Counted from the first letter of the stretch, positions 1 through 64,000 are shown. The stretch: DNA of 64,000 nt from a virus (IMGVR_UViG_3300035703_000034:1-64000), one strand, 5' to 3'. Made by a program: numbers and translations. The notes: generated from the sequence alone by a model not told the origin.

Positions 1-1248
1 CTGGACGACGTGGTGATCGTGAACAAGGAGACGGGCTCCGCGACCACCGTGACCCTGCCGGCGTCTCCCACCGTTGGCGAGGTCGTCACGGTGAAAGACG
101 GCAAGGGTGACGCGGCGACCAACAACATCACCGTCGGCGGTAACGGCAAAGACATCGACGCAGCCGCCACCTACGTCATCAGCGTGAACTACGGGGCAAT
201 CACGCTGGTGTACAACGGCACGACGAGCCGTTGGGACTCGGCCAGCTTGTCACCTGTCACCAATGCGATGATCCCGGCCAACGCCGCCATCGACTGGGGC
301 AAGGTCAGCAAGACCGGGGCCGCTCTCAGTGACATCGACCCCGACCTGACCAATTTCCCGGCACAGTCCGGCAACGCCGGCAAGTACCTCACTACCAGCG
401 GCAGCGCGCTTTCGTGGGGTGCGATCAATATCCCCGCAACGACGATCGACGTCCTGATCGTGGCGGGCGGCGGGGGCGGCGCAAGCGGCGGAAACAATGG
501 CGGCGGGGGTGGAGGTGGGGGTGGAGGCGTCATCATCACCGAAATCCCCGTGGCGGCGAACGACACGTTTGCTGTGTCAATCGGCGGGGGCGGCGCAGCA
601 GAGACAAACGGAACGAATACAACATTCGGATCCTTTACGGCGGTCGGTGGAGGTCGCGCCACTTCTAGCGCACCCTATCAAGGACAAACAGGGGGAAGTG
701 GCGGCGGCGGAAAAGGCATGAACGCCTCTCCGTACATTTCACTCGGCGGAACCGGAACCCCAGGGCAAGGAACGGAAGGCGCTGTTGGTAGCCTCCTGCT
801 CTCAACACCTGCCGCTCCTGCGATTCAATTCGGAGGCGGGGGAGGCGGGGGCGCCGCAGCCGCAGGCAGCGGCACTGTGGGTGGGGCAGGTAAGCCATGT
901 AACTTCGGCGGCACGGTCACAGCGTATGGCGGTGGGGGAGGCGGCGGCAGCTTCAGTCCGCTTTCGCCGGGCTCCCCAGGTGGTGCCGGCGGCGGGGGTC
1001 GAGGCTCTGCCACGGGCTCACCCGGCGTAAGCGTCGCAGGCACGGTGAACACCGGAGGCGGCGGTGGTGGCGGGGGTGCCAGTGTTCCGGCCGGCACCAT
1101 AAGCTTAGGCAGCGCCGGGGGCTCTGGAATTGTGGTCGTTCGGTATCTGGGCAGCCAAAAGGCAACTGGCGGAACCATCACCAACTCGGGCGGATACACC
1201 ATTCACACCTTCACGAGTGGCACAGCTACCTTTACCTGGACGGGCTAG
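1..1248 (+). CDS. Glycine-rich tail fibre/virion protein, 5' end outside window
   Basis: Frame is open from base 1. 'DVLIVAGGGGG...SGIVVVRY...GYTIHTFTSG' is the glycine-rich domain typical of phage fibre tips. Confidence 0.75.
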   Translation: MDDVVIVNKETGSATTVTLPASPTVGEVVTVKDGKGDAATNNITVGGNGKDIDAAATYVISVNYGAITLVYNGTTSRWDSASLSPVTNAMIPANAAIDWGKVSKTGAALSDIDPDLTNFPAQSGNAGKYLTTSGSALSWGAINIPATTIDVLIVAGGGGGASGGNNGGGGGGGGGGVIITEIPVAANDTFAVSIGGGGAAETNGTNTTFGSFTAVGGGRATSSAPYQGQTGGSGGGGKGMNASPYISLGGTGTPGQGTEGAVGSLLLSTPAAPAIQFGGGGGGGAAAAGSGTVGGAGKPCNFGGTVTAYGGGGGGGSFSPLSPGSPGGAGGGGRGSATGSPGVSVAGTVNTGGGGGGGGASVPAGTISLGSAGGSGIVVVRYLGSQKATGGTITNSGGYTIHTFTSGTATFTWTG

Positions 1249-1252
1249 TCAG

Positions 1253-1519
1253 ATGGCACACTTTGCAGAGATTGACGAAAACAACACGGTCCTTCGGGTC
1301 GTTGTCGTCGGTTCCGAGGACATCCTCGATGCCGAAGGCAACGAAAGCGAGGCCTTGGGCATTGCGCGGTGCGCAAGCTTCTACAAGGGCGGCCGTTGGC
1401 TTCAATGCAGCTACAGCGCACGCATACGTGGCTGTTACCCCGGCCCCGGCTACATCTACGACGCCGAGGCAGACGTGTTCCTGCCGCCGCCGCCCGAGCC
1501 CGAAGAAGACCCGGTCTGA
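1253..1519 (+). CDS. Small phage protein (MAHFAEIDENN...), typical partner of Gly-rich fibre genes
   Basis: ATG at 1253 just after the upstream stop. 'WLQCSY...YPGPGYIYDAEADVF' pattern. Confidence 0.7.
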   Translation: MAHFAEIDENNTVLRVVVVGSEDILDAEGNESEALGIARCASFYKGGRWLQCSYSARIRGCYPGPGYIYDAEADVFLPPPPEPEEDPV

Positions 1520-1547
1520 CCCCGTTGGGTCCCTCCGCCACGATCGC

Positions 1548-1556
1548 CTGATAATT
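1548..1556 (+). promoter_or_regulatory. Putative phage promoter -10-like motif CTGATAATT
   Basis: Recurrent AT-rich intergenic motif, about 30 nt upstream of the 1588 start (GGAGG RBS). Confidence 0.6.
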
Positions 1557-1587
1557 CCTCCAGGCGCACGGGCGCCGGAGGAACCTT

Positions 1588-2106
1588 ATGTGGCCGGTTC
1601 AGCTCTTTCAGGTTGCGGACGTCTTCAAGCGCGCGAGCTCGCGCTTCTGGGACTGGCTCTCGGGCGGTCCCCGGCGTCCCATCCCCACGTTCGAGACGCC
1701 GCAGGCGGCCTGGGACTACCTGGCCGCCCGCTACACCTACACGGGTGATCCCCTCAACGGGGCGCTGGACTTCTACGTCCACCCGGAGAAGTTCCAGTGG
1801 GGCCTCGAGACCGGCGTCGCCCACAAGCTGTCCGTCGACTGCGACGACGTCGCGGCCTGGGCCTACGTCGCGCTGCGGCAGATGGGGGCCGACCCGCACC
1901 TCGCCGCCATCTACGACGAGGGGCTGCGCGGGGCGCACTGCATCTGTCTGTACGTCCACAAGGGGCGCGTCGGGGCCATCGACACGAACGGCCACGTGCT
2001 GCTGCCCAACCTCCGGGACGAGACGCTGATGCACCACTGGACCAACGTTTACCGCGACAGGGGCTACGTTTATCGAACGGTAGTCACCCTGTCTTTCCCG
2101 TTCTGA
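1588..2106 (+). CDS. Transglutaminase/papain-like cysteine peptidase-fold protein
   Basis: 'VDCDDVA' Cys motif followed by 'AHCIC' His and 'AIDTN' Asp, a plausible Cys-His-Asp triad. Confidence 0.55.
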   Translation: MWPVQLFQVADVFKRASSRFWDWLSGGPRRPIPTFETPQAAWDYLAARYTYTGDPLNGALDFYVHPEKFQWGLETGVAHKLSVDCDDVAAWAYVALRQMGADPHLAAIYDEGLRGAHCICLYVHKGRVGAIDTNGHVLLPNLRDETLMHHWTNVYRDRGYVYRTVVTLSFPF

Positions 2107-2133
2107 CGGCGTCGGGCGACGAGGAGCGAACCC

Positions 2134-2439
2134 ATGAGCGAAGACCTGTACCGCGTGCTGCAAGACCTGAAGTTGCACCTGGACGAGCTCGACAAACGGC
2201 AAGACCGCCACCACCGGGAGATCATGGCGGCGCTGCAGGGCGTGCACGACGGGAACGGCAAGTGGCACCCGGGCATCGCGCCGCGGCTCGACGAGCTCGA
2301 GCGTCGCGTGGCGGTGATCGAGGCGGGGGACGCCGGCGCCAAGCAGCGCTCGATGACGGTGGTCACGGGCATCACGCTCTCGACGGCCGGCGCCGTCATC
2401 GCCTTGATCGGCGACTACCTGAAGGGGCTGTGGAAATGA
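2134..2439 (+). CDS. Coiled-coil protein with C-terminal TM helix (holin/antiholin-like)
   Basis: Heptad N-terminus, hydrophobic C-terminal segment, stop overlaps the endolysin start (ATGA). Confidence 0.55.
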   Translation: MSEDLYRVLQDLKLHLDELDKRQDRHHREIMAALQGVHDGNGKWHPGIAPRLDELERRVAVIEAGDAGAKQRSMTVVTGITLSTAGAVIALIGDYLKGLWK

Positions 2440-3080
2440 GCCTCATCCGCACCGTCGACCTGTCCACCCGCCACGGCCGCATCAACGTGCCGGACTTCGG
2501 CGAGGTGATGCTCATCAAGGGCAACTCCCAGCGCGGCGAGCCGCTCGGCGACTACCGCGGCGTCTGCATGCACTGGACGGCAAGCGACCGCTTGACGGCG
2601 TTCGATGAATACCACCTCAACATCGCCGATAACGGGCGCACGGCGCTCATCATCAAGGCCCTGCCGCTCGCGGACAAGGGCCAGCACGTCTGGGGGCGGA
2701 ACACGGGCCTGGTGGGCGTGAGCTACTGCGCGATGCTCAACGCCACCTCGAACAACCTCGGCAAGTTCCAGCCCACGGCGCGCCAGCGCGAGGCGATGCA
2801 GGTGGTGGTCGCGGAGTTCTGCGCGTGGCGCAGGCTCGACCCGCACGACACCTTCACGCTGCCCAAGATGAAGCCCGCGGGCGCGCGGCTCGCACCGGCG
2901 GGCGGCAGCGTCGAGGTGCCGGTCGTGGCGGACCACGCCCTTTACGCCAAGCTGGACGGCTACCCGCGCGACCGCTGGGACACGGGGCCGTTCTACGCGG
3001 AGGATCGCGCCGCCATTTGCAAAGTCTACGACGAGCTCAAGGCTGGCAAGCGCCAGTTCCGCTTCGCGTCGCTGTTCTGA
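2436..3080 (+). CDS. Endolysin, N-acetylmuramoyl-L-alanine amidase (Amidase_2-like)
   Basis: Motifs 'MHWTA', 'YH', 'HVWGRNTGLVGVS', 'PTARQREAM', 'DHA...RWD'. Flanked by membrane-protein genes. Confidence 0.75.
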   Translation: MSLIRTVDLSTRHGRINVPDFGEVMLIKGNSQRGEPLGDYRGVCMHWTASDRLTAFDEYHLNIADNGRTALIIKALPLADKGQHVWGRNTGLVGVSYCAMLNATSNNLGKFQPTARQREAMQVVVAEFCAWRRLDPHDTFTLPKMKPAGARLAPAGGSVEVPVVADHALYAKLDGYPRDRWDTGPFYAEDRAAICKVYDELKAGKRQFRFASLF

Positions 3081-3090
3081 GGTGCCTGTC

Positions 3091-3405
3091 ATGTCCCTGA
3101 CCCAACAGCTGCTGCCCCTGGCCCCCGTGCTGCTCGGCCCCATCGCCGCGCTGCTGACGCAGGTCGTCAAGGACCACCCCAAGCTGCCCATCAACGCGGG
3201 CAACGTCGCGCTGCTGCGGCTGCTGCTCGCCTTGCTGGCGGTGGCGGGCGCGGTGCTGCTCGCCTGGCTCGAGGGCCGGCTCGGCACGCTCGACTTCAAG
3301 GCGCTGCTGCAGAACCTGCTCGACGCCTTCACCATCTACGTGACGGCCGTGACGGCCTACGAGCACAGCGCCCCCGCGCTGCCGCCCGCCGACCCGCAGC
3401 CCTGA
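3091..3405 (+). CDS. Putative holin
   Basis: About 104 aa with 2-3 hydrophobic helices, directly after the endolysin. GAGG RBS. Confidence 0.6.
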   Translation: MSLTQQLLPLAPVLLGPIAALLTQVVKDHPKLPINAGNVALLRLLLALLAVAGAVLLAWLEGRLGTLDFKALLQNLLDAFTIYVTAVTAYEHSAPALPPADPQP

Positions 3406-3422
3406 CGCCGGGCTGAGCCCCG

Positions 3423-6400
3423 ATGGCGGACGAGGAGTTCTCAGCGGCCAGCCAGCAGGTGCCGATGAGCTTTCAGGCCCTGACGGACGCCGCTTACCGA
3501 GCGGCAAACTCCTTGTCGGCCATCAGCACCAACGCGATCGGGCAGACGGCGCAGGCCCAGGGCTTCGCCAACGGCGTGCCGGCCACGCCGCCTGGCATGC
3601 CGCCGTTTGCCGCGTACGGGGCGTTCCAGGCCGCCATGTACGGCGCGCAGGCCTCGCCGTTCTCGCCGCAGGCCTCCATCGCGCGCGACATGTTCGCCTC
3701 CCAAATGGCCATGATGGGGCCGATGGGCATGGGGGCGGCCGGCGGCGCGGGCAACCTCGCCATGCCAGGCGGCATCGCGACGCCCTTCGGTGACCCGACC
3801 GTCAACCCGTTCCTGCGCGCGGGGGCGGCCAACTACCAGCTGCCGACGCCGCTGCTGGCGGGCGCCGGGGCTCCTGGCCAGCCGTTCGACCCCGTCCGCA
3901 GCCGCTTCTTGATGGGCACGGGCGAGGGCAGCCTGCTCAACTCGCTGTACCAGATGGGCATCCGGAGCGCGACGGGTGGCGTCGTGTCCGACAACCTGGA
4001 GGACCCCATCCGCCGGAAGATCGAGCGGATGCAGGAGTACACGGCCGACAACCTGTACCGCATCGGGATGGGCGGGGCCGGGCTCGCGGCGTCGTTCGGC
4101 GGCGCGGGTCTCGGCGCGATGGCCGGCGCCGGGCTTTCGACGGGGCTGCTGGGCGGTGCCGCAGCGCTGCCGCTCGGTTTGGCGGGCGGTCTGGTCGGCG
4201 GGTTGGTGGCCCCGATGGCGATCGACTACCTCGACCGCCGGGCGTCCGTTTATCGCACGGGTGCGCGCGAGATGCGCGACTACATGACGCCTTACGTCCG
4301 CGGCGATCGGCTCGGGGGCGGCCTCACGATGCGCGAGACGCAGAAGCTCACGCGCGACCTCGAGCACACCGTCGCCAAGGACCAGTTCTTCACGGCGGAA
4401 GATTATCGAACACTCATCGGCATGGCGGGCGAGACCGGCATGTTCCAGTTCGCAGGCGACAAGGAACAGGCCATGAAGTCGCTCGAGAACATGAGCAAGT
4501 CGGTCAAGACGCTCTTCGCGCTGGGCGTCTCCTCGCGCGACCAGCTGGGTCAGATCAGCATCGCGCTCAACCAGTTCGGCGTGTCGGCGGCGTCGAACCC
4601 GCAGCAGCTCGCCAACGTGTTCCAGACCTTCGCCGGCTACGCGCAGTCGGCGGGCATGTCCTTGCCGCAGCTGACGCAGGCCGCGGCCCCCGCCGCGCAG
4701 ATGTTCGCCGCCCAGGGCATCGGCCCGCTGGCCGGCGCCACCATCGCCGGGCAGAACCTGGGCCTTGCTGGCGCGTACTTCCGCAGCGGCGGCAGCGCGT
4801 TCGACAACGCCTACTTCGGTGGCTCGCAGGGCTTCGCGCAGTCGCTGACGAACGCGACGGGCAGCATGTTGCGCTCGCCGCTCGGTCAATTCATGACGGC
4901 GAGCGCCATGGCGCCCGGCTCCGGGGTGATGGGCAACATCCTGTCGGGCCGGGGCACCTCGGCGCTGGACTTCGTGAACAGCATGGGCGGCTACGCGATG
5001 GATCCGCTGGGGTACTTGGGGCAGCAGGCCCGCATGCCCGAGCTGACGCAGGGGCTCGGCGGCGTCATCCAGCCCGCGGTGATCGAGTCGGCGCTTGCGA
5101 CCTACCGCGAGATGTTCAAGGTCGAGGGCCCGATCGACGCGGACCACTTCCTGGGCTTCTTGATGCGCATGGGCGTGGCGGAGAACGAGGCGCTCGCGAT
5201 GGTCAAGGCCATCCAGAAGATGCCGCAGCTGGCCGCCGACATGCGGCGCTCGGCGCGCGACCAGAGCACGTTGGGGGCCATCGAGCGGCGGCGTCAGATG
5301 AGCGTGTCGCGCCGCGTCGAGAAGTTCATGGAGCGCAACCTCGACCCGATCGCCACGGGCCTGACGACGGGCGCGCGGGAGCTGTCGCTCGACGCGCTCG
5401 ACGGCACCGCCAACTTCCTTTCCAACGTCAGCCGCGCCACGGGCTTCGGCAATTTGCTGTCGGGCTCGTCGCAGCGCTACGTGGGCGGGCGCACCTACGA
5501 AGAGCTCATGACGGGCACGCAGCGTGCGGACGTGGGCGCGATGGGGTACCTGTTTGACGCCAACGAGACGCTGAAGCGCGAGCAGGAGACCTACGACTTC
5601 ACGCGGGCGTACAACCAGGGGCGTCAGCCCTACACGGAGTCGGCAGCGGCCGAGCAGCGCAAGCGGGAGGATCGCGAGCTCCGAGCGGCGATGCGTGACC
5701 CGGAGATGCGCGCGTCCGCTCGGCGCGTCCTGAACAACGCGGGGGCGACGCCGCAGGAGATCAGCGACCTCATCCGGCGCACGCAGCGCAGCGACGTCGG
5801 CGCCGTCGAGTTCGAGCAGGCCATGGACAGGTCGGACGCGCTGAGGCTGGTGTATAACGAGCTGCGACAGACCGCGGTGCCCGAGGCGTACGGGAGCGGC
5901 AACATGGCGCGCTACTCCGAGGGGGGCGCGAACGTCGGCGCGCGCGAGGCGATGCTGCGCGTGCAGGCGATGAACGCCCTTTCCGAGCACCAGACTCGCG
6001 ACAAGACGCTCATCCAGGCAGCCGTCCAGCTGGAGCAGGGCGGTGGCAACCGCGCTTTTTACGAGGATCTGGTCGGGCAGATGCGGTACCGCGAAGGCGG
6101 CGCCAAGCTTGAGCAGCGCCTCGGGAGCGCGGCCAACCGCGTCGACACGAAGCTTCCGGCGGACGCGCAGCGCCAGCAGTACATGGCAAACTTGGTCGGT
6201 GAGTTTTCGACGACGTTCGAAGGCAAAGACCTGAACGCGGTGCGGGCGGACCCCGCGCTGGCTTCGAAGCTCGCCGCGCTGCTGAAGGTGGGGAGCGACA
6301 ACCGGGTCGGCGGTAACGAGAACCTCACGGGGGGCTTCTTCGACATCGCCAACCAGAAAAGCGCGTTCAACGTGTTGGTCAGCGAGAACGTCGGAGAGTC

Positions 6401-7586
6401 GGGCGCCGCACGCGATGCCGAGGGCCAGGTCAGCGCGATGCGCGAGTCGCTCTCGCGCTACCAGCGCTCGTGGACCAACTGGTTCCCCAACGCGGCCATG
6501 GGACGGGTGCTCAACGTCGACAACCCGGACGTCGACAAGTTCGCGACGATCCTCAAGGACGTGACGTTCGGGCGCTTCGTCTCCGAAAAACTCAGTCAGG
6601 GTGGCACGCTGGAGGACGCCAAGAAGGCGTGGATGGCGCAGGGTGGCCGGGCAGAGTCCTTTGAGGGCCTGGTGCAGGACCTCGGCATCACGGCCAAGGA
6701 CAGTGTCTCGCAGGTGCGGGAGCGCATCTCGGCGCGCTTCGACCGGGGGCGCGGGCTGCTCAAGACCGACGCGCAGCGCAAGCAGGCCGACGACGCGTTC
6801 ATCTCGACGATGCGCAGCGGCAGCAACCTCGAAGATGCCCTGGCCCTGTTCAAGTACGACGTCAACCGGAGCGCGCGCGACGCCACTGCGCAGGTCGGGT
6901 TCACGCCGGAGCAAGAGGATCGCTTCCGGGGGGCGCTGCGCGAGAGCAACGTCAGCGCGGACGACATCGGTCGGATCGTACGCGAGCTGCCGGCGGGCAA
7001 CCTTTCAGGCATCACGCAGGCGATGGAGCGCAATCCGGCGCTCCGGCAGATGCTGGGTAGCTCGGACCAGCAACAGGCCTTCGAGCAGCTGGTGCGGCAG
7101 TCGCGCCTCACGCCCGGGCAGCGCGACACCGGCGCCGTCGCGCGTGCGCTCGGCACGATCACGGGCGGCACGTACGATGAGGACTTCGTCCGGAACAAGG
7201 CCGGTAACCTCGACGCCGTCGTGTCGGATCTCTTGATGCAGGCCCTGGGAGGCCCGGGCTCCGGCACGACCGGCGCCAACCGGTTCGCCAGCGCGGACGA
7301 GGAAGGGGCCGAGGTCGCGCAGGCAAGCGCCACCAAGGCGCAGCTCGATGTGGCCCGTCGCTACGACGACATCGCGAAACAGCTCAACTCCGAGCGCATC
7401 GAGAAGCAGCAAACTGCCATTAACAACATGGTCGCAGCGATCGGCGGCACGGACGGCGGCCTCATCAAGTCGCTGCAGAAGCTGACCGACACGGGCTTGC
7501 GCGTCACGGGCGAGGTCAACATCAAGATGAACGGCCAGGATGTCGGCGTGGCACCGCTCAAGCCCGAAAACCCTCCGACGCCGTAG
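3423..7586 (+). CDS. Tape-measure-like protein
   Basis: 1387 aa, Ala/Gly/Met-rich and helical, with a glycine-zipper hydrophobic stretch. Lies upstream of baseplate-like genes. Confidence 0.6.
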   Translation: MADEEFSAASQQVPMSFQALTDAAYRAANSLSAISTNAIGQTAQAQGFANGVPATPPGMPPFAAYGAFQAAMYGAQASPFSPQASIARDMFASQMAMMGPMGMGAAGGAGNLAMPGGIATPFGDPTVNPFLRAGAANYQLPTPLLAGAGAPGQPFDPVRSRFLMGTGEGSLLNSLYQMGIRSATGGVVSDNLEDPIRRKIERMQEYTADNLYRIGMGGAGLAASFGGAGLGAMAGAGLSTGLLGGAAALPLGLAGGLVGGLVAPMAIDYLDRRASVYRTGAREMRDYMTPYVRGDRLGGGLTMRETQKLTRDLEHTVAKDQFFTAEDYRTLIGMAGETGMFQFAGDKEQAMKSLENMSKSVKTLFALGVSSRDQLGQISIALNQFGVSAASNPQQLANVFQTFAGYAQSAGMSLPQLTQAAAPAAQMFAAQGIGPLAGATIAGQNLGLAGAYFRSGGSAFDNAYFGGSQGFAQSLTNATGSMLRSPLGQFMTASAMAPGSGVMGNILSGRGTSALDFVNSMGGYAMDPLGYLGQQARMPELTQGLGGVIQPAVIESALATYREMFKVEGPIDADHFLGFLMRMGVAENEALAMVKAIQKMPQLAADMRRSARDQSTLGAIERRRQMSVSRRVEKFMERNLDPIATGLTTGARELSLDALDGTANFLSNVSRATGFGNLLSGSSQRYVGGRTYEELMTGTQRADVGAMGYLFDANETLKREQETYDFTRAYNQGRQPYTESAAAEQRKREDRELRAAMRDPEMRASARRVLNNAGATPQEISDLIRRTQRSDVGAVEFEQAMDRSDALRLVYNELRQTAVPEAYGSGNMARYSEGGANVGAREAMLRVQAMNALSEHQTRDKTLIQAAVQLEQGGGNRAFYEDLVGQMRYREGGAKLEQRLGSAANRVDTKLPADAQRQQYMANLVGEFSTTFEGKDLNAVRADPALASKLAALLKVGSDNRVGGNENLTGGFFDIANQKSAFNVLVSENVGESGAARDAEGQVSAMRESLSRYQRSWTNWFPNAAMGRVLNVDNPDVDKFATILKDVTFGRFVSEKLSQGGTLEDAKKAWMAQGGRAESFEGLVQDLGITAKDSVSQVRERISARFDRGRGLLKTDAQRKQADDAFISTMRSGSNLEDALALFKYDVNRSARDATAQVGFTPEQEDRFRGALRESNVSADDIGRIVRELPAGNLSGITQAMERNPALRQMLGSSDQQQAFEQLVRQSRLTPGQRDTGAVARALGTITGGTYDEDFVRNKAGNLDAVVSDLLMQALGGPGSGTTGANRFASADEEGAEVAQASATKAQLDVARRYDDIAKQLNSERIEKQQTAINNMVAAIGGTDGGLIKSLQKLTDTGLRVTGEVNIKMNGQDVGVAPLKPENPPTP

Positions 7587-7591
7587 CCCAG

Positions 7592-7600
7592 CTGATAATT
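7592..7600 (+). promoter_or_regulatory. Putative phage promoter motif CTGATAATT
   Basis: Exact motif copy in the intergenic gap before 7617. Confidence 0.6.
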
Positions 7601-7616
7601 CCTTCAGCGAGCCCCT

Positions 7617-10600
7617 ATGCCAGACTTGACGCCCGAACAGCAGAACATCGAGGACGAGGTCGCGTCGTGGGCGCAGGCCGAGCCCCTGCGCGCGATCGCG
7701 AACTACGCCATCAAGGTGCTCGAGGCCCAGCACCGACGCAACGTGCAGGAGCTCCCGGCGGGCGCCGGCAGCAGCGTGCGCTTCCGCGCCATCCGCGGGC
7801 TGCAGCCCTTGGCCCCCTTCGCGGCCAGTCCGCTGCCGGCCGAGCTGCGAGCCTACATGCACGAGCCGGAGGTGGCGGCGGCCGCCACGGGCGCGGTGCT
7901 GCGCAGCAGCCCCAATTTGGCCGTCTACCACGGCGCCACACAGCGCGTGACGCTCACGCGCACGGGCACGCGCCTACAGGCGACGGGGCTGACCACGCCG
8001 CGCCCGCCCGCCAACCGGACGTGTTACCTGTCGCTGCGCAAGCGCCCCGACACGACGGGGCTGCGCGCGCTGCAGACGGTCCTGCAGGCCGAGGCCGCCC
8101 AGCTGACGGCCGCGGTGCTCGAGCCCACGGTCCTCACGGCCCGTCGCGCCGAGCGCCTCTGGAGCGGCGCGCCCGTCGAGTGGCCCGTCGTCAGCGGCAC
8201 GGAGGCGCGCGTGCTGCGCAACGCCACCCAGGCGCCGTACCTGACGCTCGTCGACCCGGACGTCGCCTTCACGGGCCTCGTGCAGGTCAACGACTGGGTG
8301 ACGCTCGTCGCGCGCACGCGCAGCCCCCAGACCGAGCCCGCCGCGGTGGCCGGCGTCTACAAGGTCCGCCAGGTCGGCCTGGAGTCCGTGGTGCTCGAGG
8401 GCGTGCGCTACACCCGCACGTCGGAGGGCGTCTTCGAGCCTTCCACCGACCCCGTGCCCGTCAGCGTCGACACCCGCGTCGACTGGGCCGTGACGCGCAG
8501 CCGCGCGGCGGGGTTCTACCTCCGCGATCCCCTGCAGACCTTCTCCCAGGTGCGCGCCAACGACTGGTTGCATCTGAGCGAGGGGACGTGGGCCGGCACC
8601 TACCAGGTCCGCGCGGTGCTCGCACCCGGCCTGCTCGAGCTGGGCGGCGTGCGCCACACGGGCAGCGGTGCGCCCTACGCCGCGCAGAGCGGGACGCCCG
8701 CCACGGGCGAGGAGCTCAAGCCGCTCTACCGCCTGACGCGCACCCAGTCCCCGAGCATGCAGACCTTCCAGCTGCGCGTGCCGGGGGCGGCGCTCGCCGC
8801 CGTGCGGGCCGACGACGTCGTCGAGCTGGCGGTCCGGTCCGGGCCCCTCGAGCCCACGACGCTGCCGACCGTGACGCCAGGTTACTTCCGCGTGCTGGCC
8901 GTGGCTGGCGATCGCTTGACGCTCGACAACCGCCGGCTGACGCGGGCCAGCAACCGCTTCACGTCGACGGACACGTACGTTTACCAGTCGTTTGTCGACT
9001 GGGCCGGGCTGACGGTCTGGCGCGAGGGCGCCACCTACCCGTATGCGGCCGCGGAGGCCGGCGAGGAGCTGCTGTTCGAAGTGCTGCCGCGGGAAGCGGA
9101 CGACGCCGCCGACATGTGGCGGCTGTCGCTGCAGCGCCCCTTGACCAGCTACGACGAGGACACGCTCACGCTGCGGGCGTCGACCGGCGCGCCGTTGCCG
9201 GACGACGCGTTCACGGATGCGGTGGACGCGCGCATGCTGGTGGCCTACGGGCCGTCCGTGGCGCTGGCGCACACGGCGGCGGCGCTGGCCGGCGTGCAGG
9301 GCGGCGACTTCGTCCACGTCACGCGGCGGGCGGGCGACCCGAGCGGGGGCGCGGTGCCCAACCGCATCAACCACGCCGTGCTGCGGGTGGCGCCGCGCGA
9401 GCCCGGGCTCGCGCACCTCGTCTTGCTGGAGCGCACGCTCTACAAGGGGCTCGACCTCGACGAGACGCCGACGCAGTACGCGCCGTACACGGCGGACACC
9501 GCGCTGCAGGACAACCGCTGGTGGACGGCCGTCGCTTACCGCGCCGTGCGCGTGCCGCCCGCTTCCGAGGCGACGTACGATCGCGTGGTGCTGGTGGGAC
9601 TCGGCGCCGGGGCGTACGAGGCCGTCGCGCCGGGCGACTGGTTCGTGCTGAACGCCACGTCGTCGGCCCAGAGCCGCACGGCGCTGAGCGCCGACCAGCG
9701 TCAGCTGCTCGGGCGGCAGTTCTGGCAGGTCCTCAGCAAGGCCCAGGTGGGCACGCAGCGCGTCGTGACGCTCCAGCCCACCAGCGCGTCGTACGTCTCA
9801 AGCGAGCGCGAGGCCCTGGCGACGCAGACGGCCGTCTCGCTGGCCGACCTGGCGGCGCCGACGCCCGTGATGGCACGGCGGGCGGGGGCTTTCAAGGTCT
9901 CGGTGTCGGCCCGCGGGCTGCGGCGCGCGCCCTTCACCACCTACGTCCAGCTCGCCAACCTCGTGGCCGTTCCCGCTCCCGGCGACCTCTTCCGGTTCAC
10001 GTACGGCACGACGCCCGCCGTGTTCGTCGCCATCAACACGGGTCAGGCGACGCCCGGCCGCGTGCGGCTCAACCCCGTGGCCGTCACCGCGCTGCCCGAC
10101 GACCGCTTCGCGATCGAGACGGCCAACCAGCTGACGCTGGACGTGCCGGACGCCGCCGTCGATAGGACGACCCTGCAGTGGCTGCGCGTCACGAACCAGC
10201 TGGTGCGGGTCCAGGCCTACCTGGAGGCGTACACACGCGTCTACCAGGCCCGCGGCGAGGCGGCGCGCCTCGCGGAGGCCCGCGGCGCCGTCGAGGCGCT
10301 GTTCTCGCCCAAGCTCGACGCCGCGACGCAGCTGACGCTGCTCGCCACGGCGCTGCGGCAGGTGCTGGAGCTCGCGCCGGACCTCGGCGTCACCTACGGC
10401 GGGTTCGCCGACGGACAGGCGACGCGCCTGCCCGGCACCGCCGTGACGGGGGCGACGCTGGCTGCGACGCTGCTCGATGCCAGCCAGGCCCGCAGCAACG
10501 CCGCCTGGCGCGACCATTCGACCGTGCAGGCCACCGTGGCGCTGCTGGCGGACGCCGACCTCTCGGCGTACCTGCAGCTGCGCACGCCGCAGGACCTGAA

Positions 10601-12344
10601 GGACCTCTACGTCCAGGCCCGGCTGCAGGCCCTCGGCTACGCGAGCGAGCTGCAGCTCGCGGGGGTGGCGTCGAGCGCGCAGCCGCCTGCCGCGCGTGAG
10701 AGCCAGCGGGCGGTGCTGGCCTTCCAGCAGCGCGCGGCGCAGCTCGTGCGCGAGGCGGCGCGCAAGGCGCTGGTGGCGCAGCAGCGCCCGGACATCCCGG
10801 CGCTGGTGGACGCACGCCTCGCGCAGCTGCTGCCGCTGGTGCGCCAGGCGCTGCCGGACCCCGCGGCGGGCGTGTCGGCCCACAAGGACGTGTTCTACGT
10901 GCGGTCCACGGCGCTCGACCGCGCGCAGCTCGGCACCGTCTTGCCGCTGCTCGGCGACAGCGTGCTCAACGCGCTCGCCGCGGGCCGCCCGCGCGATCAC
11001 CGGATGGCGCTGGCGATGCTCATCCCCGTCACGCCCGAGCCCGGCAACCGGCGGCTGTCGCTGCAGGTCGTGCGCGCCCGCCAGGGTCGCCTGTATGAAA
11101 ACCTGCGCGCCACGGACCTCGAGCGCCACCTGGCCCAGACCACCGACCCCGTGCTGCGCCAGCGGCTGCAGGAGGCCGCCGCCAAGTCGCGCGCGCGGGA
11201 GCGCGACAAGCGCGAGAAAGAAACGGCCGGCGAGAATGCGATCACCCGCCGCAACGGCCCCGCGCCGCTGCCCACGGCCGAGCGACCCGCGCCGTCCGGC
11301 GACATGGCAGCCGCCGAGCAACAGGCCGCGCGCGGCGTGCTCCCCCCGGAGCTCGCGGCCATCCCGCGCCCTCCCGCCCCCGTCGTTGCGACGCTCGTCA
11401 GCGCGGACACCACCGCCTTGCCGGCCGCGCCCGCCGCAGCCCGGGCGACGGTGCCGCTGACCGGGAGCGCGCGCACGGTCACGAGCCTGCTTTCAGGCGA
11501 TCGCGGGCGGCCGGACTTCCGGCGGCTGGGCATCGCGCTGCCCTACCGCGTCCTCAACGCCAGCAGCCAGGCCGACTCGGGCCCGAACCTCGCCACCATC
11601 TCGCTGTGCAACGAGGACCTGAGCGCCCAGCACGCCTTCCCGATCGACCTCGGGCACGACTACGGGGCGCTCTACGACAACGGCGGCCAGTACCGCTATA
11701 ATCAGTTCATCCTAACAGGTGTTCAAGAGGTTCACTCCGAGAAGTTCCAGATAGTCGACACCCTGTCCGACGGCTTCATCACCTTTGCATTTGGGGAGAA
11801 GCCGGAGGTCTGGAGCATCAGCGGCGTGTTGATCAACGACGTGGTGTCGGACCAGGTCGGGAAGTTCCGGCACCTGTTCCACGAGTACCTGCGGGTGTCC
11901 GTCCTCGCGCAGCAGCGCCGCAAGATGGTGATCACGGTGCCGGCGATCGGCTACCAGATGTTCGGGTACGCCGTGGCCTTCGCGCCGCAGCACAGCAGCG
12001 AGAACGAGACCGTCGTGCCCTTCACCTTGCAGTTCATCAAGACCGACGTGCGCCCGCTGCCGTTCTTCAAGGTGTACGGCTCGAAGAGCCTGCCGATGTC
12101 GGGCTTCTTGCAGAAGCTCGCCGAGCAGGTGCACCCCACGCCGGCCGAGGACCCGCGGGCCACGAAGCCGCCGGCCCCGGGGGCGGGCGCCAAAGCGGTG
12201 CAGAAGGCCCAGGCCGACGGCCTGCCTGGCCTCGCGCAGGAGGCGGCCGCCGTCGTCGAGCGCGGCCGGGCCTTCGGGACGCAGCTGACGCAGCAGGTCG
12301 CCGGGTTCTTCGCGGGCCTCAACCCCTTCGCCGGACGAGGCTGA
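7617..12344 (+). CDS. Large virion/baseplate protein with repeated beta domains and C-terminal tube-initiator-like domain
   Basis: Repeated 'V-x-x-(G/N/D)-D-x-(V/L/F)' modules. C-terminal 'FILTGVQEVHSEKFQIVDT...FAFGEKPEVWSISGVL' resembles tube-like baseplate proteins. Confidence 0.55.
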   Translation: MPDLTPEQQNIEDEVASWAQAEPLRAIANYAIKVLEAQHRRNVQELPAGAGSSVRFRAIRGLQPLAPFAASPLPAELRAYMHEPEVAAAATGAVLRSSPNLAVYHGATQRVTLTRTGTRLQATGLTTPRPPANRTCYLSLRKRPDTTGLRALQTVLQAEAAQLTAAVLEPTVLTARRAERLWSGAPVEWPVVSGTEARVLRNATQAPYLTLVDPDVAFTGLVQVNDWVTLVARTRSPQTEPAAVAGVYKVRQVGLESVVLEGVRYTRTSEGVFEPSTDPVPVSVDTRVDWAVTRSRAAGFYLRDPLQTFSQVRANDWLHLSEGTWAGTYQVRAVLAPGLLELGGVRHTGSGAPYAAQSGTPATGEELKPLYRLTRTQSPSMQTFQLRVPGAALAAVRADDVVELAVRSGPLEPTTLPTVTPGYFRVLAVAGDRLTLDNRRLTRASNRFTSTDTYVYQSFVDWAGLTVWREGATYPYAAAEAGEELLFEVLPREADDAADMWRLSLQRPLTSYDEDTLTLRASTGAPLPDDAFTDAVDARMLVAYGPSVALAHTAAALAGVQGGDFVHVTRRAGDPSGGAVPNRINHAVLRVAPREPGLAHLVLLERTLYKGLDLDETPTQYAPYTADTALQDNRWWTAVAYRAVRVPPASEATYDRVVLVGLGAGAYEAVAPGDWFVLNATSSAQSRTALSADQRQLLGRQFWQVLSKAQVGTQRVVTLQPTSASYVSSEREALATQTAVSLADLAAPTPVMARRAGAFKVSVSARGLRRAPFTTYVQLANLVAVPAPGDLFRFTYGTTPAVFVAINTGQATPGRVRLNPVAVTALPDDRFAIETANQLTLDVPDAAVDRTTLQWLRVTNQLVRVQAYLEAYTRVYQARGEAARLAEARGAVEALFSPKLDAATQLTLLATALRQVLELAPDLGVTYGGFADGQATRLPGTAVTGATLAATLLDASQARSNAAWRDHSTVQATVALLADADLSAYLQLRTPQDLKDLYVQARLQALGYASELQLAGVASSAQPPAARESQRAVLAFQQRAAQLVREAARKALVAQQRPDIPALVDARLAQLLPLVRQALPDPAAGVSAHKDVFYVRSTALDRAQLGTVLPLLGDSVLNALAAGRPRDHRMALAMLIPVTPEPGNRRLSLQVVRARQGRLYENLRATDLERHLAQTTDPVLRQRLQEAAAKSRARERDKREKETAGENAITRRNGPAPLPTAERPAPSGDMAAAEQQAARGVLPPELAAIPRPPAPVVATLVSADTTALPAAPAAARATVPLTGSARTVTSLLSGDRGRPDFRRLGIALPYRVLNASSQADSGPNLATISLCNEDLSAQHAFPIDLGHDYGALYDNGGQYRYNQFILTGVQEVHSEKFQIVDTLSDGFITFAFGEKPEVWSISGVLINDVVSDQVGKFRHLFHEYLRVSVLAQQRRKMVITVPAIGYQMFGYAVAFAPQHSSENETVVPFTLQFIKTDVRPLPFFKVYGSKSLPMSGFLQKLAEQVHPTPAEDPRATKPPAPGAGAKAVQKAQADGLPGLAQEAAAVVERGRAFGTQLTQQVAGFFAGLNPFAGRG

Positions 12345-12350
12345 GCCCCC

Positions 12351-13799
12351 ATGCAGCAGGTCGTCTTCGAGCCGTGGCTGGTCGGCACCACGCAGGCAAC
12401 GCTCAGCTGGCGCATCGAGCGCCCGGAGGACGCGCCGCCGCTCGCCGCCGTGCGCCACCGTCTCTGGCGTGACCGCGAGACGCCCGTCTGGCAGGTGGCC
12501 CCCGACGCCGCGCTCACGGGCAGCGCCACCCACGACGTCACCAACTTCCAGGGCATGTTGCGTGGCGAGGTCGCCCTGGTGGACGCGCTCGGCCAGGTCG
12601 AGACCTTCCTGACCGAGATCGCCGTCAGCAACCGCGTCGCGGCGAGCGCGCCCGACTGGCTGGCCCTGGTCGCGCAGACCGACACCCACGTGACGCTGCG
12701 CTGGGGCCAGCGCTACGCCTCCGAGACGACCGTCAGCTGGCTCGTCTACGCGCAGGCCCTGGACGCCCCCTGGCAGCTGGTCGCGCTGCTGTCGAGCGAC
12801 ACGCTCGAGGCCACCGTGCCGTGGGACGCGAGCCGCAGTGTGCTCTTCGAGGTGCGTGGCTCGGACGCGCAGGGCCGTGAGGCTGCGGGCGGCCGGCTGC
12901 AGCTCTCCGCGCGCACGGGCGCGACGGCCGCCTTCGGACCCCTCAGCCTGACGGCCACCGAGCTGCTGACGACCCTCGTCGTGGCAGAGGGCACCGCCTA
13001 CACGGCGCTCAGCTGGCGCGTGCTCGACGGCACGGCGGTGCTCGCGAGCGGCACCGCGCCCGGCCCCGTGCGCGCCGTCATCGCCAACTACCAGGGCACG
13101 CTGGACCTCGAGGCCACCGTCGTCGACGGGGCGGGCCGCACCCACCAGCTCGCGCAGCAGGTGCGCGTCTTCAACCGGATGCCGCGCCGGCCGGTGATCA
13201 CGCTGCACAGCCTGGGGGACGACTTCATCCGGCTGAGCGTGTCGGCCGACCCCGCGGACCGGGCGACGGTCGGCTACCTCGACCTCGAAGGCCTCGGCCT
13301 CACGGTGCGCAAGGCCGCACCCACGCTGCACACCTACGCCGGGCTGCAGCCGGACACGGCCTACGCCTTCCGGGCCCGCGCCATCACGCCGGGCGGCATG
13401 TCCGGCCCCTGGTCGCCCGAGTTCACGGTGCGCACGCTGCAGGACTTCCGGGCGGCCACCCCCGGCCCGAGCCCGCTGGTGCCCGGGCCCCTCCTCGCCC
13501 AGATCACGCCGTGGCTGCAGGGCGCGCTCGGGCAGTTCTTCTTGCAGATCGTCAGCGACACGCGCATCCGCGACCCGCTCAGCACGCAGGTCGTGGACGC
13601 GCCCGACGAGCTCGTGCCCTTCATGACCATGGTCGCCCCCGTGCTGCCCGTGCTCGGCGACGTCATGCGCGAGGAGCTGCCGGACCAGGCGTCCTACGAG
13701 GCCTCGCTGCTGGTCGACCGGCTGAGCGACCCGATCAGCAAGCTGGCCGCGCTGACGGAGCGCCTCGTCTACGGCAGCATCGCGAACCGAGGGGGTTGA
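12351..13799 (+). CDS. Fibronectin type III/Ig-like repeat virion protein
   Basis: 'GLQPDTAYAFRARAITPGGMSGPWS' is an FN3 signature. Several similar beta-sandwich segments. Confidence 0.65.
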   Translation: MQQVVFEPWLVGTTQATLSWRIERPEDAPPLAAVRHRLWRDRETPVWQVAPDAALTGSATHDVTNFQGMLRGEVALVDALGQVETFLTEIAVSNRVAASAPDWLALVAQTDTHVTLRWGQRYASETTVSWLVYAQALDAPWQLVALLSSDTLEATVPWDASRSVLFEVRGSDAQGREAAGGRLQLSARTGATAAFGPLSLTATELLTTLVVAEGTAYTALSWRVLDGTAVLASGTAPGPVRAVIANYQGTLDLEATVVDGAGRTHQLAQQVRVFNRMPRRPVITLHSLGDDFIRLSVSADPADRATVGYLDLEGLGLTVRKAAPTLHTYAGLQPDTAYAFRARAITPGGMSGPWSPEFTVRTLQDFRAATPGPSPLVPGPLLAQITPWLQGALGQFFLQIVSDTRIRDPLSTQVVDAPDELVPFMTMVAPVLPVLGDVMREELPDQASYEASLLVDRLSDPISKLAALTERLVYGSIANRGG

Positions 13800-13801
13800 C
13801 C

Positions 13802-16800
13802 GTGGCGAGCCGCACCGTCACCAGCGCCTACGACATGACCCACAAGGTGGGCCTCTACGTCGAGGGCGTCCGCATCGCCTTCACGAGCGCCCAGCTCATG
13901 ATCGAGGACGGCGTGCTGCCGAAGCTGGCCTTCAGCGTGCCCGCCACGCCCGAGATGCGCCGCCTCAACCAGCGCGCCCGCGTCCACCTCATCGTCCAGG
14001 AGCCTGTCCGCAAGGAAAACGTCGTCATGTTCGAGGGCGAGATCCAAAGTCGCGGCTTCGCCAAGACCTCCGAGTCCCGCGAGCTGTCCTTCACCGCCGG
14101 CCACGTGCTGCACCACTTCGACGCCTACGAGATCACGGCCCTGGATCAGATCAGCTACCTGGACGCGCTGATGAACGGCGAGAAGGACCAGTCCACCGTG
14201 CTGGGCAGCGCCACCGGCAACATGCTGGAGTACTTCACGCCCCCGCGCCTCATCGAGCTCCTCAAGCGCCAGCGCGCCCAGGAGGTCGTCCCCGAGCTGC
14301 GCACCATCCCCAAGGACCTGACGGAGCGCGACCTCTCCATCTCGCAGTTCATCATCGGCGCCTTCTTGCTCTACGACCAGATCTTCAGCAACAGCCGCCT
14401 GAAGGAAACCTACACCTACGACGCCGTCCACTTCCACCAGCTCATCAGCCGCGTGCGCGGCCCGAGCGTCAACCTGCTGCGTTGGAACGACTTCTACACC
14501 GAGCTGATGACCAGCTTCCTCACCACCGGCCTCCAGCAGATCGGCGGGCGCATGACCTTCTTCGACCTCATCCGCACCGTCTGTCAGAACTTCCTCTACC
14601 AGGTCTCGGTCATCCCCAACGCCGAGTCGTTCACCAAGCAGCTGCAGATCAAGCCGCTGACCCACTTCAACGCCATCCCGCGCTGCAACGTCATCTTCCC
14701 GTGCATGTCCACGGACTACCAGTTCCAGGAGCACCTCCAGCACAAGCCCACGCGCCTGCGCACGGTCTTCTTGCCCCCGACGGTGCCCAACGCCGACCCG
14801 AACGCCATCCGCGCCATCCGCGCCCACTTCACCGTGTTCGCGCCGACCGAGCTGCAGTACCGCTGGCGCGAGATCGTCGACAAGTCGAGCGCCGCCAGCG
14901 CCCAGCAGGCTGCGGCTGCGCTGAAAAAGGCCCAGGACGAGAAGGACAAGGACAAGACCCCCGTGCGCGACGCTGCGGGCCGCACGCCCCCCGCGCTGCC
15001 GTCGGCCGCCGACAACCTGCCGTTCTTGACGCTCGAGGAGGATCGCCGCGGCATCGTGGCGTCGGACTACACGCTCCCGCCCCTGCTCGCGAAGACCCTG
15101 CTGACCAACATCTTGCGGCAGCCGAGCACCACAACCATCTCGCTGGCGGCCACCATCTCGCCGACGGCCACCCCCGAGGAGGCCGCGCAGCGCGTCTACG
15201 AGATCCTGCGCGGCAGCGAGCCGAAGGACGCGCTGACCCGCTTCTACGCGTTCATGTGCATGGCGCTCGGGGACGGCGATGGCCTCGATCGCAAGCGCTT
15301 CTCGAAGGCGCGGGCCATCCCGGACGCCGCGACGGTGCCCTTCCCACAGGCCGGCAAGCACGTCAAGAAGGTGCGCGACACCGCCACGGGGGCGGCGGAG
15401 ATGGTGCCGAACCGCTTCACGGTCATGACCCTCCCCACCGTCATGAACGCGGCGACCAGCCTGCGGAACCTGCCGGACGAGGCACGCGTCTGCGGGGCCA
15501 ACTACGTCGTCGGCCAGGACGGCACGATCTTCGAGACGGGCACGCGCGAGTACCGGCTGTTCCAGGAGTCGACGGCCTTGCCCTTCGGCATCCGCATCCA
15601 GGACGCCGGCGCGGCGGACGCCAAGTACCTCAACAGCCAGATCCCGCCGCGCGGCACGAGCTTCAACACGTGGATCGCGTCGCAGGCGCTCGTCGTGCAA
15701 GGGCCGCTCTGGGTCACCAGCACGCCGGGCGCGCCGCGCACCAACACCTTCACGCTCCGCTCCACGAGCACCCACGTGAAGTTCGTCTCCGGCAGCCTGC
15801 AGGGCGCCAACAACCCGCTGGTGGCGGCGCTGTCGGACCTCACCAACAACCCGGCGACCTTGTGGGTCGAGGGCTTCGGACCCGCCACCCTGGCCGAGCG
15901 CGCCCGCGTCACGGGCTTCTCGGTGGCCGGCGACGCCTTCACCTTCACGCTCGACCGCGCCGTGATCCCCCGCAACACGACCCTCTACGCGAGCCTCCGG
16001 TTCGACAAGGACCTGGCGTTCAACCCGGCCAAGCCCTTCTTCGTGCTCGACGGCGCGGCGGCCGGCAAGCCGGTGGCGATCAGCGCGAAGGCCCTGAACG
16101 ACAAGCTCGCCGTGGCCGCGACCAGCCCGACGCTCGACGCCACGATCGCCCTGTCCGATCGCGAGGTCAGCGGCGGCCCCACCGGCAACCTCGTGATCGC
16201 CGCCTGCCTGTCACCCACCCAGGGCACGACGCTGACGCCCGCCCAGATCGAGGCCATCGGCTACCTCGTCGCCGCCGTGCGCGGCCTGAACGCCGAGCGC
16301 GTCGCGACGGCGGCCAAGAGCGTGATCTACCCGGCGGGCTTCAGCGAGACCGCCCGCGTCCGGCTGGTGCAGGACCACTACGGGAACGCCTCGCCGTTCC
16401 CGCGGGCGCGCGTGCTCGATGCGGGCGCGCGCCAGGCGATCGAGAGCAAGGCGAAGGCGTACGAGAAGCTGCTGCTCGAGGCGTTCCTGGCCTGGGATCG
16501 CGAGATCGCCGCGGCGAGCGTCGACACGACGGGTGTGCTGCAGAACGTCGACCCCACGGCGGCGAGCGCCAACAACGAGCCACCGCTGGACCCCGCGTCG
16601 GCGCCGGATGCCGGGTCGACCAGCGTGCGCACGGCCGCGCCGACCGTCGAGGCCGTCGTGCAGTCGAACGCCACGCTGCGCCCGGACGACATCTACAAGA
16701 AGGGCGAGCTGAACCGCTACGTCGAGAACTACATCGCGGCCTTCTTGAACGTGCAGTTCCAGCTCGCGCGCGTGGCGACGCAGAGCTTCACGGGCGAGTG

Positions 16801-17815
16801 CGCGTTCAACCCCTACGCCACCGTCGGCTACCCTTGCTTGATTCTGGACACGGCCAAGGTCGGCTACGACCTGGTCGGCTACCTGCATGCGGCCTCGTAC
16901 AGCTTCACGCCGGAGTCCGCGCGCTGCTCGTTCACCTACACGCACCTGCGTCAAGCGACCGTTCACCCGGGGCAAAACAGCAGCCACCCGAGCCTGCGCG
17001 AGCCGCTCATCCCCTTCAAGAAGCCCATCACCAACCAGCTCCTGTACATCATGCCGGAGAACGTGCGCGCGTACCGCACGGTGACCGAGCTCGAGCTGCA
17101 CCTGCGCAAGACCTACCCCGAGCTCGTCATCCCGTCCTCGCACCTGCCCATCCAGCTGCTCGGCGTCCGCCGGTCCGCGACCGACAACGCCTCGCGGTTC
17201 AGCCCGCCGCCCTTCATGTACAACGGCAGCTGGGGCCTCAAGGACTTCGTCAGCGCCACCGACACGCGCACCCCCGACCCCATGCAGGCCGCCTCGCGGG
17301 ACTTCAGCATGTACGCCGTCACCGTCGGCTACAACGCCGCCGAGAACAACATGACCCTGCAGCGCACCGACCCGGCGGGCGACCAGCACTTCATCTTCGC
17401 CGACACGCTCACGCAGATGGACGCCGTGCGCGACCACACCCTGGCTGAGGCTTATAAGTACGTGTACCGGGGCATCCAGCGCGTGGGCCAGAACAGCCTC
17501 ACCCGCGGCCAGGCTTCTGTCGTCGACTGGGCCGTCGACCCCGAGATTCACAGCGACGTCCCCGACCCCCACGCCGTCGGCACCGCCAAGACCACGACGG
17601 ACGACCCGACGCACGCGGCCGCGCGGGCGGCCGCCATGCCGGACTACCTGACGGTCTACGCCGCCTCGCCCACCGTCAGCGACAAGGGCACGGTGGTCAA
17701 GCAGGGTCGCCCGCTGCAGTTCGACGTGACGCTGCAGGCGGCCGTCGAGGCGCACAACGACCGCATCCGCGGCAACCGCGCTTTCCGGGACGGCGACGGC
17801 GACGACACGGCGTAG
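13802..17815 (+). CDS. Baseplate hub-like protein with degenerate amidase-like insert
   Basis: GTG at 13802 after a GAGGGGG RBS. N-terminal 'LYVEGVRI...FEGEI' and C-terminal 'FNPYATVGYPCLILD...GYLHAASYSF' resemble hub proteins. Confidence 0.55.
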   Translation: MASRTVTSAYDMTHKVGLYVEGVRIAFTSAQLMIEDGVLPKLAFSVPATPEMRRLNQRARVHLIVQEPVRKENVVMFEGEIQSRGFAKTSESRELSFTAGHVLHHFDAYEITALDQISYLDALMNGEKDQSTVLGSATGNMLEYFTPPRLIELLKRQRAQEVVPELRTIPKDLTERDLSISQFIIGAFLLYDQIFSNSRLKETYTYDAVHFHQLISRVRGPSVNLLRWNDFYTELMTSFLTTGLQQIGGRMTFFDLIRTVCQNFLYQVSVIPNAESFTKQLQIKPLTHFNAIPRCNVIFPCMSTDYQFQEHLQHKPTRLRTVFLPPTVPNADPNAIRAIRAHFTVFAPTELQYRWREIVDKSSAASAQQAAAALKKAQDEKDKDKTPVRDAAGRTPPALPSAADNLPFLTLEEDRRGIVASDYTLPPLLAKTLLTNILRQPSTTTISLAATISPTATPEEAAQRVYEILRGSEPKDALTRFYAFMCMALGDGDGLDRKRFSKARAIPDAATVPFPQAGKHVKKVRDTATGAAEMVPNRFTVMTLPTVMNAATSLRNLPDEARVCGANYVVGQDGTIFETGTREYRLFQESTALPFGIRIQDAGAADAKYLNSQIPPRGTSFNTWIASQALVVQGPLWVTSTPGAPRTNTFTLRSTSTHVKFVSGSLQGANNPLVAALSDLTNNPATLWVEGFGPATLAERARVTGFSVAGDAFTFTLDRAVIPRNTTLYASLRFDKDLAFNPAKPFFVLDGAAAGKPVAISAKALNDKLAVAATSPTLDATIALSDREVSGGPTGNLVIAACLSPTQGTTLTPAQIEAIGYLVAAVRGLNAERVATAAKSVIYPAGFSETARVRLVQDHYGNASPFPRARVLDAGARQAIESKAKAYEKLLLEAFLAWDREIAAASVDTTGVLQNVDPTAASANNEPPLDPASAPDAGSTSVRTAAPTVEAVVQSNATLRPDDIYKKGELNRYVENYIAAFLNVQFQLARVATQSFTGECAFNPYATVGYPCLILDTAKVGYDLVGYLHAASYSFTPESARCSFTYTHLRQATVHPGQNSSHPSLREPLIPFKKPITNQLLYIMPENVRAYRTVTELELHLRKTYPELVIPSSHLPIQLLGVRRSATDNASRFSPPPFMYNGSWGLKDFVSATDTRTPDPMQAASRDFSMYAVTVGYNAAENNMTLQRTDPAGDQHFIFADTLTQMDAVRDHTLAEAYKYVYRGIQRVGQNSLTRGQASVVDWAVDPEIHSDVPDPHAVGTAKTTTDDPTHAAARAAAMPDYLTVYAASPTVSDKGTVVKQGRPLQFDVTLQAAVEAHNDRIRGNRAFRDGDGDDTA

Positions 17816-17824
17816 CGCAGCGAT

Positions 17825-17832
17825 CGATAATC
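17825..17832 (+). promoter_or_regulatory. Putative phage promoter motif variant CGATAATC
   Basis: Intergenic, upstream of a GGAGG RBS and the 17850 start. Confidence 0.45.
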
Positions 17833-17849
17833 TACTTGGAGGCAGACGC

Positions 17850-18494
17850 ATGCAACCGCCCATCAGTCCGGACATGAGAGAGCGCGAGCTCGGCGATCGC
17901 ATCGGGTTCTGGGGCGCGACGGCCGGCACCGCCGCCGTCGCCGCCACCCAGCAGCCCAAGGTCCGACAGCTGCTCGGCCTGGCGGTGAAGGCCGCCGGGC
18001 TCGGCGAGGCCTTCGACCCGCTCGACGCGCAGCACCAGCAGTGGCTCGCGCAGCACGTCGCGCGGCAGAAGCAGGCCACCTTGCACGCCTGGCAGGGCCT
18101 GCCTGCCGATCGGCAAGCGCAGACGCGCGGGGCCGTCAAACAGGCGTTGAACGCGTTTGACGACGTGCTCGCCTACGGCCGCTACGCCGAGAAGGTCGCC
18201 CGGGTGGCGATGACGCCCCAGATGGTCGCCGACCTCGACCTCGAGGGCCACCTCGCGCTGGCCGACCTGCGCGACAAGACGACCTTCCGCGCCGCGCTGG
18301 GGCTCGGGGCCGGCAGCCTGGCTGGCGGCATGCTCGCGCGCAAGGGGCCGGTGCCGTCGTTCGCGATGCCGGCCGGCGCCCTGCTCGGCGGGCTCGCGGG
18401 CGGCATGTTGGGCGTCGCCTCCGTGCCGACGCACCGCGAGCTCTCGAACATCTACCTGCAGAGCATGGCGCGCCAGCGGCGCATGGCCCCATGA
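17850..18494 (+). CDS. Glycine-zipper membrane protein, KxA-motif family
   Basis: C-terminal GxxxG hairpin. Contains VKAA, QKQA and EKVA motifs. Confidence 0.6.
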   Translation: MQPPISPDMRERELGDRIGFWGATAGTAAVAATQQPKVRQLLGLAVKAAGLGEAFDPLDAQHQQWLAQHVARQKQATLHAWQGLPADRQAQTRGAVKQALNAFDDVLAYGRYAEKVARVAMTPQMVADLDLEGHLALADLRDKTTFRAALGLGAGSLAGGMLARKGPVPSFAMPAGALLGGLAGGMLGVASVPTHRELSNIYLQSMARQRRMAP

Positions 18495-19249
18495 CCCACC
18501 CCTGGCTCGCCCTGGTCCAGGAACGCCGTGCGGCCGCCAGCCTCAAGCAGGCCGCGGCGCAGCGGCCCGCGCCGCCTGCGGCGGCCACCCCGCTCGCGAG
18601 CACCTACGCCCAGTACCACCCGCTCATCCAGAAGACCGTGCACCAGTGGTCCGGCTCCGGCCTGCCCGCGATCGTGCTCGAGGCGGAGGCCAAGCGCCTG
18701 GTGGCGCAGGGCCTGAGCTCGTACGACCCGGCCAAGGGCACCCAGCTCTCGACCCACCTGATGAGCCACCTGCGGCAGATGGACGCCTTCGTGAACACCT
18801 ACGGCCCCGCCATCCGGGTGCCGCAGGACCGGGCGCTCGCGCAGCGGCGGGTCGGCACGATCACAGCCGAGTACGAGAACCGGTTCAACCGGGCGCCCAC
18901 GCCCCAGGAGCTCTCCGCGCAGCTGGGCGTGCCCGTCCACAACCTCGGCAGCCTGCACCGGCAGCAGGTCAACCTCTACTCGAAGGCGCAGGCCGGTGGC
19001 TTCGCGCAGCCCGTGCGCGAGGACCTGAGCGCGCATCAGATCGCGCTCGACTACGTGTACCACGACCTGCCCGCCACGCACCGGCAGGTGTTCGCGTACA
19101 GCCTCGGCTACAACGGCGCGCCGAAGCTGACGCCCGGCGCGATCGCCACCCAGCTCAACCTGTCGCCCGCGCGCGTGTCCCAGCTCAAGGCCGACATTGC
19201 GGAGCGCACGCGGCGCTACGGGCGCGCCGTCGAGAGTCTGATGGCCTGA
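18491..19249 (+). CDS. Sigma-70-family (FliA/WhiG-like) RNA polymerase sigma factor
   Basis: Region 2 'SYDPAKGTQLSTH', region 3 'RAPTPQELSAQLGV', region 4 HTH 'LTPGAIATQLNLSPARVSQL'. Confidence 0.8.
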   Translation: MTHPWLALVQERRAAASLKQAAAQRPAPPAAATPLASTYAQYHPLIQKTVHQWSGSGLPAIVLEAEAKRLVAQGLSSYDPAKGTQLSTHLMSHLRQMDAFVNTYGPAIRVPQDRALAQRRVGTITAEYENRFNRAPTPQELSAQLGVPVHNLGSLHRQQVNLYSKAQAGGFAQPVREDLSAHQIALDYVYHDLPATHRQVFAYSLGYNGAPKLTPGAIATQLNLSPARVSQLKADIAERTRRYGRAVESLMA

Positions 19250-19286
19250 TGCCCGATCGGCGTATCATTCAACAGGAAGTCTCGTC

Positions 19287-20192
19287 ATGCGTAAAACGGC
19301 CTACTTGACCCACCTCCCGTTCGATCCCATCACCGAAGGCGAGGAGGCACAGGCCACGTCGCCCTTCCCGGTCGATGCGCACGGGCGACCGATGACGATG
19401 CTCCAGGCGTACTACCAGGCCCGCCCGCTCAACCCGCTGCTGCCGATGCCCGCGTTCGAGCCGAGTGACGCCTACTGGCACACCATGCTCTTACGCGCAC
19501 AGCTGCGGCAGCAACACCAGGGACTGGGGGAACTGATGCGACCCATCGACTTGTACCGCGTCAAGCGCGCGACCGAAGAAGCCCACCGGTACGACGACCG
19601 GATCGACCCCATCTTGCTGCACCCGCTGCTCTCCGCGCGGCCCAAGACGCTCGACGAGCTGGGCGATCGGCGGCAGGAGTACAACATCGGCCTCGGTGCC
19701 GGCGGCACCATCGGCGCGTTGGGCGGGGCCGCGCTCGGCATGATGGCCCGGAAGTTCTACCCGAAAGGCCCGGCGCTCATCCCGGCCGCGGGGGCGCTGA
19801 CGGGCGCCGCGACGGGAGCCGGCCTGGCGCTCTGGCCGACGACCATCAAGCGCTTCATGTCGAACGTGGACCGCCACGATCGGGCCGTCAAGGACTTCGA
19901 AGACATGACGGGCAAGGAGCTTTCCTTCACGACCCGTCACCCGTACCTGACGGACGCGGGCGCTGCGATCGGGGGCGGACTCGCCGGCATGGCCATCGGC
20001 GCGGCGGTGGGCGGCATGACCGGACACGGCGCGGTGCGCGGGGCGTTCATGGGCAACATCGGCGGATCGATCATGGGCCCGTTGCTCAGCATGGGTGCAC
20101 AGGCGGGCCGCAAGGACGAGGTGGGGCCGTACATCGACCCGAAGCGCCTGCGCGGCTACGGCTACACGCTCTGGGATCACTACGAGGATTGA
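19287..20192 (+). CDS. Glycine-zipper membrane protein with HPYL module
   Basis: Two GxxxG hairpins separated by 'HDRAVKDFEDMTGKELSFTTRHPYL'. Contains KTA and KRA motifs. Confidence 0.7.
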   Translation: MRKTAYLTHLPFDPITEGEEAQATSPFPVDAHGRPMTMLQAYYQARPLNPLLPMPAFEPSDAYWHTMLLRAQLRQQHQGLGELMRPIDLYRVKRATEEAHRYDDRIDPILLHPLLSARPKTLDELGDRRQEYNIGLGAGGTIGALGGAALGMMARKFYPKGPALIPAAGALTGAATGAGLALWPTTIKRFMSNVDRHDRAVKDFEDMTGKELSFTTRHPYLTDAGAAIGGGLAGMAIGAAVGGMTGHGAVRGAFMGNIGGSIMGPLLSMGAQAGRKDEVGPYIDPKRLRGYGYTLWDHYED

Positions 20193-20201
20193 GGCTTGAC
20201 C

Positions 20202-21464
20202 ATGACCACCCCTGTTGTTGTTGATCCCATCCTCCGCCACCCCTGGGCCGCCATCAAGCCCAAAGACGAGCAAGATTTCAAGGGCAAGAGCGGTGAGCTG
20301 GTCCGGGCCGGCATCGTTGGCGGCGTGCTCGGCCTCGGCGCGGGCGTCGCGGCGGTGAAGCTGCTGCACCAGCGCGCGGTGGACAAGGTGCTGCGCCGCG
20401 ACATACACAGCCTCTTCGATCACACGGTCACGCTGCCGTTCGCCGCGGACCCATTGGGGTTCGTCAACAGCAGCGTCGGAGTTGGCGGTGGGTTGGGCAT
20501 AGGTGCGGTCGCGGCGCGCCAAGCGTATGATCACATCAGTCGGCACGCCGAGGCGGCACAGCAGTACGAGGCGCAAACGGGGCGAAAGATTCCCTTCATG
20601 GCGCGGCACCCCTACCTGCTGTCCGCAGCACCCGCCCTGGGTGGCGCGGCCCTGGGTGCCGCTGTCGCCGGCAAGGGTCTCGGCATGCGCACGTTGGGAG
20701 CAAGTGGCGGCCTCTTGGTGGGCGGCCTCGCGGGGTCCCCGTTGCTGGCCAACGCCGGCGCCGACGCCCGTGCGGCGTTCTTCGACGTCCACAAGCAGGC
20801 CAACACCATCAACCCGATCCTGCTCCACCCCACCCTCGTCAAGCGGCCTGCCACGCCGGAAGAGGCCGAGGCGCGCGGCAAGGACTACGCGGGCTTCATG
20901 GGGACCGGGGCGGCGCTCGGCACCCTGGCGGGCGCGGGCCTCGGGCTGTACCTGGCCAAGCGCTACGGCGACGGCGACATGCCCGCGCACATGGCCGGCT
21001 TCGGCGGCGCTGTCGGCGGTGCCCTGGCCGGCACGGTCGCCGGCGGTGCCGGCGCGTACTTCAAGCGCTACGCCCAGGCCATCCAGGAGCACGACGCTGC
21101 GGCGCGCCAGTACGAGGCCCAGTCCGGCACGAAGCTGCCGTTTTCGGTGCGGCACCCCCACGCGATGCTCTGGGGGCCGATGGCGCTCGGCACGGCCGCG
21201 GGTGCCGCGCTCGGGTCGCATGCCCGTCTGGGCCTCTCGCGGGCGTCGCGGCCCGTGGGTGCCGCGATGGGCCTGATGGGCGCGGCCATGACCGCCGCGC
21301 CGCTGTCGGCGGCCCATGCTTACGCGCAGCGGCGCGACATGTTCAAGGACAAGGTTGGTCCGCTGTCCACCGAGATGTACGGGGGCGACTTCGGCTCCGA
21401 CATCCAGACCCTCGAGGATCGCCAGAAACAGCGCGACGAGGTGGCCGAGCTCGGGATCTCCTGA
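20202..21464 (+). CDS. Glycine-zipper membrane protein with two tandem HPYL modules
   Basis: Internal duplication ('DPILRHP'/'NPILLHP'; 'KIPFMARHPYL'/'KLPFSVRHPHA') joined at 'VHKQA'. Confidence 0.7.
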   Translation: MTTPVVVDPILRHPWAAIKPKDEQDFKGKSGELVRAGIVGGVLGLGAGVAAVKLLHQRAVDKVLRRDIHSLFDHTVTLPFAADPLGFVNSSVGVGGGLGIGAVAARQAYDHISRHAEAAQQYEAQTGRKIPFMARHPYLLSAAPALGGAALGAAVAGKGLGMRTLGASGGLLVGGLAGSPLLANAGADARAAFFDVHKQANTINPILLHPTLVKRPATPEEAEARGKDYAGFMGTGAALGTLAGAGLGLYLAKRYGDGDMPAHMAGFGGAVGGALAGTVAGGAGAYFKRYAQAIQEHDAAARQYEAQSGTKLPFSVRHPHAMLWGPMALGTAAGAALGSHARLGLSRASRPVGAAMGLMGAAMTAAPLSAAHAYAQRRDMFKDKVGPLSTEMYGGDFGSDIQTLEDRQKQRDEVAELGIS

Positions 21465-21474
21465 CGCCCGTCCC

Positions 21475-24400
21475 ATGCGCACCCCCGAAGAAACCTTCCA
21501 GGCAATGAGCGCCGAGCTCGGCGAGGGCCTCAAGCAGGCTTTTCCCGTCGTGACGAAGGACGGCAAGGCGCTGCAGCTGCTCAAGCTGCACCCGCCCGAG
21601 CTGCCCGACCCCCACGATTACAACGCGCAGAAGGCCGCCATCATGGCGGGCGAGACCTGGGGCACGCCGCTCAAGGCGACGGTCGCGCTGCTCGGCCCCG
21701 ACGGCAAGCAGTTCGACAAGCGCGACATGCGCCTCGGCACGCTCCCGACGCCGACCAACCGGCACACCTTCATCCTCAACGGCAAGGAGTACCAGGTCAA
21801 CCACCAGCGTCGGCTGCGGCCCGGCATCTACACCAAGTTCAGCCGGCTCGGCGAGGCGCTGGCCGACTTCAACCTCGCCCAGGGCCGCAACTTCTCCGTG
21901 GGGCTAGACCCCGACGAGAACCGCTTCTTCATGCGCTACGGCAACACCCACGTGCCGCTGCTGCCCGTGCTCCAGCACCTCTACGAGCAGAAGTCCGTCG
22001 GACTCGGCAAGGCCTTCGACCACCCGGTGACGCCCGACGAGGCCACGAGCGCCCTCAAAACCCTCCACACCATGGTGCTGCCCAACGCGCCCGTGCCAGA
22101 TAACATGGGCGCCCTGAAAACGGCCCTAAAAGAAAAGCTGGGGCTGGCGAGCCTCGACCCCGACGTCACGGGCATCACCGTGGGCAACCGCCACGAAACC
22201 GTGTCAGGGCGCGCGTTGCAGGACGCGGCGAGGCAGGTGCTCGCCGTCCACAAGCGCGACGCGCTGCCGAGCACCAAGGAGCAGCTCGCCTTCACCGAGG
22301 TCCACGGCGTCGAGGACTTCCTGAAAGAGAAGTTCGTGAAGGGCCGCACCCAGCTGAAGTACCGGCTGACGCCCGCGCTCGCCACCAAGACCGAGCTTGC
22401 GAAAATCAACGTCAAGGGCGCGGTCGATGGCCTCATCAAGGAGTTCTTCATCGGCTCCGCCCAGTCCAACGTCGTGCAGCAGATCAACCCGCTCGAGATG
22501 AAGGAGAACGCCTTCAAGCTCACCAGCCTCGGCGAGGGCGCCATCGGAGACACCCACGCCATCAGCCCCGAGGTGCGCGTCATCCACCCGAGCAGCATGG
22601 GCTTCATCGACCCCGTCCGCACCCCCGACAACGCCAAGGCCGGGGTCGACGTGCGCTTCGCCGTGAACACCAAGAAGGTCGGCAAGCAGATTTTCACCAA
22701 GGTGAAGGACCTCCAGACCGGCCAGTACGTCATGAAGTCGCCCGTCGAGCTCTACGACGCCGTGGCCGCTCCCGACCTCGAGCCCGCCGCCAACGGCCTC
22801 GTGCGCGCCGTGCACCGCGGCGCCCTGGTCGACGTGCCGCTGCAGCAGGTGCGCTACCAGCTGCCCGCCAACGACAGCTTCACCGTCAGCACCACGCTCG
22901 TGCCGTTCCTCCAGAACACCCACGCCCACCGCGCCGCCATGGGCGCGAAGATGCTGGGCCAGGCCGTCAGCCTGCTCGACCGGGAGGCCCCGCTCGTCAC
23001 GACGCCGCACGCCGAGACCGGCATCGGCGACTTCCTCATCAAGGCCCCCGTGGCCGGCACCATCACGAAGATCGAGAACGGCGTCCTCACGCTGACAGAT
23101 GCAAAAAACCATATCCATCGCATCAGCTACCCCCACGAGTTCCCCCTCAACGGCCACAGCTTCTTGCACGCCGAGCTCAAGGTGAAGGTCGGCGATCGCG
23201 TGGCGGCGGGCCAGCTGCTGGCCGACAACAACTTCAGCCGCAACGGCCAGGTCGCCCTCGGCAAGAACCTGACGGTCGCCTACATGCCCTACAAGGGCCT
23301 CAACCACGAGGACGCTGTGGTCATGACCCGCCAGGGCGCGGACAAGCTCATATCCCAACATCTGCATACGTTCGAGGCCCTCAAGGACGATCGCGCGGTG
23401 CACAGCAAGAAGGCTTACCAAGCGCACTACCCCGGCGAGTACGAGCTCAAGCACTTCGACAAGCTCGACGACGACGGCGTCGTGAAGGTCGGGCAGGTGC
23501 TCGAGCACGGCGACCCCATCATGCTCGGGTTGCGCAAGCGGCTCATGTCCCCCGAGCAGCTGCTGCTCGGCAAGGCCAACAAGGGCGTGCTCAACCCCAT
23601 GATCGACACGACCCAGGCCTGGGATCGCCCGTACCCGGGCAAGGTCTCGGCCGTGCAGAAGACGAGCCAGGGCATCAAGGTCACGATCACGGCCAACGCG
23701 CCCATGCAGGTGGGCGACAAGGTCTGCGGCCGGCACGGGAACAAGGGCGTCGTCTCCGTCATCATCCCGAACGAGGAGGCCCCCCGCACCGCCGACGGCA
23801 AGGTGCCCGACCTCATCCTCAACTCGGCCGGGTTGACCTCCCGCATGAACAACGGCCAGCTCTACGAGGTGATCGCCGCCAAGGCCATCCAGAAGCTGGG
23901 GCTGCCCCAGCAGACCTTCCCGCACTTCGCGGGCGTCAACACCTACAACCTGGTCAAGACCCTGCGCGACAAGGCCAAGATCTCCGAGACCGACGAGCTG
24001 TTTGACCCCAAGACCGGGCGCAGCCTGGGGCCCACGTTGATGGGTCCGATGTACGTGCTCAAGCTCTTCAAGCAGGCCGAGACCGGCTTCTCCGCCCGGG
24101 CGGGCGGCGAGTACGACATCGACCTGCGCCCCGCGAAGGGCGGCGAGGAGGGCGCGAAGTCCGTCGGCACGCTCGACTTCTTCAGCCTGCTCTCGCACGG
24201 CAGCCGCAAGCTGCTCGCCGACGCGCACCTGAAGAGCGAGTTCAACCCCGAGGTCATGGAGGCCATGTGGAAGGGGCAGCCGCTGCCCCCGCCCAAGCCG
24301 ACCTTCGCCTGGAACAAGTTCCAGGGCATGCTGACGGGCATGGGGCTCAACGTGAAGAAGACCGGCAACCAGCTCGCCTTGCTGCCGCTGCACGACCACG

Positions 24401-25767
24401 AGGTGCTCGCCATGTCGAACGGCCGGGTCACCGAGCCGTTGACGGTCTTCGACAAGCCCGACCCCGTGACGAACCTGCCCTTCCGCCCGGAGCCGGGCGG
24501 GCTCTTCGACCCCACGGTGACGGGCGGGCTCGTCGGCAACCGCTGGAGCCACATCAGCCTGCACGAGCCCGTGCTCAACCCCATCTTCAAGAACGCCGCC
24601 CGCACGATCCTCGGGCTGCCCAAGGCCCAGTTCGAGCAGACCCTTTACGAGAAGGGCGCCGGGCACGTCCAGCAGCAGCTGAGCCTGATCGACCCCGCCA
24701 AGCGCCTCGCCGAGCTGCAATCCGAGCTCGCCAAGACCAACTCGACCTCGAAGCGCGACGCCATCTACAAGCAGATCAAGTACCTGCGCCCGCTGGCCGA
24801 CAACAAGCTGAAGCCCGACACGGCCTACGTGCTCAACCACATCCCCGTGCTGCCGCCCGCCATGCGCCCCATCTACCCGGACCCCCAGACGGGCCGGATG
24901 GTCGTGTCGGACGCCAACCAGCTCTACAAGAACCTGCTGCTGGTCAACCAGCAGCTGCGCACGCACAGCACGCTGGGCGACGCCGCCACGACGACGGCGC
25001 TGCGCCAGGGGCTCCACGAGGCCGTCGCGGCCGTGCAGGGCTTCGACGGCACGCCCGAGAAGCTCGGCTTCAACCAGGAGCCGCCGCCCTCGGGCTTCCT
25101 CAAGGTCATCACCGGCACGGCCCAGGCCAAGGACGGCTTCTTCCAGTCCAAGCTGCTCTCCCGCCGTCAGGACGTCGCGGCCCGCGGCGTGGTGGTGCCC
25201 GACACGAGCCTGGAGATCGACGAGGTGGGGCTGCCCAAGCCGATGGCGATGAAGCTCTACCGCCACCACGGCGTCGGCGAGCTGGTGCAGTCGGGCATGC
25301 CGCTGCTCAAGGCCGCCGAGGAGTTCGAGAACGAAACCCCCACTGCCGTGAAGGCCGTCCAGGCTGCTATGATGAAGTTCCCCGCGATTGTCACGCGCGC
25401 ACCCTCGCTGCACAAGTTCAACTTGATGGGCTTCAAGCCCAAGATCGTCGACGGCAAATCGGTGCGCGTGAACACCCTCGTGCTCAAGGGCTTCAACATG
25501 GACTTCGACGGGGACCAGAGCACCATCCATGTGCCCATCAGCCCGGAAGGGGCCGCCGACGCGCGCCGCATGATGCCCTCGAACAACCTGTTCAGCCCGC
25601 TCAACAACGGCCCCGTGCACGTGCCCTCGCAAGAGACGGTCTACGGGCTGTGGAAGGCGACGGTCGCCAAGGGCGCCCCCGTCCAACGTTTCCCGAACAA
25701 GGCCGCCGCCCTCGCGGCGTTCCAAGCAGGTCGGATCCGCATCACGGACCCCATCGAAATCGGTTAA
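21475..25767 (+). CDS. DNA-directed RNA polymerase, beta subunit fused to N-terminal half of beta'
   Basis: Beta motifs 'FILNGKEY', 'VRVIHPS...DPVRTPD', 'RAAMGAKM..QA', 'GDKVCGRHGNKGVV', 'SRMN.GQ'. Beta' motifs 'GLFD', 'IPVLPPAMRP', 'KLLSRRQD..ARGVV', 'RAPSLH', catalytic 'FNMDFDGDQ'. Confidence 0.93.
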   Translation: MRTPEETFQAMSAELGEGLKQAFPVVTKDGKALQLLKLHPPELPDPHDYNAQKAAIMAGETWGTPLKATVALLGPDGKQFDKRDMRLGTLPTPTNRHTFILNGKEYQVNHQRRLRPGIYTKFSRLGEALADFNLAQGRNFSVGLDPDENRFFMRYGNTHVPLLPVLQHLYEQKSVGLGKAFDHPVTPDEATSALKTLHTMVLPNAPVPDNMGALKTALKEKLGLASLDPDVTGITVGNRHETVSGRALQDAARQVLAVHKRDALPSTKEQLAFTEVHGVEDFLKEKFVKGRTQLKYRLTPALATKTELAKINVKGAVDGLIKEFFIGSAQSNVVQQINPLEMKENAFKLTSLGEGAIGDTHAISPEVRVIHPSSMGFIDPVRTPDNAKAGVDVRFAVNTKKVGKQIFTKVKDLQTGQYVMKSPVELYDAVAAPDLEPAANGLVRAVHRGALVDVPLQQVRYQLPANDSFTVSTTLVPFLQNTHAHRAAMGAKMLGQAVSLLDREAPLVTTPHAETGIGDFLIKAPVAGTITKIENGVLTLTDAKNHIHRISYPHEFPLNGHSFLHAELKVKVGDRVAAGQLLADNNFSRNGQVALGKNLTVAYMPYKGLNHEDAVVMTRQGADKLISQHLHTFEALKDDRAVHSKKAYQAHYPGEYELKHFDKLDDDGVVKVGQVLEHGDPIMLGLRKRLMSPEQLLLGKANKGVLNPMIDTTQAWDRPYPGKVSAVQKTSQGIKVTITANAPMQVGDKVCGRHGNKGVVSVIIPNEEAPRTADGKVPDLILNSAGLTSRMNNGQLYEVIAAKAIQKLGLPQQTFPHFAGVNTYNLVKTLRDKAKISETDELFDPKTGRSLGPTLMGPMYVLKLFKQAETGFSARAGGEYDIDLRPAKGGEEGAKSVGTLDFFSLLSHGSRKLLADAHLKSEFNPEVMEAMWKGQPLPPPKPTFAWNKFQGMLTGMGLNVKKTGNQLALLPLHDHEVLAMSNGRVTEPLTVFDKPDPVTNLPFRPEPGGLFDPTVTGGLVGNRWSHISLHEPVLNPIFKNAARTILGLPKAQFEQTLYEKGAGHVQQQLSLIDPAKRLAELQSELAKTNSTSKRDAIYKQIKYLRPLADNKLKPDTAYVLNHIPVLPPAMRPIYPDPQTGRMVVSDANQLYKNLLLVNQQLRTHSTLGDAATTTALRQGLHEAVAAVQGFDGTPEKLGFNQEPPPSGFLKVITGTAQAKDGFFQSKLLSRRQDVAARGVVVPDTSLEIDEVGLPKPMAMKLYRHHGVGELVQSGMPLLKAAEEFENETPTAVKAVQAAMMKFPAIVTRAPSLHKFNLMGFKPKIVDGKSVRVNTLVLKGFNMDFDGDQSTIHVPISPEGAADARRMMPSNNLFSPLNNGPVHVPSQETVYGLWKATVAKGAPVQRFPNKAAALAAFQAGRIRITDPIEIG

Positions 25768-25849
25768 TGCTCTCTCCGAGGTCGCCCCCGCTGCCACGCA
25801 GCGCGGGGTGCGCTCGGCATCGCTCAGTCATCGCTATGTGGAGGTTATT

Positions 25850-28362
<2,513 letters not shown>

Positions 28363-28366
<4 letters not shown>

Positions 28367-28371
28367 TAATT
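28363..28371 (+). promoter_or_regulatory. Putative phage promoter motif CTGATAATT (overlaps nrdJ stop)
   Basis: Exact motif copy 5 nt upstream of the ATG at 28377. Confidence 0.55.
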
Positions 28372-28376
28372 GGGGT

Positions 28377-30056
28377 ATGACCCTGCCCCATAAGTTCGCC
28401 AACCTGGGGGAGGAGCTGCTGCACGCGGCCGGTCACGCGGCCCACGTGCAGCACCTCGCCCCCCACGACGCGCCCGCGCCGCGCAAGCCTGCCAAGCCGT
28501 CGAGCCTGGGCCGGGCCGCCGTGGCGCGGGTCAAGCAGGCCGCCATGACGGCGGACTTCCAGGCCAAGGCCCACCAGCAAGAGGCCATCGACCGGCTGCA
28601 TGCGAACAACGGCGCGCTGCTGTTGATGCACGGCACCGGCACGGGCAAGACGCCAACCAGCCTCTACGGCGTTGAGACCCTGCGCGACAAGGGCCGGGCC
28701 ACCCGCACGCTCGCGGTGGTCCCGGCGCCGTTGCGCGAGAACTTCCTCAACGAGGGCGTGCACAAGTTCACGGACCGCAAGGGCGTGAAGTTCGGGCCCA
28801 AGGGCGAGGCCGGCAGCATCCACATCAGCGGCCGCATCCCGAAGGCCGACTACTACGTCGTCTCCAACGAGATGTTCCGCAAGGACCCCGCCGCCTACCT
28901 CAAGGCCACCGGCGCCGACACGATCGTCTGGGACGAGGCCCACAAGGGCCGCTCCGACCAGTCGCTCAACTACCAGGCCATGCGCCAGGCCCGCGGCCAG
29001 GTGAAGAACTTCCTCGCGCTCTCGGCCACGCCCGTGGTCAACCACCCGCGCGACCTCGTGCCGCTCATCGACATCGTCACCAACGGCAACCACCGCCTCG
29101 GCACGCCCCAGCAGTTCGACCGCCTCTACACCGGCACCGTCACGCAGTTGCACGGCCCGTGGGCCAGCTTCGGCATCGGCCACCAGACGCGCGAGACGGT
29201 GCTCAAAAACACCCACCACCTCGCCGCCGAGCTCAACCGTCACATCCACTACGTGCCCGTCGAGGACGTCGCCAAGGACATGCCCAAGAAGGTCGTCCAC
29301 GACGTGCCCGTCGAGATGTCTGCCCACCAGAAGGCGCTCTACGACTTCCAGATGGCGAAAATCGACCCGCTGATGGCCGAAAAAATCCGCAACAACGTGC
29401 CCGTCGGCCAGTCCGAGGCCCGCTCGATCCTCACCAAGATCATCCGGGCGCGCGCCATCTCCAACTCCGTCCACGCGGGCGATCGCCGCTTCACCCCCGC
29501 GTCCGCGGCCGTCGCCACGCCCAAGATGAAGCGCATGCTCGACGACGTGACGGCCCACCTGGCAGCCGACCCCAAGCACAAGGCCATCGTCTACACCAAC
29601 CTGGTGAACGGCGGCGTCGACTCCGCCGTGGCAGGGCTGCGCGCCCGCGGGGTGGAGCCTGGCATGTTCATCGGCAGCACCCACCAGAAGAAGTCCGAGC
29701 GCCAGCAGCACATCCAGGACTACCTGGCCGGCAACAAGCGCGTGATGGTCATCAACTCGGCCGGCACGGAGGGCCTGAACCTGCCCGGCACCACCGCCCA
29801 CTTCACCCTGGACCCCCACTGGAACCTCAGCCTCATGGAACAGGCGGAAGCCAGGGGCATCCGGGCGGGCTCGCCCGTCAAGCAGGTGGATGTCTACCGC
29901 TACACCAGCGCCCCGCCCAAGATGCTCGGCATGTTCCGCTCCAACGAGGCCACCGTCGACCAGTGGGTCTACAACGTCGCCAACCGCAAGGAGCGGCTCA
30001 ACCGCCAGCTGCTGGGCCTGCTGCAGCGCCCCCGGAGGTCCGATGGCACGCCTTAG
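28377..30056 (+). CDS. SNF2-family (SF2) helicase/ATPase
   Basis: 'HGTGTGKT' (motif I), 'VWDEAH' (II), 'LSATP' (III), 'GTEGLNL' (V), 'QAEARGIR' (VI). Confidence 0.88.
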   Translation: MTLPHKFANLGEELLHAAGHAAHVQHLAPHDAPAPRKPAKPSSLGRAAVARVKQAAMTADFQAKAHQQEAIDRLHANNGALLLMHGTGTGKTPTSLYGVETLRDKGRATRTLAVVPAPLRENFLNEGVHKFTDRKGVKFGPKGEAGSIHISGRIPKADYYVVSNEMFRKDPAAYLKATGADTIVWDEAHKGRSDQSLNYQAMRQARGQVKNFLALSATPVVNHPRDLVPLIDIVTNGNHRLGTPQQFDRLYTGTVTQLHGPWASFGIGHQTRETVLKNTHHLAAELNRHIHYVPVEDVAKDMPKKVVHDVPVEMSAHQKALYDFQMAKIDPLMAEKIRNNVPVGQSEARSILTKIIRARAISNSVHAGDRRFTPASAAVATPKMKRMLDDVTAHLAADPKHKAIVYTNLVNGGVDSAVAGLRARGVEPGMFIGSTHQKKSERQQHIQDYLAGNKRVMVINSAGTEGLNLPGTTAHFTLDPHWNLSLMEQAEARGIRAGSPVKQVDVYRYTSAPPKMLGMFRSNEATVDQWVYNVANRKERLNRQLLGLLQRPRRSDGTP

Positions 30057-30300
30057 CCAGCTGCGCGAACCCGACGATGCCTGCACCGTGCGCGTCACCA
30101 AGCTCTCGCCGATCGCCCTCGCCGACCTGCGGGACCTGTGCGATCGCGAGCGCTTGCCGATCGACATGCGGGTCAAGGGGGAGTACCTCGGCGAGACCGT
30201 CGTCGAGCTGATGGCCCCCTACAAGGAGCTGCTCCAGTACCTCGTGTGGCTCTTCAGCCGCGAGTACGCGCACCCGTTCGAGCTCGAGGCCAGCGCATGA
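30043..30300 (+). CDS. Small hypothetical protein
   Basis: GGAGG RBS before ATG 30043. Its stop overlaps the next start (ATGA). Confidence 0.6.
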   Translation: MARLSQLREPDDACTVRVTKLSPIALADLRDLCDRERLPIDMRVKGEYLGETVVELMAPYKELLQYLVWLFSREYAHPFELEASA

Positions 30301-32144
30301 GCGTCACGACGATCGGGCAGCTGCTCATCGAGCAGACCCTGCCGGACGACATGAAAACGACCGGCACCCTCAACAAGAAGGGCGTGAGCACCCTGCTCGG
30401 CAAGCTCGCCCAGCAGCACGCGCCCCGCTACGGCAGCGTGGTCAAGAACCTGCGCGACGTCGGCAACCAGATCGCCTACGAGTCGGGCACCAGCTTCAAG
30501 CTCGAGGACCTCCGCCCGATGACCGAGCTGCGCGACGCCGCCGTCGAGGCCCACGGCAAGGAGCTCGCCGCCCTGCACGCCCAGCTGGCGAAGAACCCGG
30601 CGCTGTCCTTCGACCCCCACTTCCAGCAGAAGCAGGTTGCCCTGCACGCCAGGATCGAGGAGAAGGTCAACCAGGCCGTTGCCCAGCGCATCGAGAAGGC
30701 CCCCAACAACCTGACGGGCTGGGTCGCCTCCGGCGCCCGCGGCGACACCGCGATGGCGCGCCAGATGGTCGGCATGGCCGGCATGAACCTCGATGCGACC
30801 AACCGCCTGCTGCCGCACGTCGCCTGGCGAAGCTTCTCCGAGGGCCTCAGCCCCGTCGACTTCCACGTGCACGCCCAGGGCGCGCGCCGGGGCCTCGTCA
30901 ACACCTACAACTCCGTGCGCGACCCCGGCGCCTTCGCCAAGGAGCTCAACACCATCCAGGTCGACATGACCATCACGGGCACGGACTGCCACACGACCCG
31001 CGGCCGCAGCCTGCCGGCCGACAGCCCCGACCTGATGGGCCGCTACCTGGCCCAGGACGTGCCGGGCGTCGCCGGGCGCAACGAGCTCGTCACGCCGCGC
31101 GTCGCCCAGGCCCTCAAGGCCAAGGGCGGCACGGTGGTCGTGCGCTCGCCGCTCTACTGCCAGGAGACCTCGGGCGTGTGCGCCCACTGCCACGGCCCCA
31201 ACGAGGAGGGCAAGCTCCCGCAGCTCGGCGACGCCGTGGGCCTCAAGTCCTCGCAGGCGCTGACCGAGCCGCTCACCCAGCTGGCTCTCAACCAGAAGCA
31301 CACGGGCGGCGTCGTGGGCGCAGGCAAGTCCCCGCTCCACGCGATCCTCCAGCTGATGCACGCCCCCAAGATCTTCGTGGGCGCGGCCACCGTGGCGAAG
31401 CGCTCCGGCACCATCGACGCCGTCGCCGAGGCGCCCGCGGGCGGCTTCCACGTCACGGTCAGCGGCACCAAGCACTACGTCCCGCCCGATTTGACCGTGA
31501 AGGTCAAGGTCGGTCAGACCATCGCCCGGGGCGACGCGCTCTCGACCGGCCCGCTCAACCCCGTCGACGTCGTGCAGCACAAGGGCATGGAGCAGGGCCG
31601 CATGTACTTCGCCGACGCCCTGCGCGGCCTGTACGCGGACTCCGGCATCACGGGCCACCCGCGCGTCTTCGAGACCGTCACGCGCGGCATCCTCAACCTC
31701 GGCCAGGTCGTGCACCCGGGTCGCTCGACCTACAGCCCCGGCGAGGTCGTCCACTGGAACAAGGTCCAGAACGACCTCTCCGCCGAGCCGGAGCGCGTCG
31801 GGCTCGCGCAGGCCACGGGCCGCATCCTCATGCACGAGGCGGGGCCGCTCGCACCGTACACCACCCTGACGCCCGCCCACGTGGCGCAGCTGAAGGGCCA
31901 CGGCCTCACGACGGTGCCGGTCTTCAAGCGCGACGCGCTGGTGGTGCAGCCCCTCATGCTCGGCACCGAGCGCGCGGCCCTGCACAAGGGCGACTGGCTC
32001 TCCAACCTGGCCTTCCGCTTCGTCACCTCGACCTTCAAGGAGAACGCGGCGACGGGCGCCACCGCCACCATCGCCAACTCGTTCAACCCGCTCGGCCCCT
32101 ACGTGACCGGCAGCATCGGGCGCGGCACGGGCGGCCGGTACTAG
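30297..32144 (+). CDS. RNA polymerase beta' subunit, C-terminal half
   Basis: 'TTIGQLL', 'SGARG...QMVGMAG', 'SFSEGLSPVDF', bridge helix 'GARRGL', Zn site 'DC...RSPLYC...VCAHCHG', trigger loop 'EPLTQLALNQKHTGG'. Confidence 0.9.
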   Translation: MSVTTIGQLLIEQTLPDDMKTTGTLNKKGVSTLLGKLAQQHAPRYGSVVKNLRDVGNQIAYESGTSFKLEDLRPMTELRDAAVEAHGKELAALHAQLAKNPALSFDPHFQQKQVALHARIEEKVNQAVAQRIEKAPNNLTGWVASGARGDTAMARQMVGMAGMNLDATNRLLPHVAWRSFSEGLSPVDFHVHAQGARRGLVNTYNSVRDPGAFAKELNTIQVDMTITGTDCHTTRGRSLPADSPDLMGRYLAQDVPGVAGRNELVTPRVAQALKAKGGTVVVRSPLYCQETSGVCAHCHGPNEEGKLPQLGDAVGLKSSQALTEPLTQLALNQKHTGGVVGAGKSPLHAILQLMHAPKIFVGAATVAKRSGTIDAVAEAPAGGFHVTVSGTKHYVPPDLTVKVKVGQTIARGDALSTGPLNPVDVVQHKGMEQGRMYFADALRGLYADSGITGHPRVFETVTRGILNLGQVVHPGRSTYSPGEVVHWNKVQNDLSAEPERVGLAQATGRILMHEAGPLAPYTTLTPAHVAQLKGHGLTTVPVFKRDALVVQPLMLGTERAALHKGDWLSNLAFRFVTSTFKENAATGATATIANSFNPLGPYVTGSIGRGTGGRY

Positions 32145-32154
32145 AGGTTCGCCC

Positions 32155-32886
32155 GTGTCCGAGTTCATGCCCCCCGAAGACGATCTCGCCGTCGGCGGCC
32201 TGCCGAACGAGGCGCAGCAGGGCAGCCTCGCCCGCACCGTCGAGCGCCTGCAGGCGCTCATCAGCCTACACTACGAGTACCTGCCGGTGTTCTTCCAGAG
32301 CACGCTGCTCAGCCTCGTGCAGGACCACTTCGCCCACGACCCCGACTACCGCTACGATCGCCACCAGCCGCTCAACAACACCGTCCTCATCACCCGCGAG
32401 TGGAGCCGTTCAACGCTCGGTCAACGCGACAACCGACCGATTGTCTCCGTCGGCTTCCTCGGCTCGCAGGCCAGCCACATGGCGCTGCGCGACACCATGA
32501 GCGAGACCGTGCCGAACGCCTTCAAGCCGACCCGCACAGCCAGCATCGAGGAGGTCAGCACCTTCCAGATCGCCGTCATCGACCACAACGCCGTGCGCGC
32601 GACGGTGCTCGCGCAGCGGCTGCGGGCGCGCCTGGTGGCGACCCGCCTGCAGCTGCAGCGGCTCTACAAGCTGCAGGACTTGGGGATGCCCACGCTGAAC
32701 GGCCCACAGAACGTCGAGGAGTTCGACGACCTGTTCCAGGTCACGATGGCGCTGCAGATCATGAGCCTGCCGCGCTGGACCGAGACGCAGGACCACGACT
32801 ACCTGCGCCGCATCGCCGTGCTGACGCACCTGAACGCGACGGACCTGTTCTCGGAGATGCTGCTGCCGGATGCCCCGAAGCCGTAA
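32155..32886 (+). CDS. Putative tail-completion/neck-type structural protein
   Basis: Typical codon usage, GAGG RBS, alpha/beta pattern resembling tail terminators. Function is inferred. Confidence 0.4.
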   Translation: MSEFMPPEDDLAVGGLPNEAQQGSLARTVERLQALISLHYEYLPVFFQSTLLSLVQDHFAHDPDYRYDRHQPLNNTVLITREWSRSTLGQRDNRPIVSVGFLGSQASHMALRDTMSETVPNAFKPTRTASIEEVSTFQIAVIDHNAVRATVLAQRLRARLVATRLQLQRLYKLQDLGMPTLNGPQNVEEFDDLFQVTMALQIMSLPRWTETQDHDYLRRIAVLTHLNATDLFSEMLLPDAPKP

Positions 32887-33127
32887 GCCGCGCGCCGTCA
32901 GCCGCTCCTACGCCCGCAAGGACGGCCTCTGCCGCCTGTGCGAGCAGCCGTTCTCCACCGTGCGCGCCGGCGGCCGGACATGCGGGGCCTGCCAGCGCCG
33001 CGCCGAGGCCGACGCCCGCCTGCCGTGGCTGCTGACGCACACGCCCCCTTTGCCCGCGGGACCCCTCACGCTGCCGGACCGCTGGCTGCGGCGGCTCACA
33101 GACCCGACGGACGATAGAAGATCGTGA
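32870..33127 (+). CDS. Small Zn-finger-like protein
   Basis: 'CRLC...TCGAC' CxxC pairs. Confidence 0.4.
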   Translation: MPRSRKPRAVSRSYARKDGLCRLCEQPFSTVRAGGRTCGACQRRAEADARLPWLLTHTPPLPAGPLTLPDRWLRRLTDPTDDRRS

Positions 33128-33884
33128 CCTGCTCGCCGACGATCGGCTTGTAAGGCGCGAAGATCTCGAAGGTGCGGTTGCCGAGGTAGTCCCACGCGCC
33201 GTCCGGCAGCTCGAACGAGCCGCTGATGAACAGCCGCGGGGCCGTCGACGTGTCGACGTCCTGGCTCACGGTGAAGGTGCCGTTGCCGTCCGTGCCGTCC
33301 GAGCCGTCCACCACGCCCGTCGCCACCTCGGCCTGCATCAGCTGCAGCCCGGGGTTGATCTCCGTGATGGTCGAGCCGTCGTCCGACCCGAGCTGGAACT
33401 CGATCACCTTGATGCGCTCGCCGCCCTCGCGCGGCACCGCGAACTCGATCTCCGTGTCGGAGAGCTCCGTGAAGTTGTCGATCAGCACCCCGCCCGACCA
33501 CACCATCAAGGTGCTGCGGCCCATCACGTAGGGCTCCGGCAGCTCGAAGATGGTCTGGCCCGCCTCCGCGATCAGCACGGGGTGGTTCTTGATGCGCGGC
33601 GTCAACCGGTCGAGCGCCGCGAGGTCGGCCTTGAGCTGCAGGTACCCTTCCTGCCCGGTGTTGCCGCCGCCCGTGACGTTCAGGTCGCCGATCACCGTCA
33701 GGCCGCCGACGATCTGGAAGTTCTCGCCGACCTCGAGCACGCCCTGGTCGTTCAGGCGCACCAGCTTGCCGGCGGCACCCGACTGACCGGCCTCGCCGGG
33801 GTCGGCGACCTTCACGCCGTGGACCTCGGTCGTCGAGCCCATCCGGCGCTGGATGTGGTTGAGCAGGCGCGTCAGCAGCGACAT
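33096..33884 (-). CDS. Virion structural protein (fibre/baseplate-type beta repeats)
   Basis: 'AEAGQTIFELP...LMVWSGGVLI.NFTE' repeat type, also seen in 61796-63319. Confidence 0.55.
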   Translation of the reverse strand: MSLLTRLLNHIQRRMGSTTEVHGVKVADPGEAGQSGAAGKLVRLNDQGVLEVGENFQIVGGLTVIGDLNVTGGGNTGQEGYLQLKADLAALDRLTPRIKNHPVLIAEAGQTIFELPEPYVMGRSTLMVWSGGVLIDNFTELSDTEIEFAVPREGGERIKVIEFQLGSDDGSTITEINPGLQLMQAEVATGVVDGSDGTDGNGTFTVSQDVDTSTAPRLFISGSFELPDGAWDYLGNRTFEIFAPYKPIVGEQVTIFYRPSGL

Positions 33885-34351
33885 CAGAGCACCACCGTCC
33901 GGGTCACGGCGACCAGCGCGTCGCTCTCGTCATCCGCGTAGGCGTAGGTCTCCGTCGCCGTGCCCGCGTTGGTCTGCACCGCCTTGCTCGCGATGCGGTT
34001 GACGGCGTCGTAGGCGAACGTCGTGATGCTCACCGGCGTGCCGTCCACGAAGTCCGTGATCGTCGCGACGTTGCCCGCGCCGTTGTAGTCCCACTCGCTG
34101 CTGCGCGTGTCGATGCGCAGCGGGACGCCCCGGAACAAGACGGCCGCGTCGTCCGCGGCGCCCGCCACCAGGCGACCGTTCACGCGCAGCTCGCGCACCT
34201 GCACGTGCTCGTCGGCGTACAGGATCTCGCCCGCCTCGGGCAGCGTGCCGCCCTCGCGCTCCGCCAGGACGAGGCTGCGCAGGTCGAGCAACCTGAAGCC
34301 TTGCAGCGAGAGGTCCTCGTCGATAATCAGTTGCCGCGTGCGGATGGGCAT
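33884..34351 (-). CDS. Hypothetical protein with YD-like beta-hairpin C-terminus
   Basis: 'WDYNGAGNV...FAYDAVNRI...YAYAD'. Translationally coupled to the next gene. Confidence 0.55.
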   Translation of the reverse strand: MPIRTRQLIIDEDLSLQGFRLLDLRSLVLAEREGGTLPEAGEILYADEHVQVRELRVNGRLVAGAADDAAVLFRGVPLRIDTRSSEWDYNGAGNVATITDFVDGTPVSITTFAYDAVNRIASKAVQTNAGTATETYAYADDESDALVAVTRTVVL

Positions 34352-34415
34352 CGCTTGTCCTCGCCAGGGATCCTGTTAGGATCATACGCCGGTCGGCCCA
34401 GTTAGCCCCACGCAC

Positions 34416-34886
34416 TCATTCCATGGTCACGCGCTGCAGCACGACGGCCCGCTTCAGGTAGCCCCCCGGCGCCACCGTCACGATCAGCTGCAAGTTGTCC
34501 GTGATGAGCGGCAGCTGGTGGGGCCCGAACTCGGCCGGGGCCTTGTCCGGGTACGTCTTGCGCAGCTTCCAGCTAACGCCCTCGCCCTCGAGCAGCACGC
34601 CTTCGACGCGCAGCGCCCACGGGTACTCGCAAACCGCGAACGAGGCCGTGCCGCTCAGCGTGCCCGGGGGCGCGTGAGGCGCGACCACCAAACGGTCGTC
34701 CGCGAGCTCGAGGTGGTCGAGCGCCGCGACGTCCTCGCCGAGGCCGAACAGCTCGAAGCGCTGGTCCGACAGCACGTCGATGAGCGCGAGCGTCGTCTTG
34801 AAGTTCTCCTTGGTCAGCCGCATGGCGTGCTCGGCGTGCACGAGGGCGTTGCGCATGTTCAGCTGGAACGCGCGAAAAAACGACAT
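34416..34886 (-). CDS. Hypothetical protein
   Basis: AGGAG RBS and good codon bias. Confidence 0.6.
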   Translation of the reverse strand: MSFFRAFQLNMRNALVHAEHAMRLTKENFKTTLALIDVLSDQRFELFGLGEDVAALDHLELADDRLVVAPHAPPGTLSGTASFAVCEYPWALRVEGVLLEGEGVSWKLRKTYPDKAPAEFGPHQLPLITDNLQLIVTVAPGGYLKRAVVLQRVTME

Positions 34887-34895
34887 GGCGATCTC

Positions 34896-35546
34896 CTACT
34901 GGTTGAAACTGAACCGGGGTGGCTCGGGCGGCTCCGGCGGCCGCGGCCCCTGCGCCGGCCGGGGCGCCTGGGGCGGACGCGGGGCCTGGGGCGGCCGGGG
35001 CGCGGGCGGCTGCGCCGGACCCCTGATGGAATCCACCAAACCCTTGCCCATCTCGATGGGGAGCATGGCGGTGCCACCCCACATCAAGGCGCGCTGCGCC
35101 GTGATCTTGCGGCCCGCGCGGGTGTCGAACGCGCCCGACCCTGCCACCCCGCCGCGATCGCCCAGCATCGGCACGCCGCTCAGCTTGCGGCCGTCGTAGG
35201 TCCCGATGGACGGCCCCTTGTTGAGGAAGTCCCGGAACCACACGTCGGCCTTTGAGCCCAGCCGGCGCAGGCCGCCGCTCTCGGCCATGTACTCGCCCGA
35301 GCCGCCCCACTGCTTGAGCTTGCCGCCGGCCGTCTGCAGCCCCTTGATCTTGAAGAAGTTGCCGACGCCGGAGGCCGCGCGCCCGGCGCCGTGCAACGCG
35401 TGCCCGGCCATCCCGATCAGCGCCGGCAGCCCGGCGGCCGTCGACACGCCGGAAGCGAGGCCCGCGAGGGCGCCGAGCACGGCCGCCTTCTCCATGTCGT
35501 TCTCGCAGGCCTGCAGCTGCATGTAGACTCGGTACGCACCCGGCAC
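34896..35546 (-). CDS. Gly-rich membrane-associated protein, KxA family, Pro-rich tail
   Basis: 'MEKAA' followed by a glycine-zipper helix. C-terminal (PQAPRP)n repeats. Confidence 0.6.
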   Translation of the reverse strand: MPGAYRVYMQLQACENDMEKAAVLGALAGLASGVSTAAGLPALIGMAGHALHGAGRAASGVGNFFKIKGLQTAGGKLKQWGGSGEYMAESGGLRRLGSKADVWFRDFLNKGPSIGTYDGRKLSGVPMLGDRGGVAGSGAFDTRAGRKITAQRALMWGGTAMLPIEMGKGLVDSIRGPAQPPAPRPPQAPRPPQAPRPAQGPRPPEPPEPPRFSFNQ

Positions 35547-35555
35547 AGGGCCTCC

Positions 35556-36635
35556 TCAGACGTGGTGGAAGCGCGTCATCTTCCAGAGCCGCTGCCAGAG
35601 CAGCACCGTCAAGCGATCGTTGAGCTCGAAGCGATCGGCGTGACCGCCGCGCAGCCACACCGCCGGCAACGCACCGAGCGAATTATATGCCCAGTCGACG
35701 AGATCACACCCGCCGCGCTGCTGGAGCCACCAGCCGGCAAACGCCTCCGGCAGCGCCGGCAGCGGCACCGGCGCCCCGTCGCGGGGGTGAACGACGAGCT
35801 GCTGCGCGTGCCGCACCTCGGCCACGGCCTCGGCGAGCGCGGCGTCGAGCTGTCCGATAAACGCCCCCTGCTCGTCCCAGCCCTCCGGCACGGGCACCAG
35901 CCAGCTGCGCAGCGGCACGCCGAGCTCCTTCTCCAGCCACTGCAGCAGGGCCACCTGCTCGAGCGGCGGCAGCACCGACAGCAGGCTGCGCACCTCGCTG
36001 GCGATCGCCTCGCGGGAGCGGGTGCTCTTGAGCAGCGCCACGATGCGCTTGGCGATGTCCGCCTGGACCCGCTCGTCCGGCGCGACGACGTGGAAGCCCT
36101 CCGCCACCAGCTGCGCCATGTGCACGAGCCACGTCACGTCGTCGCTCGCCAGGCGCACCTGCCGCGTGCTGAAGGTCAGGCGCCGCAGCGTCTCGGGGCA
36201 CAGCTGCAGGCAGGCGACCGCCGCCGGGTCGGTGCAGACGCGCCACTCGTCGTCCGTGAGCACGACAAACGGTCGCTTGACGTCGAGCCGGTGGCCGCCG
36301 AACAGCCCCGTGCGGTGATCGCGATCCCGCCCGCGGCCGTACACGTACGCGCGCCCCGGCCCGAGGTGCGTGTCGCTCTCGAGCTCCCGGACCGTCGCGA
36401 AGCCGGGGACATGGCGGCTCGTGTAGGGGAACACCAGCCCGCTCGTGTCCGGCAGGCGCGCGAAGAAGCGCGCCGAGCATGCGCGCTCAAACGTGCCCTT
36501 GCTCGGGTAGAAGCCCAGCCCCAGCTGCGCGCGATCGGGCACGGTGACGAGCTGGTCGAGCGCGAGGGCGAGCGCCTCGTCGCGCGCCGCCTCGAGCCAG
36601 GGGCCGAGGTCCTTGACCTTGGGGTCAGCCGGCAT
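35556..36635 (-). CDS. Degenerate DnaG-primase-like protein
   Basis: 'LGLGFYP', 'LVFPY...GFATVREL', 'GLFG', 'VVLTDD' weakly resemble the primase N-terminal/TOPRIM region. Confidence 0.35.
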   Translation of the reverse strand: MPADPKVKDLGPWLEAARDEALALALDQLVTVPDRAQLGLGFYPSKGTFERACSARFFARLPDTSGLVFPYTSRHVPGFATVRELESDTHLGPGRAYVYGRGRDRDHRTGLFGGHRLDVKRPFVVLTDDEWRVCTDPAAVACLQLCPETLRRLTFSTRQVRLASDDVTWLVHMAQLVAEGFHVVAPDERVQADIAKRIVALLKSTRSREAIASEVRSLLSVLPPLEQVALLQWLEKELGVPLRSWLVPVPEGWDEQGAFIGQLDAALAEAVAEVRHAQQLVVHPRDGAPVPLPALPEAFAGWWLQQRGGCDLVDWAYNSLGALPAVWLRGGHADRFELNDRLTVLLWQRLWKMTRFHHV

Positions 36636-37290
36636 GGAACTGGTGCAGCGTCAGCTTCGGGTCGATCGGCGGGGCCTGGTGCAGCGCCTGGCGCCGGGCC
36701 TCCATCAGGTAGTGGGCGCGGTGCGCGCCCTCCGCGAGCTGCCCGAGGCTCGCGCCGGCCGTCATGGCGTAGACGGGCGTGTGCGGACCGAAGCGCTGGC
36801 GCATCGCGATGCCGAGCGCCGCCCCGGCCAGCGCCCCGCCCCAGGTGCCGGGGTGGACCGTGACGAGGAACGGGTTCTCGTTGACGTAGCGGCGCTCCAG
36901 CGCGTGGTCCGCGAAGGCGCCCGACACCGGCGGCGTGACGGCGATGAACTCGAGCGGGACGTTGCTGGCCTGCTTCTGCTGCCCGATCAGGTGGTAGTAG
37001 CGGTGCAGGCCCTCGAGCCCCATGCCCGTCGCCAGGCCCACGCCCATGCCCACCAGCGGGTGGCCGCCCGCCAGCTGGCCGAGGCCGGCGCCTACCAGCC
37101 CGCCGCCGTACGCGACCGGGTGCAGCATGCTCATCACCGGGTGCTTGGTCTGGTAGTCGGCCTCGAGCCGATCGTCGTGAAACCGCTCGCCCGGCATGTG
37201 CCAGTCCGTGATCCAGGCCGCCTCCGGCATGGCGCTGGCGAGCTTTGAAAGCGCCGGGTGGATAATCGAAGTGGAAGGTCCAGGACGCAT
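36625..37290 (-). CDS. Glycine-zipper membrane protein, KxA/HP-module family (start uncertain, 37230 alternative)
   Basis: Two GxxxG hairpins, 'SKLAS', 'QKQAS', 'ENPFLVTVHPG'. Confidence 0.6.
   Translation of the reverse strand: MRPGPSTSIIHPALSKLASAMPEAAWITDWHMPGERFHDDRLEADYQTKHPVMSMLHPVAYGGGLVGAGLGQLAGGHPLVGMGVGLATGMGLEGLHRYYHLIGQQKQASNVPLEFIAVTPPVSGAFADHALERRYVNENPFLVTVHPGTWGGALAGAALGIAMRQRFGPHTPVYAMTAGASLGQLAEGAHRAHYLMEARRQALHQAPPIDPKLTLHQFHAG
37259..37267 (+). promoter_or_regulatory. Putative promoter motif variant TGGATAATC
   Basis: About 20 nt upstream of ATG 37289, with an upstream GCTTT as in other copies. Confidence 0.35.
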
Positions 37291-37690
37291 GGCAGGCATC
37301 ATTTCTTTGGAAACCTCGGTCTCGCTGGCGGCCGGCTACGGCCGCATGACGGCGTCGGTGCGGGACGCGGACGACGTGCTGCTCGCCGAGCAGCATGGCC
37401 CCACCTCGACCAACCCACTCTTATCATCCCTCGAAGCCGCCGTTTGGGGCCTGCAGCTCGTGGCCCGCCGCGGCGACACGGAGGTCGTCCACTGGGTCGA
37501 CAGCCAGGCGCTTGCCGATCGCCTGTCGCGCGCGCCGCGGCCGGGCGATCAGGGCGGCGAGCTGGTGAACGCTTACCGATCGCTGGCCGGTCGGATCGGG
37601 CGCGTGCGCGTGCTGAAGCGCCCGCATGCGGGGTTGCAGGATTTTGTCGCCCGCAAGGCCGCCGAGTCGGTCGACGGGGTGGTTGGCTAG
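37289..37690 (+). CDS. RNase HI-like fold protein, probably degenerate
   Basis: 'STN...LEAAVWGL', 'WVDSQAL', 'QDFVARKA' match the RNase HI layout. The first catalytic Asp appears replaced ('LETSV'). Confidence 0.5.
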   Translation: MAGIISLETSVSLAAGYGRMTASVRDADDVLLAEQHGPTSTNPLLSSLEAAVWGLQLVARRGDTEVVHWVDSQALADRLSRAPRPGDQGGELVNAYRSLAGRIGRVRVLKRPHAGLQDFVARKAAESVDGVVG

Positions 37691-37701
37691 AAAGGAAGCC
37701 C

Positions 37702-37830
37702 ATGCAGAAAACCGGTGTGCTCCAGTGCCCCCAGTGCCACAGCCGGGAGGTCATCCTCACGGAAGAGGAACGTGGCGAACAGGTCGTGGTCTGCGCCGAC
37801 TGCGACCACGAGTGGGTGCTGCCCGTCTAG
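37702..37830 (+). CDS. Small Zn-ribbon protein
   Basis: 'CPQCHS...CADCDHEW', with an AAGGA RBS. Confidence 0.6.
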   Translation: MQKTGVLQCPQCHSREVILTEEERGEQVVVCADCDHEWVLPV

Positions 37831-39395
37831 TAGCGCATCCCGCCCGTCTGCGCGAGGTGCAGCAGCATGTTGGCGTAGACGCATGTGTGCATGAAGTCGT
37901 CGGGGCTGTCCTCGGGGTGGTCGTACTTGAACTTGTCGTTGTTGTTGCGGTCGTCCAGGCGCTCCTCGAAGATGCACAGGATGTCCGAGGCGTAGTGGCG
38001 GAACTGGTTCCACTCCGGGAACCAGAACTGCTTCCTGCGCATCTTCACGAACGTCTCCGTCATCGCCTGCGTGCGGTTCGTCTTGTAGATCTGGGCCTTG
38101 TCGTCCCAGCGCACCATCTCGTGCTGCTCGCTCACGTACATGAACCGCTGGACCGGCCGCCGCAGCTTCTGCTCGAGCAGCCGGCTCTGCGCCACGCCCG
38201 CGCCCCAGTCGGCCCCCACCATGTCGACGGTGAACATCGTGCAGTACGACGCGATCTCGTCGACCTGCTTGAGCACGTCCGGCTCCAGGAACCGCTTGGC
38301 GAAGATGAGCCGCAGCCGGTTATCGACCGTCAAGCCGAAGATCGAGAGCACGGTGTAGCTGCGGCGGGCCGTCAGCCCCCAGTCGATGCCCGCCATCAGG
38401 AAGTGGTACTGCATGTCGTCGGGGATGAGCTGCTCCATCAGCTGGTAGCCGGGGTCGCAGCAGGCCTTGAGGTCGTCCTCCGAGAGCAACGTGACGCCGG
38501 AGCCCGCCGACACGCCCATCACCTCGTTCAGGAACGTGTTCGGGTCGCTGCCGCCGTGGTACTTGCGCAGGATCTCCTGCCACTTGCCCGCGTCCTCCGT
38601 GTGCATCGGCAGCACGATTTGCGGGATGCGGAAGCCCGACCAGGCCTTGTCCGCGTGCCCGGCCGTCGCGTACCAGCGCCCCTGCCGGACGTCGCACACG
38701 GCCTTGCACGACTTGCACGTGAAGCCCCGATCGCCGATGTTGTCGGTGGACGGCAGGTTCCAGTGGCCGCTCGGGCACGGCACCACCCACTCGCACATCG
38801 TGCTCTTGCGCCAGGTCTCCTCCAGCGTGTTGCCGACCGTCTTGGCCGTGCCCGTGCGCATGACGAACTGCTTGGCGGAGGGCTGACCCGACATGACCTC
38901 CTCGATGATCGCCAGCTCATCGCCGACCATGTCCTGAATTTCGTCCTCGAAGACCCGGTTGGCGGACAGGCCGCGCAGGCTCTCCAGCTGCGAGGTCGCG
39001 CCGAAGTACATCACCGAGCCGTTGATAAACGATCGCTCACCGGTGTTGCGGCGGCAGTGGCTGTCGACGAACCAGCGCCGGATCTCCGGGCTGTCGTTGA
39101 TGAAGCTCGCCACACGCTGGTTGCTGAAGCGGCGCGACTGGATCAAAGACGGGTGGACCGTCAGGCTCTCCCAGTACGGCTCTCCGATGCCCTCGGAAAC
39201 CCCGAAAGCCGCAACAGCGGTCGATTTCGCGACTTGTCGGCCCGACAACACGACGATCTTGCGGCTGTCGATCTCGTAGATCGTCTGCCACGGTGGGTAG
39301 CTGTCGAGCGAGAAGGGTTTGCCCCGCAGCTGGAGCGTCCGCTCCGCGATGGTGCGTCGGTCCGTCTCGATGTGAATTTTCGATCCGGTTTCCAT
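37827..39395 (-). CDS. Terminase large subunit
   Basis: Walker A 'LSGRQVAKST', 'LRGLSA', Walker B 'VFEDEIQD', Zn-finger linker, nuclease 'AGIDWG' and 'PDDFMH'. Confidence 0.88.
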   Translation of the reverse strand: METGSKIHIETDRRTIAERTLQLRGKPFSLDSYPPWQTIYEIDSRKIVVLSGRQVAKSTAVAAFGVSEGIGEPYWESLTVHPSLIQSRRFSNQRVASFINDSPEIRRWFVDSHCRRNTGERSFINGSVMYFGATSQLESLRGLSANRVFEDEIQDMVGDELAIIEEVMSGQPSAKQFVMRTGTAKTVGNTLEETWRKSTMCEWVVPCPSGHWNLPSTDNIGDRGFTCKSCKAVCDVRQGRWYATAGHADKAWSGFRIPQIVLPMHTEDAGKWQEILRKYHGGSDPNTFLNEVMGVSAGSGVTLLSEDDLKACCDPGYQLMEQLIPDDMQYHFLMAGIDWGLTARRSYTVLSIFGLTVDNRLRLIFAKRFLEPDVLKQVDEIASYCTMFTVDMVGADWGAGVAQSRLLEQKLRRPVQRFMYVSEQHEMVRWDDKAQIYKTNRTQAMTETFVKMRRKQFWFPEWNQFRHYASDILCIFEERLDDRNNNDKFKYDHPEDSPDDFMHTCVYANMLLHLAQTGGMRY

Positions 39396-39462
39396 TCATG
39401 TACCTGCTGGTGATAGTGTAGCACTAGAGCTTTTGCAGAGCGCTTTCACAAAGGAGTCGTCC

Positions 39463-39840
39463 ATGGCCACCGGCTACGTGCTGCCTCAACGCGTCTACGG
39501 CAACGATCTGCCCATCGAGCTGACCCTGAAGGGCATGCTCTACAAGGGCGAGCTGATCCCCTACACCGCCATCAAGCACATCAAAGGCAGCGACTACGAG
39601 CTGACCTTCAGCTTCCACGAGCAAGACGGCGAGACGCGCCCGGACATCGTGGTCGAGGTCGAGGACCAGTCCTCGCACCAGCTGTTCAACATCCCGACGT
39701 TCATCTCGAAGCACCTGCGCCAGACGGGCCTGGCGGTGTACGACGAGTCGAACCCCCAGACGCGCGGGGACGTGATCCTCAACGCACCCACCTACGACTT
39801 CTCGCGCATCCGGAACGGCGACACCGCCTTCCGCTCGTAG
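39463..39840 (+). CDS. Hypothetical protein
   Basis: AAGGAG RBS, divergent from the terminase gene. Confidence 0.6.
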   Translation: MATGYVLPQRVYGNDLPIELTLKGMLYKGELIPYTAIKHIKGSDYELTFSFHEQDGETRPDIVVEVEDQSSHQLFNIPTFISKHLRQTGLAVYDESNPQTRGDVILNAPTYDFSRIRNGDTAFRS

Positions 39841-39867
39841 ACGCGCGGGGCGGTTTTGGCCGCGCGG

Positions 39868-39876
39868 TTGATAATT
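39868..39876 (+). promoter_or_regulatory. Putative phage promoter motif TTGATAATT
   Basis: Preceded by GGTTTT. Upstream of the AGGAG RBS of 39907. Confidence 0.6.
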
Positions 39877-39906
39877 CGGATGCCCCCCGCCTAGCAGGAG
39901 CATTCC

Positions 39907-40683
39907 ATGGATCGCAAACCGCAGCTGATGGCCGAGGCCGCCCAGCTCGTCGAGCGGCACCGCGCCGACGGCGGCAACCTGAACGAGCTGATCGCCAAGC
40001 ACGCCAACGACCAGGGCTACAGCGAGCAGCTCTGCAGCAGCCTCGTGTGGTGCGTCAACCGCCAGAGCTTCAAGCAAGCCATGGCGCTCGACCAGCACGA
40101 CGAGCCGTCGATTGCCGACCCCGTCGCCGTCAAGCGCGCCCGCACGCGACCGGTCGCCGCCAGCGCCGAGCCTGTCAAGCAGGCGTCTACCGCCTGGTTG
40201 CCGACCGTCAAGCGCGCCAACAGCCGGATGCAGGGCGGCATGGTCCACACCCGCGCCGAGGGCCCCGATCACGGGCCGGCGCTGCGCGCGCACCTGGACC
40301 GTGAAAAGCGGGCGGCGGACACGGGGCTCAAGCTCGCGAGCGCCCGGACGCGCATCACGCTCGAGGACATGCACCACCAGACCCGGCTCATCAAGCAAAT
40401 TGGGCTCGACAAGCAGGCGAGCTTTCAGCAGCAGCTCGCCGCGTGCGAGCCGCCGGTGCGCGCGCTGCTCGGTGCGCTGCTGGAGAAGTCCGCGTACCAG
40501 CCGACGCTGCACACCCGCCAGGACCTCACTTTGCTGGTGCCGGCGGCGCTCAACGACTTCGACCGGTTGAAGCAGGCGGCAGACAGCATCGTGCGCGTCG
40601 GCGACGCGGCGGCCGCGCTCGAGGAGCTCAAGGTCACCCTGGCCCAGGATCGCGAGGCGGTCTCGGGCGTTGTGAGGTTCTAA
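39907..40683 (+). CDS. KxA-saturated helical protein (putative prohead core/scaffold)
   Basis: 10 of 13 lysines are in K-x-A. Lies at the start of the head cluster. Confidence 0.6.
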   Translation: MDRKPQLMAEAAQLVERHRADGGNLNELIAKHANDQGYSEQLCSSLVWCVNRQSFKQAMALDQHDEPSIADPVAVKRARTRPVAASAEPVKQASTAWLPTVKRANSRMQGGMVHTRAEGPDHGPALRAHLDREKRAADTGLKLASARTRITLEDMHHQTRLIKQIGLDKQASFQQQLAACEPPVRALLGALLEKSAYQPTLHTRQDLTLLVPAALNDFDRLKQAADSIVRVGDAAAALEELKVTLAQDREAVSGVVRF

Positions 40684-40685
40684 CC

Positions 40686-41111
40686 ATGCCTTTGCTGGAT
40701 TCGAACGCCAGACACTTCGTCCCGCAGACCGGCGTGAACCTGCTCAAGCCGATGCTGGCGGTCGGCGCGGCGGGCCTCGCAATCAGCGCCGGCGGCCAGC
40801 TCTGGAGCAACCTGCAGGTGCAGCGATCGTTCCAGACGATGCTGCAGCGCTACCCCGAGCTCCAGCGCGAGAACCCGACGCGGGTCAAGCAGCTCTTCGA
40901 GACCATCAGCAACGCGGCGCCCGACGTCGCGAAGGACCCGATGGTGGCGGGCTCGCTCATCAAGCGGATGCTGAACTACGACGGGATCGACCACGCGACC
41001 TACATGGAGCTGGTGTCGACTCAGGAGAAGATGACCAAGACGCGCCTGGCCCAGGTGACGCCGTTCACGTCGCTTGCTGGCCCGACCGTCGAGTTTGCAC
41101 GTCACTGGTAA
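40686..41111 (+). CDS. Hypothetical head-cluster protein with N-terminal hydrophobic helix
   Basis: ATG 40686 just after the upstream stop. 'APDVAKDPMVAGSLIKRM'. Confidence 0.6.
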   Translation: MPLLDSNARHFVPQTGVNLLKPMLAVGAAGLAISAGGQLWSNLQVQRSFQTMLQRYPELQRENPTRVKQLFETISNAAPDVAKDPMVAGSLIKRMLNYDGIDHATYMELVSTQEKMTKTRLAQVTPFTSLAGPTVEFARHW

Positions 41112-41142
41112 GGTTTCCGATCAGCGGCTTTTTCCAAAAGTG

Positions 41143-41151
41143 CTGATAATT
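41143..41151 (+). promoter_or_regulatory. Putative phage promoter motif CTGATAATT
   Basis: Preceded by GGCTTTTT. Upstream of an AGGAGG RBS. Confidence 0.65.
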
Positions 41152-41193
41152 CCACCGACTCATTGGACCCCCGATCAGGAGGAAGAAGACAAC

Positions 41194-42423
41194 ATGTCGA
41201 ACACTGCATGGGATATGTACCAGGCCATGATGAAGCAGTCCGCTGACGCCCTGGTGCCGGGCCAGGTGGGCATGGGGATGACCCCGGGGGTCACGGGCAT
41301 GCTGGACTCGGACCCGATGACGGCCAGCAACTCGGCCATCGCGGCCCAGCGCGCGGCGATGCAAGAAGCCGCCCTGCTCCACGCCAACGCCGACGCCGGC
41401 GCCGGCTACTCGACGCCCGCTCCTGGCACGAGCCCCTCGCTCCAGATGGCCGCGGACGTCAAGGCCGCATCCGTCGTCGACGAGGCCATCAAGTTCGCCG
41501 AGCACGTGTACCTGATGAACAAGCAGGCCGTAGCTTACGTGGAGGGGCCGACCGGCGCGGCCGCCGCGGACGTCGAGGCGGTTCTGCAAAACCGTGCGTT
41601 CTCGCGTCTCGGGGCGGATTACAAGTTTGAGCCCAAGGGCATGATGGCTCAGCTCAAGGCTGCTCCCGGCGCTTGGCTCGAAATGGCCAAGGGTAACCGC
41701 GGCCTGGGGCGGCAAGCGATGGCCATCGGCGGGCCGCTCGCGGCCGTGGGCGCACTCGGCTACGGTGGTTACCATATGATGCAGCCGCCGGCGCCCGAGA
41801 TGCTGCCTCCGGCGCCCGAGATGGAGCCGAAGGCCGCCTTCCAGCTGCCGTTCACCAACTACCACCTCGTGCACCGTCCCACGATGGGTCAGCGCGTGGA
41901 TCGCGCCGTCGAGTTCATGCGGGCCCAGGCGCAGAAGGTCAACAACCCGGCGGGCTACGTCGCGATGGGCGCCACCGGTCTCGCAGGCGCTGCGGGCGGA
42001 GCCTACATGATGGATCCTGAGATGGCGGCGATGAAGTCGGCCGCGGACACGGTGGTCTACGCCAACATGCTGAAGCGCGCGGCTGAGGAAGACGCCGCCG
42101 CGGCTGCGGCAGATGCCGCCAAGCCGGGCTTCATCGACAAGGCCAAGGGGTACTTGAACAGGGGCGTCAACGCGTACGACACGTTCTCGGCCGCGCACCC
42201 CCGCATGGTGCCTGCGGGCGCGCTCGCAGTCGGTGGTGCCGCCGGCTTCGGCGCGGCCCACTACATGGCCCACCAGGCGCAGCTCGCCCAGCAGGCGGCG
42301 GCGGCCGAGCAGGGCCTCGCGGCCCCGCAGAACGAGGCGATGGCCTACATGAAGGCCGCCGCGCTCAACGAGGCGGCCAACGCGGGTCAGCTGATGGCGC
42401 TCCGCCAGCTCGGCCTCGCCTGA
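41194..42423 (+). CDS. KxA-rich polyprotein-like protein with three Gly-rich hydrophobic segments
   Basis: 8 of 16 Lys are in K-x-A. Repeated 'G..A..GA.GYxM' hydrophobic segments. Confidence 0.65.
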   Translation: MSNTAWDMYQAMMKQSADALVPGQVGMGMTPGVTGMLDSDPMTASNSAIAAQRAAMQEAALLHANADAGAGYSTPAPGTSPSLQMAADVKAASVVDEAIKFAEHVYLMNKQAVAYVEGPTGAAAADVEAVLQNRAFSRLGADYKFEPKGMMAQLKAAPGAWLEMAKGNRGLGRQAMAIGGPLAAVGALGYGGYHMMQPPAPEMLPPAPEMEPKAAFQLPFTNYHLVHRPTMGQRVDRAVEFMRAQAQKVNNPAGYVAMGATGLAGAAGGAYMMDPEMAAMKSAADTVVYANMLKRAAEEDAAAAAADAAKPGFIDKAKGYLNRGVNAYDTFSAAHPRMVPAGALAVGGAAGFGAAHYMAHQAQLAQQAAAAEQGLAAPQNEAMAYMKAAALNEAANAGQLMALRQLGLA

Positions 42424-42438
42424 TACCGGTCTAAGTAA

Positions 42439-42480
42439 AAACGGCGCGAGGCGAGTAACGTCGGCTCGCGCCGTTTCTCT
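42439..42480 (+). terminator. Putative intrinsic terminator/hairpin
   Basis: AAACGGCGCGAG ... CTCGCGCCGTTT inverted repeat followed by CTCT. Confidence 0.55.
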
Positions 42481-42491
42481 AGGAGGCTGCC

Positions 42492-43937
42492 GTGCCCAAC
42501 GATTTTTCGTTCGCGCCCCACGAGAACGACCCCACCGACATCGCCAAAAACCCTTGGAAGCATCACGCCAGCGCCGCCGCCGCCGGCGGGGCGACCGGCG
42601 CTGCCATCGGTACGGCGCTCGGAGCCTGGGCAGGCGCCGGCAAAGGCTTCAAGTCCATGCTCGGGCATGCCGGCGCCGGTGCGCTCTTCGGGGGCGGCCT
42701 CGGCACGGGTCTGGGCTATCACAAGTCCGAAAAGAAGCAGCGAACCGTCGAGCAGGCCTACGGCGCCAACGATCCGTTTGCCATGGACAAGCTGAGTTAC
42801 GACCAGGCCCACGACGCCGGGCGGCAGTTTGCGTGGCGGATGCTGCGCGAGAAGCTGGCGCACCTGGGTCCGCTTGCGCCGCTGGGGCTGCTCGACGGCT
42901 CGCTGCAGGCTCCAGCGCTGCCCCAGGTCCCTAGAGGGAGCACGTTTAACCCCCGCGACTTCGACTTCGACGGCTTGCTGGTGCCCATGAAGCAGACCCC
43001 CGGAGGACGTGTCAGAAACGAGCTTCCGATCGCCTCTGACTGGGCGTCCGTGCAGCGCGGGGGGCGAGGCAAGCCGCGTGTGGTAACGGTGCACCCCAAG
43101 CTGCTGGTGAGTCCCGAGCGGGCTTTGGCGCTGAAACACCAGGTCACACGAAACTCGACGACCGGCGGAGACGCGCTGGCCATGGAGCACGCGGCCAACG
43201 TCGCCCTGGTGGAGGAGCACAACCGGAATGTCCTGAACGCGCACTTTGCCGGGCACCCGCACCGCGCGCACCTCGTGGACTACGTCCTGCAAAAGCACCG
43301 TGAAAATCACCAGGATTACTTTGACTTCGACAGGTTCGAAGGCAACGTGAGGCGCGTGGCCCCGGAGCCGCCGCGCTCGCAAACCGCCGCGCGTACGAGC
43401 GGCGCACCGTCTGGTACACCTGCGCAGGTTTCTCCCGCCGCCGCTGCGAGTGCGTCCACTACGTCCGCGGCGGGCGCTGCGACTTCGACCCCGCATGCAA
43501 GCTCCGGCGCGGCGTCGTCAGCTGCCAGCTCCGCAGCCGGCGCTCCCACTGCCCAGGCCACCGGCGCTCCCACGGCCCAGGCCACCGGCGCTCCCACGGC
43601 CCAGGCCACCGGCGCTCCCACTGCCCAGGCCACCGGCGCTCCCACGGCCCAGGCCACCGGCGCTCCCACTGCCCAGGCCACCGGCGCTCCCACGGCCCAG
43701 GCCACCGGTGCGGCGTCGACCACGCACGGCTCGAACCGTCAGCCACGCTCGGTCGCGCCTCCACAGCAGACCCTCTCAGAAGCAGCGACCGACTTGTGGA
43801 CGAACCACAAAGGCAAGCTCGGCCTCGGCGCCGCGGCGCTGGGCCTCTCGGGTCTCGGCTACTACGCGTACATGCAAAACGAGCGGCGCAACGCCGATCA
43901 GCTGTTCCAGCCGCGCGAAGACGTGATGGGCGCGTGA
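42492..43937 (+). CDS. Multi-module glycine-zipper protein with low-complexity linker
   Basis: N-terminal GxxxG hairpin, 'EKLA', GAPTAQAT repeats, C-terminal TM helix. AGGAGG RBS. Confidence 0.65.
   Translation: MPNDFSFAPHENDPTDIAKNPWKHHASAAAAGGATGAAIGTALGAWAGAGKGFKSMLGHAGAGALFGGGLGTGLGYHKSEKKQRTVEQAYGANDPFAMDKLSYDQAHDAGRQFAWRMLREKLAHLGPLAPLGLLDGSLQAPALPQVPRGSTFNPRDFDFDGLLVPMKQTPGGRVRNELPIASDWASVQRGGRGKPRVVTVHPKLLVSPERALALKHQVTRNSTTGGDALAMEHAANVALVEEHNRNVLNAHFAGHPHRAHLVDYVLQKHRENHQDYFDFDRFEGNVRRVAPEPPRSQTAARTSGAPSGTPAQVSPAAAASASTTSAAGAATSTPHASSGAASSAASSAAGAPTAQATGAPTAQATGAPTAQATGAPTAQATGAPTAQATGAPTAQATGAPTAQATGAASTTHGSNRQPRSVAPPQQTLSEAATDLWTNHKGKLGLGAAALGLSGLGYYAYMQNERRNADQLFQPREDVMGA
43539..43706 (+). 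repeat. Tandem repeat 7 x 24 bp encoding GAPTAQAT
   Basis: GGCGCTCCCAC(T/G)GCCCAGGCCACC x7. Confidence 0.95.
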
Positions 43938-45691
43938 CCGTGGTCGCACCCGACGAACGCATTAAGCAGCGGATTCTGGCTGACCCCTACGGCGAGGCGG
44001 ACGTCATCATCCACCGCTCGCGCGACATCGGCGCGACGGTCGGCAGCGTGGTTCCCATCGTGGGACCCTTGGTGGGCGCGAACGTCGGCCGCGTGCATGG
44101 CATGTACAAGGCGGTGCAGCTGCACGACCAAGCAGCAAAGGAGTATGCGGCGCGGGGCGGTCACCTGAACGTTCTGGCCCGGCACCCGTACGCCACTGGC
44201 CTGGTGTCGACCGCGGGTTTGTTTCCGGTCGGCGCAGGCACAGCGGGGCTCGCCATCGGGCATCAGCTGTCGCGCGCCGCCGTCCCGCAAGACCTCGCCG
44301 CAGCCCGCGCCACCACCGACGACGAGAAGCTGGACCACCCGTACGAGCTGCTGACGCGCAACACCGTCGGCGGCGAGCTCATCGGCGGCGCCCTGGTCGG
44401 AACGGCCGGAACGCTCGCGGGCCGTCACTACGGCCAGACGCACGCCGGTGCCATCAATGCGAGCCTGACGAAAACCGAGGAGCTCGGACGCAAGTTTCTG
44501 GCCGGCGACCTGGGCCTCCCAATCTCGCGCACCCCCCGGGGAATCAACATGCCGGGCAACTTCTGGAAGTACGGCCTCGGCGTGACAGGCGCGGTCACCG
44601 GGTTTGGCGTCGGCGCGGCGCTGGGGTCGGTGCCTGGCATCCTCGGCACCATCAAAGAGCACGGCGAGGCGGCCGCGCGCGCCGAGGCCAAGGGGCAGAA
44701 GCTCCCCTACCTGGTACGCTCGCCCTACCTGGCTTACCTCGGGGCCGGTGCGGTGACCACGCCCATCGGCCTGGGCGGCGCGAAGAACCTCGCCTTTGAA
44801 AACGTCATCCAGTACAAGCGCCAGCAAAAGACCCCGCCCGCCGACCTGTCGGCGGATCTGGGCGGGTTTGCGAGTCATCTGCACCGCACCTACCTCGGAC
44901 AGCCCGAGGCCGCGGTTGCGAAAAAGAAGCCCACCCGCACCAAACGTGCTGCAGCCCACAGTTCCCAAGGAGGAAGCCCGATGCCCAGTCCGCTGCCAAC
45001 CCCGACCGTCGCCGCACCGCCCGGTCCCGTTCCGGTGCAGCCGCAAGGAAGCGCGCTACCCCCCAAGATGCCGTTCATCGTCAGCCATCCGTACCTGGCG
45101 TCAGCCGGCTACAACGTGGCTGGTGGTGCGCTGGGCGCGGGCGTTGGGTCGCTGTCCGGTGGTGTGGCGGGCAAGCTCGTCCGGCCGGTGGCAAACGCCG
45201 TTGAGGCGGGCCTCAACGCCTACGTCAAGACACCCATGGAAGGCCGCTTCAGCGTGCCGCTGCATCTTGCTGCCGCAGCGGCGGCCCGCGGTGCCAACGT
45301 GCTCGGCCGAGCGGCTGAAACCGGCGGACGGCTGGCTGGTGGCGTGGCGGGTGCCGGGGCGGGCCTGCTGGCGGGCGACGTCGCCGCCGTCGCGCACCAC
45401 TTGCATGATCGTTTGGAGTACGCACGGACGTTGCGCAGCGCCGGTCACTCGGACCGGCTGCCGTTCGTGGTCGAGCATCCGTACCTGACACGCGCGCCGA
45501 TGTCCCTCCTCCCGGTCATCGGCCAGTACGGGATCGCGCCCGCTGTGCATTACAACGCGCGCAACGCCTTCGAAGACAGCTTCCGTGAAGCTGCCAAGCG
45601 TCCGGTCGCGCCGACGGAGAAGGCGGCCGCGATGCAGGACGCCTACGCCGCCGGCCGCACGTTTGCCTACCAGCTGGCGCAGCAAGTCTGA
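43934..45691 (+). CDS. Glycine-zipper membrane polyprotein with four HPY/SPY modules
   Basis: 'VLARHPYA', 'LPYLVRSPYL', 'MPFIVSHPYL', 'LPFVVEHPYL', with TKRAA and EKAA motifs. GTG start overlaps the upstream stop. Confidence 0.65.
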   Translation: MTVVAPDERIKQRILADPYGEADVIIHRSRDIGATVGSVVPIVGPLVGANVGRVHGMYKAVQLHDQAAKEYAARGGHLNVLARHPYATGLVSTAGLFPVGAGTAGLAIGHQLSRAAVPQDLAAARATTDDEKLDHPYELLTRNTVGGELIGGALVGTAGTLAGRHYGQTHAGAINASLTKTEELGRKFLAGDLGLPISRTPRGINMPGNFWKYGLGVTGAVTGFGVGAALGSVPGILGTIKEHGEAAARAEAKGQKLPYLVRSPYLAYLGAGAVTTPIGLGGAKNLAFENVIQYKRQQKTPPADLSADLGGFASHLHRTYLGQPEAAVAKKKPTRTKRAAAHSSQGGSPMPSPLPTPTVAAPPGPVPVQPQGSALPPKMPFIVSHPYLASAGYNVAGGALGAGVGSLSGGVAGKLVRPVANAVEAGLNAYVKTPMEGRFSVPLHLAAAAAARGANVLGRAAETGGRLAGGVAGAGAGLLAGDVAAVAHHLHDRLEYARTLRSAGHSDRLPFVVEHPYLTRAPMSLLPVIGQYGIAPAVHYNARNAFEDSFREAAKRPVAPTEKAAAMQDAYAAGRTFAYQLAQQV

Positions 45692-45710
45692 CGGGGTTTT
45701 TCGCGCGCGG

Positions 45711-45719
45711 CTGATAGTT
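45711..45719 (+). promoter_or_regulatory. Putative promoter motif variant CTGATAGTT
   Basis: Preceded by GGTTTTT. Upstream of the protease gene. Confidence 0.5.
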
Positions 45720-45751
45720 CATGTGGAGCCTGAACCGGCCACGGAGCCAGC

Positions 45752-47137
45752 ATGACCGATCAGCCGTTTGAGAAACGCATCGACCTTGCCCACGACTACC
45801 TCAACGAGGGGGAGTCGCGCGTGGTGCCGCTCGCCGTCTCGTACGGCCAGCTGACCGTCGACGATCGCGCGAGCCGCGGCCACGTGAAGACCGCCGCGGC
45901 CGAAGAGGCCCTGGCTGCCTGCGCCAACGTCAAGCCGCAGGCCGACCGGGTCTACGCGCTCGTCATCGGGCTGGGTTCTTCCGAGTTCTGGGGCGTCAAC
46001 AACAACGGCGACAGCTTCCCGGAGAACGCCCTGCTGGGCCTGCCGCCGGTCGACTCGCCGATGGCGTTCTTCGACAAGTACAAGGCGCGCATCCGGCCGG
46101 GCTGGGGCTACAAGACCTTCCTCAAGGGCCACGTCTTCGAGGAGCACCGCAACTCCAACCCGCGCTTCGCCATCGGCGGCATCCAGGACACCTTTTGGAA
46201 CAACCGCATGCACCGCGTCGAGAACCTCATCTGGATCGACCGGAAGAAAGGCAAGAAGTGGGCCGAGCGCCTCGACGCCGGCAAGACGATCGGCACGAGC
46301 ATGGCCTGCAAGGTGCCCTTCGACCGCTGCAGCCTGTGCAGCAACCTCGCGCCCACCCGCGCGCAGTACTGCCCGCACCTCAAGCCCGGCACCAGCGCCT
46401 ACCAGCTGCGGCAAATTCGCGACGACGGCCTCGCCGTCAGCATGATCAACGACTTCCCGCACTTCTTCGACGAGAGCTGCGTGGAGAACCCGGCCGCCCC
46501 CGAGGCGCTTTCCATCATGAAGGTCGCTAGCGACGCGGCCAAGGTCGCGGCCCGGAAGCAGGCCGAGCTGAAGAAGACCGGGCCGGACCTCCCGCTCGAC
46601 GTGATGCTCGACGACGTCAAGCAGCTCTACCAGTCCGAGCCGCACCTGCCCGCCTCCGTGATCGACAAGCTGCGGCAGTTCCCGCTGACGGACGTCACGG
46701 CCGGGCTCAAGAAGCTCGGCATGGCGCTGCGGCCCTCCGAGATGTTCGCGCTGTGCTACGGGGCGGACGCGCTGCCGACCAAAGTGGCGCGCGACCTCGA
46801 CGACCAGGTCTGGGTGGCGCCCGTGCGCGACGGCTACGACCCGCGCCTCGCCGAGGCGGCCCAAGTGAAGATCGCGAGCCTGCCGGACCCCCGCGCCACC
46901 CAGCGCGTGGTCGACCTGCTCACGCCCTTCGCCACGAAGCGCAGCTACCTCGAGCCCTACCTGACGCCCCGGCTGATGCAGACCCCCGTCAAGGCGGCCC
47001 ATGCGATCGTGGCGCGGCCCGACCTGCAGCCCTACCTCGATGCCTACCACGGCCTGTACAAGCGTGCGAGCGGCGAGTTCGGCTACGGCGCGACCCAGCT
47101 GTACGCGACCTACCAGGGCCTGCACGGAGCGTGGTGA
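45752..47137 (+). CDS. Prohead maturation protease (HK97/assemblin fold) with Zn-finger insert and C-terminal extension
   Basis: 'NNNGDSF', catalytic His in 'FEEH', Ser in 'GTSMAC', 'FFDESCVENPA' (F.E.S.V..PA-like). Lies upstream of the capsid gene. Confidence 0.75.
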   Translation: MTDQPFEKRIDLAHDYLNEGESRVVPLAVSYGQLTVDDRASRGHVKTAAAEEALAACANVKPQADRVYALVIGLGSSEFWGVNNNGDSFPENALLGLPPVDSPMAFFDKYKARIRPGWGYKTFLKGHVFEEHRNSNPRFAIGGIQDTFWNNRMHRVENLIWIDRKKGKKWAERLDAGKTIGTSMACKVPFDRCSLCSNLAPTRAQYCPHLKPGTSAYQLRQIRDDGLAVSMINDFPHFFDESCVENPAAPEALSIMKVASDAAKVAARKQAELKKTGPDLPLDVMLDDVKQLYQSEPHLPASVIDKLRQFPLTDVTAGLKKLGMALRPSEMFALCYGADALPTKVARDLDDQVWVAPVRDGYDPRLAEAAQVKIASLPDPRATQRVVDLLTPFATKRSYLEPYLTPRLMQTPVKAAHAIVARPDLQPYLDAYHGLYKRASGEFGYGATQLYATYQGLHGAW

Positions 47138-47454
47138 TGCGCCCTTACGAAGCGTACTGGCTGCACAAACAGGCGAGCGACGGCGTCGACTGGCACGCCC
47201 TGCGGCAGAAGACCCACGACCACCTGCACGCCGCCCAAGCGTACTGGCAAGCCAACAAGCCCGCGATGCTGCGCTCGACGGCGAACAACCTGATGTACGG
47301 GCTGCTCACCAGCCGGGCGACAGGGCCGGTCTCGCTGGTCGGCTCGAGCACGGGCGGCGTCATCGACGGCATGCTGTTCCGGCCCGCGACGGACGCCACG
47401 ATCAACCTGGTGGGGACGGGCTTACGAAAGTTTTACGGTTTGGGTGAAAAATAG
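47137..47454 (+). CDS. Small KxA-family protein
   Basis: 'HKQAS'. Coupled to the protease stop (TGATG). Confidence 0.55.
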   Translation: MRPYEAYWLHKQASDGVDWHALRQKTHDHLHAAQAYWQANKPAMLRSTANNLMYGLLTSRATGPVSLVGSSTGGVIDGMLFRPATDATINLVGTGLRKFYGLGEK

Positions 47455-47462
47455 GCCAACGA

Positions 47463-47470
47463 CGATAATT
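47463..47470 (+). promoter_or_regulatory. Putative promoter motif variant CGATAATT
   Basis: Upstream of an AAGGAGG RBS and the 47497 start. Confidence 0.5.
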
Positions 47471-47496
47471 CATTTGGCAAAAGGAGGATTCGCGGC

Positions 47497-48039
47497 ATGT
47501 CGAGCACCTACATCCAGAGCCTGATCGACGAGATCACGGCGAGCCAGGCTACGAAGCTGGCGTCCGATCACGAGAAGGACGAGAAGCACGAGAAGTCCGA
47601 CAAGAAGGACGACAAGTCCGACAAGAAGGATCGCGGCCGCGAGTTCTTCGAGAAGATGCGCGGCAAGAAGGACGACGAGAAGAAGGCGGCGGTCAAGACC
47701 GCGGCCGAGCGCGCGGCGTTCGACCTGTTCGCCGAGGTCGCGGACCTCCCGGACGATCTGCGCAAGCTGGCGGCCATGGAGGCGGAGGCGGAGTTCTTCG
47801 CCGACCTGCAACGGCAGCAGGCCTTCGGCTTCGGCGGCGCCGCCAAGCAGGCGAGCGACGACGAGTACGCGGCGCTGTTCAACGAGGTCTTCGAGGCCCA
47901 CACGGCCAAGCTGGCGTCGTTCGACCCGGACTACGCCGTGATGCTCGCCGAGGAGCAGCAGAAGATGGCGTTCAACCAGGGCTTTGAAGACGCCATGGCC
48001 GAGCTGCAGGCGCAGATCAACCCCCTGTCGCAGTTCTGA
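47497..48039 (+). CDS. Scaffold-like acidic helical protein, KxA repeats
   Basis: KLAS, KTAA, KLAA, KQAS, KLAS, KMAF. Shares a repeat with the next two genes. Confidence 0.65.
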   Translation: MSSTYIQSLIDEITASQATKLASDHEKDEKHEKSDKKDDKSDKKDRGREFFEKMRGKKDDEKKAAVKTAAERAAFDLFAEVADLPDDLRKLAAMEAEAEFFADLQRQQAFGFGGAAKQASDDEYAALFNEVFEAHTAKLASFDPDYAVMLAEEQQKMAFNQGFEDAMAELQAQINPLSQF

Positions 48040-48049
48040 GGAGACCTCC

Positions 48050-48286
48050 GTGAAGACGATCGATCAGGCCGTGGCGGAGAACGCCTACTGGGATCAGCTG
48101 GTGCAGAAGCAGGCAGCTGATACTTTCTACAGCGATCTTTTCGACGCGGCGTTCGAGCGCCAGACCGAAAAGCTCGCGGCGCTGGACCCCGACTATGCCG
48201 CGATGCTGTTCCAGGAGCAGCAGAAGCAGGCATTCAACCAGGCTTATGCCGAGACCCTGGCCCAGGCTCAGGCAACAGCTTGGTAG
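48050..48286 (+). CDS. Small scaffold-like paralogue
   Basis: GAGGAG RBS and GTG start. 'LFDAAFERQTEKLAALDPDYAAML'. Confidence 0.65.
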   Translation: MKTIDQAVAENAYWDQLVQKQAADTFYSDLFDAAFERQTEKLAALDPDYAAMLFQEQQKQAFNQAYAETLAQAQATAW

Positions 48287-48299
48287 AAGGTGACTTGAG

Positions 48300-48533
48300 A
48301 TGTCCGTCTACCACCAGATGATGATGCAGCTCCACGAGCAGGAGCTTGCCAAGCAGGCCGCCATGGCGGAGGCCGTCGACACCGAGGCGCTGTTCGACGC
48401 GGCGTTCGAGGCCCACACGGCCAAGCTGGCTGCGCTCGACCCCGCCTACGCGGCGATGCTGCACGCCGAGCAGGAGAAGACCGCGGCGTTCGAGGCCGCG
48501 TACTACACCACGCTGCAGGCGCTGGGAGGCTAG
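48300..48533 (+). CDS. Small scaffold-like paralogue
   Basis: 'LFDAAFEAHTAKLAALDPAYAAML'. All 3 Lys are in K-x-A. Confidence 0.65.
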   Translation: MSVYHQMMMQLHEQELAKQAAMAEAVDTEALFDAAFEAHTAKLAALDPAYAAMLHAEQEKTAAFEAAYYTTLQALGG

Positions 48534-48536
48534 ACC

Positions 48537-48746
48537 ATGAGCTGGGAGCACGAGCGCCACGCGCGGATCCAGGAAGCCACGGCCATGCTCAAGGCGGCCC
48601 GCGACGTGCTCGAGCACGCGCTGCCGCTCGTCGAGACCGGCGGCATGGACCCCGCGCAGGCGATCCTGGCAAAGAAGGCCAGCATCTACAAGAACCTGAA
48701 GTACGCCGACCTCGCGCAGGCGTACCGGTCCGCACAGGGACACTGA
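48537..48746 (+). CDS. Small KxA-family protein
   Basis: GGAGG RBS. LKAA, KKAS and LKYA motifs. Confidence 0.55.
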   Translation: MSWEHERHARIQEATAMLKAARDVLEHALPLVETGGMDPAQAILAKKASIYKNLKYADLAQAYRSAQGH

Positions 48747-48747
48747 C

Positions 48748-49689
48748 GTGTCAGGGCCCGTCTCGGCCGATCTCCACCGGTTCATCGTCAACCCGGAGAA
48801 CAGCAGCCTCGTGCTGTCGGCCGCGCGGCACCTGCTCTACCGCCCGGCAGACTTCCTGTACACGAAGCTGCGCGGACTGCCCGCAAACCCCCGGGGCAAC
48901 CTCTGGCACGGCCTGAACCCCGAAACCTGGGGCGCGGGCCTGGCGCGCGCAGGGGAGCGCGCCGACGCGTCGCTCGGACGCATGACGGGCGGCACGCGCA
49001 AGGAGATGGTCACGCTCAACCGCGACCACCTGCAGCGCATCGGCGACACGCTCGCCGACTGGGAGCGCCGCCCCGACATGAAGGCGCACGCCGGCCGCGT
49101 GCGCAAGCAGTTCGATGATCTGCTGCACCAGCACCACGCGCCCGGGACCACCTTGGACCAGGTGCTTCAAAACAGTCGCAGTGCTGATAATTACAAGGTA
49201 ACGCTGCACGACGTGCTTTTGCCGTCCGCCACGGGCGAGGTCGGCAAGACCGTCAAGACGATCGCGGCCGACGGTGCGGCGCTGTACGGGTCGGCCGAGA
49301 TCGTGAACCAAGTCAACCGGGTTGCCAACCAAAAGACCCCATCGGAGGACCGTATGTCAGACATGGCCGCCGTCAAAGCCGCCCTCGAGCAACTCGAAAA
49401 GGCCGCGCGGATCCTGGAAGAGATCCCTGCCCGCGACCGCGCGTACAAGCAGGCTTCGAGCCTGTACCAGCACGGCGCGATCATGGAGCACGAGGTCGAG
49501 AAGTACGCCGCGCTGTTCTTCGAGAACCCGGACAGCGCCGACGTCGTGGCCCAGGGCTTGCTGCGCAACAGCGCGAGCGAGGTCAAGTCCGCGCGCCTGG
49601 GTGAGGTGGTTTCGGGCAGCTCCGCGTCGACGGGGGGCTCTCGTTATTCGAGTTTCGATGCCATGTGCCTCGAAGGGCTTACCAAATAG
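48748..49689 (+). CDS. Head-cluster protein with probable nested C-terminal product from 49354
   Basis: Continuous ORF with an internal promoter motif (49184) and an internal GGAGG + ATG (49354). Confidence 0.6.
   Translation: MSGPVSADLHRFIVNPENSSLVLSAARHLLYRPADFLYTKLRGLPANPRGNLWHGLNPETWGAGLARAGERADASLGRMTGGTRKEMVTLNRDHLQRIGDTLADWERRPDMKAHAGRVRKQFDDLLHQHHAPGTTLDQVLQNSRSADNYKVTLHDVLLPSATGEVGKTVKTIAADGAALYGSAEIVNQVNRVANQKTPSEDRMSDMAAVKAALEQLEKAARILEEIPARDRAYKQASSLYQHGAIMEHEVEKYAALFFENPDSADVVAQGLLRNSASEVKSARLGEVVSGSSASTGGSRYSSFDAMCLEGLTK
49184..49192 (+). promoter_or_regulatory. Intragenic copy of promoter motif CTGATAATT
   Basis: Exact motif in a local AT-rich patch inside the ORF. Confidence 0.45.
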
Positions 49690-49708
49690 GGGCCTTTTTT
49701 CAAAACGG

Positions 49709-49717
49709 CTGATAATC
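49709..49717 (+). promoter_or_regulatory. Putative phage promoter motif CTGATAATC (capsid operon)
   Basis: Preceded by GGCCTTTTTT. Upstream of a TAAGGAG RBS. Confidence 0.65.
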
Positions 49718-49745
49718 CCGTTAACGGCGTAAGGAGATCAAAGCT

Positions 49746-50276
49746 ATGACCATCAGTTTCGGTAAGCCCGGACAACTGCGAAAGACGTTCAAGGACGCCA
49801 AGCTGGAGATCCAGGGCGGCGTGTACTTCCGTCACGCGTGTCCGCTGGTGGACGCCTTCAACAAGGCGAACCTCAAGGACGGGCTCTTCCTGGCGGCTGC
49901 CGCGGGCGGCAAGTTCGACGTGGCCGCGGACGCGAACCGCGCGCTGTACCTGATCTTCACCTCGAACTCCGAGGTGATCATCTCGCAGCCGACGTCGGCG
50001 GACGACTTCCCCGGCGACGACCGCACGGACGCTCCCACGGGCCTGTTCGGCTCCGTGCAGGCCGTGTGGCCGATCGAGCTGCTGCACACGGGTGCGCGTG
50101 GCACGGCGACGGTGGCGCTCAACAGCTACGCCGTCGGCACGGCCCTGACCGTCGTGAACGGCAGGCTGTGTCCCGCCAACGTCGGAGGCATCACGGGGGA
50201 CCGGATCGTCGGTTACGTCGAGGCGGAGCCCTCGGTGACCGGCACCAACTCCGTGCAGTGCCGCGTGTCCCTCTAA
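49746..50276 (+). CDS. Putative head decoration/cement protein
   Basis: Small beta-rich protein directly upstream of the capsid gene. 'YAVGTALTVVNGRL...IVGYV'. Confidence 0.55.
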   Translation: MTISFGKPGQLRKTFKDAKLEIQGGVYFRHACPLVDAFNKANLKDGLFLAAAAGGKFDVAADANRALYLIFTSNSEVIISQPTSADDFPGDDRTDAPTGLFGSVQAVWPIELLHTGARGTATVALNSYAVGTALTVVNGRLCPANVGGITGDRIVGYVEAEPSVTGTNSVQCRVSL

Positions 50277-50297
50277 CCGTTCCGGAGGCTTAGGATC

Positions 50298-51242
50298 ATG
50301 GATCAGGATATGCACACTCTGCAAGAAGTTCGGATGAGGAACCAGGGGCTGGTTCAGATGCTCCGCTCCGGACCCGAGGGTCACGAGAAGGTGGCCTCGG
50401 CCATCAAGGAGGAGCTGATCCTCAACTACGCACGCGAGGACGGCCTGTCGCGCCGCGCGATGCCGATGCGCCCCGTGTCGAACGCCGAGCTCACGCCCGA
50501 CGCCAACAACCCCGACGTGCCCGCCATGCTGGTCCCGGTGGAGCCGGTGCTCAACGAGTACCTCGCCACCTCCGTCGACTTCATGCAGCCGTCCAAGGAG
50601 CTCTGGTTCCGCTCCAAGGTGGCCTTCGTCTACTTCAAGCCGATCAAGACGAAGACCATCACGTTGACGGAAATGCAACTTCTTGCAAATAACTTTCCCA
50701 TCAGATCTTACATCGAGTCTGTCGCGCGCAACGACATTCTCGCGGTTGAAGACATCGCCCTGATCGAAGCCATCGAGCGCTGCGTGGCGAAGTTTTCTGC
50801 GACCAACGCCTTGACTTCGACCGCACCTTTGGTGAAAGATGTCATCGCGGACGGCGCGAAGGCGATGACCCGCAACCGACTCAATGTCGAACTCATTCTT
50901 CTGAATGAAATTACATATTACGACATCTTGAAGTGGAACTCTTCGGAAGTCGGCTCTCTTGTGCTGGACGACATCGTCGAGCACGGGCCGAAGGGCGAGG
51001 AGTTCAAGTACAAGAGCTGGCTGGGCTTCAAGTGGGTGTTGACAAACAACACCGACGTGATCCCCGAGAACATCCTGTACTACCTGCCCCCGCAGCGCTT
51101 CCTGGGCGTGTCGTACATGCTGGCCGAGGCCGAGCAGTTCCTCGAGTTCCGGGACGGCATCCTGCGCACGAACACCCGCGAGATCATCGGCCGCAACCTG
51201 ATGAACCCCCGCGGTCCCATCAAGCACACGCTGTCGGCCTAG
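50298..51242 (+). CDS. Major capsid protein (HK97-like fold, inferred)
   Basis: 314 aa, between protease/scaffold/decoration and neck genes. 'YAREDGLSRRAMP', 'DILAVED', C-terminal 'NPRG'. Confidence 0.7.
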   Translation: MDQDMHTLQEVRMRNQGLVQMLRSGPEGHEKVASAIKEELILNYAREDGLSRRAMPMRPVSNAELTPDANNPDVPAMLVPVEPVLNEYLATSVDFMQPSKELWFRSKVAFVYFKPIKTKTITLTEMQLLANNFPIRSYIESVARNDILAVEDIALIEAIERCVAKFSATNALTSTAPLVKDVIADGAKAMTRNRLNVELILLNEITYYDILKWNSSEVGSLVLDDIVEHGPKGEEFKYKSWLGFKWVLTNNTDVIPENILYYLPPQRFLGVSYMLAEAEQFLEFRDGILRTNTREIIGRNLMNPRGPIKHTLSA

Positions 51243-51258
51243 AACGGGCTTACCCGGG

Positions 51259-51300
51259 CGGCGGCCCCGTGACATCTGTCGCGGCGGCCGCCGTTTGGTT
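51259..51300 (+). terminator. Putative intrinsic terminator after capsid gene
   Basis: CGGCGGCC...GGCCGCCG stem with an inner CCGTGACA/TGTCGCGG stem, followed by TTTGGTT. Confidence 0.5.
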
Positions 51301-51337
51301 CGTATCCGCCGCAGCACCCCATTGAAGGAGGACTTCC

Positions 51338-51679
51338 GTGAAGCAGCACGAGACCGTCCAGGTCCGTAACCTCTCCGCCGGTGCCATCTGCATCGCGCAC
51401 GTCACGCTCCCTGGCGGCGAGCTCGGCGCGATCAACGCCAAGCGCTTCCAGCTCTGGTTCGACAAGGGCGGTAAGCGACTGTTTGACGCCGGCCTCGTCG
51501 CCTTCGCGCAGCCGGCCGTGGCCGCCGCGCCCGCGAAGCCCGCCGCGCCCGAGCCCGTCGAAACCCCCGCCCCGGAGCCGGTCGCGGAGCCCGCGCCGAT
51601 CGCCGAGGTGGAGGAGGCCCCCGCGGCCGAAGAAGCCGACGACGAGCCCAAGCGGGGCCGCACGACCCGCCGCCGCTAA
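51338..51679 (+). CDS. Small protein with Pro/Glu/Ala-rich tail
   Basis: AAGGAGG RBS and GTG start. Typical post-capsid position. Confidence 0.6.
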   Translation: MKQHETVQVRNLSAGAICIAHVTLPGGELGAINAKRFQLWFDKGGKRLFDAGLVAFAQPAVAAAPAKPAAPEPVETPAPEPVAEPAPIAEVEEAPAAEEADDEPKRGRTTRRR

Positions 51680-51727
51680 GCCGCTTATCGACCGCTCAAC
51701 GGAGCGGTCGCGCTCCAGGGGGCCGCC

Positions 51728-52204
51728 ATGACCCGCGCCGAGCTGCTCGCAGCGCTGAAGGAAGACAACGCCGACCTGGCCGTGAACGTGCCGATGCTGC
51801 GGCGCCGGCTGCGCGACTACGCGCAGTTCAACGAGATCTTCGAGCAGGTCATGACGGACGACGAGCTCGCCGACGCCATCGTCGACAGCATCGCCGACTT
51901 CAACGCGCTGCCGCCCTTCATGGGCGACTACGACGAGCGGAACTTCCCCGACCGCAAGCTGCTGCTCGACACGGCCACGTGCGAGGCGCTGCAGCGCCTG
52001 GTGCTGTGGCACGCCCAGAACCAGTTCTCCGCGAGCGACGCCGGCCTTCAGATCCCCATCCACGAGCAGTGGCAGGGGCTCATGCAAATCGAGCAGATGC
52101 TGCGCGCCCGCAGCGAGCAGCGCGCGTCGCGCCTCAAGGCCCAGCTCAACGTGCAGCGCGCCTGGGGCCCCGGCGTCAGCTCGCCGCTCTGGCGGGAGTT
52201 CTGA
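51728..52204 (+). CDS. Putative head-tail adaptor
   Basis: Helical 158 aa protein: 'LRRRLRD...TDDELADAI...DFN..PP'. Post-capsid position. Confidence 0.55.
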   Translation: MTRAELLAALKEDNADLAVNVPMLRRRLRDYAQFNEIFEQVMTDDELADAIVDSIADFNALPPFMGDYDERNFPDRKLLLDTATCEALQRLVLWHAQNQFSASDAGLQIPIHEQWQGLMQIEQMLRARSEQRASRLKAQLNVQRAWGPGVSSPLWREF

Positions 52205-52205
52205 G

Positions 52206-53144
52206 ATGACCCTGTCGCTCGAGGTCGCCTGGGCCACGCCGCGCTGGGTGTCGCTGCGCTGGGAGTACACCGGGGCCGCGCCGCTGCAGGGGCCCGTGCG
52301 CGTTTACCGATCGAACAACGCCGTGACCGGCTTCGAGCCCGTCGGCGAGACCAGCCAGGTCGTCTGGATCGACCCTGTCGATCGCCTGTCGCGCTTCAAC
52401 AGCTGGTACTACCGCGTCGAGGCCACCACCGCCACGGGCGCCGCGCTCAGCTCGCCGGTGGCGACCCTGCAGGACCTGACGGACCGCACGGTGCTGCGGC
52501 TGCAGAAGCGCGAGCGCTTCCAGCTCGCCAAGTACGACGGCAACGGCGTCTGGCTCTATCCCCGGCGCCGCACGGGCACGCCCTGCCCGCGCTGCGTGCC
52601 CCAGGGCCAGGCCGCCCTCGGCGAGCTGGGGCTGCAGTGCACCGTCTGCTTCAACACCGGCATCGAGGGCGGCTACTACCCGCCTGTGCCCATCTACTGG
52701 GCGCAGCAGACGCTCCACAGCGAGGGCAGCAACCTGCTCGAGAACCGCGTCAAGGACTCCAACAACGGCGGCAACGCCTGGACCAGCAACTGGACGCTCG
52801 TGCACCCGGAGGACCTCCTGCGCGATGCCAACCCGCCCAACAACATCTGGAAGGTGACGGGCCTGCAGGCCTCCGAGCGCCGCGGCAGCACCCTGCGCCA
52901 GATCTTCACGTTCAACGAGGTCGACCGCTCGCAGCCCTACTACCAGCTGCCCGTGCCCGACTTCACGTTCCCCGACCCGACCGCGCTGTTCTTTCAGAGC
53001 TGGGACGGCCCGGACTGCGACGAGCGCTGGGCGCAGGCCATTCAAGCCTACCTGACCACGCTGCAACCCGCACCGCCACCATCGCCGCCAGCCACGCCCC
53101 CCAGCACGCCGACGAAGGACCGTCAGTCGCGCGCTTACCGCTAG
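52206..53144 (+). CDS. Putative neck/head-closure protein (FN3-like N-terminus, CxxC pairs)
   Basis: 'VYRS..VTGFE...WYYRVEA', 'GTPCPRC...CTVCFNTGIEGGY'. Confidence 0.55.
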   Translation: MTLSLEVAWATPRWVSLRWEYTGAAPLQGPVRVYRSNNAVTGFEPVGETSQVVWIDPVDRLSRFNSWYYRVEATTATGAALSSPVATLQDLTDRTVLRLQKRERFQLAKYDGNGVWLYPRRRTGTPCPRCVPQGQAALGELGLQCTVCFNTGIEGGYYPPVPIYWAQQTLHSEGSNLLENRVKDSNNGGNAWTSNWTLVHPEDLLRDANPPNNIWKVTGLQASERRGSTLRQIFTFNEVDRSQPYYQLPVPDFTFPDPTALFFQSWDGPDCDERWAQAIQAYLTTLQPAPPPSPPATPPSTPTKDRQSRAYR

Positions 53145-53969
53145 TCAAGCGACCGGTGGGTCGCTGTCGAACGGTACGCCGTCCCCGGGGGCGGTCATCG
53201 ACAGCGTCTCGCCGGCAGGCGGCTCGGGCAGCGGCCGCAGCACCGGCCTGTCGGGCAAGGACTGCGACACGGGGTCGCCCGCCTGCTCGGGCCAGACGAT
53301 CTCCCGCGTGGTGTCGTCCGCCAGCAGCAAATTGGGCGTGGCGACCTCGCGCGCGAAGACGAGCTGCACGTTCTCCAGCACCGTCGGGTTGGTCGCGCTC
53401 AGGCTGCGCGCGTGGCTCTGCAGCAGGCACTTCTCCCAGTACCACGACGCGATGTAGGCCCCGACCTCGTTGAACGACACGAGGTACAGCCCGAACGGCA
53501 CCTCGATGAGCTCGCTGGCCGTCGTCGCCTGCAGCGGCGTGCCGCGCTGGCTGGTCGGCAGCAGCGGCGCGACGTTGTAGCCCCCGCCGGTGTGGTACTC
53601 CAGCAGCCAGCGGTACAGCATCCCCAGCATGTTGCCCTGCGAACCGACCACGCGCTGCAGGGTCACGGCGTGCTGCATGCGCCCCGGGAAGTGCCGGGGC
53701 GTCGCCGCGCCGAACTCGTTGACCGTCGTCATGCTGCGCTGGCTGCTCTGCTCCACGGCCTGCAGCATGCCGATGGGCGTCAGCTGCTCGCGGTACGCGA
53801 CGGCCAGCCGTGCGAGCGGCGGACCGGAGACCAGCAGCGTGTGGGACGGGCTGACCAGATCGCCCGGCAGCTCGTCCGCGAAGACGGGCTGCTCGAAGGC
53901 GTTGTAGGTCTGGCTCCGGACCGATCGGTACGCCGCGTGGCGCAGCGCGTCAAGCGAGAGCGTCGGCAT
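53145..53969 (-). CDS. Tail tube-like protein (paralogue 2)
   Basis: Shares 'SGPP', 'PIG..Q', 'EFG', 'LQRV', 'PFG..L', 'YWEKC.L' with 53984-54736. Confidence 0.65.
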   Translation of the reverse strand: MPTLSLDALRHAAYRSVRSQTYNAFEQPVFADELPGDLVSPSHTLLVSGPPLARLAVAYREQLTPIGMLQAVEQSSQRSMTTVNEFGAATPRHFPGRMQHAVTLQRVVGSQGNMLGMLYRWLLEYHTGGGYNVAPLLPTSQRGTPLQATTASELIEVPFGLYLVSFNEVGAYIASWYWEKCLLQSHARSLSATNPTVLENVQLVFAREVATPNLLLADDTTREIVWPEQAGDPVSQSLPDRPVLRPLPEPPAGETLSMTAPGDGVPFDSDPPVA

Positions 53970-53983
53970 CGATCACGGGGCGC

Positions 53984-54736
53984 TCAGGCCGTCGGGAAGG
54001 TGATCGACTTGGGATCCATCTTGCCGTCGCCCGTGGCAAACGCCAGGTTGATGGCGGGTGCGGGCACCTTGCGCACGGCGTAGATGCTGACGGACTCCTG
54101 GATGATGGGCTGGCCCGCCCCCACCGACTTGCCCGCGTTCAGCAGCTGGCAGCGCTCGTAGTACTCACGGCTGACCAGCTTGCCGCCGGCCGTGAAGGTG
54201 GCGAGCAGGATGCCGAACGGCAGGCGGAACACGTCCGACTCGAAGGTCGTGAAGTGCCCCCCGCTGACGGCCATGTCGGCCGCCCCCGTGGCGTTGCTGG
54301 CGGCGCCGCCCGGCTCGTTGGGCAGCAGCCGGACATCCACGGTCTCGTTGTTCAGCAGCTTGGGCAGCCAGGCGTAGCAGGCGTAGCGCAGGTTGCTGTG
54401 GTACGAGAGCACGCGCTGCAGCGACAGCTGGTACTGGGCCTGGGAGGCGGCCGTCCGCTTGAGGCGGCTGCCGATCTCCGAGAAGGGCGTGATGCCGTTG
54501 GTCTCGCTCTCGTTGAAGCCCTGCACCGCGCCGATGGGCACGAGGGTGCTGCCGATGTCCGTCGCCTTCGCCAGCACCGGCGGGCCCGAGAAGATGATCG
54601 TCGCGTCGGCACTCGCGACGTTGTTCGGGTCGTCCTCGAACTGGACCAGGTGGTTGAAGAAGTCCAGGTCGTCCGTACCCTTGGTCGTGTCGTAGAGCGC
54701 GTTCAGGGTTTCGAGCAGCTCGCTGATGTTTGCCAT
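53984..54736 (-). CDS. Tail tube protein
   Basis: Directly downstream of the sheath. 'PIGAVQGF', 'SEIGS', 'YYERCQL', 'IIQESVSI'. Confidence 0.7.
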   Translation of the reverse strand: MANISELLETLNALYDTTKGTDDLDFFNHLVQFEDDPNNVASADATIIFSGPPVLAKATDIGSTLVPIGAVQGFNESETNGITPFSEIGSRLKRTAASQAQYQLSLQRVLSYHSNLRYACYAWLPKLLNNETVDVRLLPNEPGGAASNATGAADMAVSGGHFTTFESDVFRLPFGILLATFTAGGKLVSREYYERCQLLNAGKSVGAGQPIIQESVSIYAVRKVPAPAINLAFATGDGKMDPKSITFPTA

Positions 54737-54749
54737 GGGGGGCTCTCCT

Positions 54750-56675
54750 TTACTGGGTCAGGACGACGCGGGCGCGGATGCGGTTGAGCGGCAACGGGAT
54801 GTCGATTTCGGTCACGATGTCGAGCACGTCCCGCTGGAACTCGTTTTGCGCCAGCGAGACCAGCGTGCCGCTGAGGATGGGCGCCCCGATCTGCGGGAAC
54901 ACCCGGTTCAGCAGGAACTGGTGGTAGCCCTCGATGACGTTGGCGATCGCCGCCGTCGTGGCCGCGTACAGGTTGTACGGCCCGATGAAGCTCGCCAGGC
55001 GGTCCTTCAACCCGATCGAGTAGTAGTCCCAGGTCTTCGTGACCGACAGCTCCTTGAACCGCGTGTCCGTCGTGTCCGTCGTCGTCTGGTAGTACGCCCG
55101 CGGCAGGGCCGTCGGCGACTGCTTCTCGACCACGAACCCGCCGCTGCCCGCGATCAGGCCGAGCTGCTCCTCGGTGAAGTAGGTGTTCGCGTAGCGCACG
55201 CCCGCCACGCCGAGCACGCCCAGGTTGGTGAAGCCCTGGTGCGGCTGGTTGCCCGCGCTCATGCCGGCCAGCGCGGCCGCCAGGTAGTAGCCCGGCACCA
55301 CCGTGTCGACGCCCTGGACGTTGACGACGATTTCGCCGTTGGTGACGTACACGATGCGGCGCGAGCCGAACGAGTCCGCCGCGCTCGCGATCGCCTCGGC
55401 CTGCCCCTGCTTGTCGAGCACGCGGAAGACCATCAGGTCCACCGCCTCCGCCGCGAAGTCGACCGTCACGGTGGCCGCCTGCGCGTAGCTGCCCTCCTCA
55501 CCCTCGAACTTGGCGTTGACCAGCTTCAGCGCGCCGTTGTTGAGCACCTCCGACACGCGGTAGATGCCGGCGCGATCCTCCGGGTTGGCCGTCACCGGCG
55601 CCTCCGCCCGGGCCGTCACCTGGACGTAGTCGCCGACGCGCACGGCCGTCACGAACTCCGCCACCGGGTGCAGCACCCGCAGCACGCCGGCCGCCCGCAC
55701 GAGCTGCCCGTTGGCGAGCGGCTCGACGACGACCTTCTCGCGCGGGTGCGGCAGGTTGACGAAGCCGATGCGGAACTTGCTCTTCTCCGGCACCGACATC
55801 TGCTGCACGTGCGCCTTGAGGAAGCTCTGCACCGTGACGTCCTGCGTGAGCAGGCAGATGGCGTAGACCCGCTCGTTGGTCAGCGCGTCCAGCGCGGCGA
55901 GCCAGGCGGCCGGGCTGTCCTCCTCGACGCCCACGCACATCACCGAGGTGATGGTGTTGGAGAGCGCGAGCTGGGCCGCGAGCGCCAGCGGGTTGTCGAC
56001 CGAGGCTGGCCCGAGCTTGGCCTCGAAGTCGGCGAGCCGGACCTCCGTGACGGCGTTGACCGTCAGCTGGCGCACGGCCTTGTAGCTGACGCGCACGACG
56101 GCCGTCAGCACCGCCTTGCCGTCAACCTCGAGCTCCGCGGCGAGCGTGACGCTCTCGTCCGTCGCCTCAAGGGAGGCGGCGGCGACGACCTGCGGGGCCG
56201 TCAGGTAGCGCTTGATGACAAAGGTGGCGCTGGCGAACGTCAGCTCGCGGTCGAGCTTCAGCGTGTAGTCGCCCGTCACGGCGAGGATCTTGGCCGTGTA
56301 GTCGACGCCGGCCGCCGTGAGGATGACGACGTCGCCCGCCGCGACGCCGCTGGCCGCGAAGGTGGTGCCGCCGGGGATCGTCAGCGTGTCGCTGGAAAGC
56401 GCGCACGTGACGGCGCCGCCGTCGCGCACCTGCAGGACCGCGTCGTCGAGCCGCACGACGAGCGAATCGGGCTCGACTTTCGCGCCGAGCTCCAACTCGG
56501 GGTAGGCAAATGTTAGACTGGTTCCGGAGTAGTTCCCGGGGCTCTTCTCCTGAATCACTTGCTTGTTCAGGCCAACCAGCACCGTGGGCAGCACCGGCGC
56601 AAACTGCGTCGTGCTGATCGCGGCGAGTTCCTGCTGAATCTCAACGCCGGGGCGCGTCATGGTTCTGATCGCCAT
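54750..56675 (-). CDS. Contractile tail sheath protein
   Basis: N-terminal 'RPGVEIQQE', 'VPGYYLAAALAG', 'PHQGFTN', 'KELSVTKTWDY', C-terminal 'PLPLNRIRARV'. Confidence 0.85.
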   Translation of the reverse strand: MAIRTMTRPGVEIQQELAAISTTQFAPVLPTVLVGLNKQVIQEKSPGNYSGTSLTFAYPELELGAKVEPDSLVVRLDDAVLQVRDGGAVTCALSSDTLTIPGGTTFAASGVAAGDVVILTAAGVDYTAKILAVTGDYTLKLDRELTFASATFVIKRYLTAPQVVAAASLEATDESVTLAAELEVDGKAVLTAVVRVSYKAVRQLTVNAVTEVRLADFEAKLGPASVDNPLALAAQLALSNTITSVMCVGVEEDSPAAWLAALDALTNERVYAICLLTQDVTVQSFLKAHVQQMSVPEKSKFRIGFVNLPHPREKVVVEPLANGQLVRAAGVLRVLHPVAEFVTAVRVGDYVQVTARAEAPVTANPEDRAGIYRVSEVLNNGALKLVNAKFEGEEGSYAQAATVTVDFAAEAVDLMVFRVLDKQGQAEAIASAADSFGSRRIVYVTNGEIVVNVQGVDTVVPGYYLAAALAGMSAGNQPHQGFTNLGVLGVAGVRYANTYFTEEQLGLIAGSGGFVVEKQSPTALPRAYYQTTTDTTDTRFKELSVTKTWDYYSIGLKDRLASFIGPYNLYAATTAAIANVIEGYHQFLLNRVFPQIGAPILSGTLVSLAQNEFQRDVLDIVTEIDIPLPLNRIRARVVLTQ

Positions 56676-56712
56676 CGCGGGCTCCTCCAAGGACTGGACT
56701 GCTTCCTAAGAG

Positions 56713-56721
56713 GATTATCAG
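56713..56721 (-). promoter_or_regulatory. Putative phage promoter motif CTGATAATC (sheath operon)
   Basis: Reverse-strand copy upstream of the GGAGGAG RBS of the sheath, co-oriented with the gene. Confidence 0.65.
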
Positions 56722-56727
56722 CAGCCG

Positions 56728-57117
56728 ATGGAAAAACCGCCCAAACCGGAACCGGCCTGCGCGCGGATCGACGCGGTGGTGCACCAGACCCTCAAGGACT
56801 GCCTCGCCCAGCACGGCGGCGCGCCGGCCGAGCTGTGCATGGCGATCGACGTATCATTGAAGTGGTTGTCCGAGCAGGGCGCGCCGTGCCGCGCGTTCGA
56901 GGTGCGGCTGGCGCAGGGCGGCGTCGGCTTCCGGTGCCTGGAGGCGGGCGAGGCCGCCCACCCCGAGGGGCTCTGGAAGCTGCTGCTGCTCGCCAGCGCG
57001 CCGCGCACGGGCCCGGACGGCGCCCCGCTGCTGGTGCCGACCACGTTGAACTGGTCCTCGGACACGCAGCGCTTGACGGTGGAGTACGCCCGCGCCGATG
57101 AAACACCTGACGCGTAA
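56728..57117 (+). CDS. Hypothetical protein
   Basis: AGAGG RBS, divergent from the sheath, overlaps the sigma start. Confidence 0.5.
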   Translation: MEKPPKPEPACARIDAVVHQTLKDCLAQHGGAPAELCMAIDVSLKWLSEQGAPCRAFEVRLAQGGVGFRCLEAGEAAHPEGLWKLLLLASAPRTGPDGAPLLVPTTLNWSSDTQRLTVEYARADETPDA

Positions 57118-57991
57118 AGAAGAGCTCGAGCTGATCATCGCGGCGCAGGCCGGCGACCGCCAGGCCCTGGCGACGCTCGTGCTCGCCCACCGCCCCTTCG
57201 TGCAGTACCTCATGCGCCAGATCACCTTCCCGGAGTGGATGGACCCCGAGGACATCCTGCAAGAAGGCTGCATCGGGCTGATGGACGCCGTCCGGACCTT
57301 CAACACGCAGTCCGGCAACCGCCTGCTCACCCACGCCTACTGGAAGATCAAGAAGGCGCTCACCAACCACATGAACAAGATGGGCTACATGGTGACGATC
57401 CCGTTCCTCAAGCTGCTAGACCTGAAGAAGTACATGAACAAGCTCGAGCAGACGCCGCAGCTGGTGACGGACGAGGAAAAGAAGAAGTACAGCACCTTCA
57501 AGAACGTCCAGCTGCTGTCCTTGTCGATCGGCATGTGCTCCTTCGAGGAGCCGAGCTTCCGGCAGTTCAACAACCACCGCGCCGCCGAGGAGTCCGACGA
57601 CGGCACCGGCGCGTACGTCGCCAACGACGTCAGCCTCGTCAGCCGCTCGACCGAGGAGGTCGTCCTCGGCGAGGCCGTCTACGCCGACCTGCTGCAGGTC
57701 ATCTCCAGCCTCAACGCGCTGGAGGGCGTGCTGCTGTCACAGTACTTGGGGGTGTACGGCGACGACCGGAAGCACTCGTTGAAGGCACTGGTCGGACAGA
57801 AAGCAGACTTCGACCCGTCGGGGAACCTGGTGACCGGCAGCAACGGGTACGGCATCCAGGTGGGCAAGTCATATAATACCATTAGCAAGCTGGTTCACGG
57901 CGCCCTGCATCTTGTGCGGCATCAGGTTGCACAGCATCTGGACGACGTGTTGCCCGAGATGGGAATTAGGCACCATGACCACACCGCCTGA
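57098..57991 (+). CDS. Sigma-70-family RNA polymerase sigma factor
   Basis: 'LTRKEELELI..AQAGD..A...LV.AH..FV', 'EDILQEGCIGLMDAVRTFN...GNRLLTHAYWKIK' (regions 1.2 and 2), with a divergent region 4. Confidence 0.85.
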   Translation: MKHLTRKEELELIIAAQAGDRQALATLVLAHRPFVQYLMRQITFPEWMDPEDILQEGCIGLMDAVRTFNTQSGNRLLTHAYWKIKKALTNHMNKMGYMVTIPFLKLLDLKKYMNKLEQTPQLVTDEEKKKYSTFKNVQLLSLSIGMCSFEEPSFRQFNNHRAAEESDDGTGAYVANDVSLVSRSTEEVVLGEAVYADLLQVISSLNALEGVLLSQYLGVYGDDRKHSLKALVGQKADFDPSGNLVTGSNGYGIQVGKSYNTISKLVHGALHLVRHQVAQHLDDVLPEMGIRHHDHTA

Positions 57992-58466
57992 CGCGCTGGC
58001 ACCGCGCGAGCCGATCCTCCCGCCGTACCAGGGGCGCGTCGAGATCAAGGGGATCTGGGACGAGCCGGGTCACCCGCGGCACGGCGAGGTGGTGAGCTAC
58101 TACGCGGCCAACACCATCACCTTCGACGCGCGCGGGCTGATGGCGCGGGCCCTGGCGGGCGACGCGGCGGGGCACATCGTGGCGGTGGCCTGGGGCACGG
58201 ACGGCACGGCCGCCCAACGCTCCGACACGGGCTGCAAGGCGCAGGTCGCGAGCTCCGCCATCGTGCAGCCCATCACCTACCCGCGCCCGGAGTCGGTGAT
58301 GTTCACCAGCGTGCTCGCGCGCGGCGAGGGCACGGGCTACACCTACAAGGAAGTCGCGCTGATGGCCGACGACGACAAGTGCTTCGCGCGCTTCGTGTTC
58401 CCCAACGGTCAGTACAAGTTTGCCCAGCTGCGCATGAGCGTCAACTGGGAAATCATCTTCATCTGA
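57975..58466 (+). CDS. Baseplate/tail-collar-type structural protein
   Basis: 'NTITFDAR.LMARAL', 'VAWGTDG', 'YKEVAL', 'SVNWEIIF'. Confidence 0.6.
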   Translation: MTTPPDALAPREPILPPYQGRVEIKGIWDEPGHPRHGEVVSYYAANTITFDARGLMARALAGDAAGHIVAVAWGTDGTAAQRSDTGCKAQVASSAIVQPITYPRPESVMFTSVLARGEGTGYTYKEVALMADDDKCFARFVFPNGQYKFAQLRMSVNWEIIFI

Positions 58467-58476
58467 GGCGCGTCGC

Positions 58477-61400
58477 ATGCAGTATGGCAGCTACGGGGTC
58501 TATCAAGGCGGCGACGTCGTCAAGGCGGTCGACGGCAGCCACCTGCTCGTCGCCCCCTTGATCGTCAAGGCGAGCGACGGCCGCAACCTGGGCTTCGGCG
58601 CGCCGGCCCGTCGCATCATCACGCTCTTCGACGCCACGGTGCCGAGCTTCACGTTCGACGCGCTGCGCGTCAGCGACTTCGACGCCCCCGACTACACGCT
58701 GCGCATCGGCGCGACGGCCGGGGCGGCCTACGTGGTCTTCGACACCCACCACATCCAGGACGTGCGCGTCGTGCCGACGCCGACCACCGAGATGGTGGTG
58801 CTGGCCGAGGTTTCCTGGCCCGACGGGGCAAGCGACCTTGACGACCTGGTGCTCGACGTCGGGCCGCGCCAGGAGAGCCGCGTGCTCGAGACGGGCCACC
58901 CGCTGCAGGCGCGCGACCTGTACACGGCCGGGATGCCGTTCACGGACACGGCCTTCAACGCGCCGCTCATCGGGTTCGCGTTGCTCTCGGAGGTGCTGCA
59001 AGGCGAGGCGCTCGCGAAGAACTCGGACACCTTCAGCTTCGTGGTGATCGACGAGAGCGCGCTCGTGCGCAGCGAGACGCAGCTGACCGTCCAGCCCTTC
59101 CGCATGCTGCTGCGCCGCATGATCGACGGGCAACCCGTTTACCGGGCCGTGCACACCAAGACGCCCTTCGTCTTCGACTACGACGTGACCACCTTGCCGG
59201 GCGAACGCATCTACGTGTGGGCCAGCCCCGACAACGGCGAGGTCTACTCGGGCATCACCTACGACCCGGAGAACGGCGTGCTGGTCGCCTACGGCAACGT
59301 GACCACGGGCATGACCAGCCTCGCGCAGGTCAAGTTCATCTTAAGCTCGGAGATCGCGGAGTCCAACGCCCAGTCGGGTGCGACGATCGCCGTGCAGGCC
59401 GCGGCGCTGCCCTCGGGCTTCGTGCAGCCCGTGGCGTTCACCCGCTCGACGACCGTTTATCGCACGGCCACCAGCGCCGAGGCCATCGCCTTGATCAAGG
59501 GGATGGAGTTCCTGATGCCCCAGACGACGCACGTCTTCCCGGCCGCGCCCGAGACGGGCACGCGCCTGGACCTGCTGTTCGCCGAGTTCTACCGCGAGGT
59601 CGAGTCGGCCCCGCCGCTCAACCGCTCCTTCTACCTGCAGGTGCCCGGCGTCGGCTACGTCGTCACCAAGGTGCGCTTCAAAATCGTCACGGGCGTGGCG
59701 TACGCGCCCCCCGAAACGATCCTGCTCCAGTCGCTCGTCACGAACGACGCGGGCTTCGCCTACACGCGTCACGCGGGCGGCCACTTCGAGGCTCCCGACG
59801 TCCGCGCCTACGACGGCTACACCTTCGCGCTCCCGCTCGCGCTGGTCTCGCGCTTCAACCAGGCGCCCTTCTCGCTGGAGAACCTGGCGGGCGGCGGGCT
59901 CGACGCCGAGAACCAGCCGACCCGACCGGACGGCAAGTCGCACGTGCTCTTCCACCTGGACGAGTGGGAGACGCTAGCACCGCTGACAAACCTGCCGGCG
60001 CGCGACCCCGCCCAGCTCTTCGGGCGCGCCTTGGCCGCGACGTTGCGCGGCGAGAACGCCAACCAGATGGCGCCCAGCCAGCTGCTGCCCGCGTTCTACA
60101 GCAAGGCGCCGCTGCAGCAGGACGTGATTGCCCCGCTCAACGCGTCGGATCTGGGGCTGTTCACGCGCCTGTCCGCGCCCGACGGCGTGCGGCGCGAGTG
60201 GAGCGCCAACCCGCAACCCTACTGGCTCGGCACGCACTTCGTGGCGGATGCCGACGCCGTCTCGGCTCTGCACACCTACGAGGAGGGCACGCGTACGCTG
60301 ACCATCAGCGCGCCGCAAGGGGCGTTGCTCGAGGTCGGCGGCTTCGGCGGCAACCAGCCTGTCGTCGCGCTGCGCTGGGTGGAGAGCGGCCGCGTCGTCG
60401 TGCTGCAGGCCCCCTGGGTGATCGGCAACGACGGCCAGTCCGCCACGGCCATCCTGGATCGCGGCGACGCGCACTACAACCCGAGCGGCACCGTCGGCCT
60501 GTCGTTCGCCGTGCGCCAGCAGCGCACGGGCTTCATGACCCGGATGCCCCGGGCCATCCTGCGCGCGCTCTACAACGGCGCGCCGATGACGCTCGCGGAG
60601 GTCGTGGCCCCCGGGCGCACGCCCGTCTTGCCCCCGCCGCCCGCTCCGTACCACGTCACGCCCGTCGGCAACCCGCTCAAGGGCGACGCGCGCACCGTGC
60701 GCGTGCCGGTCGTGGCCGACGGCTCCAACCAGGTGCGCGTGCCCGTGACGCACGCCGAGCACGCCGTGCTCGGGCCCGTGCGCGCCCGCGTCGTCGGCGG
60801 CGCGGAGCTGACCATCAAGCATGTCGAGTACGAGGACTTCGCAGACCCCGCCGCCCAGCTGCGCGTCTGGCTCTCCGCGCCCGTGCTCGCGGGCGAGACG
60901 GTCGAGCTCGACCTCGCCCTCGGCGGCGTCATCGCGAACGTCGTGCCCCAGCACGCCGCGCTCGGCGACGTCGCCCGGGCCCGCTTCGTCCCGTTCACCG
61001 TCCAGGGCGAGACCGCCGCCGTGCGCCTGGCGCTGCCGTACAACACCGTGCTGCGCGGCAGCTTCAGCTACCAGCGCGACGCGGCGGCGCCCGCCACCCA
61101 CGGCGTCTACCTCGACGGCTGGCTCTACCCCGTCAGCCTCGCGGGCTTCGACCGCAACGTGATCGACCTGAACTTCCTGCTCTCGCCCGAGGTGTTCAAC
61201 ACCCTGCCGGAAGCCCAGCAGGCCAAGTGGGAGTCCGACCCCGAGAACGCCGCCGGCTACCGGCTGAAAGCCGGCACCTACGCGCTGCAGCTGCCGGCGC
61301 TGCTCAGCCACGCGCTCGCCGCGAGCGACGTCGTCCAGGTGCTGTACCGCTACCAGAACGCGCCCTACCTGCCTGTTTCGCCGGATGCCAGCTTCAGCTT

Positions 61401-61791
61401 GCTGCACCGCGGTCAGCTGCTCGCGACCAACTCCAGTCTCGCCAACGTGAGCACCTACTTCGCGGCGCCCGTGTGTGAGCGGCTGCCGCGCGTCCGGGGC
61501 CTCGTGAAGGGGGCCGAGGCCGCGCAGGTCGAGACCACGCTGCAGGACCCCCTGCGCGTCAACCCGCTCGGTCAGCTGCCGATCGACGGCACGTCGTTCG
61601 AGCTGAACGGGGCGCTGGACTTCGACCTCGGCGTGGTCGACCCCGACGCGGGCGTCGTCGCCTGGTTCGCGCTGGTGGCCGAGCGCCGCTACGTGAAGCT
61701 GTTCTGCTACGTCACCGAGAACGAGTCGTTCACGCTCGACACCCCCAGTCGCGCCTTCTTGACCTACTGCGACGCCCACTACCTGGTCTAG
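58477..61791 (+). CDS. Large virion structural protein (baseplate wedge/fibre)
   Basis: 1104 aa and beta-rich. 'DLLFAEFYRE', 'DGYTFALPLALVSRFN', 'RPDGK'. Confidence 0.55.
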   Translation: MQYGSYGVYQGGDVVKAVDGSHLLVAPLIVKASDGRNLGFGAPARRIITLFDATVPSFTFDALRVSDFDAPDYTLRIGATAGAAYVVFDTHHIQDVRVVPTPTTEMVVLAEVSWPDGASDLDDLVLDVGPRQESRVLETGHPLQARDLYTAGMPFTDTAFNAPLIGFALLSEVLQGEALAKNSDTFSFVVIDESALVRSETQLTVQPFRMLLRRMIDGQPVYRAVHTKTPFVFDYDVTTLPGERIYVWASPDNGEVYSGITYDPENGVLVAYGNVTTGMTSLAQVKFILSSEIAESNAQSGATIAVQAAALPSGFVQPVAFTRSTTVYRTATSAEAIALIKGMEFLMPQTTHVFPAAPETGTRLDLLFAEFYREVESAPPLNRSFYLQVPGVGYVVTKVRFKIVTGVAYAPPETILLQSLVTNDAGFAYTRHAGGHFEAPDVRAYDGYTFALPLALVSRFNQAPFSLENLAGGGLDAENQPTRPDGKSHVLFHLDEWETLAPLTNLPARDPAQLFGRALAATLRGENANQMAPSQLLPAFYSKAPLQQDVIAPLNASDLGLFTRLSAPDGVRREWSANPQPYWLGTHFVADADAVSALHTYEEGTRTLTISAPQGALLEVGGFGGNQPVVALRWVESGRVVVLQAPWVIGNDGQSATAILDRGDAHYNPSGTVGLSFAVRQQRTGFMTRMPRAILRALYNGAPMTLAEVVAPGRTPVLPPPPAPYHVTPVGNPLKGDARTVRVPVVADGSNQVRVPVTHAEHAVLGPVRARVVGGAELTIKHVEYEDFADPAAQLRVWLSAPVLAGETVELDLALGGVIANVVPQHAALGDVARARFVPFTVQGETAAVRLALPYNTVLRGSFSYQRDAAAPATHGVYLDGWLYPVSLAGFDRNVIDLNFLLSPEVFNTLPEAQQAKWESDPENAAGYRLKAGTYALQLPALLSHALAASDVVQVLYRYQNAPYLPVSPDASFSLLHRGQLLATNSSLANVSTYFAAPVCERLPRVRGLVKGAEAAQVETTLQDPLRVNPLGQLPIDGTSFELNGALDFDLGVVDPDAGVVAWFALVAERRYVKLFCYVTENESFTLDTPSRAFLTYCDAHYLV

Positions 61792-61795
61792 CCCC

Positions 61796-63319
61796 ATGAG
61801 CGAGCCGTTCAAGAGCAGCGTGCAGGGCCTCGCGCCCGAGCCGGCAGGTCCCGCCTTCTTGCGGCGGCCGAGCATCACCAACGACATCACGCCCTACCCC
61901 GCCAGCCGGTCGGAGTTCACGGTCCAGCTGCGTCACCAGGTGACGTTCAACCTGCCTGCGGGCCTGCCGGACGCCAGCATGCGATCGCTGGTCGTGGCGG
62001 GGCGCACGCACTTCGAGGACGACTTCATCGTGCGCGGCCTCAAGGTCATCTGGCAGCGCGGCGTGCTGCCGCTCGGCACCGAGCTGCTGTTCGAGAGCCT
62101 GGGCACGAACCAGCGCCACTGGCGCCAGGTGCGCTTCATCGCCCGGCCCGCCGACGCGGGGCGCTTCGAGCTCTGGACGGCGCCCGCCGGCACGCACGTC
62201 GAGGTCTTCCACAACCAGCGTTACCACGACGAGGCGAGCGGCCTCTTCCGCGTGCAGGGACACCACCTCACGTGGCTCGGGCCGCTGGCGGCGGGCGACG
62301 AGCTGGTCGTGCGCTACGCCACCAGCCCCGAAGGCGCGGCGCTCTGGCACACGCACCACTGGCGGCTCGCGCCCGGGCACCCCAACCACTTCACCCTGGC
62401 GGTCGACAACCTGTCGCCTATCGGGCGCTCCGGGCGGCTGTACTTCCGCGGGCTGCGCCTGAAGGAGGGGGTCGACTACTTCGTCACGGACGATCGCCTG
62501 TGGCTGCTGCGCGAGGACCTGCTGGCGCAGCACGGCGAAATCTTGACATACGTGCAACCTACCAGCGAAACTCACTTCCAACGAATGAACGCCTCCGGGC
62601 GCATCACCTCGAACGTACTTGCGATCAGTCATCACACGATCAACGCCGACACGCCGATGGTTGCCGATCTGCGCAACCCTGGCGTCAAGGGACTTCTGGG
62701 AGTCAACGGTTTGCTGGCGGCCGAGGGGCACGGCTTTCTCCACTTGATGCACCGCTTCCTGCTGTGGCTGGACGGGCCGTACGTCCTCAAAGAGGACGAC
62801 GCGCTGACGCTCATCGCGGTCTACCCGCAGTACGCGCAGGGCGTTCACATCAGCCGCATGCCCGTGACGGAGGCGTATCCGACGTGGACGCTCGCGCGCA
62901 AGTCGGCGGACATCCGCAAGTCGCTGGTCCTCGTCTCGGCCGCCAACCGGCCCGGTGGCGCGTGCTACGCCGGCACGGGCGCGCTGGCGTTCCTCGACGA
63001 GCGGACCCTGGCGTGGCGCGGTGAGTTCCCGCTGAAGCCCACCGACATGGTGGTCGTCGTCAGCCTCGTGCACCCGGCCCTCGCCAGCAGCTTCGAGCTC
63101 GCGCAGTTCGCCATCACCGAGGCCCAGGCCGGCACCAACGTCTGCGTGCCGCTGCCGCGCACGCCGCGCGAGCCGCACGCCGTGCTCGCCGCGCTCAACG
63201 GCGTGCAGCTGGTGAGCGGCCGCGACTTCAGCGTCACGGACGCCCACTTCACCTACTACGCCGACGCAAGCGGCATCCCGCCGAAGGTCAACGATCGCTT
63301 AACGGTCTGGTTCCGCTAG
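61796..63319 (+). CDS. Virion structural protein with repeated 'NG..L..G.D(Y/F)' beta domains
   Basis: 'FRGLRLKEGVDY', 'LNGVQLVSGRDF', 'AGDELVVRY', 'VNDRLTVWF'. Confidence 0.55.
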   Translation: MSEPFKSSVQGLAPEPAGPAFLRRPSITNDITPYPASRSEFTVQLRHQVTFNLPAGLPDASMRSLVVAGRTHFEDDFIVRGLKVIWQRGVLPLGTELLFESLGTNQRHWRQVRFIARPADAGRFELWTAPAGTHVEVFHNQRYHDEASGLFRVQGHHLTWLGPLAAGDELVVRYATSPEGAALWHTHHWRLAPGHPNHFTLAVDNLSPIGRSGRLYFRGLRLKEGVDYFVTDDRLWLLREDLLAQHGEILTYVQPTSETHFQRMNASGRITSNVLAISHHTINADTPMVADLRNPGVKGLLGVNGLLAAEGHGFLHLMHRFLLWLDGPYVLKEDDALTLIAVYPQYAQGVHISRMPVTEAYPTWTLARKSADIRKSLVLVSAANRPGGACYAGTGALAFLDERTLAWRGEFPLKPTDMVVVVSLVHPALASSFELAQFAITEAQAGTNVCVPLPRTPREPHAVLAALNGVQLVSGRDFSVTDAHFTYYADASGIPPKVNDRLTVWFR

Positions 63320-63320
63320 G

Positions 63321-64000
63321 CTACATCGGGCTGCCGCCCTGGCGGCGCGGCGGCTTCTGCTCGGGCATGTTCTTGCTGACCTCGCCGCCCGCGGGCTGCT
63401 GCACGCCGGCCTGCGGAGCGAGGCCCATCTGCGTCAGCATGCGATCCATGATCGAGGCCATCAGCGGGTTCGTCTGCTCGAGCTGCGCGAAGATCTGGGC
63501 CTGCTGCTCGGGCGGCATCGTCGCCATCTGCTGGGCCTGCTGGGCGATCATCTGCGGGTCCGTCGCCTGGCGGCGCATCAGCTGCCGGGCGAGGTCGGGG
63601 TTCTGCTGCGCGATGCGCTCGATCGCCATCTGGGCCTGCTCTGGCTTGAGCGGGCGCAGCGCCTCGAAGACGCTCTCGACCTGCTCGTGCGGGATGGTGG
63701 GGAAGCCGAAGTTGCCCTCGGGCGGCAGGGCGTTGACCAGCAAGCTCTGGATCGTCTGGCCCCGGGTGGCCGCCTCCGCCTGCGCCTTCGCGTCGGCGAT
63801 CGCCTTCTCCAAGTTCTCGGCGATGCGGTAGCGGCTCTCCTCGGCGTAGTCGAAGTCGTTGAGCACGCCCAGCGTCTTGCCGGAAAGCACGCCCGACTGC
63901 CAGTAGTTGAAGCTCAGCTGCTTGGCCTGGATGTCGTCCGCCATCTTGAACTTCTTCATGTCGATCTTCACATGCTCGATGCCCGTGATCTGGCTGATGC
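63321..64000 (-). CDS. Probable portal protein C-terminus (5' part outside window)
   Basis: Frame is open to the window end. 'LSGKTL...DFDYAEE..RI' followed by a Gln/Pro-rich tail, as in large-phage portals. Confidence 0.5.
   Translation of the reverse strand, partial: ISQITGIEHVKIDMKKFKMADDIQAKQLSFNYWQSGVLSGKTLGVLNDFDYAEESRYRIAENLEKAIADAKAQAEAATRGQTIQSLLVNALPPEGNFGFPTIPHEQVESVFEALRPLKPEQAQMAIERIAQQNPDLARQLMRRQATDPQMIAQQAQQMATMPPEQQAQIFAQLEQTNPLMASIMDRMLTQMGLAPQAGVQQPAGGEVSKNMPEQKPPRRQGGSPM

Follow-up and report, generated by a model that had tools for sequence, protein, structure and literature searches.

Copies of the motif K-x-A are present far above chance in the head-building proteins of this phage and of hundreds of its relatives. 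The enrichment is real, position-specific, confined to head-assembly proteins, under selection, and clade-wide. We consider it quite probable that K-x-A|(S/A/G), where the bar marks the predicted scissile bond, is the recognition and cleavage motif of the phage's own head-maturation serine protease. By analogy with related enzymes, Lys would be P3, a free residue P2, and Ala P1, followed by a small P1' residue (Ser > Ala > Gly), with the cut after Ala. The characterized specificities of the gp21/assemblin fold all have the form P3-x-P1 with P2 free: (L/I)-x-E in T4, (S/A/G)-x-E in phiKZ and SPN3US, and (V/L/I)-x-A|S in herpesviruses. A first-pass annotation had proposed that a protease of this fold reads the K-x-A code. 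The proposal withstood all computational tests applied to it (enrichment, conservation, site placement, fold, and a T4 control); that the motif is cut, at this bond and by this enzyme, we infer.

The phage is uncultured, with a 106-kb genome of 69% GC, from which 14 head-cluster and 104 other proteins were scored. The features concerned are listed below, with positions in the window (the whole 64,000-nucleotide stretch of DNA under study) unless genome positions are indicated.

17850..18494, + strand: 214-aa protein outside the head cluster, 4 K-x-A in 7 Lys; possible distal substrate (P 0.02)
39907..40683, + strand: 258-aa protein, 10 K-x-A in 13 Lys; predicted scaffold or core protein digested to peptides
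41194..42423, + strand: 409-aa Ala/Met-rich protein, 8 K-x-A in 16 Lys; moderate candidate substrate (P 0.02)
45752..47137, + strand: head maturation protease, 461 aa, 9 K-x-A sites (phrog_18299, E 2.4e-7); predicted disordered propeptide (aa 1-48), catalytic domain (~49-259), disordered linker (264-280), and helical C-terminal domain (281-461)
45887..45895, + strand: protease site K46-T-A48|A49, end of the disordered N-terminal segment
46520..46528, + strand: protease site K257-V-A259|S260, C-terminal end of the catalytic domain
47060..47068, + strand: protease site K437-R-A439|S440, 22 residues before the C-terminus
47497..48039, + strand: 180-aa charged helical protein, scaffold-like, 8 K-x-A sites (P 0.006)
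48050..48286, + strand: 78-aa paralogue, 3 K-x-A in 4 Lys
48300..48533, + strand: 77-aa paralogue, 3 K-x-A in 3 Lys
48537..48746, + strand: 69-aa protein, 3 K-x-A in 5 Lys
48748..49689, + strand: 313-aa protein, 5 K-x-A sites
50298..51242, + strand: major capsid protein, 314 aa (phrog_2522 major head protein, E 1.2e-7)
50388-50396, + strand: the one conserved capsid site, K31-V-A33|S34
63321..64000, - strand, continuing to genome base 65318 beyond the window: portal gene (BLASTP to phage G gp14, annotated portal, E 2e-13)
Genome 66069-67112, - strand: 347-aa protein, 12 K-x-A in 16 Lys, two genes upstream of the portal gene in the same operon

Among the head-cluster proteins, Ala occupies the K+2 position in 33% of cases versus 10-18% at the other offsets from -6 to +6, and their offset profile has no Ala peak centered on Arg. 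The K+2 peak is absent from the other 104 proteins (11%), which bears out the claim that K-x-A is over-used in the head cluster. The Lys counts given in the first-pass annotation for 39907-40683, 41194-42423, 48050-48286, 48300-48533, and 49354-49689 (5 of 6 in the last) are exact. The 49354-49689 segment makes up the C-terminal third of a single 313-aa gene, 48748-49689. A blind scan, in which all 400 gapped residue pairs (a-x-b) were ranked by excess, placed K-x-A as the top outlier in the target (57 observed vs. 27.2 expected, P 4e-7). It also ranked first in two related loci (L001 and L002), in Salmonella phage Arash, and in Vibrio phage D69, and more broadly in 70 of 80 related viral loci with GC contents of 32-67% (4,093 observed vs. 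2,078 expected). As a positive control, the same scan of the T4 head module ranked I-x-E first and L-x-E fourth, the experimentally known motif of T4 gp21.

The excess survives control for Ala content. When residues were shuffled within each protein, keeping its composition, P values of about 5e-6 were obtained for 39907-40683 and genome 66069-67112(-), and of 0.003-0.006 for the protease (45752..47137), 47497-48039, and genome 83897-84337. Five smaller proteins gave values of 0.02-0.05, several of which, taken singly, fail correction for 118 tests; the three paralogues at 47497-48039, 48050-48286, and 48300-48533 are non-independent observations. The head-cluster genes at 40686-41111, 42492-43937, 43934-45691, and 49746-50276 showed no enrichment, and the cluster's large Gly-rich proteins are not marked either. 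There is no excess of N-terminal leaders that end in K-x-A-[AS] (5 observed vs. 3.1 expected). Convincing marking is limited to about 12 proteins, almost all of them encoded in the capsid or the portal operon, so that the terms "genome-wide" and "large set of internal head proteins" used in the initial proposal were overstated.

The sites are retained well beyond what overall similarity predicts. In comparisons with two relatives, K-x-A sites of the marked proteins are kept in 96 of 124 cases, with ~32 expected from identity squared, versus 28 of 101 for all other proteins, with ~27 expected (Fisher 5e-14). The RNA polymerase subunit keeps only one or two of its 11 sites despite 62-65% identity. 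Ala is invariant in 76% of K-x-A sites versus 29% for other Ala residues, and the middle residue in only 14%. The strictest position is Ala at +2 (85% retained); Ser or Gly replaces it at some sites, and it is not Glu. Lys is seldom exchanged even for Arg (3-4% within K-x-A vs. 9-14% for other Lys); the putative P3 is not hydrophobic. With Ala assigned tentatively to P1, small residues occupy P1' at 25 of the 43 conserved sites (S 13, A 9, G 3; P 2e-5), and neither Pro nor an acidic residue occurs at P2.

The most heavily marked candidate substrate is the 258-aa protein. Relatives of 40-42% identity keep six to eight of its sites, and at none of these is the middle residue invariant. These sites are more evenly spaced than by chance: the predicted fragments measure 8-34 aa, and a maximum this small was found in 0 of 20,000 random placements. 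The protein matched no Pfam or PHROG family and its Atlas model is of low confidence. The 347-aa protein comes second, with 9 of its 12 sites invariant in orthologues of 39-46% identity. According to the translations, the C-terminal domain of the 180-aa protein is paralogous to the products of the next two genes. Five of its eight sites are kept in each relative, as are 3/3 in both relatives for the 78-aa paralogue, 2/3 and 3/3 for the 77-aa paralogue, and 3/3 for the 69-aa protein in the single relative having the gene. The 313-aa protein, a single ORF in relatives, keeps 4/5 and 5/5; all five sites lie within aa 210-282 and none among the eight Lys of the N-terminal 200 aa. About 25% of the 409-aa protein aligns to relatives, with four of five covered sites kept. 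Outside the cluster, the 214-aa protein, for which no family was found, keeps 2/4 and 3/4 at only 30% identity.

The capsid protein is homologous to Arash capsid protein gp226 and to phage G gp27. Its K31, A33, and S34 are invariant and the preceding residues 1-30 diverged. Arash and D69 have K-E-A|G at residues 27-30 of their capsid proteins; no K-x-A is present in that of Bacillus phage G.

The only curated sequence-level match of the protease is PHROG 18299, "head maturation protease." No Pfam family, Peptidase_S77, S21, S78, and S80 included, was matched at E <= 0.01, so that family membership was not found at the sequence level, and its family profile retrieved no relative among PDB sequences. 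The AF2 model (pLDDT 80.9 overall, below 50 for residues 1-47 and 264-280) was matched by VIA-align to T4 gp21 (MEROPS S77; PDB 5jbl) with Z 10.0 and rmsd 2.9 A over 127 aligned residues, followed by the herpesvirus proteases of VZV (1vzv, Z 9.0), PrV (4v07, Z 8.6), and HSV, HCMV, EBV, and KSHV (Z 5-7). The top 27 VIA-align matches are exclusively gp21 or herpesvirus proteases, and they cover residues ~60-260. Foldseek also gave 5jbl as best match, with a probability of 0.96 but an E value of 0.06. The model thus indicates a gp21/assemblin fold (MEROPS clan SH: S21, S77, S78, S80), a relation visible at the fold level only. H132 and S183 are invariant in sets of 27 and 38 homologues and, together with H209, would give the order His...Ser...His. 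H209, present in 32 of 38, is an uncertain candidate for the third catalytic residue. hhalign aligns the protease only weakly to gp21 (E 0.044, probability 1.2%): S183 falls on S140, and H132 lies three residues off the H85 register.

Invariant K-x-A sites adjoin disordered segments at both ends of the catalytic domain, in agreement with the earlier claim that sites fall at domain boundaries; the strings K46-T-A|A, MKVA|SDAAKVA|ARKQA, and capsid K31-V-A|S on which it relied are all present. K46 and A48 are found in 27/27 and 37/38 homologues, some with as little as 27% identity; P1' is without exception a small residue (G/A/S), and the pLDDT boundary at residue 47/48 coincides with the site. 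At the other end, K257 is conserved in 38/38 homologues, A259 in 37/38, and S260 in 29/38. Two further copies, K264-V-A and K269-Q-A, come next within the disordered linker, and K269 is present in 38/38. Near the C-terminus, K437 is Lys in 32/38 homologues, 37/38 have A, S, or G as the predicted P1, and the surrounding motif is conserved. The conserved K169-W-A|E sits in the model inside a helix of the catalytic domain; a conserved site is therefore not necessarily a cleavage site.

What the statistics demonstrate by themselves is that a short linear motif of head-assembly proteins is under selection; they do not demonstrate proteolysis. K-x-A might accordingly be a conserved binding or targeting motif that stays uncut, for instance one docking scaffold, core, or protease tail on the inner capsid or on each other, and the helical site inside the folded protease domain would suit such a role. 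We regard this as unlikely, since the invariant sites at the two ends of the catalytic domain, the single site after the diverged capsid N-terminus, the even spacing in the 258-aa protein, and the small P1' residues are all typical of cleavage sites. K-x-A also shares its P3-x-P1 form with the motif of every characterized protease of this fold, and the T4 cleavage motif yields the same statistical signature.

Slightly less probable still is proteolysis of another bond or by another enzyme, that is, a cut after Lys, or the action of a host or second phage protease. The scissile bond is placed by analogy, and for HK97-type proteases, which have the same fold, the cut follows Lys, as at Lys103 of the HK97 capsid protein. 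However, the strictness of Ala at +2 and the small residue next to it fit a P1/P1' pair, whereas a cut after Lys would leave a strict Ala at P2' without explanation. As to the enzyme, the motif and this protease family occur together in 70-77 of the 80 loci, the motif flanks the enzyme's own domain, and Pfam and PHROG family searches found no second protease in the head module. Finally, a by-product of composition has next to no likelihood: although the marked proteins have a high Ala content (13-27%) and are mostly helical and the genome is GC-rich, this reading is refuted by the composition-preserving shuffles, by an offset profile peaking at +2 only, after Lys and not Arg, by Ala-rich proteins from elsewhere in the genome, which show no signal, and by relatives of 32-42% GC, in which the signal is just as strong.

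Cleavage of K-x-A by the phage protease would have close parallels in T4. As in T4, the protease gene belongs to the head module, adjoins scaffold-like genes, and lies upstream of the major capsid gene (terminase large subunit at 37827, protease at 45752, scaffold-like genes at 47497-48746, capsid at 50298). One short P3-x-P1 motif is common to many head proteins, as in T4 gp22, gp67, gp68, gp23, gp24, and internal proteins, and it is dense in the proteins predicted here to be degraded and single near the capsid N-terminus. Unlike in T4, P1 would be Ala and not Glu, and P3 Lys and not Leu/Ile; the portal gene and the gene of one major candidate substrate are 12-20 kb from the capsid cluster; and the protease has over twice the length of gp21, with a helical C-terminal domain of ~200 residues and no detectable sequence-family membership.

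With herpesvirus assemblin/pUL26 (MEROPS S21), the protease shares the fold, probably the His...Ser...His order, and, on the proposed assignment, P1 Ala and P1' Ser. The layout also recalls the established one of the pUL26 gene: a catalytic domain ending in K-V-A|S, a scaffold-like domain, and then K-x-A|S 22 residues from the C-terminus. It differs from assemblin by Lys instead of a hydrophobic P3, by the lack of detectable sequence similarity, and by many putative substrates with many sites each, where assemblin has a single scaffold precursor with two or three. Head maturation in which one phage protease processes multiple substrates at a short shared motif is likewise found with phiKZ gp175 and SPN3US gp245 (MEROPS S80), whose phages also encode multisubunit RNA polymerases. 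Their motif is (S/A/G)-x-E, with several copies in propeptides (PMC10052503, PMC7411985, PMC5694885). Both this motif, with P1 Glu, and the substrates differ from those proposed here, and cleavage in those phages was mapped by mass spectrometry, while here it is predicted.

Cultured phages with the same protease family, at 29-37% identity, are Salmonella phage Arash (OQ632216), Vibrio phages D69, D181, and D148, and Bacillus phage G (gp19). Even phage G retains the sites on either side of the protease domain, with EKVAS as the equivalent of K257-V-A|S; module-wide enrichment is weak in this phage (27 observed vs. 15.9 expected). The Arash virion proteome, the only one from a relative, was published without peptide-level data; the paper labels the protease merely "structural protein" and does not mention a protease or processing (PMC10585845).

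We propose that the protease would be made as a zymogen and taken into the prohead, where it would free its catalytic domain by cuts at K46-T-A|A and K257-V-A|S and then cut up its own helical C-terminal domain. The capsid protein would lose ~33 N-terminal residues at K31-V-A|S. Scaffold or core proteins with dense sites would be digested to peptides of ~10-50 residues able to exit the shell before DNA packaging; they comprise the 258-aa protein, the portal-adjacent 347-aa protein, the 180-aa protein together with its two small paralogues, and, in its C-terminal third, the 313-aa protein. We found no publication describing a K-x-A code, and such a cutting rule would be undescribed for phages. 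The "new system" initially suggested is better seen more narrowly: if the proposal is true, what is new is the specificity, while the system belongs to the T4/phiKZ type, already known, in which many head proteins are processed.

In the head proteins of this phage, Lys is over-used two residues before Ala (Lys-any-Ala, K-x-A), an observation that proved real and robust in residue shuffles, in a T4 control, across 80 loci, and in a test of conservation. The counts of K-x-A among Lys residues and the strings quoted by the first-pass annotation were all exact on re-check. The viral contig is 106,380 bp long with ~69% GC, and the window is its first 64 kb. Gene calling by third-position GC gave 118 genes covering 91% of the sequence, with the following landmarks:

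37827-39395, minus strand: terminase large subunit (phrog_675, E 2e-51)
45752-47137: head maturation protease (phrog_18299)
50298-51242: major capsid protein (phrog_2522)
54750-56675, minus strand: tail sheath
63321-65318, minus strand: portal (match to phage G gp14, E 2e-13)

The phage is myovirus-type and belongs to a poorly studied group, whose only cultured relatives, all distant, are Salmonella phage Arash, Vibrio phages D69, D181, and D148, and Bacillus phage G. The terminase gene is divergent from the head operon. The portal gene lies outside the capsid cluster, 12 kb downstream on the opposite strand, where it shares an operon with a K-x-A-dense gene for a 347-aa protein (genome region 64001-67112).

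The excess of K-x-A persists against a composition-matched null, in within-protein residue shuffles controlling for Ala and Lys content. The shuffle P was ~5e-6 for a 258-aa protein (39907-40683) and for the 347-aa protein (genome 66069-67112, minus strand), 0.003-0.006 for the protease and the products of 47497-48039 and 83897-84337, and 0.02-0.05 for five smaller proteins. Among 14 head-cluster proteins, Ala stands at K+2 in 33% of cases versus 10-18% at each other offset from -6 to +6, and Arg has no Ala peak at +2. The proposed distinction between the head cluster and the rest of the genome holds as well, the other 104 proteins showing no K+2 peak (11%). In a blind scan of all 400 residue pairs at three spacings, with no hypothesis set beforehand, K-x-A was the strongest outlier (57 observed vs 27.2 expected, P 4e-7); K-x-x-S was likewise raised, consistent with K-x-A-S. 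T4 I/L-x-E is the experimentally established motif of the T4 prohead protease gp21. The identical scan of the T4 head module (gp20, 67, 68, 21, 22, 23, 24, and inh) ranked I-x-E first (35 vs 16.3 expected), L-x-E fourth, and K-x-A tenth. As this positive control returns the established motif, the statistic recovers the cleavage motif of a head protease where the answer is known. The K-x-A signal in our phage is stronger than the I-x-E signal in T4.

The same pair stands out throughout the clade. K-x-A leads all pairs in the two closest related contigs (56% GC with a protease 65% identical, and 65% GC with a protease 59% identical), and does so again in the Arash and D69 head modules. A profile search identified at least 339 viral contigs encoding this protease family. 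Among 80 loci taken from them, with GC contents of 32-67%, K-x-A ranked first of the 400 pairs in 70 and among the top three in 77, totaling 4,093 occurrences for 2,078 expected. Phage G shows a weak signal across the module (27 vs 15.9 expected), and its protease, gp19, still keeps both flanking K-x-A sites.

Site conservation, which had been proposed as a check, points the same way. Every protein of the phage was compared by alignment with the complete contigs of the phage's two nearest relatives, the square of each protein's identity serving as expected retention. Proteins marked by enrichment retain both K and A in 96 of 124 comparisons (~32 expected), whereas all other proteins retain K-x-A in 28 of 101, which is the neutral expectation (~27; Fisher P 5e-14 between the two sets). 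An RNA polymerase subunit (21505-25767) is 62-65% identical, yet only one or two of its 11 sites are kept; the 258-aa protein, 40-42% identical, keeps seven or eight of ten. Three-way alignments show an unchanging Ala in K-x-A at 76% of sites versus 29% for other Ala (P 9e-5); the middle residue is invariant in only 14%. Replacement of Lys by Arg occurs in 3-4% of comparisons for Lys in K-x-A and in 9-14% for other Lys. The residue that follows is small at 25 of the 43 conserved sites (13 S, 9 A, 3 G; P 2e-5), neither Pro nor an acidic residue occupies the middle position at any of the 43, and a hydrophobic preference at P4/P5 is mild (29/43 vs 21.5 expected).

Convincingly marked proteins are the following:

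39907-40683: 258-aa protein
41194-42423: 409-aa protein
45752-47137: protease
47497-48039: 180-aa protein, with three small neighbors, two of them its paralogues
48748-49689: 313-aa protein, C-terminal third
50298-51242: major capsid protein, N-terminus
genome 66069-67112, minus strand: 347-aa protein, distant from the capsid cluster; it shares the portal operon, where it lies two genes upstream of the portal

Possibly marked are a 214-aa protein at 17850 and the portal, with three conserved sites. The code had been described as genome-wide; this was overstated, the convincingly marked proteins being those listed above. The large Gly-rich cluster proteins at 42492 and 43934 are not marked. The former (42492-43937, 481 aa) carries, between Gly/Ala-rich segments, about seven tandem 8-residue units TGAPTAQA (Pfam PT repeat, E 9e-7), and, although in the head cluster, has K-x-A at just one of 16 Lys.

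In the capsid protein, the first 30 residues are poorly conserved, the invariant K31-x-A33-S34 follows immediately, and a stretch of high conservation comes next; the Arash and D69 capsid proteins have K-E-A-G at the equivalent place. The ten sites of the 258-aa protein predict eleven fragments of 8-34 residues; none of 20,000 random placements gave so small a largest fragment (random mean 70). All five sites of the 313-aa protein fall within residues 210-282. Neither the 258-aa nor the 347-aa protein could be identified through Pfam, PHROG, or the ESM Atlas. Three tandem paralogues occupy 47497-48533: the last ~60 residues of the 180-aa protein, whose extra N-terminal part is highly charged and rich in Lys, Asp, and Glu, recur as the entire 78-aa (48050-48286) and 77-aa (48300-48533) proteins, and two K-x-A sites lie at matching positions in all three. 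Outside the window, 83897-84337 encodes an Ala-rich protein of 146 aa that contains a run of Asp and has K-x-A at 7 of 11 Lys (P 0.005, a value that could arise once by chance among 118 proteins). Neither of the two closest relatives has an orthologue, and the protein may be a substrate particular to this lineage or may stand out by chance.

The idea that N-terminal leaders with K-x-A-[AS] at their end mark the sigma factor, helicase, or other cargo is not supported: the motif is not over-represented in the first 60 residues (5 vs 3.1 expected), and just one of the two relatives keeps the sigma-factor site, as is also the case for the helicase site. The helicase (28377-30056) and an RNA polymerase subunit (30297-32144), whose K-x-A sites are not conserved, are homologous to Arash gp217 (E 1e-48) and gp216 (E 5e-65). 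As both Arash proteins are reported to be abundant in virions (PMC10585845), this hints that a transcription apparatus is packaged in virions of the clade.

By sequence, the protease is not recognizable as S77 or S21, having no Pfam match, and a PDB search with its family profile returned no relative, only chance matches to picornavirus VP1. An AlphaFold2 model built on 27 homologues (mean pLDDT 80.9) predicts a compact domain at ~49-259 and a helical C-terminal domain at 281-461, with pLDDT below 50 solely at residues 1-47 and 264-280. Structure comparison placed T4 gp21 (PDB 5jbl) first (Z 10.0, rmsd 2.9 Å, 127 residues), followed by the varicella-zoster virus (9.0) and pseudorabies virus (8.6) proteases, then those of HSV, HCMV, EBV, and KSHV; the top 27 rows are all of this one fold. 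All 38 unique homologues (median identity 31%) share H132 and S183, the latter in GTSMAC, and 32 of them have H209. Hhalign puts S183 on gp21 S140 in a match too weak to be evidence of homology alone (E 0.044, probability 1.2%).

The protease carries sites of its own. The disordered N-terminal segment terminates in K46-x-A48, which 37 of 38 homologues have, always with a small residue next, and K257-(V/L/I)-A259 stands at the end of the catalytic domain's final strand (K in 38/38, A in 37/38, Ser next in 29). K269, in the disordered linker, is present in all 38, and K437-x-(A/S/G) lies 22 residues before the C-terminus. A conserved K169-W-A-E inside a helix of the catalytic domain is reminiscent of the internal site at which cytomegalovirus assemblin is cleaved. 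Complex prediction for protease residues 49-262 with capsid residues 1-70 spoke neither for nor against an interaction (score 0.28, mark 0.32).

To our knowledge, all characterized specificities of the gp21/assemblin fold have the form P3-x-P1 with P2 free: L/I-x-E in T4, S/A/G-x-E in phiKZ and SPN3US, and V/L/I-x-A before S in herpesviruses. This form would make Lys P3 and Ala P1, with the cut after Ala. K-x-A is quite probably the cleavage motif of the head protease. The protease would be a zymogen trimming itself, the capsid protein would receive a single N-terminal cut, and scaffold or core proteins studded with sites would be digested to small peptides; the combined pattern, read by analogy, is what T4 gp21 and its substrates show. 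The processing code proposed earlier is well supported computationally; that K-x-A is cut, at which bond, and by the product of 45752-47137 is our inference. The code represents a known kind of system with a new specificity, and not the new kind first suggested.

Multi-substrate head maturation has been described for T4 and SPN3US/phiKZ (PMC9026906, PMC9958956, PMC10052503, PMC7411985, PMC5694885). Searches of the openly accessible literature found no report of a Lys-x-Ala phage protease rule. The Arash paper mentions neither protease nor cleavage, calls gp222, its homologue of the protease, a "structural protein", and lists RNA polymerase subunits, sigma factor, and helicase among abundant virion proteins (PMC10585845). 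With Lys at P3, tryptic proteomics would miss K-x-A ends, which may be why that study reported no processing. Its Table 2 "coverage" cannot be sequence coverage (95.8% from six unique peptides of a 307-aa protein, and many entries of 100%; PMC10585845), and we left this column out. Contamination is likely, since 116 of 252 proteins were called structural after a single sucrose gradient (PMC10585845).

Capsid maturation proteases of this fold are common to tailed phages and herpesviruses. The characterized phage enzymes with multi-substrate motifs all, as far as we know, cut after Glu, whereas the cut in this clade seems to fall between Ala and Ser, as with herpesvirus assemblin. The gene layout also resembles that of the herpesvirus protease pUL26: the catalytic domain ends in K-V-A before S and is followed by a ~200-residue helical domain, with a further conserved K-x-A before S 22 residues from the C-terminus. 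It is conceivable, though we think it rather unlikely, that the clade keeps the whole pUL26 plan in one gene, and that Ala-Ser specificity and the protease-scaffold fusion are ancestral, have persisted in a phage lineage, and are not herpesvirus inventions. One x-A-S site would then release the protease domain from the fused scaffold-like domain, cleavage at a second, ~22 residues before the C-terminus, would free a tail that binds the capsid, and the P3 Lys would be the clade's own addition, letting one enzyme clear a dozen proteins.

If confirmed, K-x-A density alone would pick out scaffold, core, and processed head proteins in genomes where >80% of genes are "hypothetical", and the sites would predict mature N-termini. 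The clade is large and mostly uncultured, with at least 339 viral contigs besides the cultured Salmonella, Vibrio, and Bacillus phages; confirmation would narrow the gap between phages and herpesviruses and add a new specificity class.
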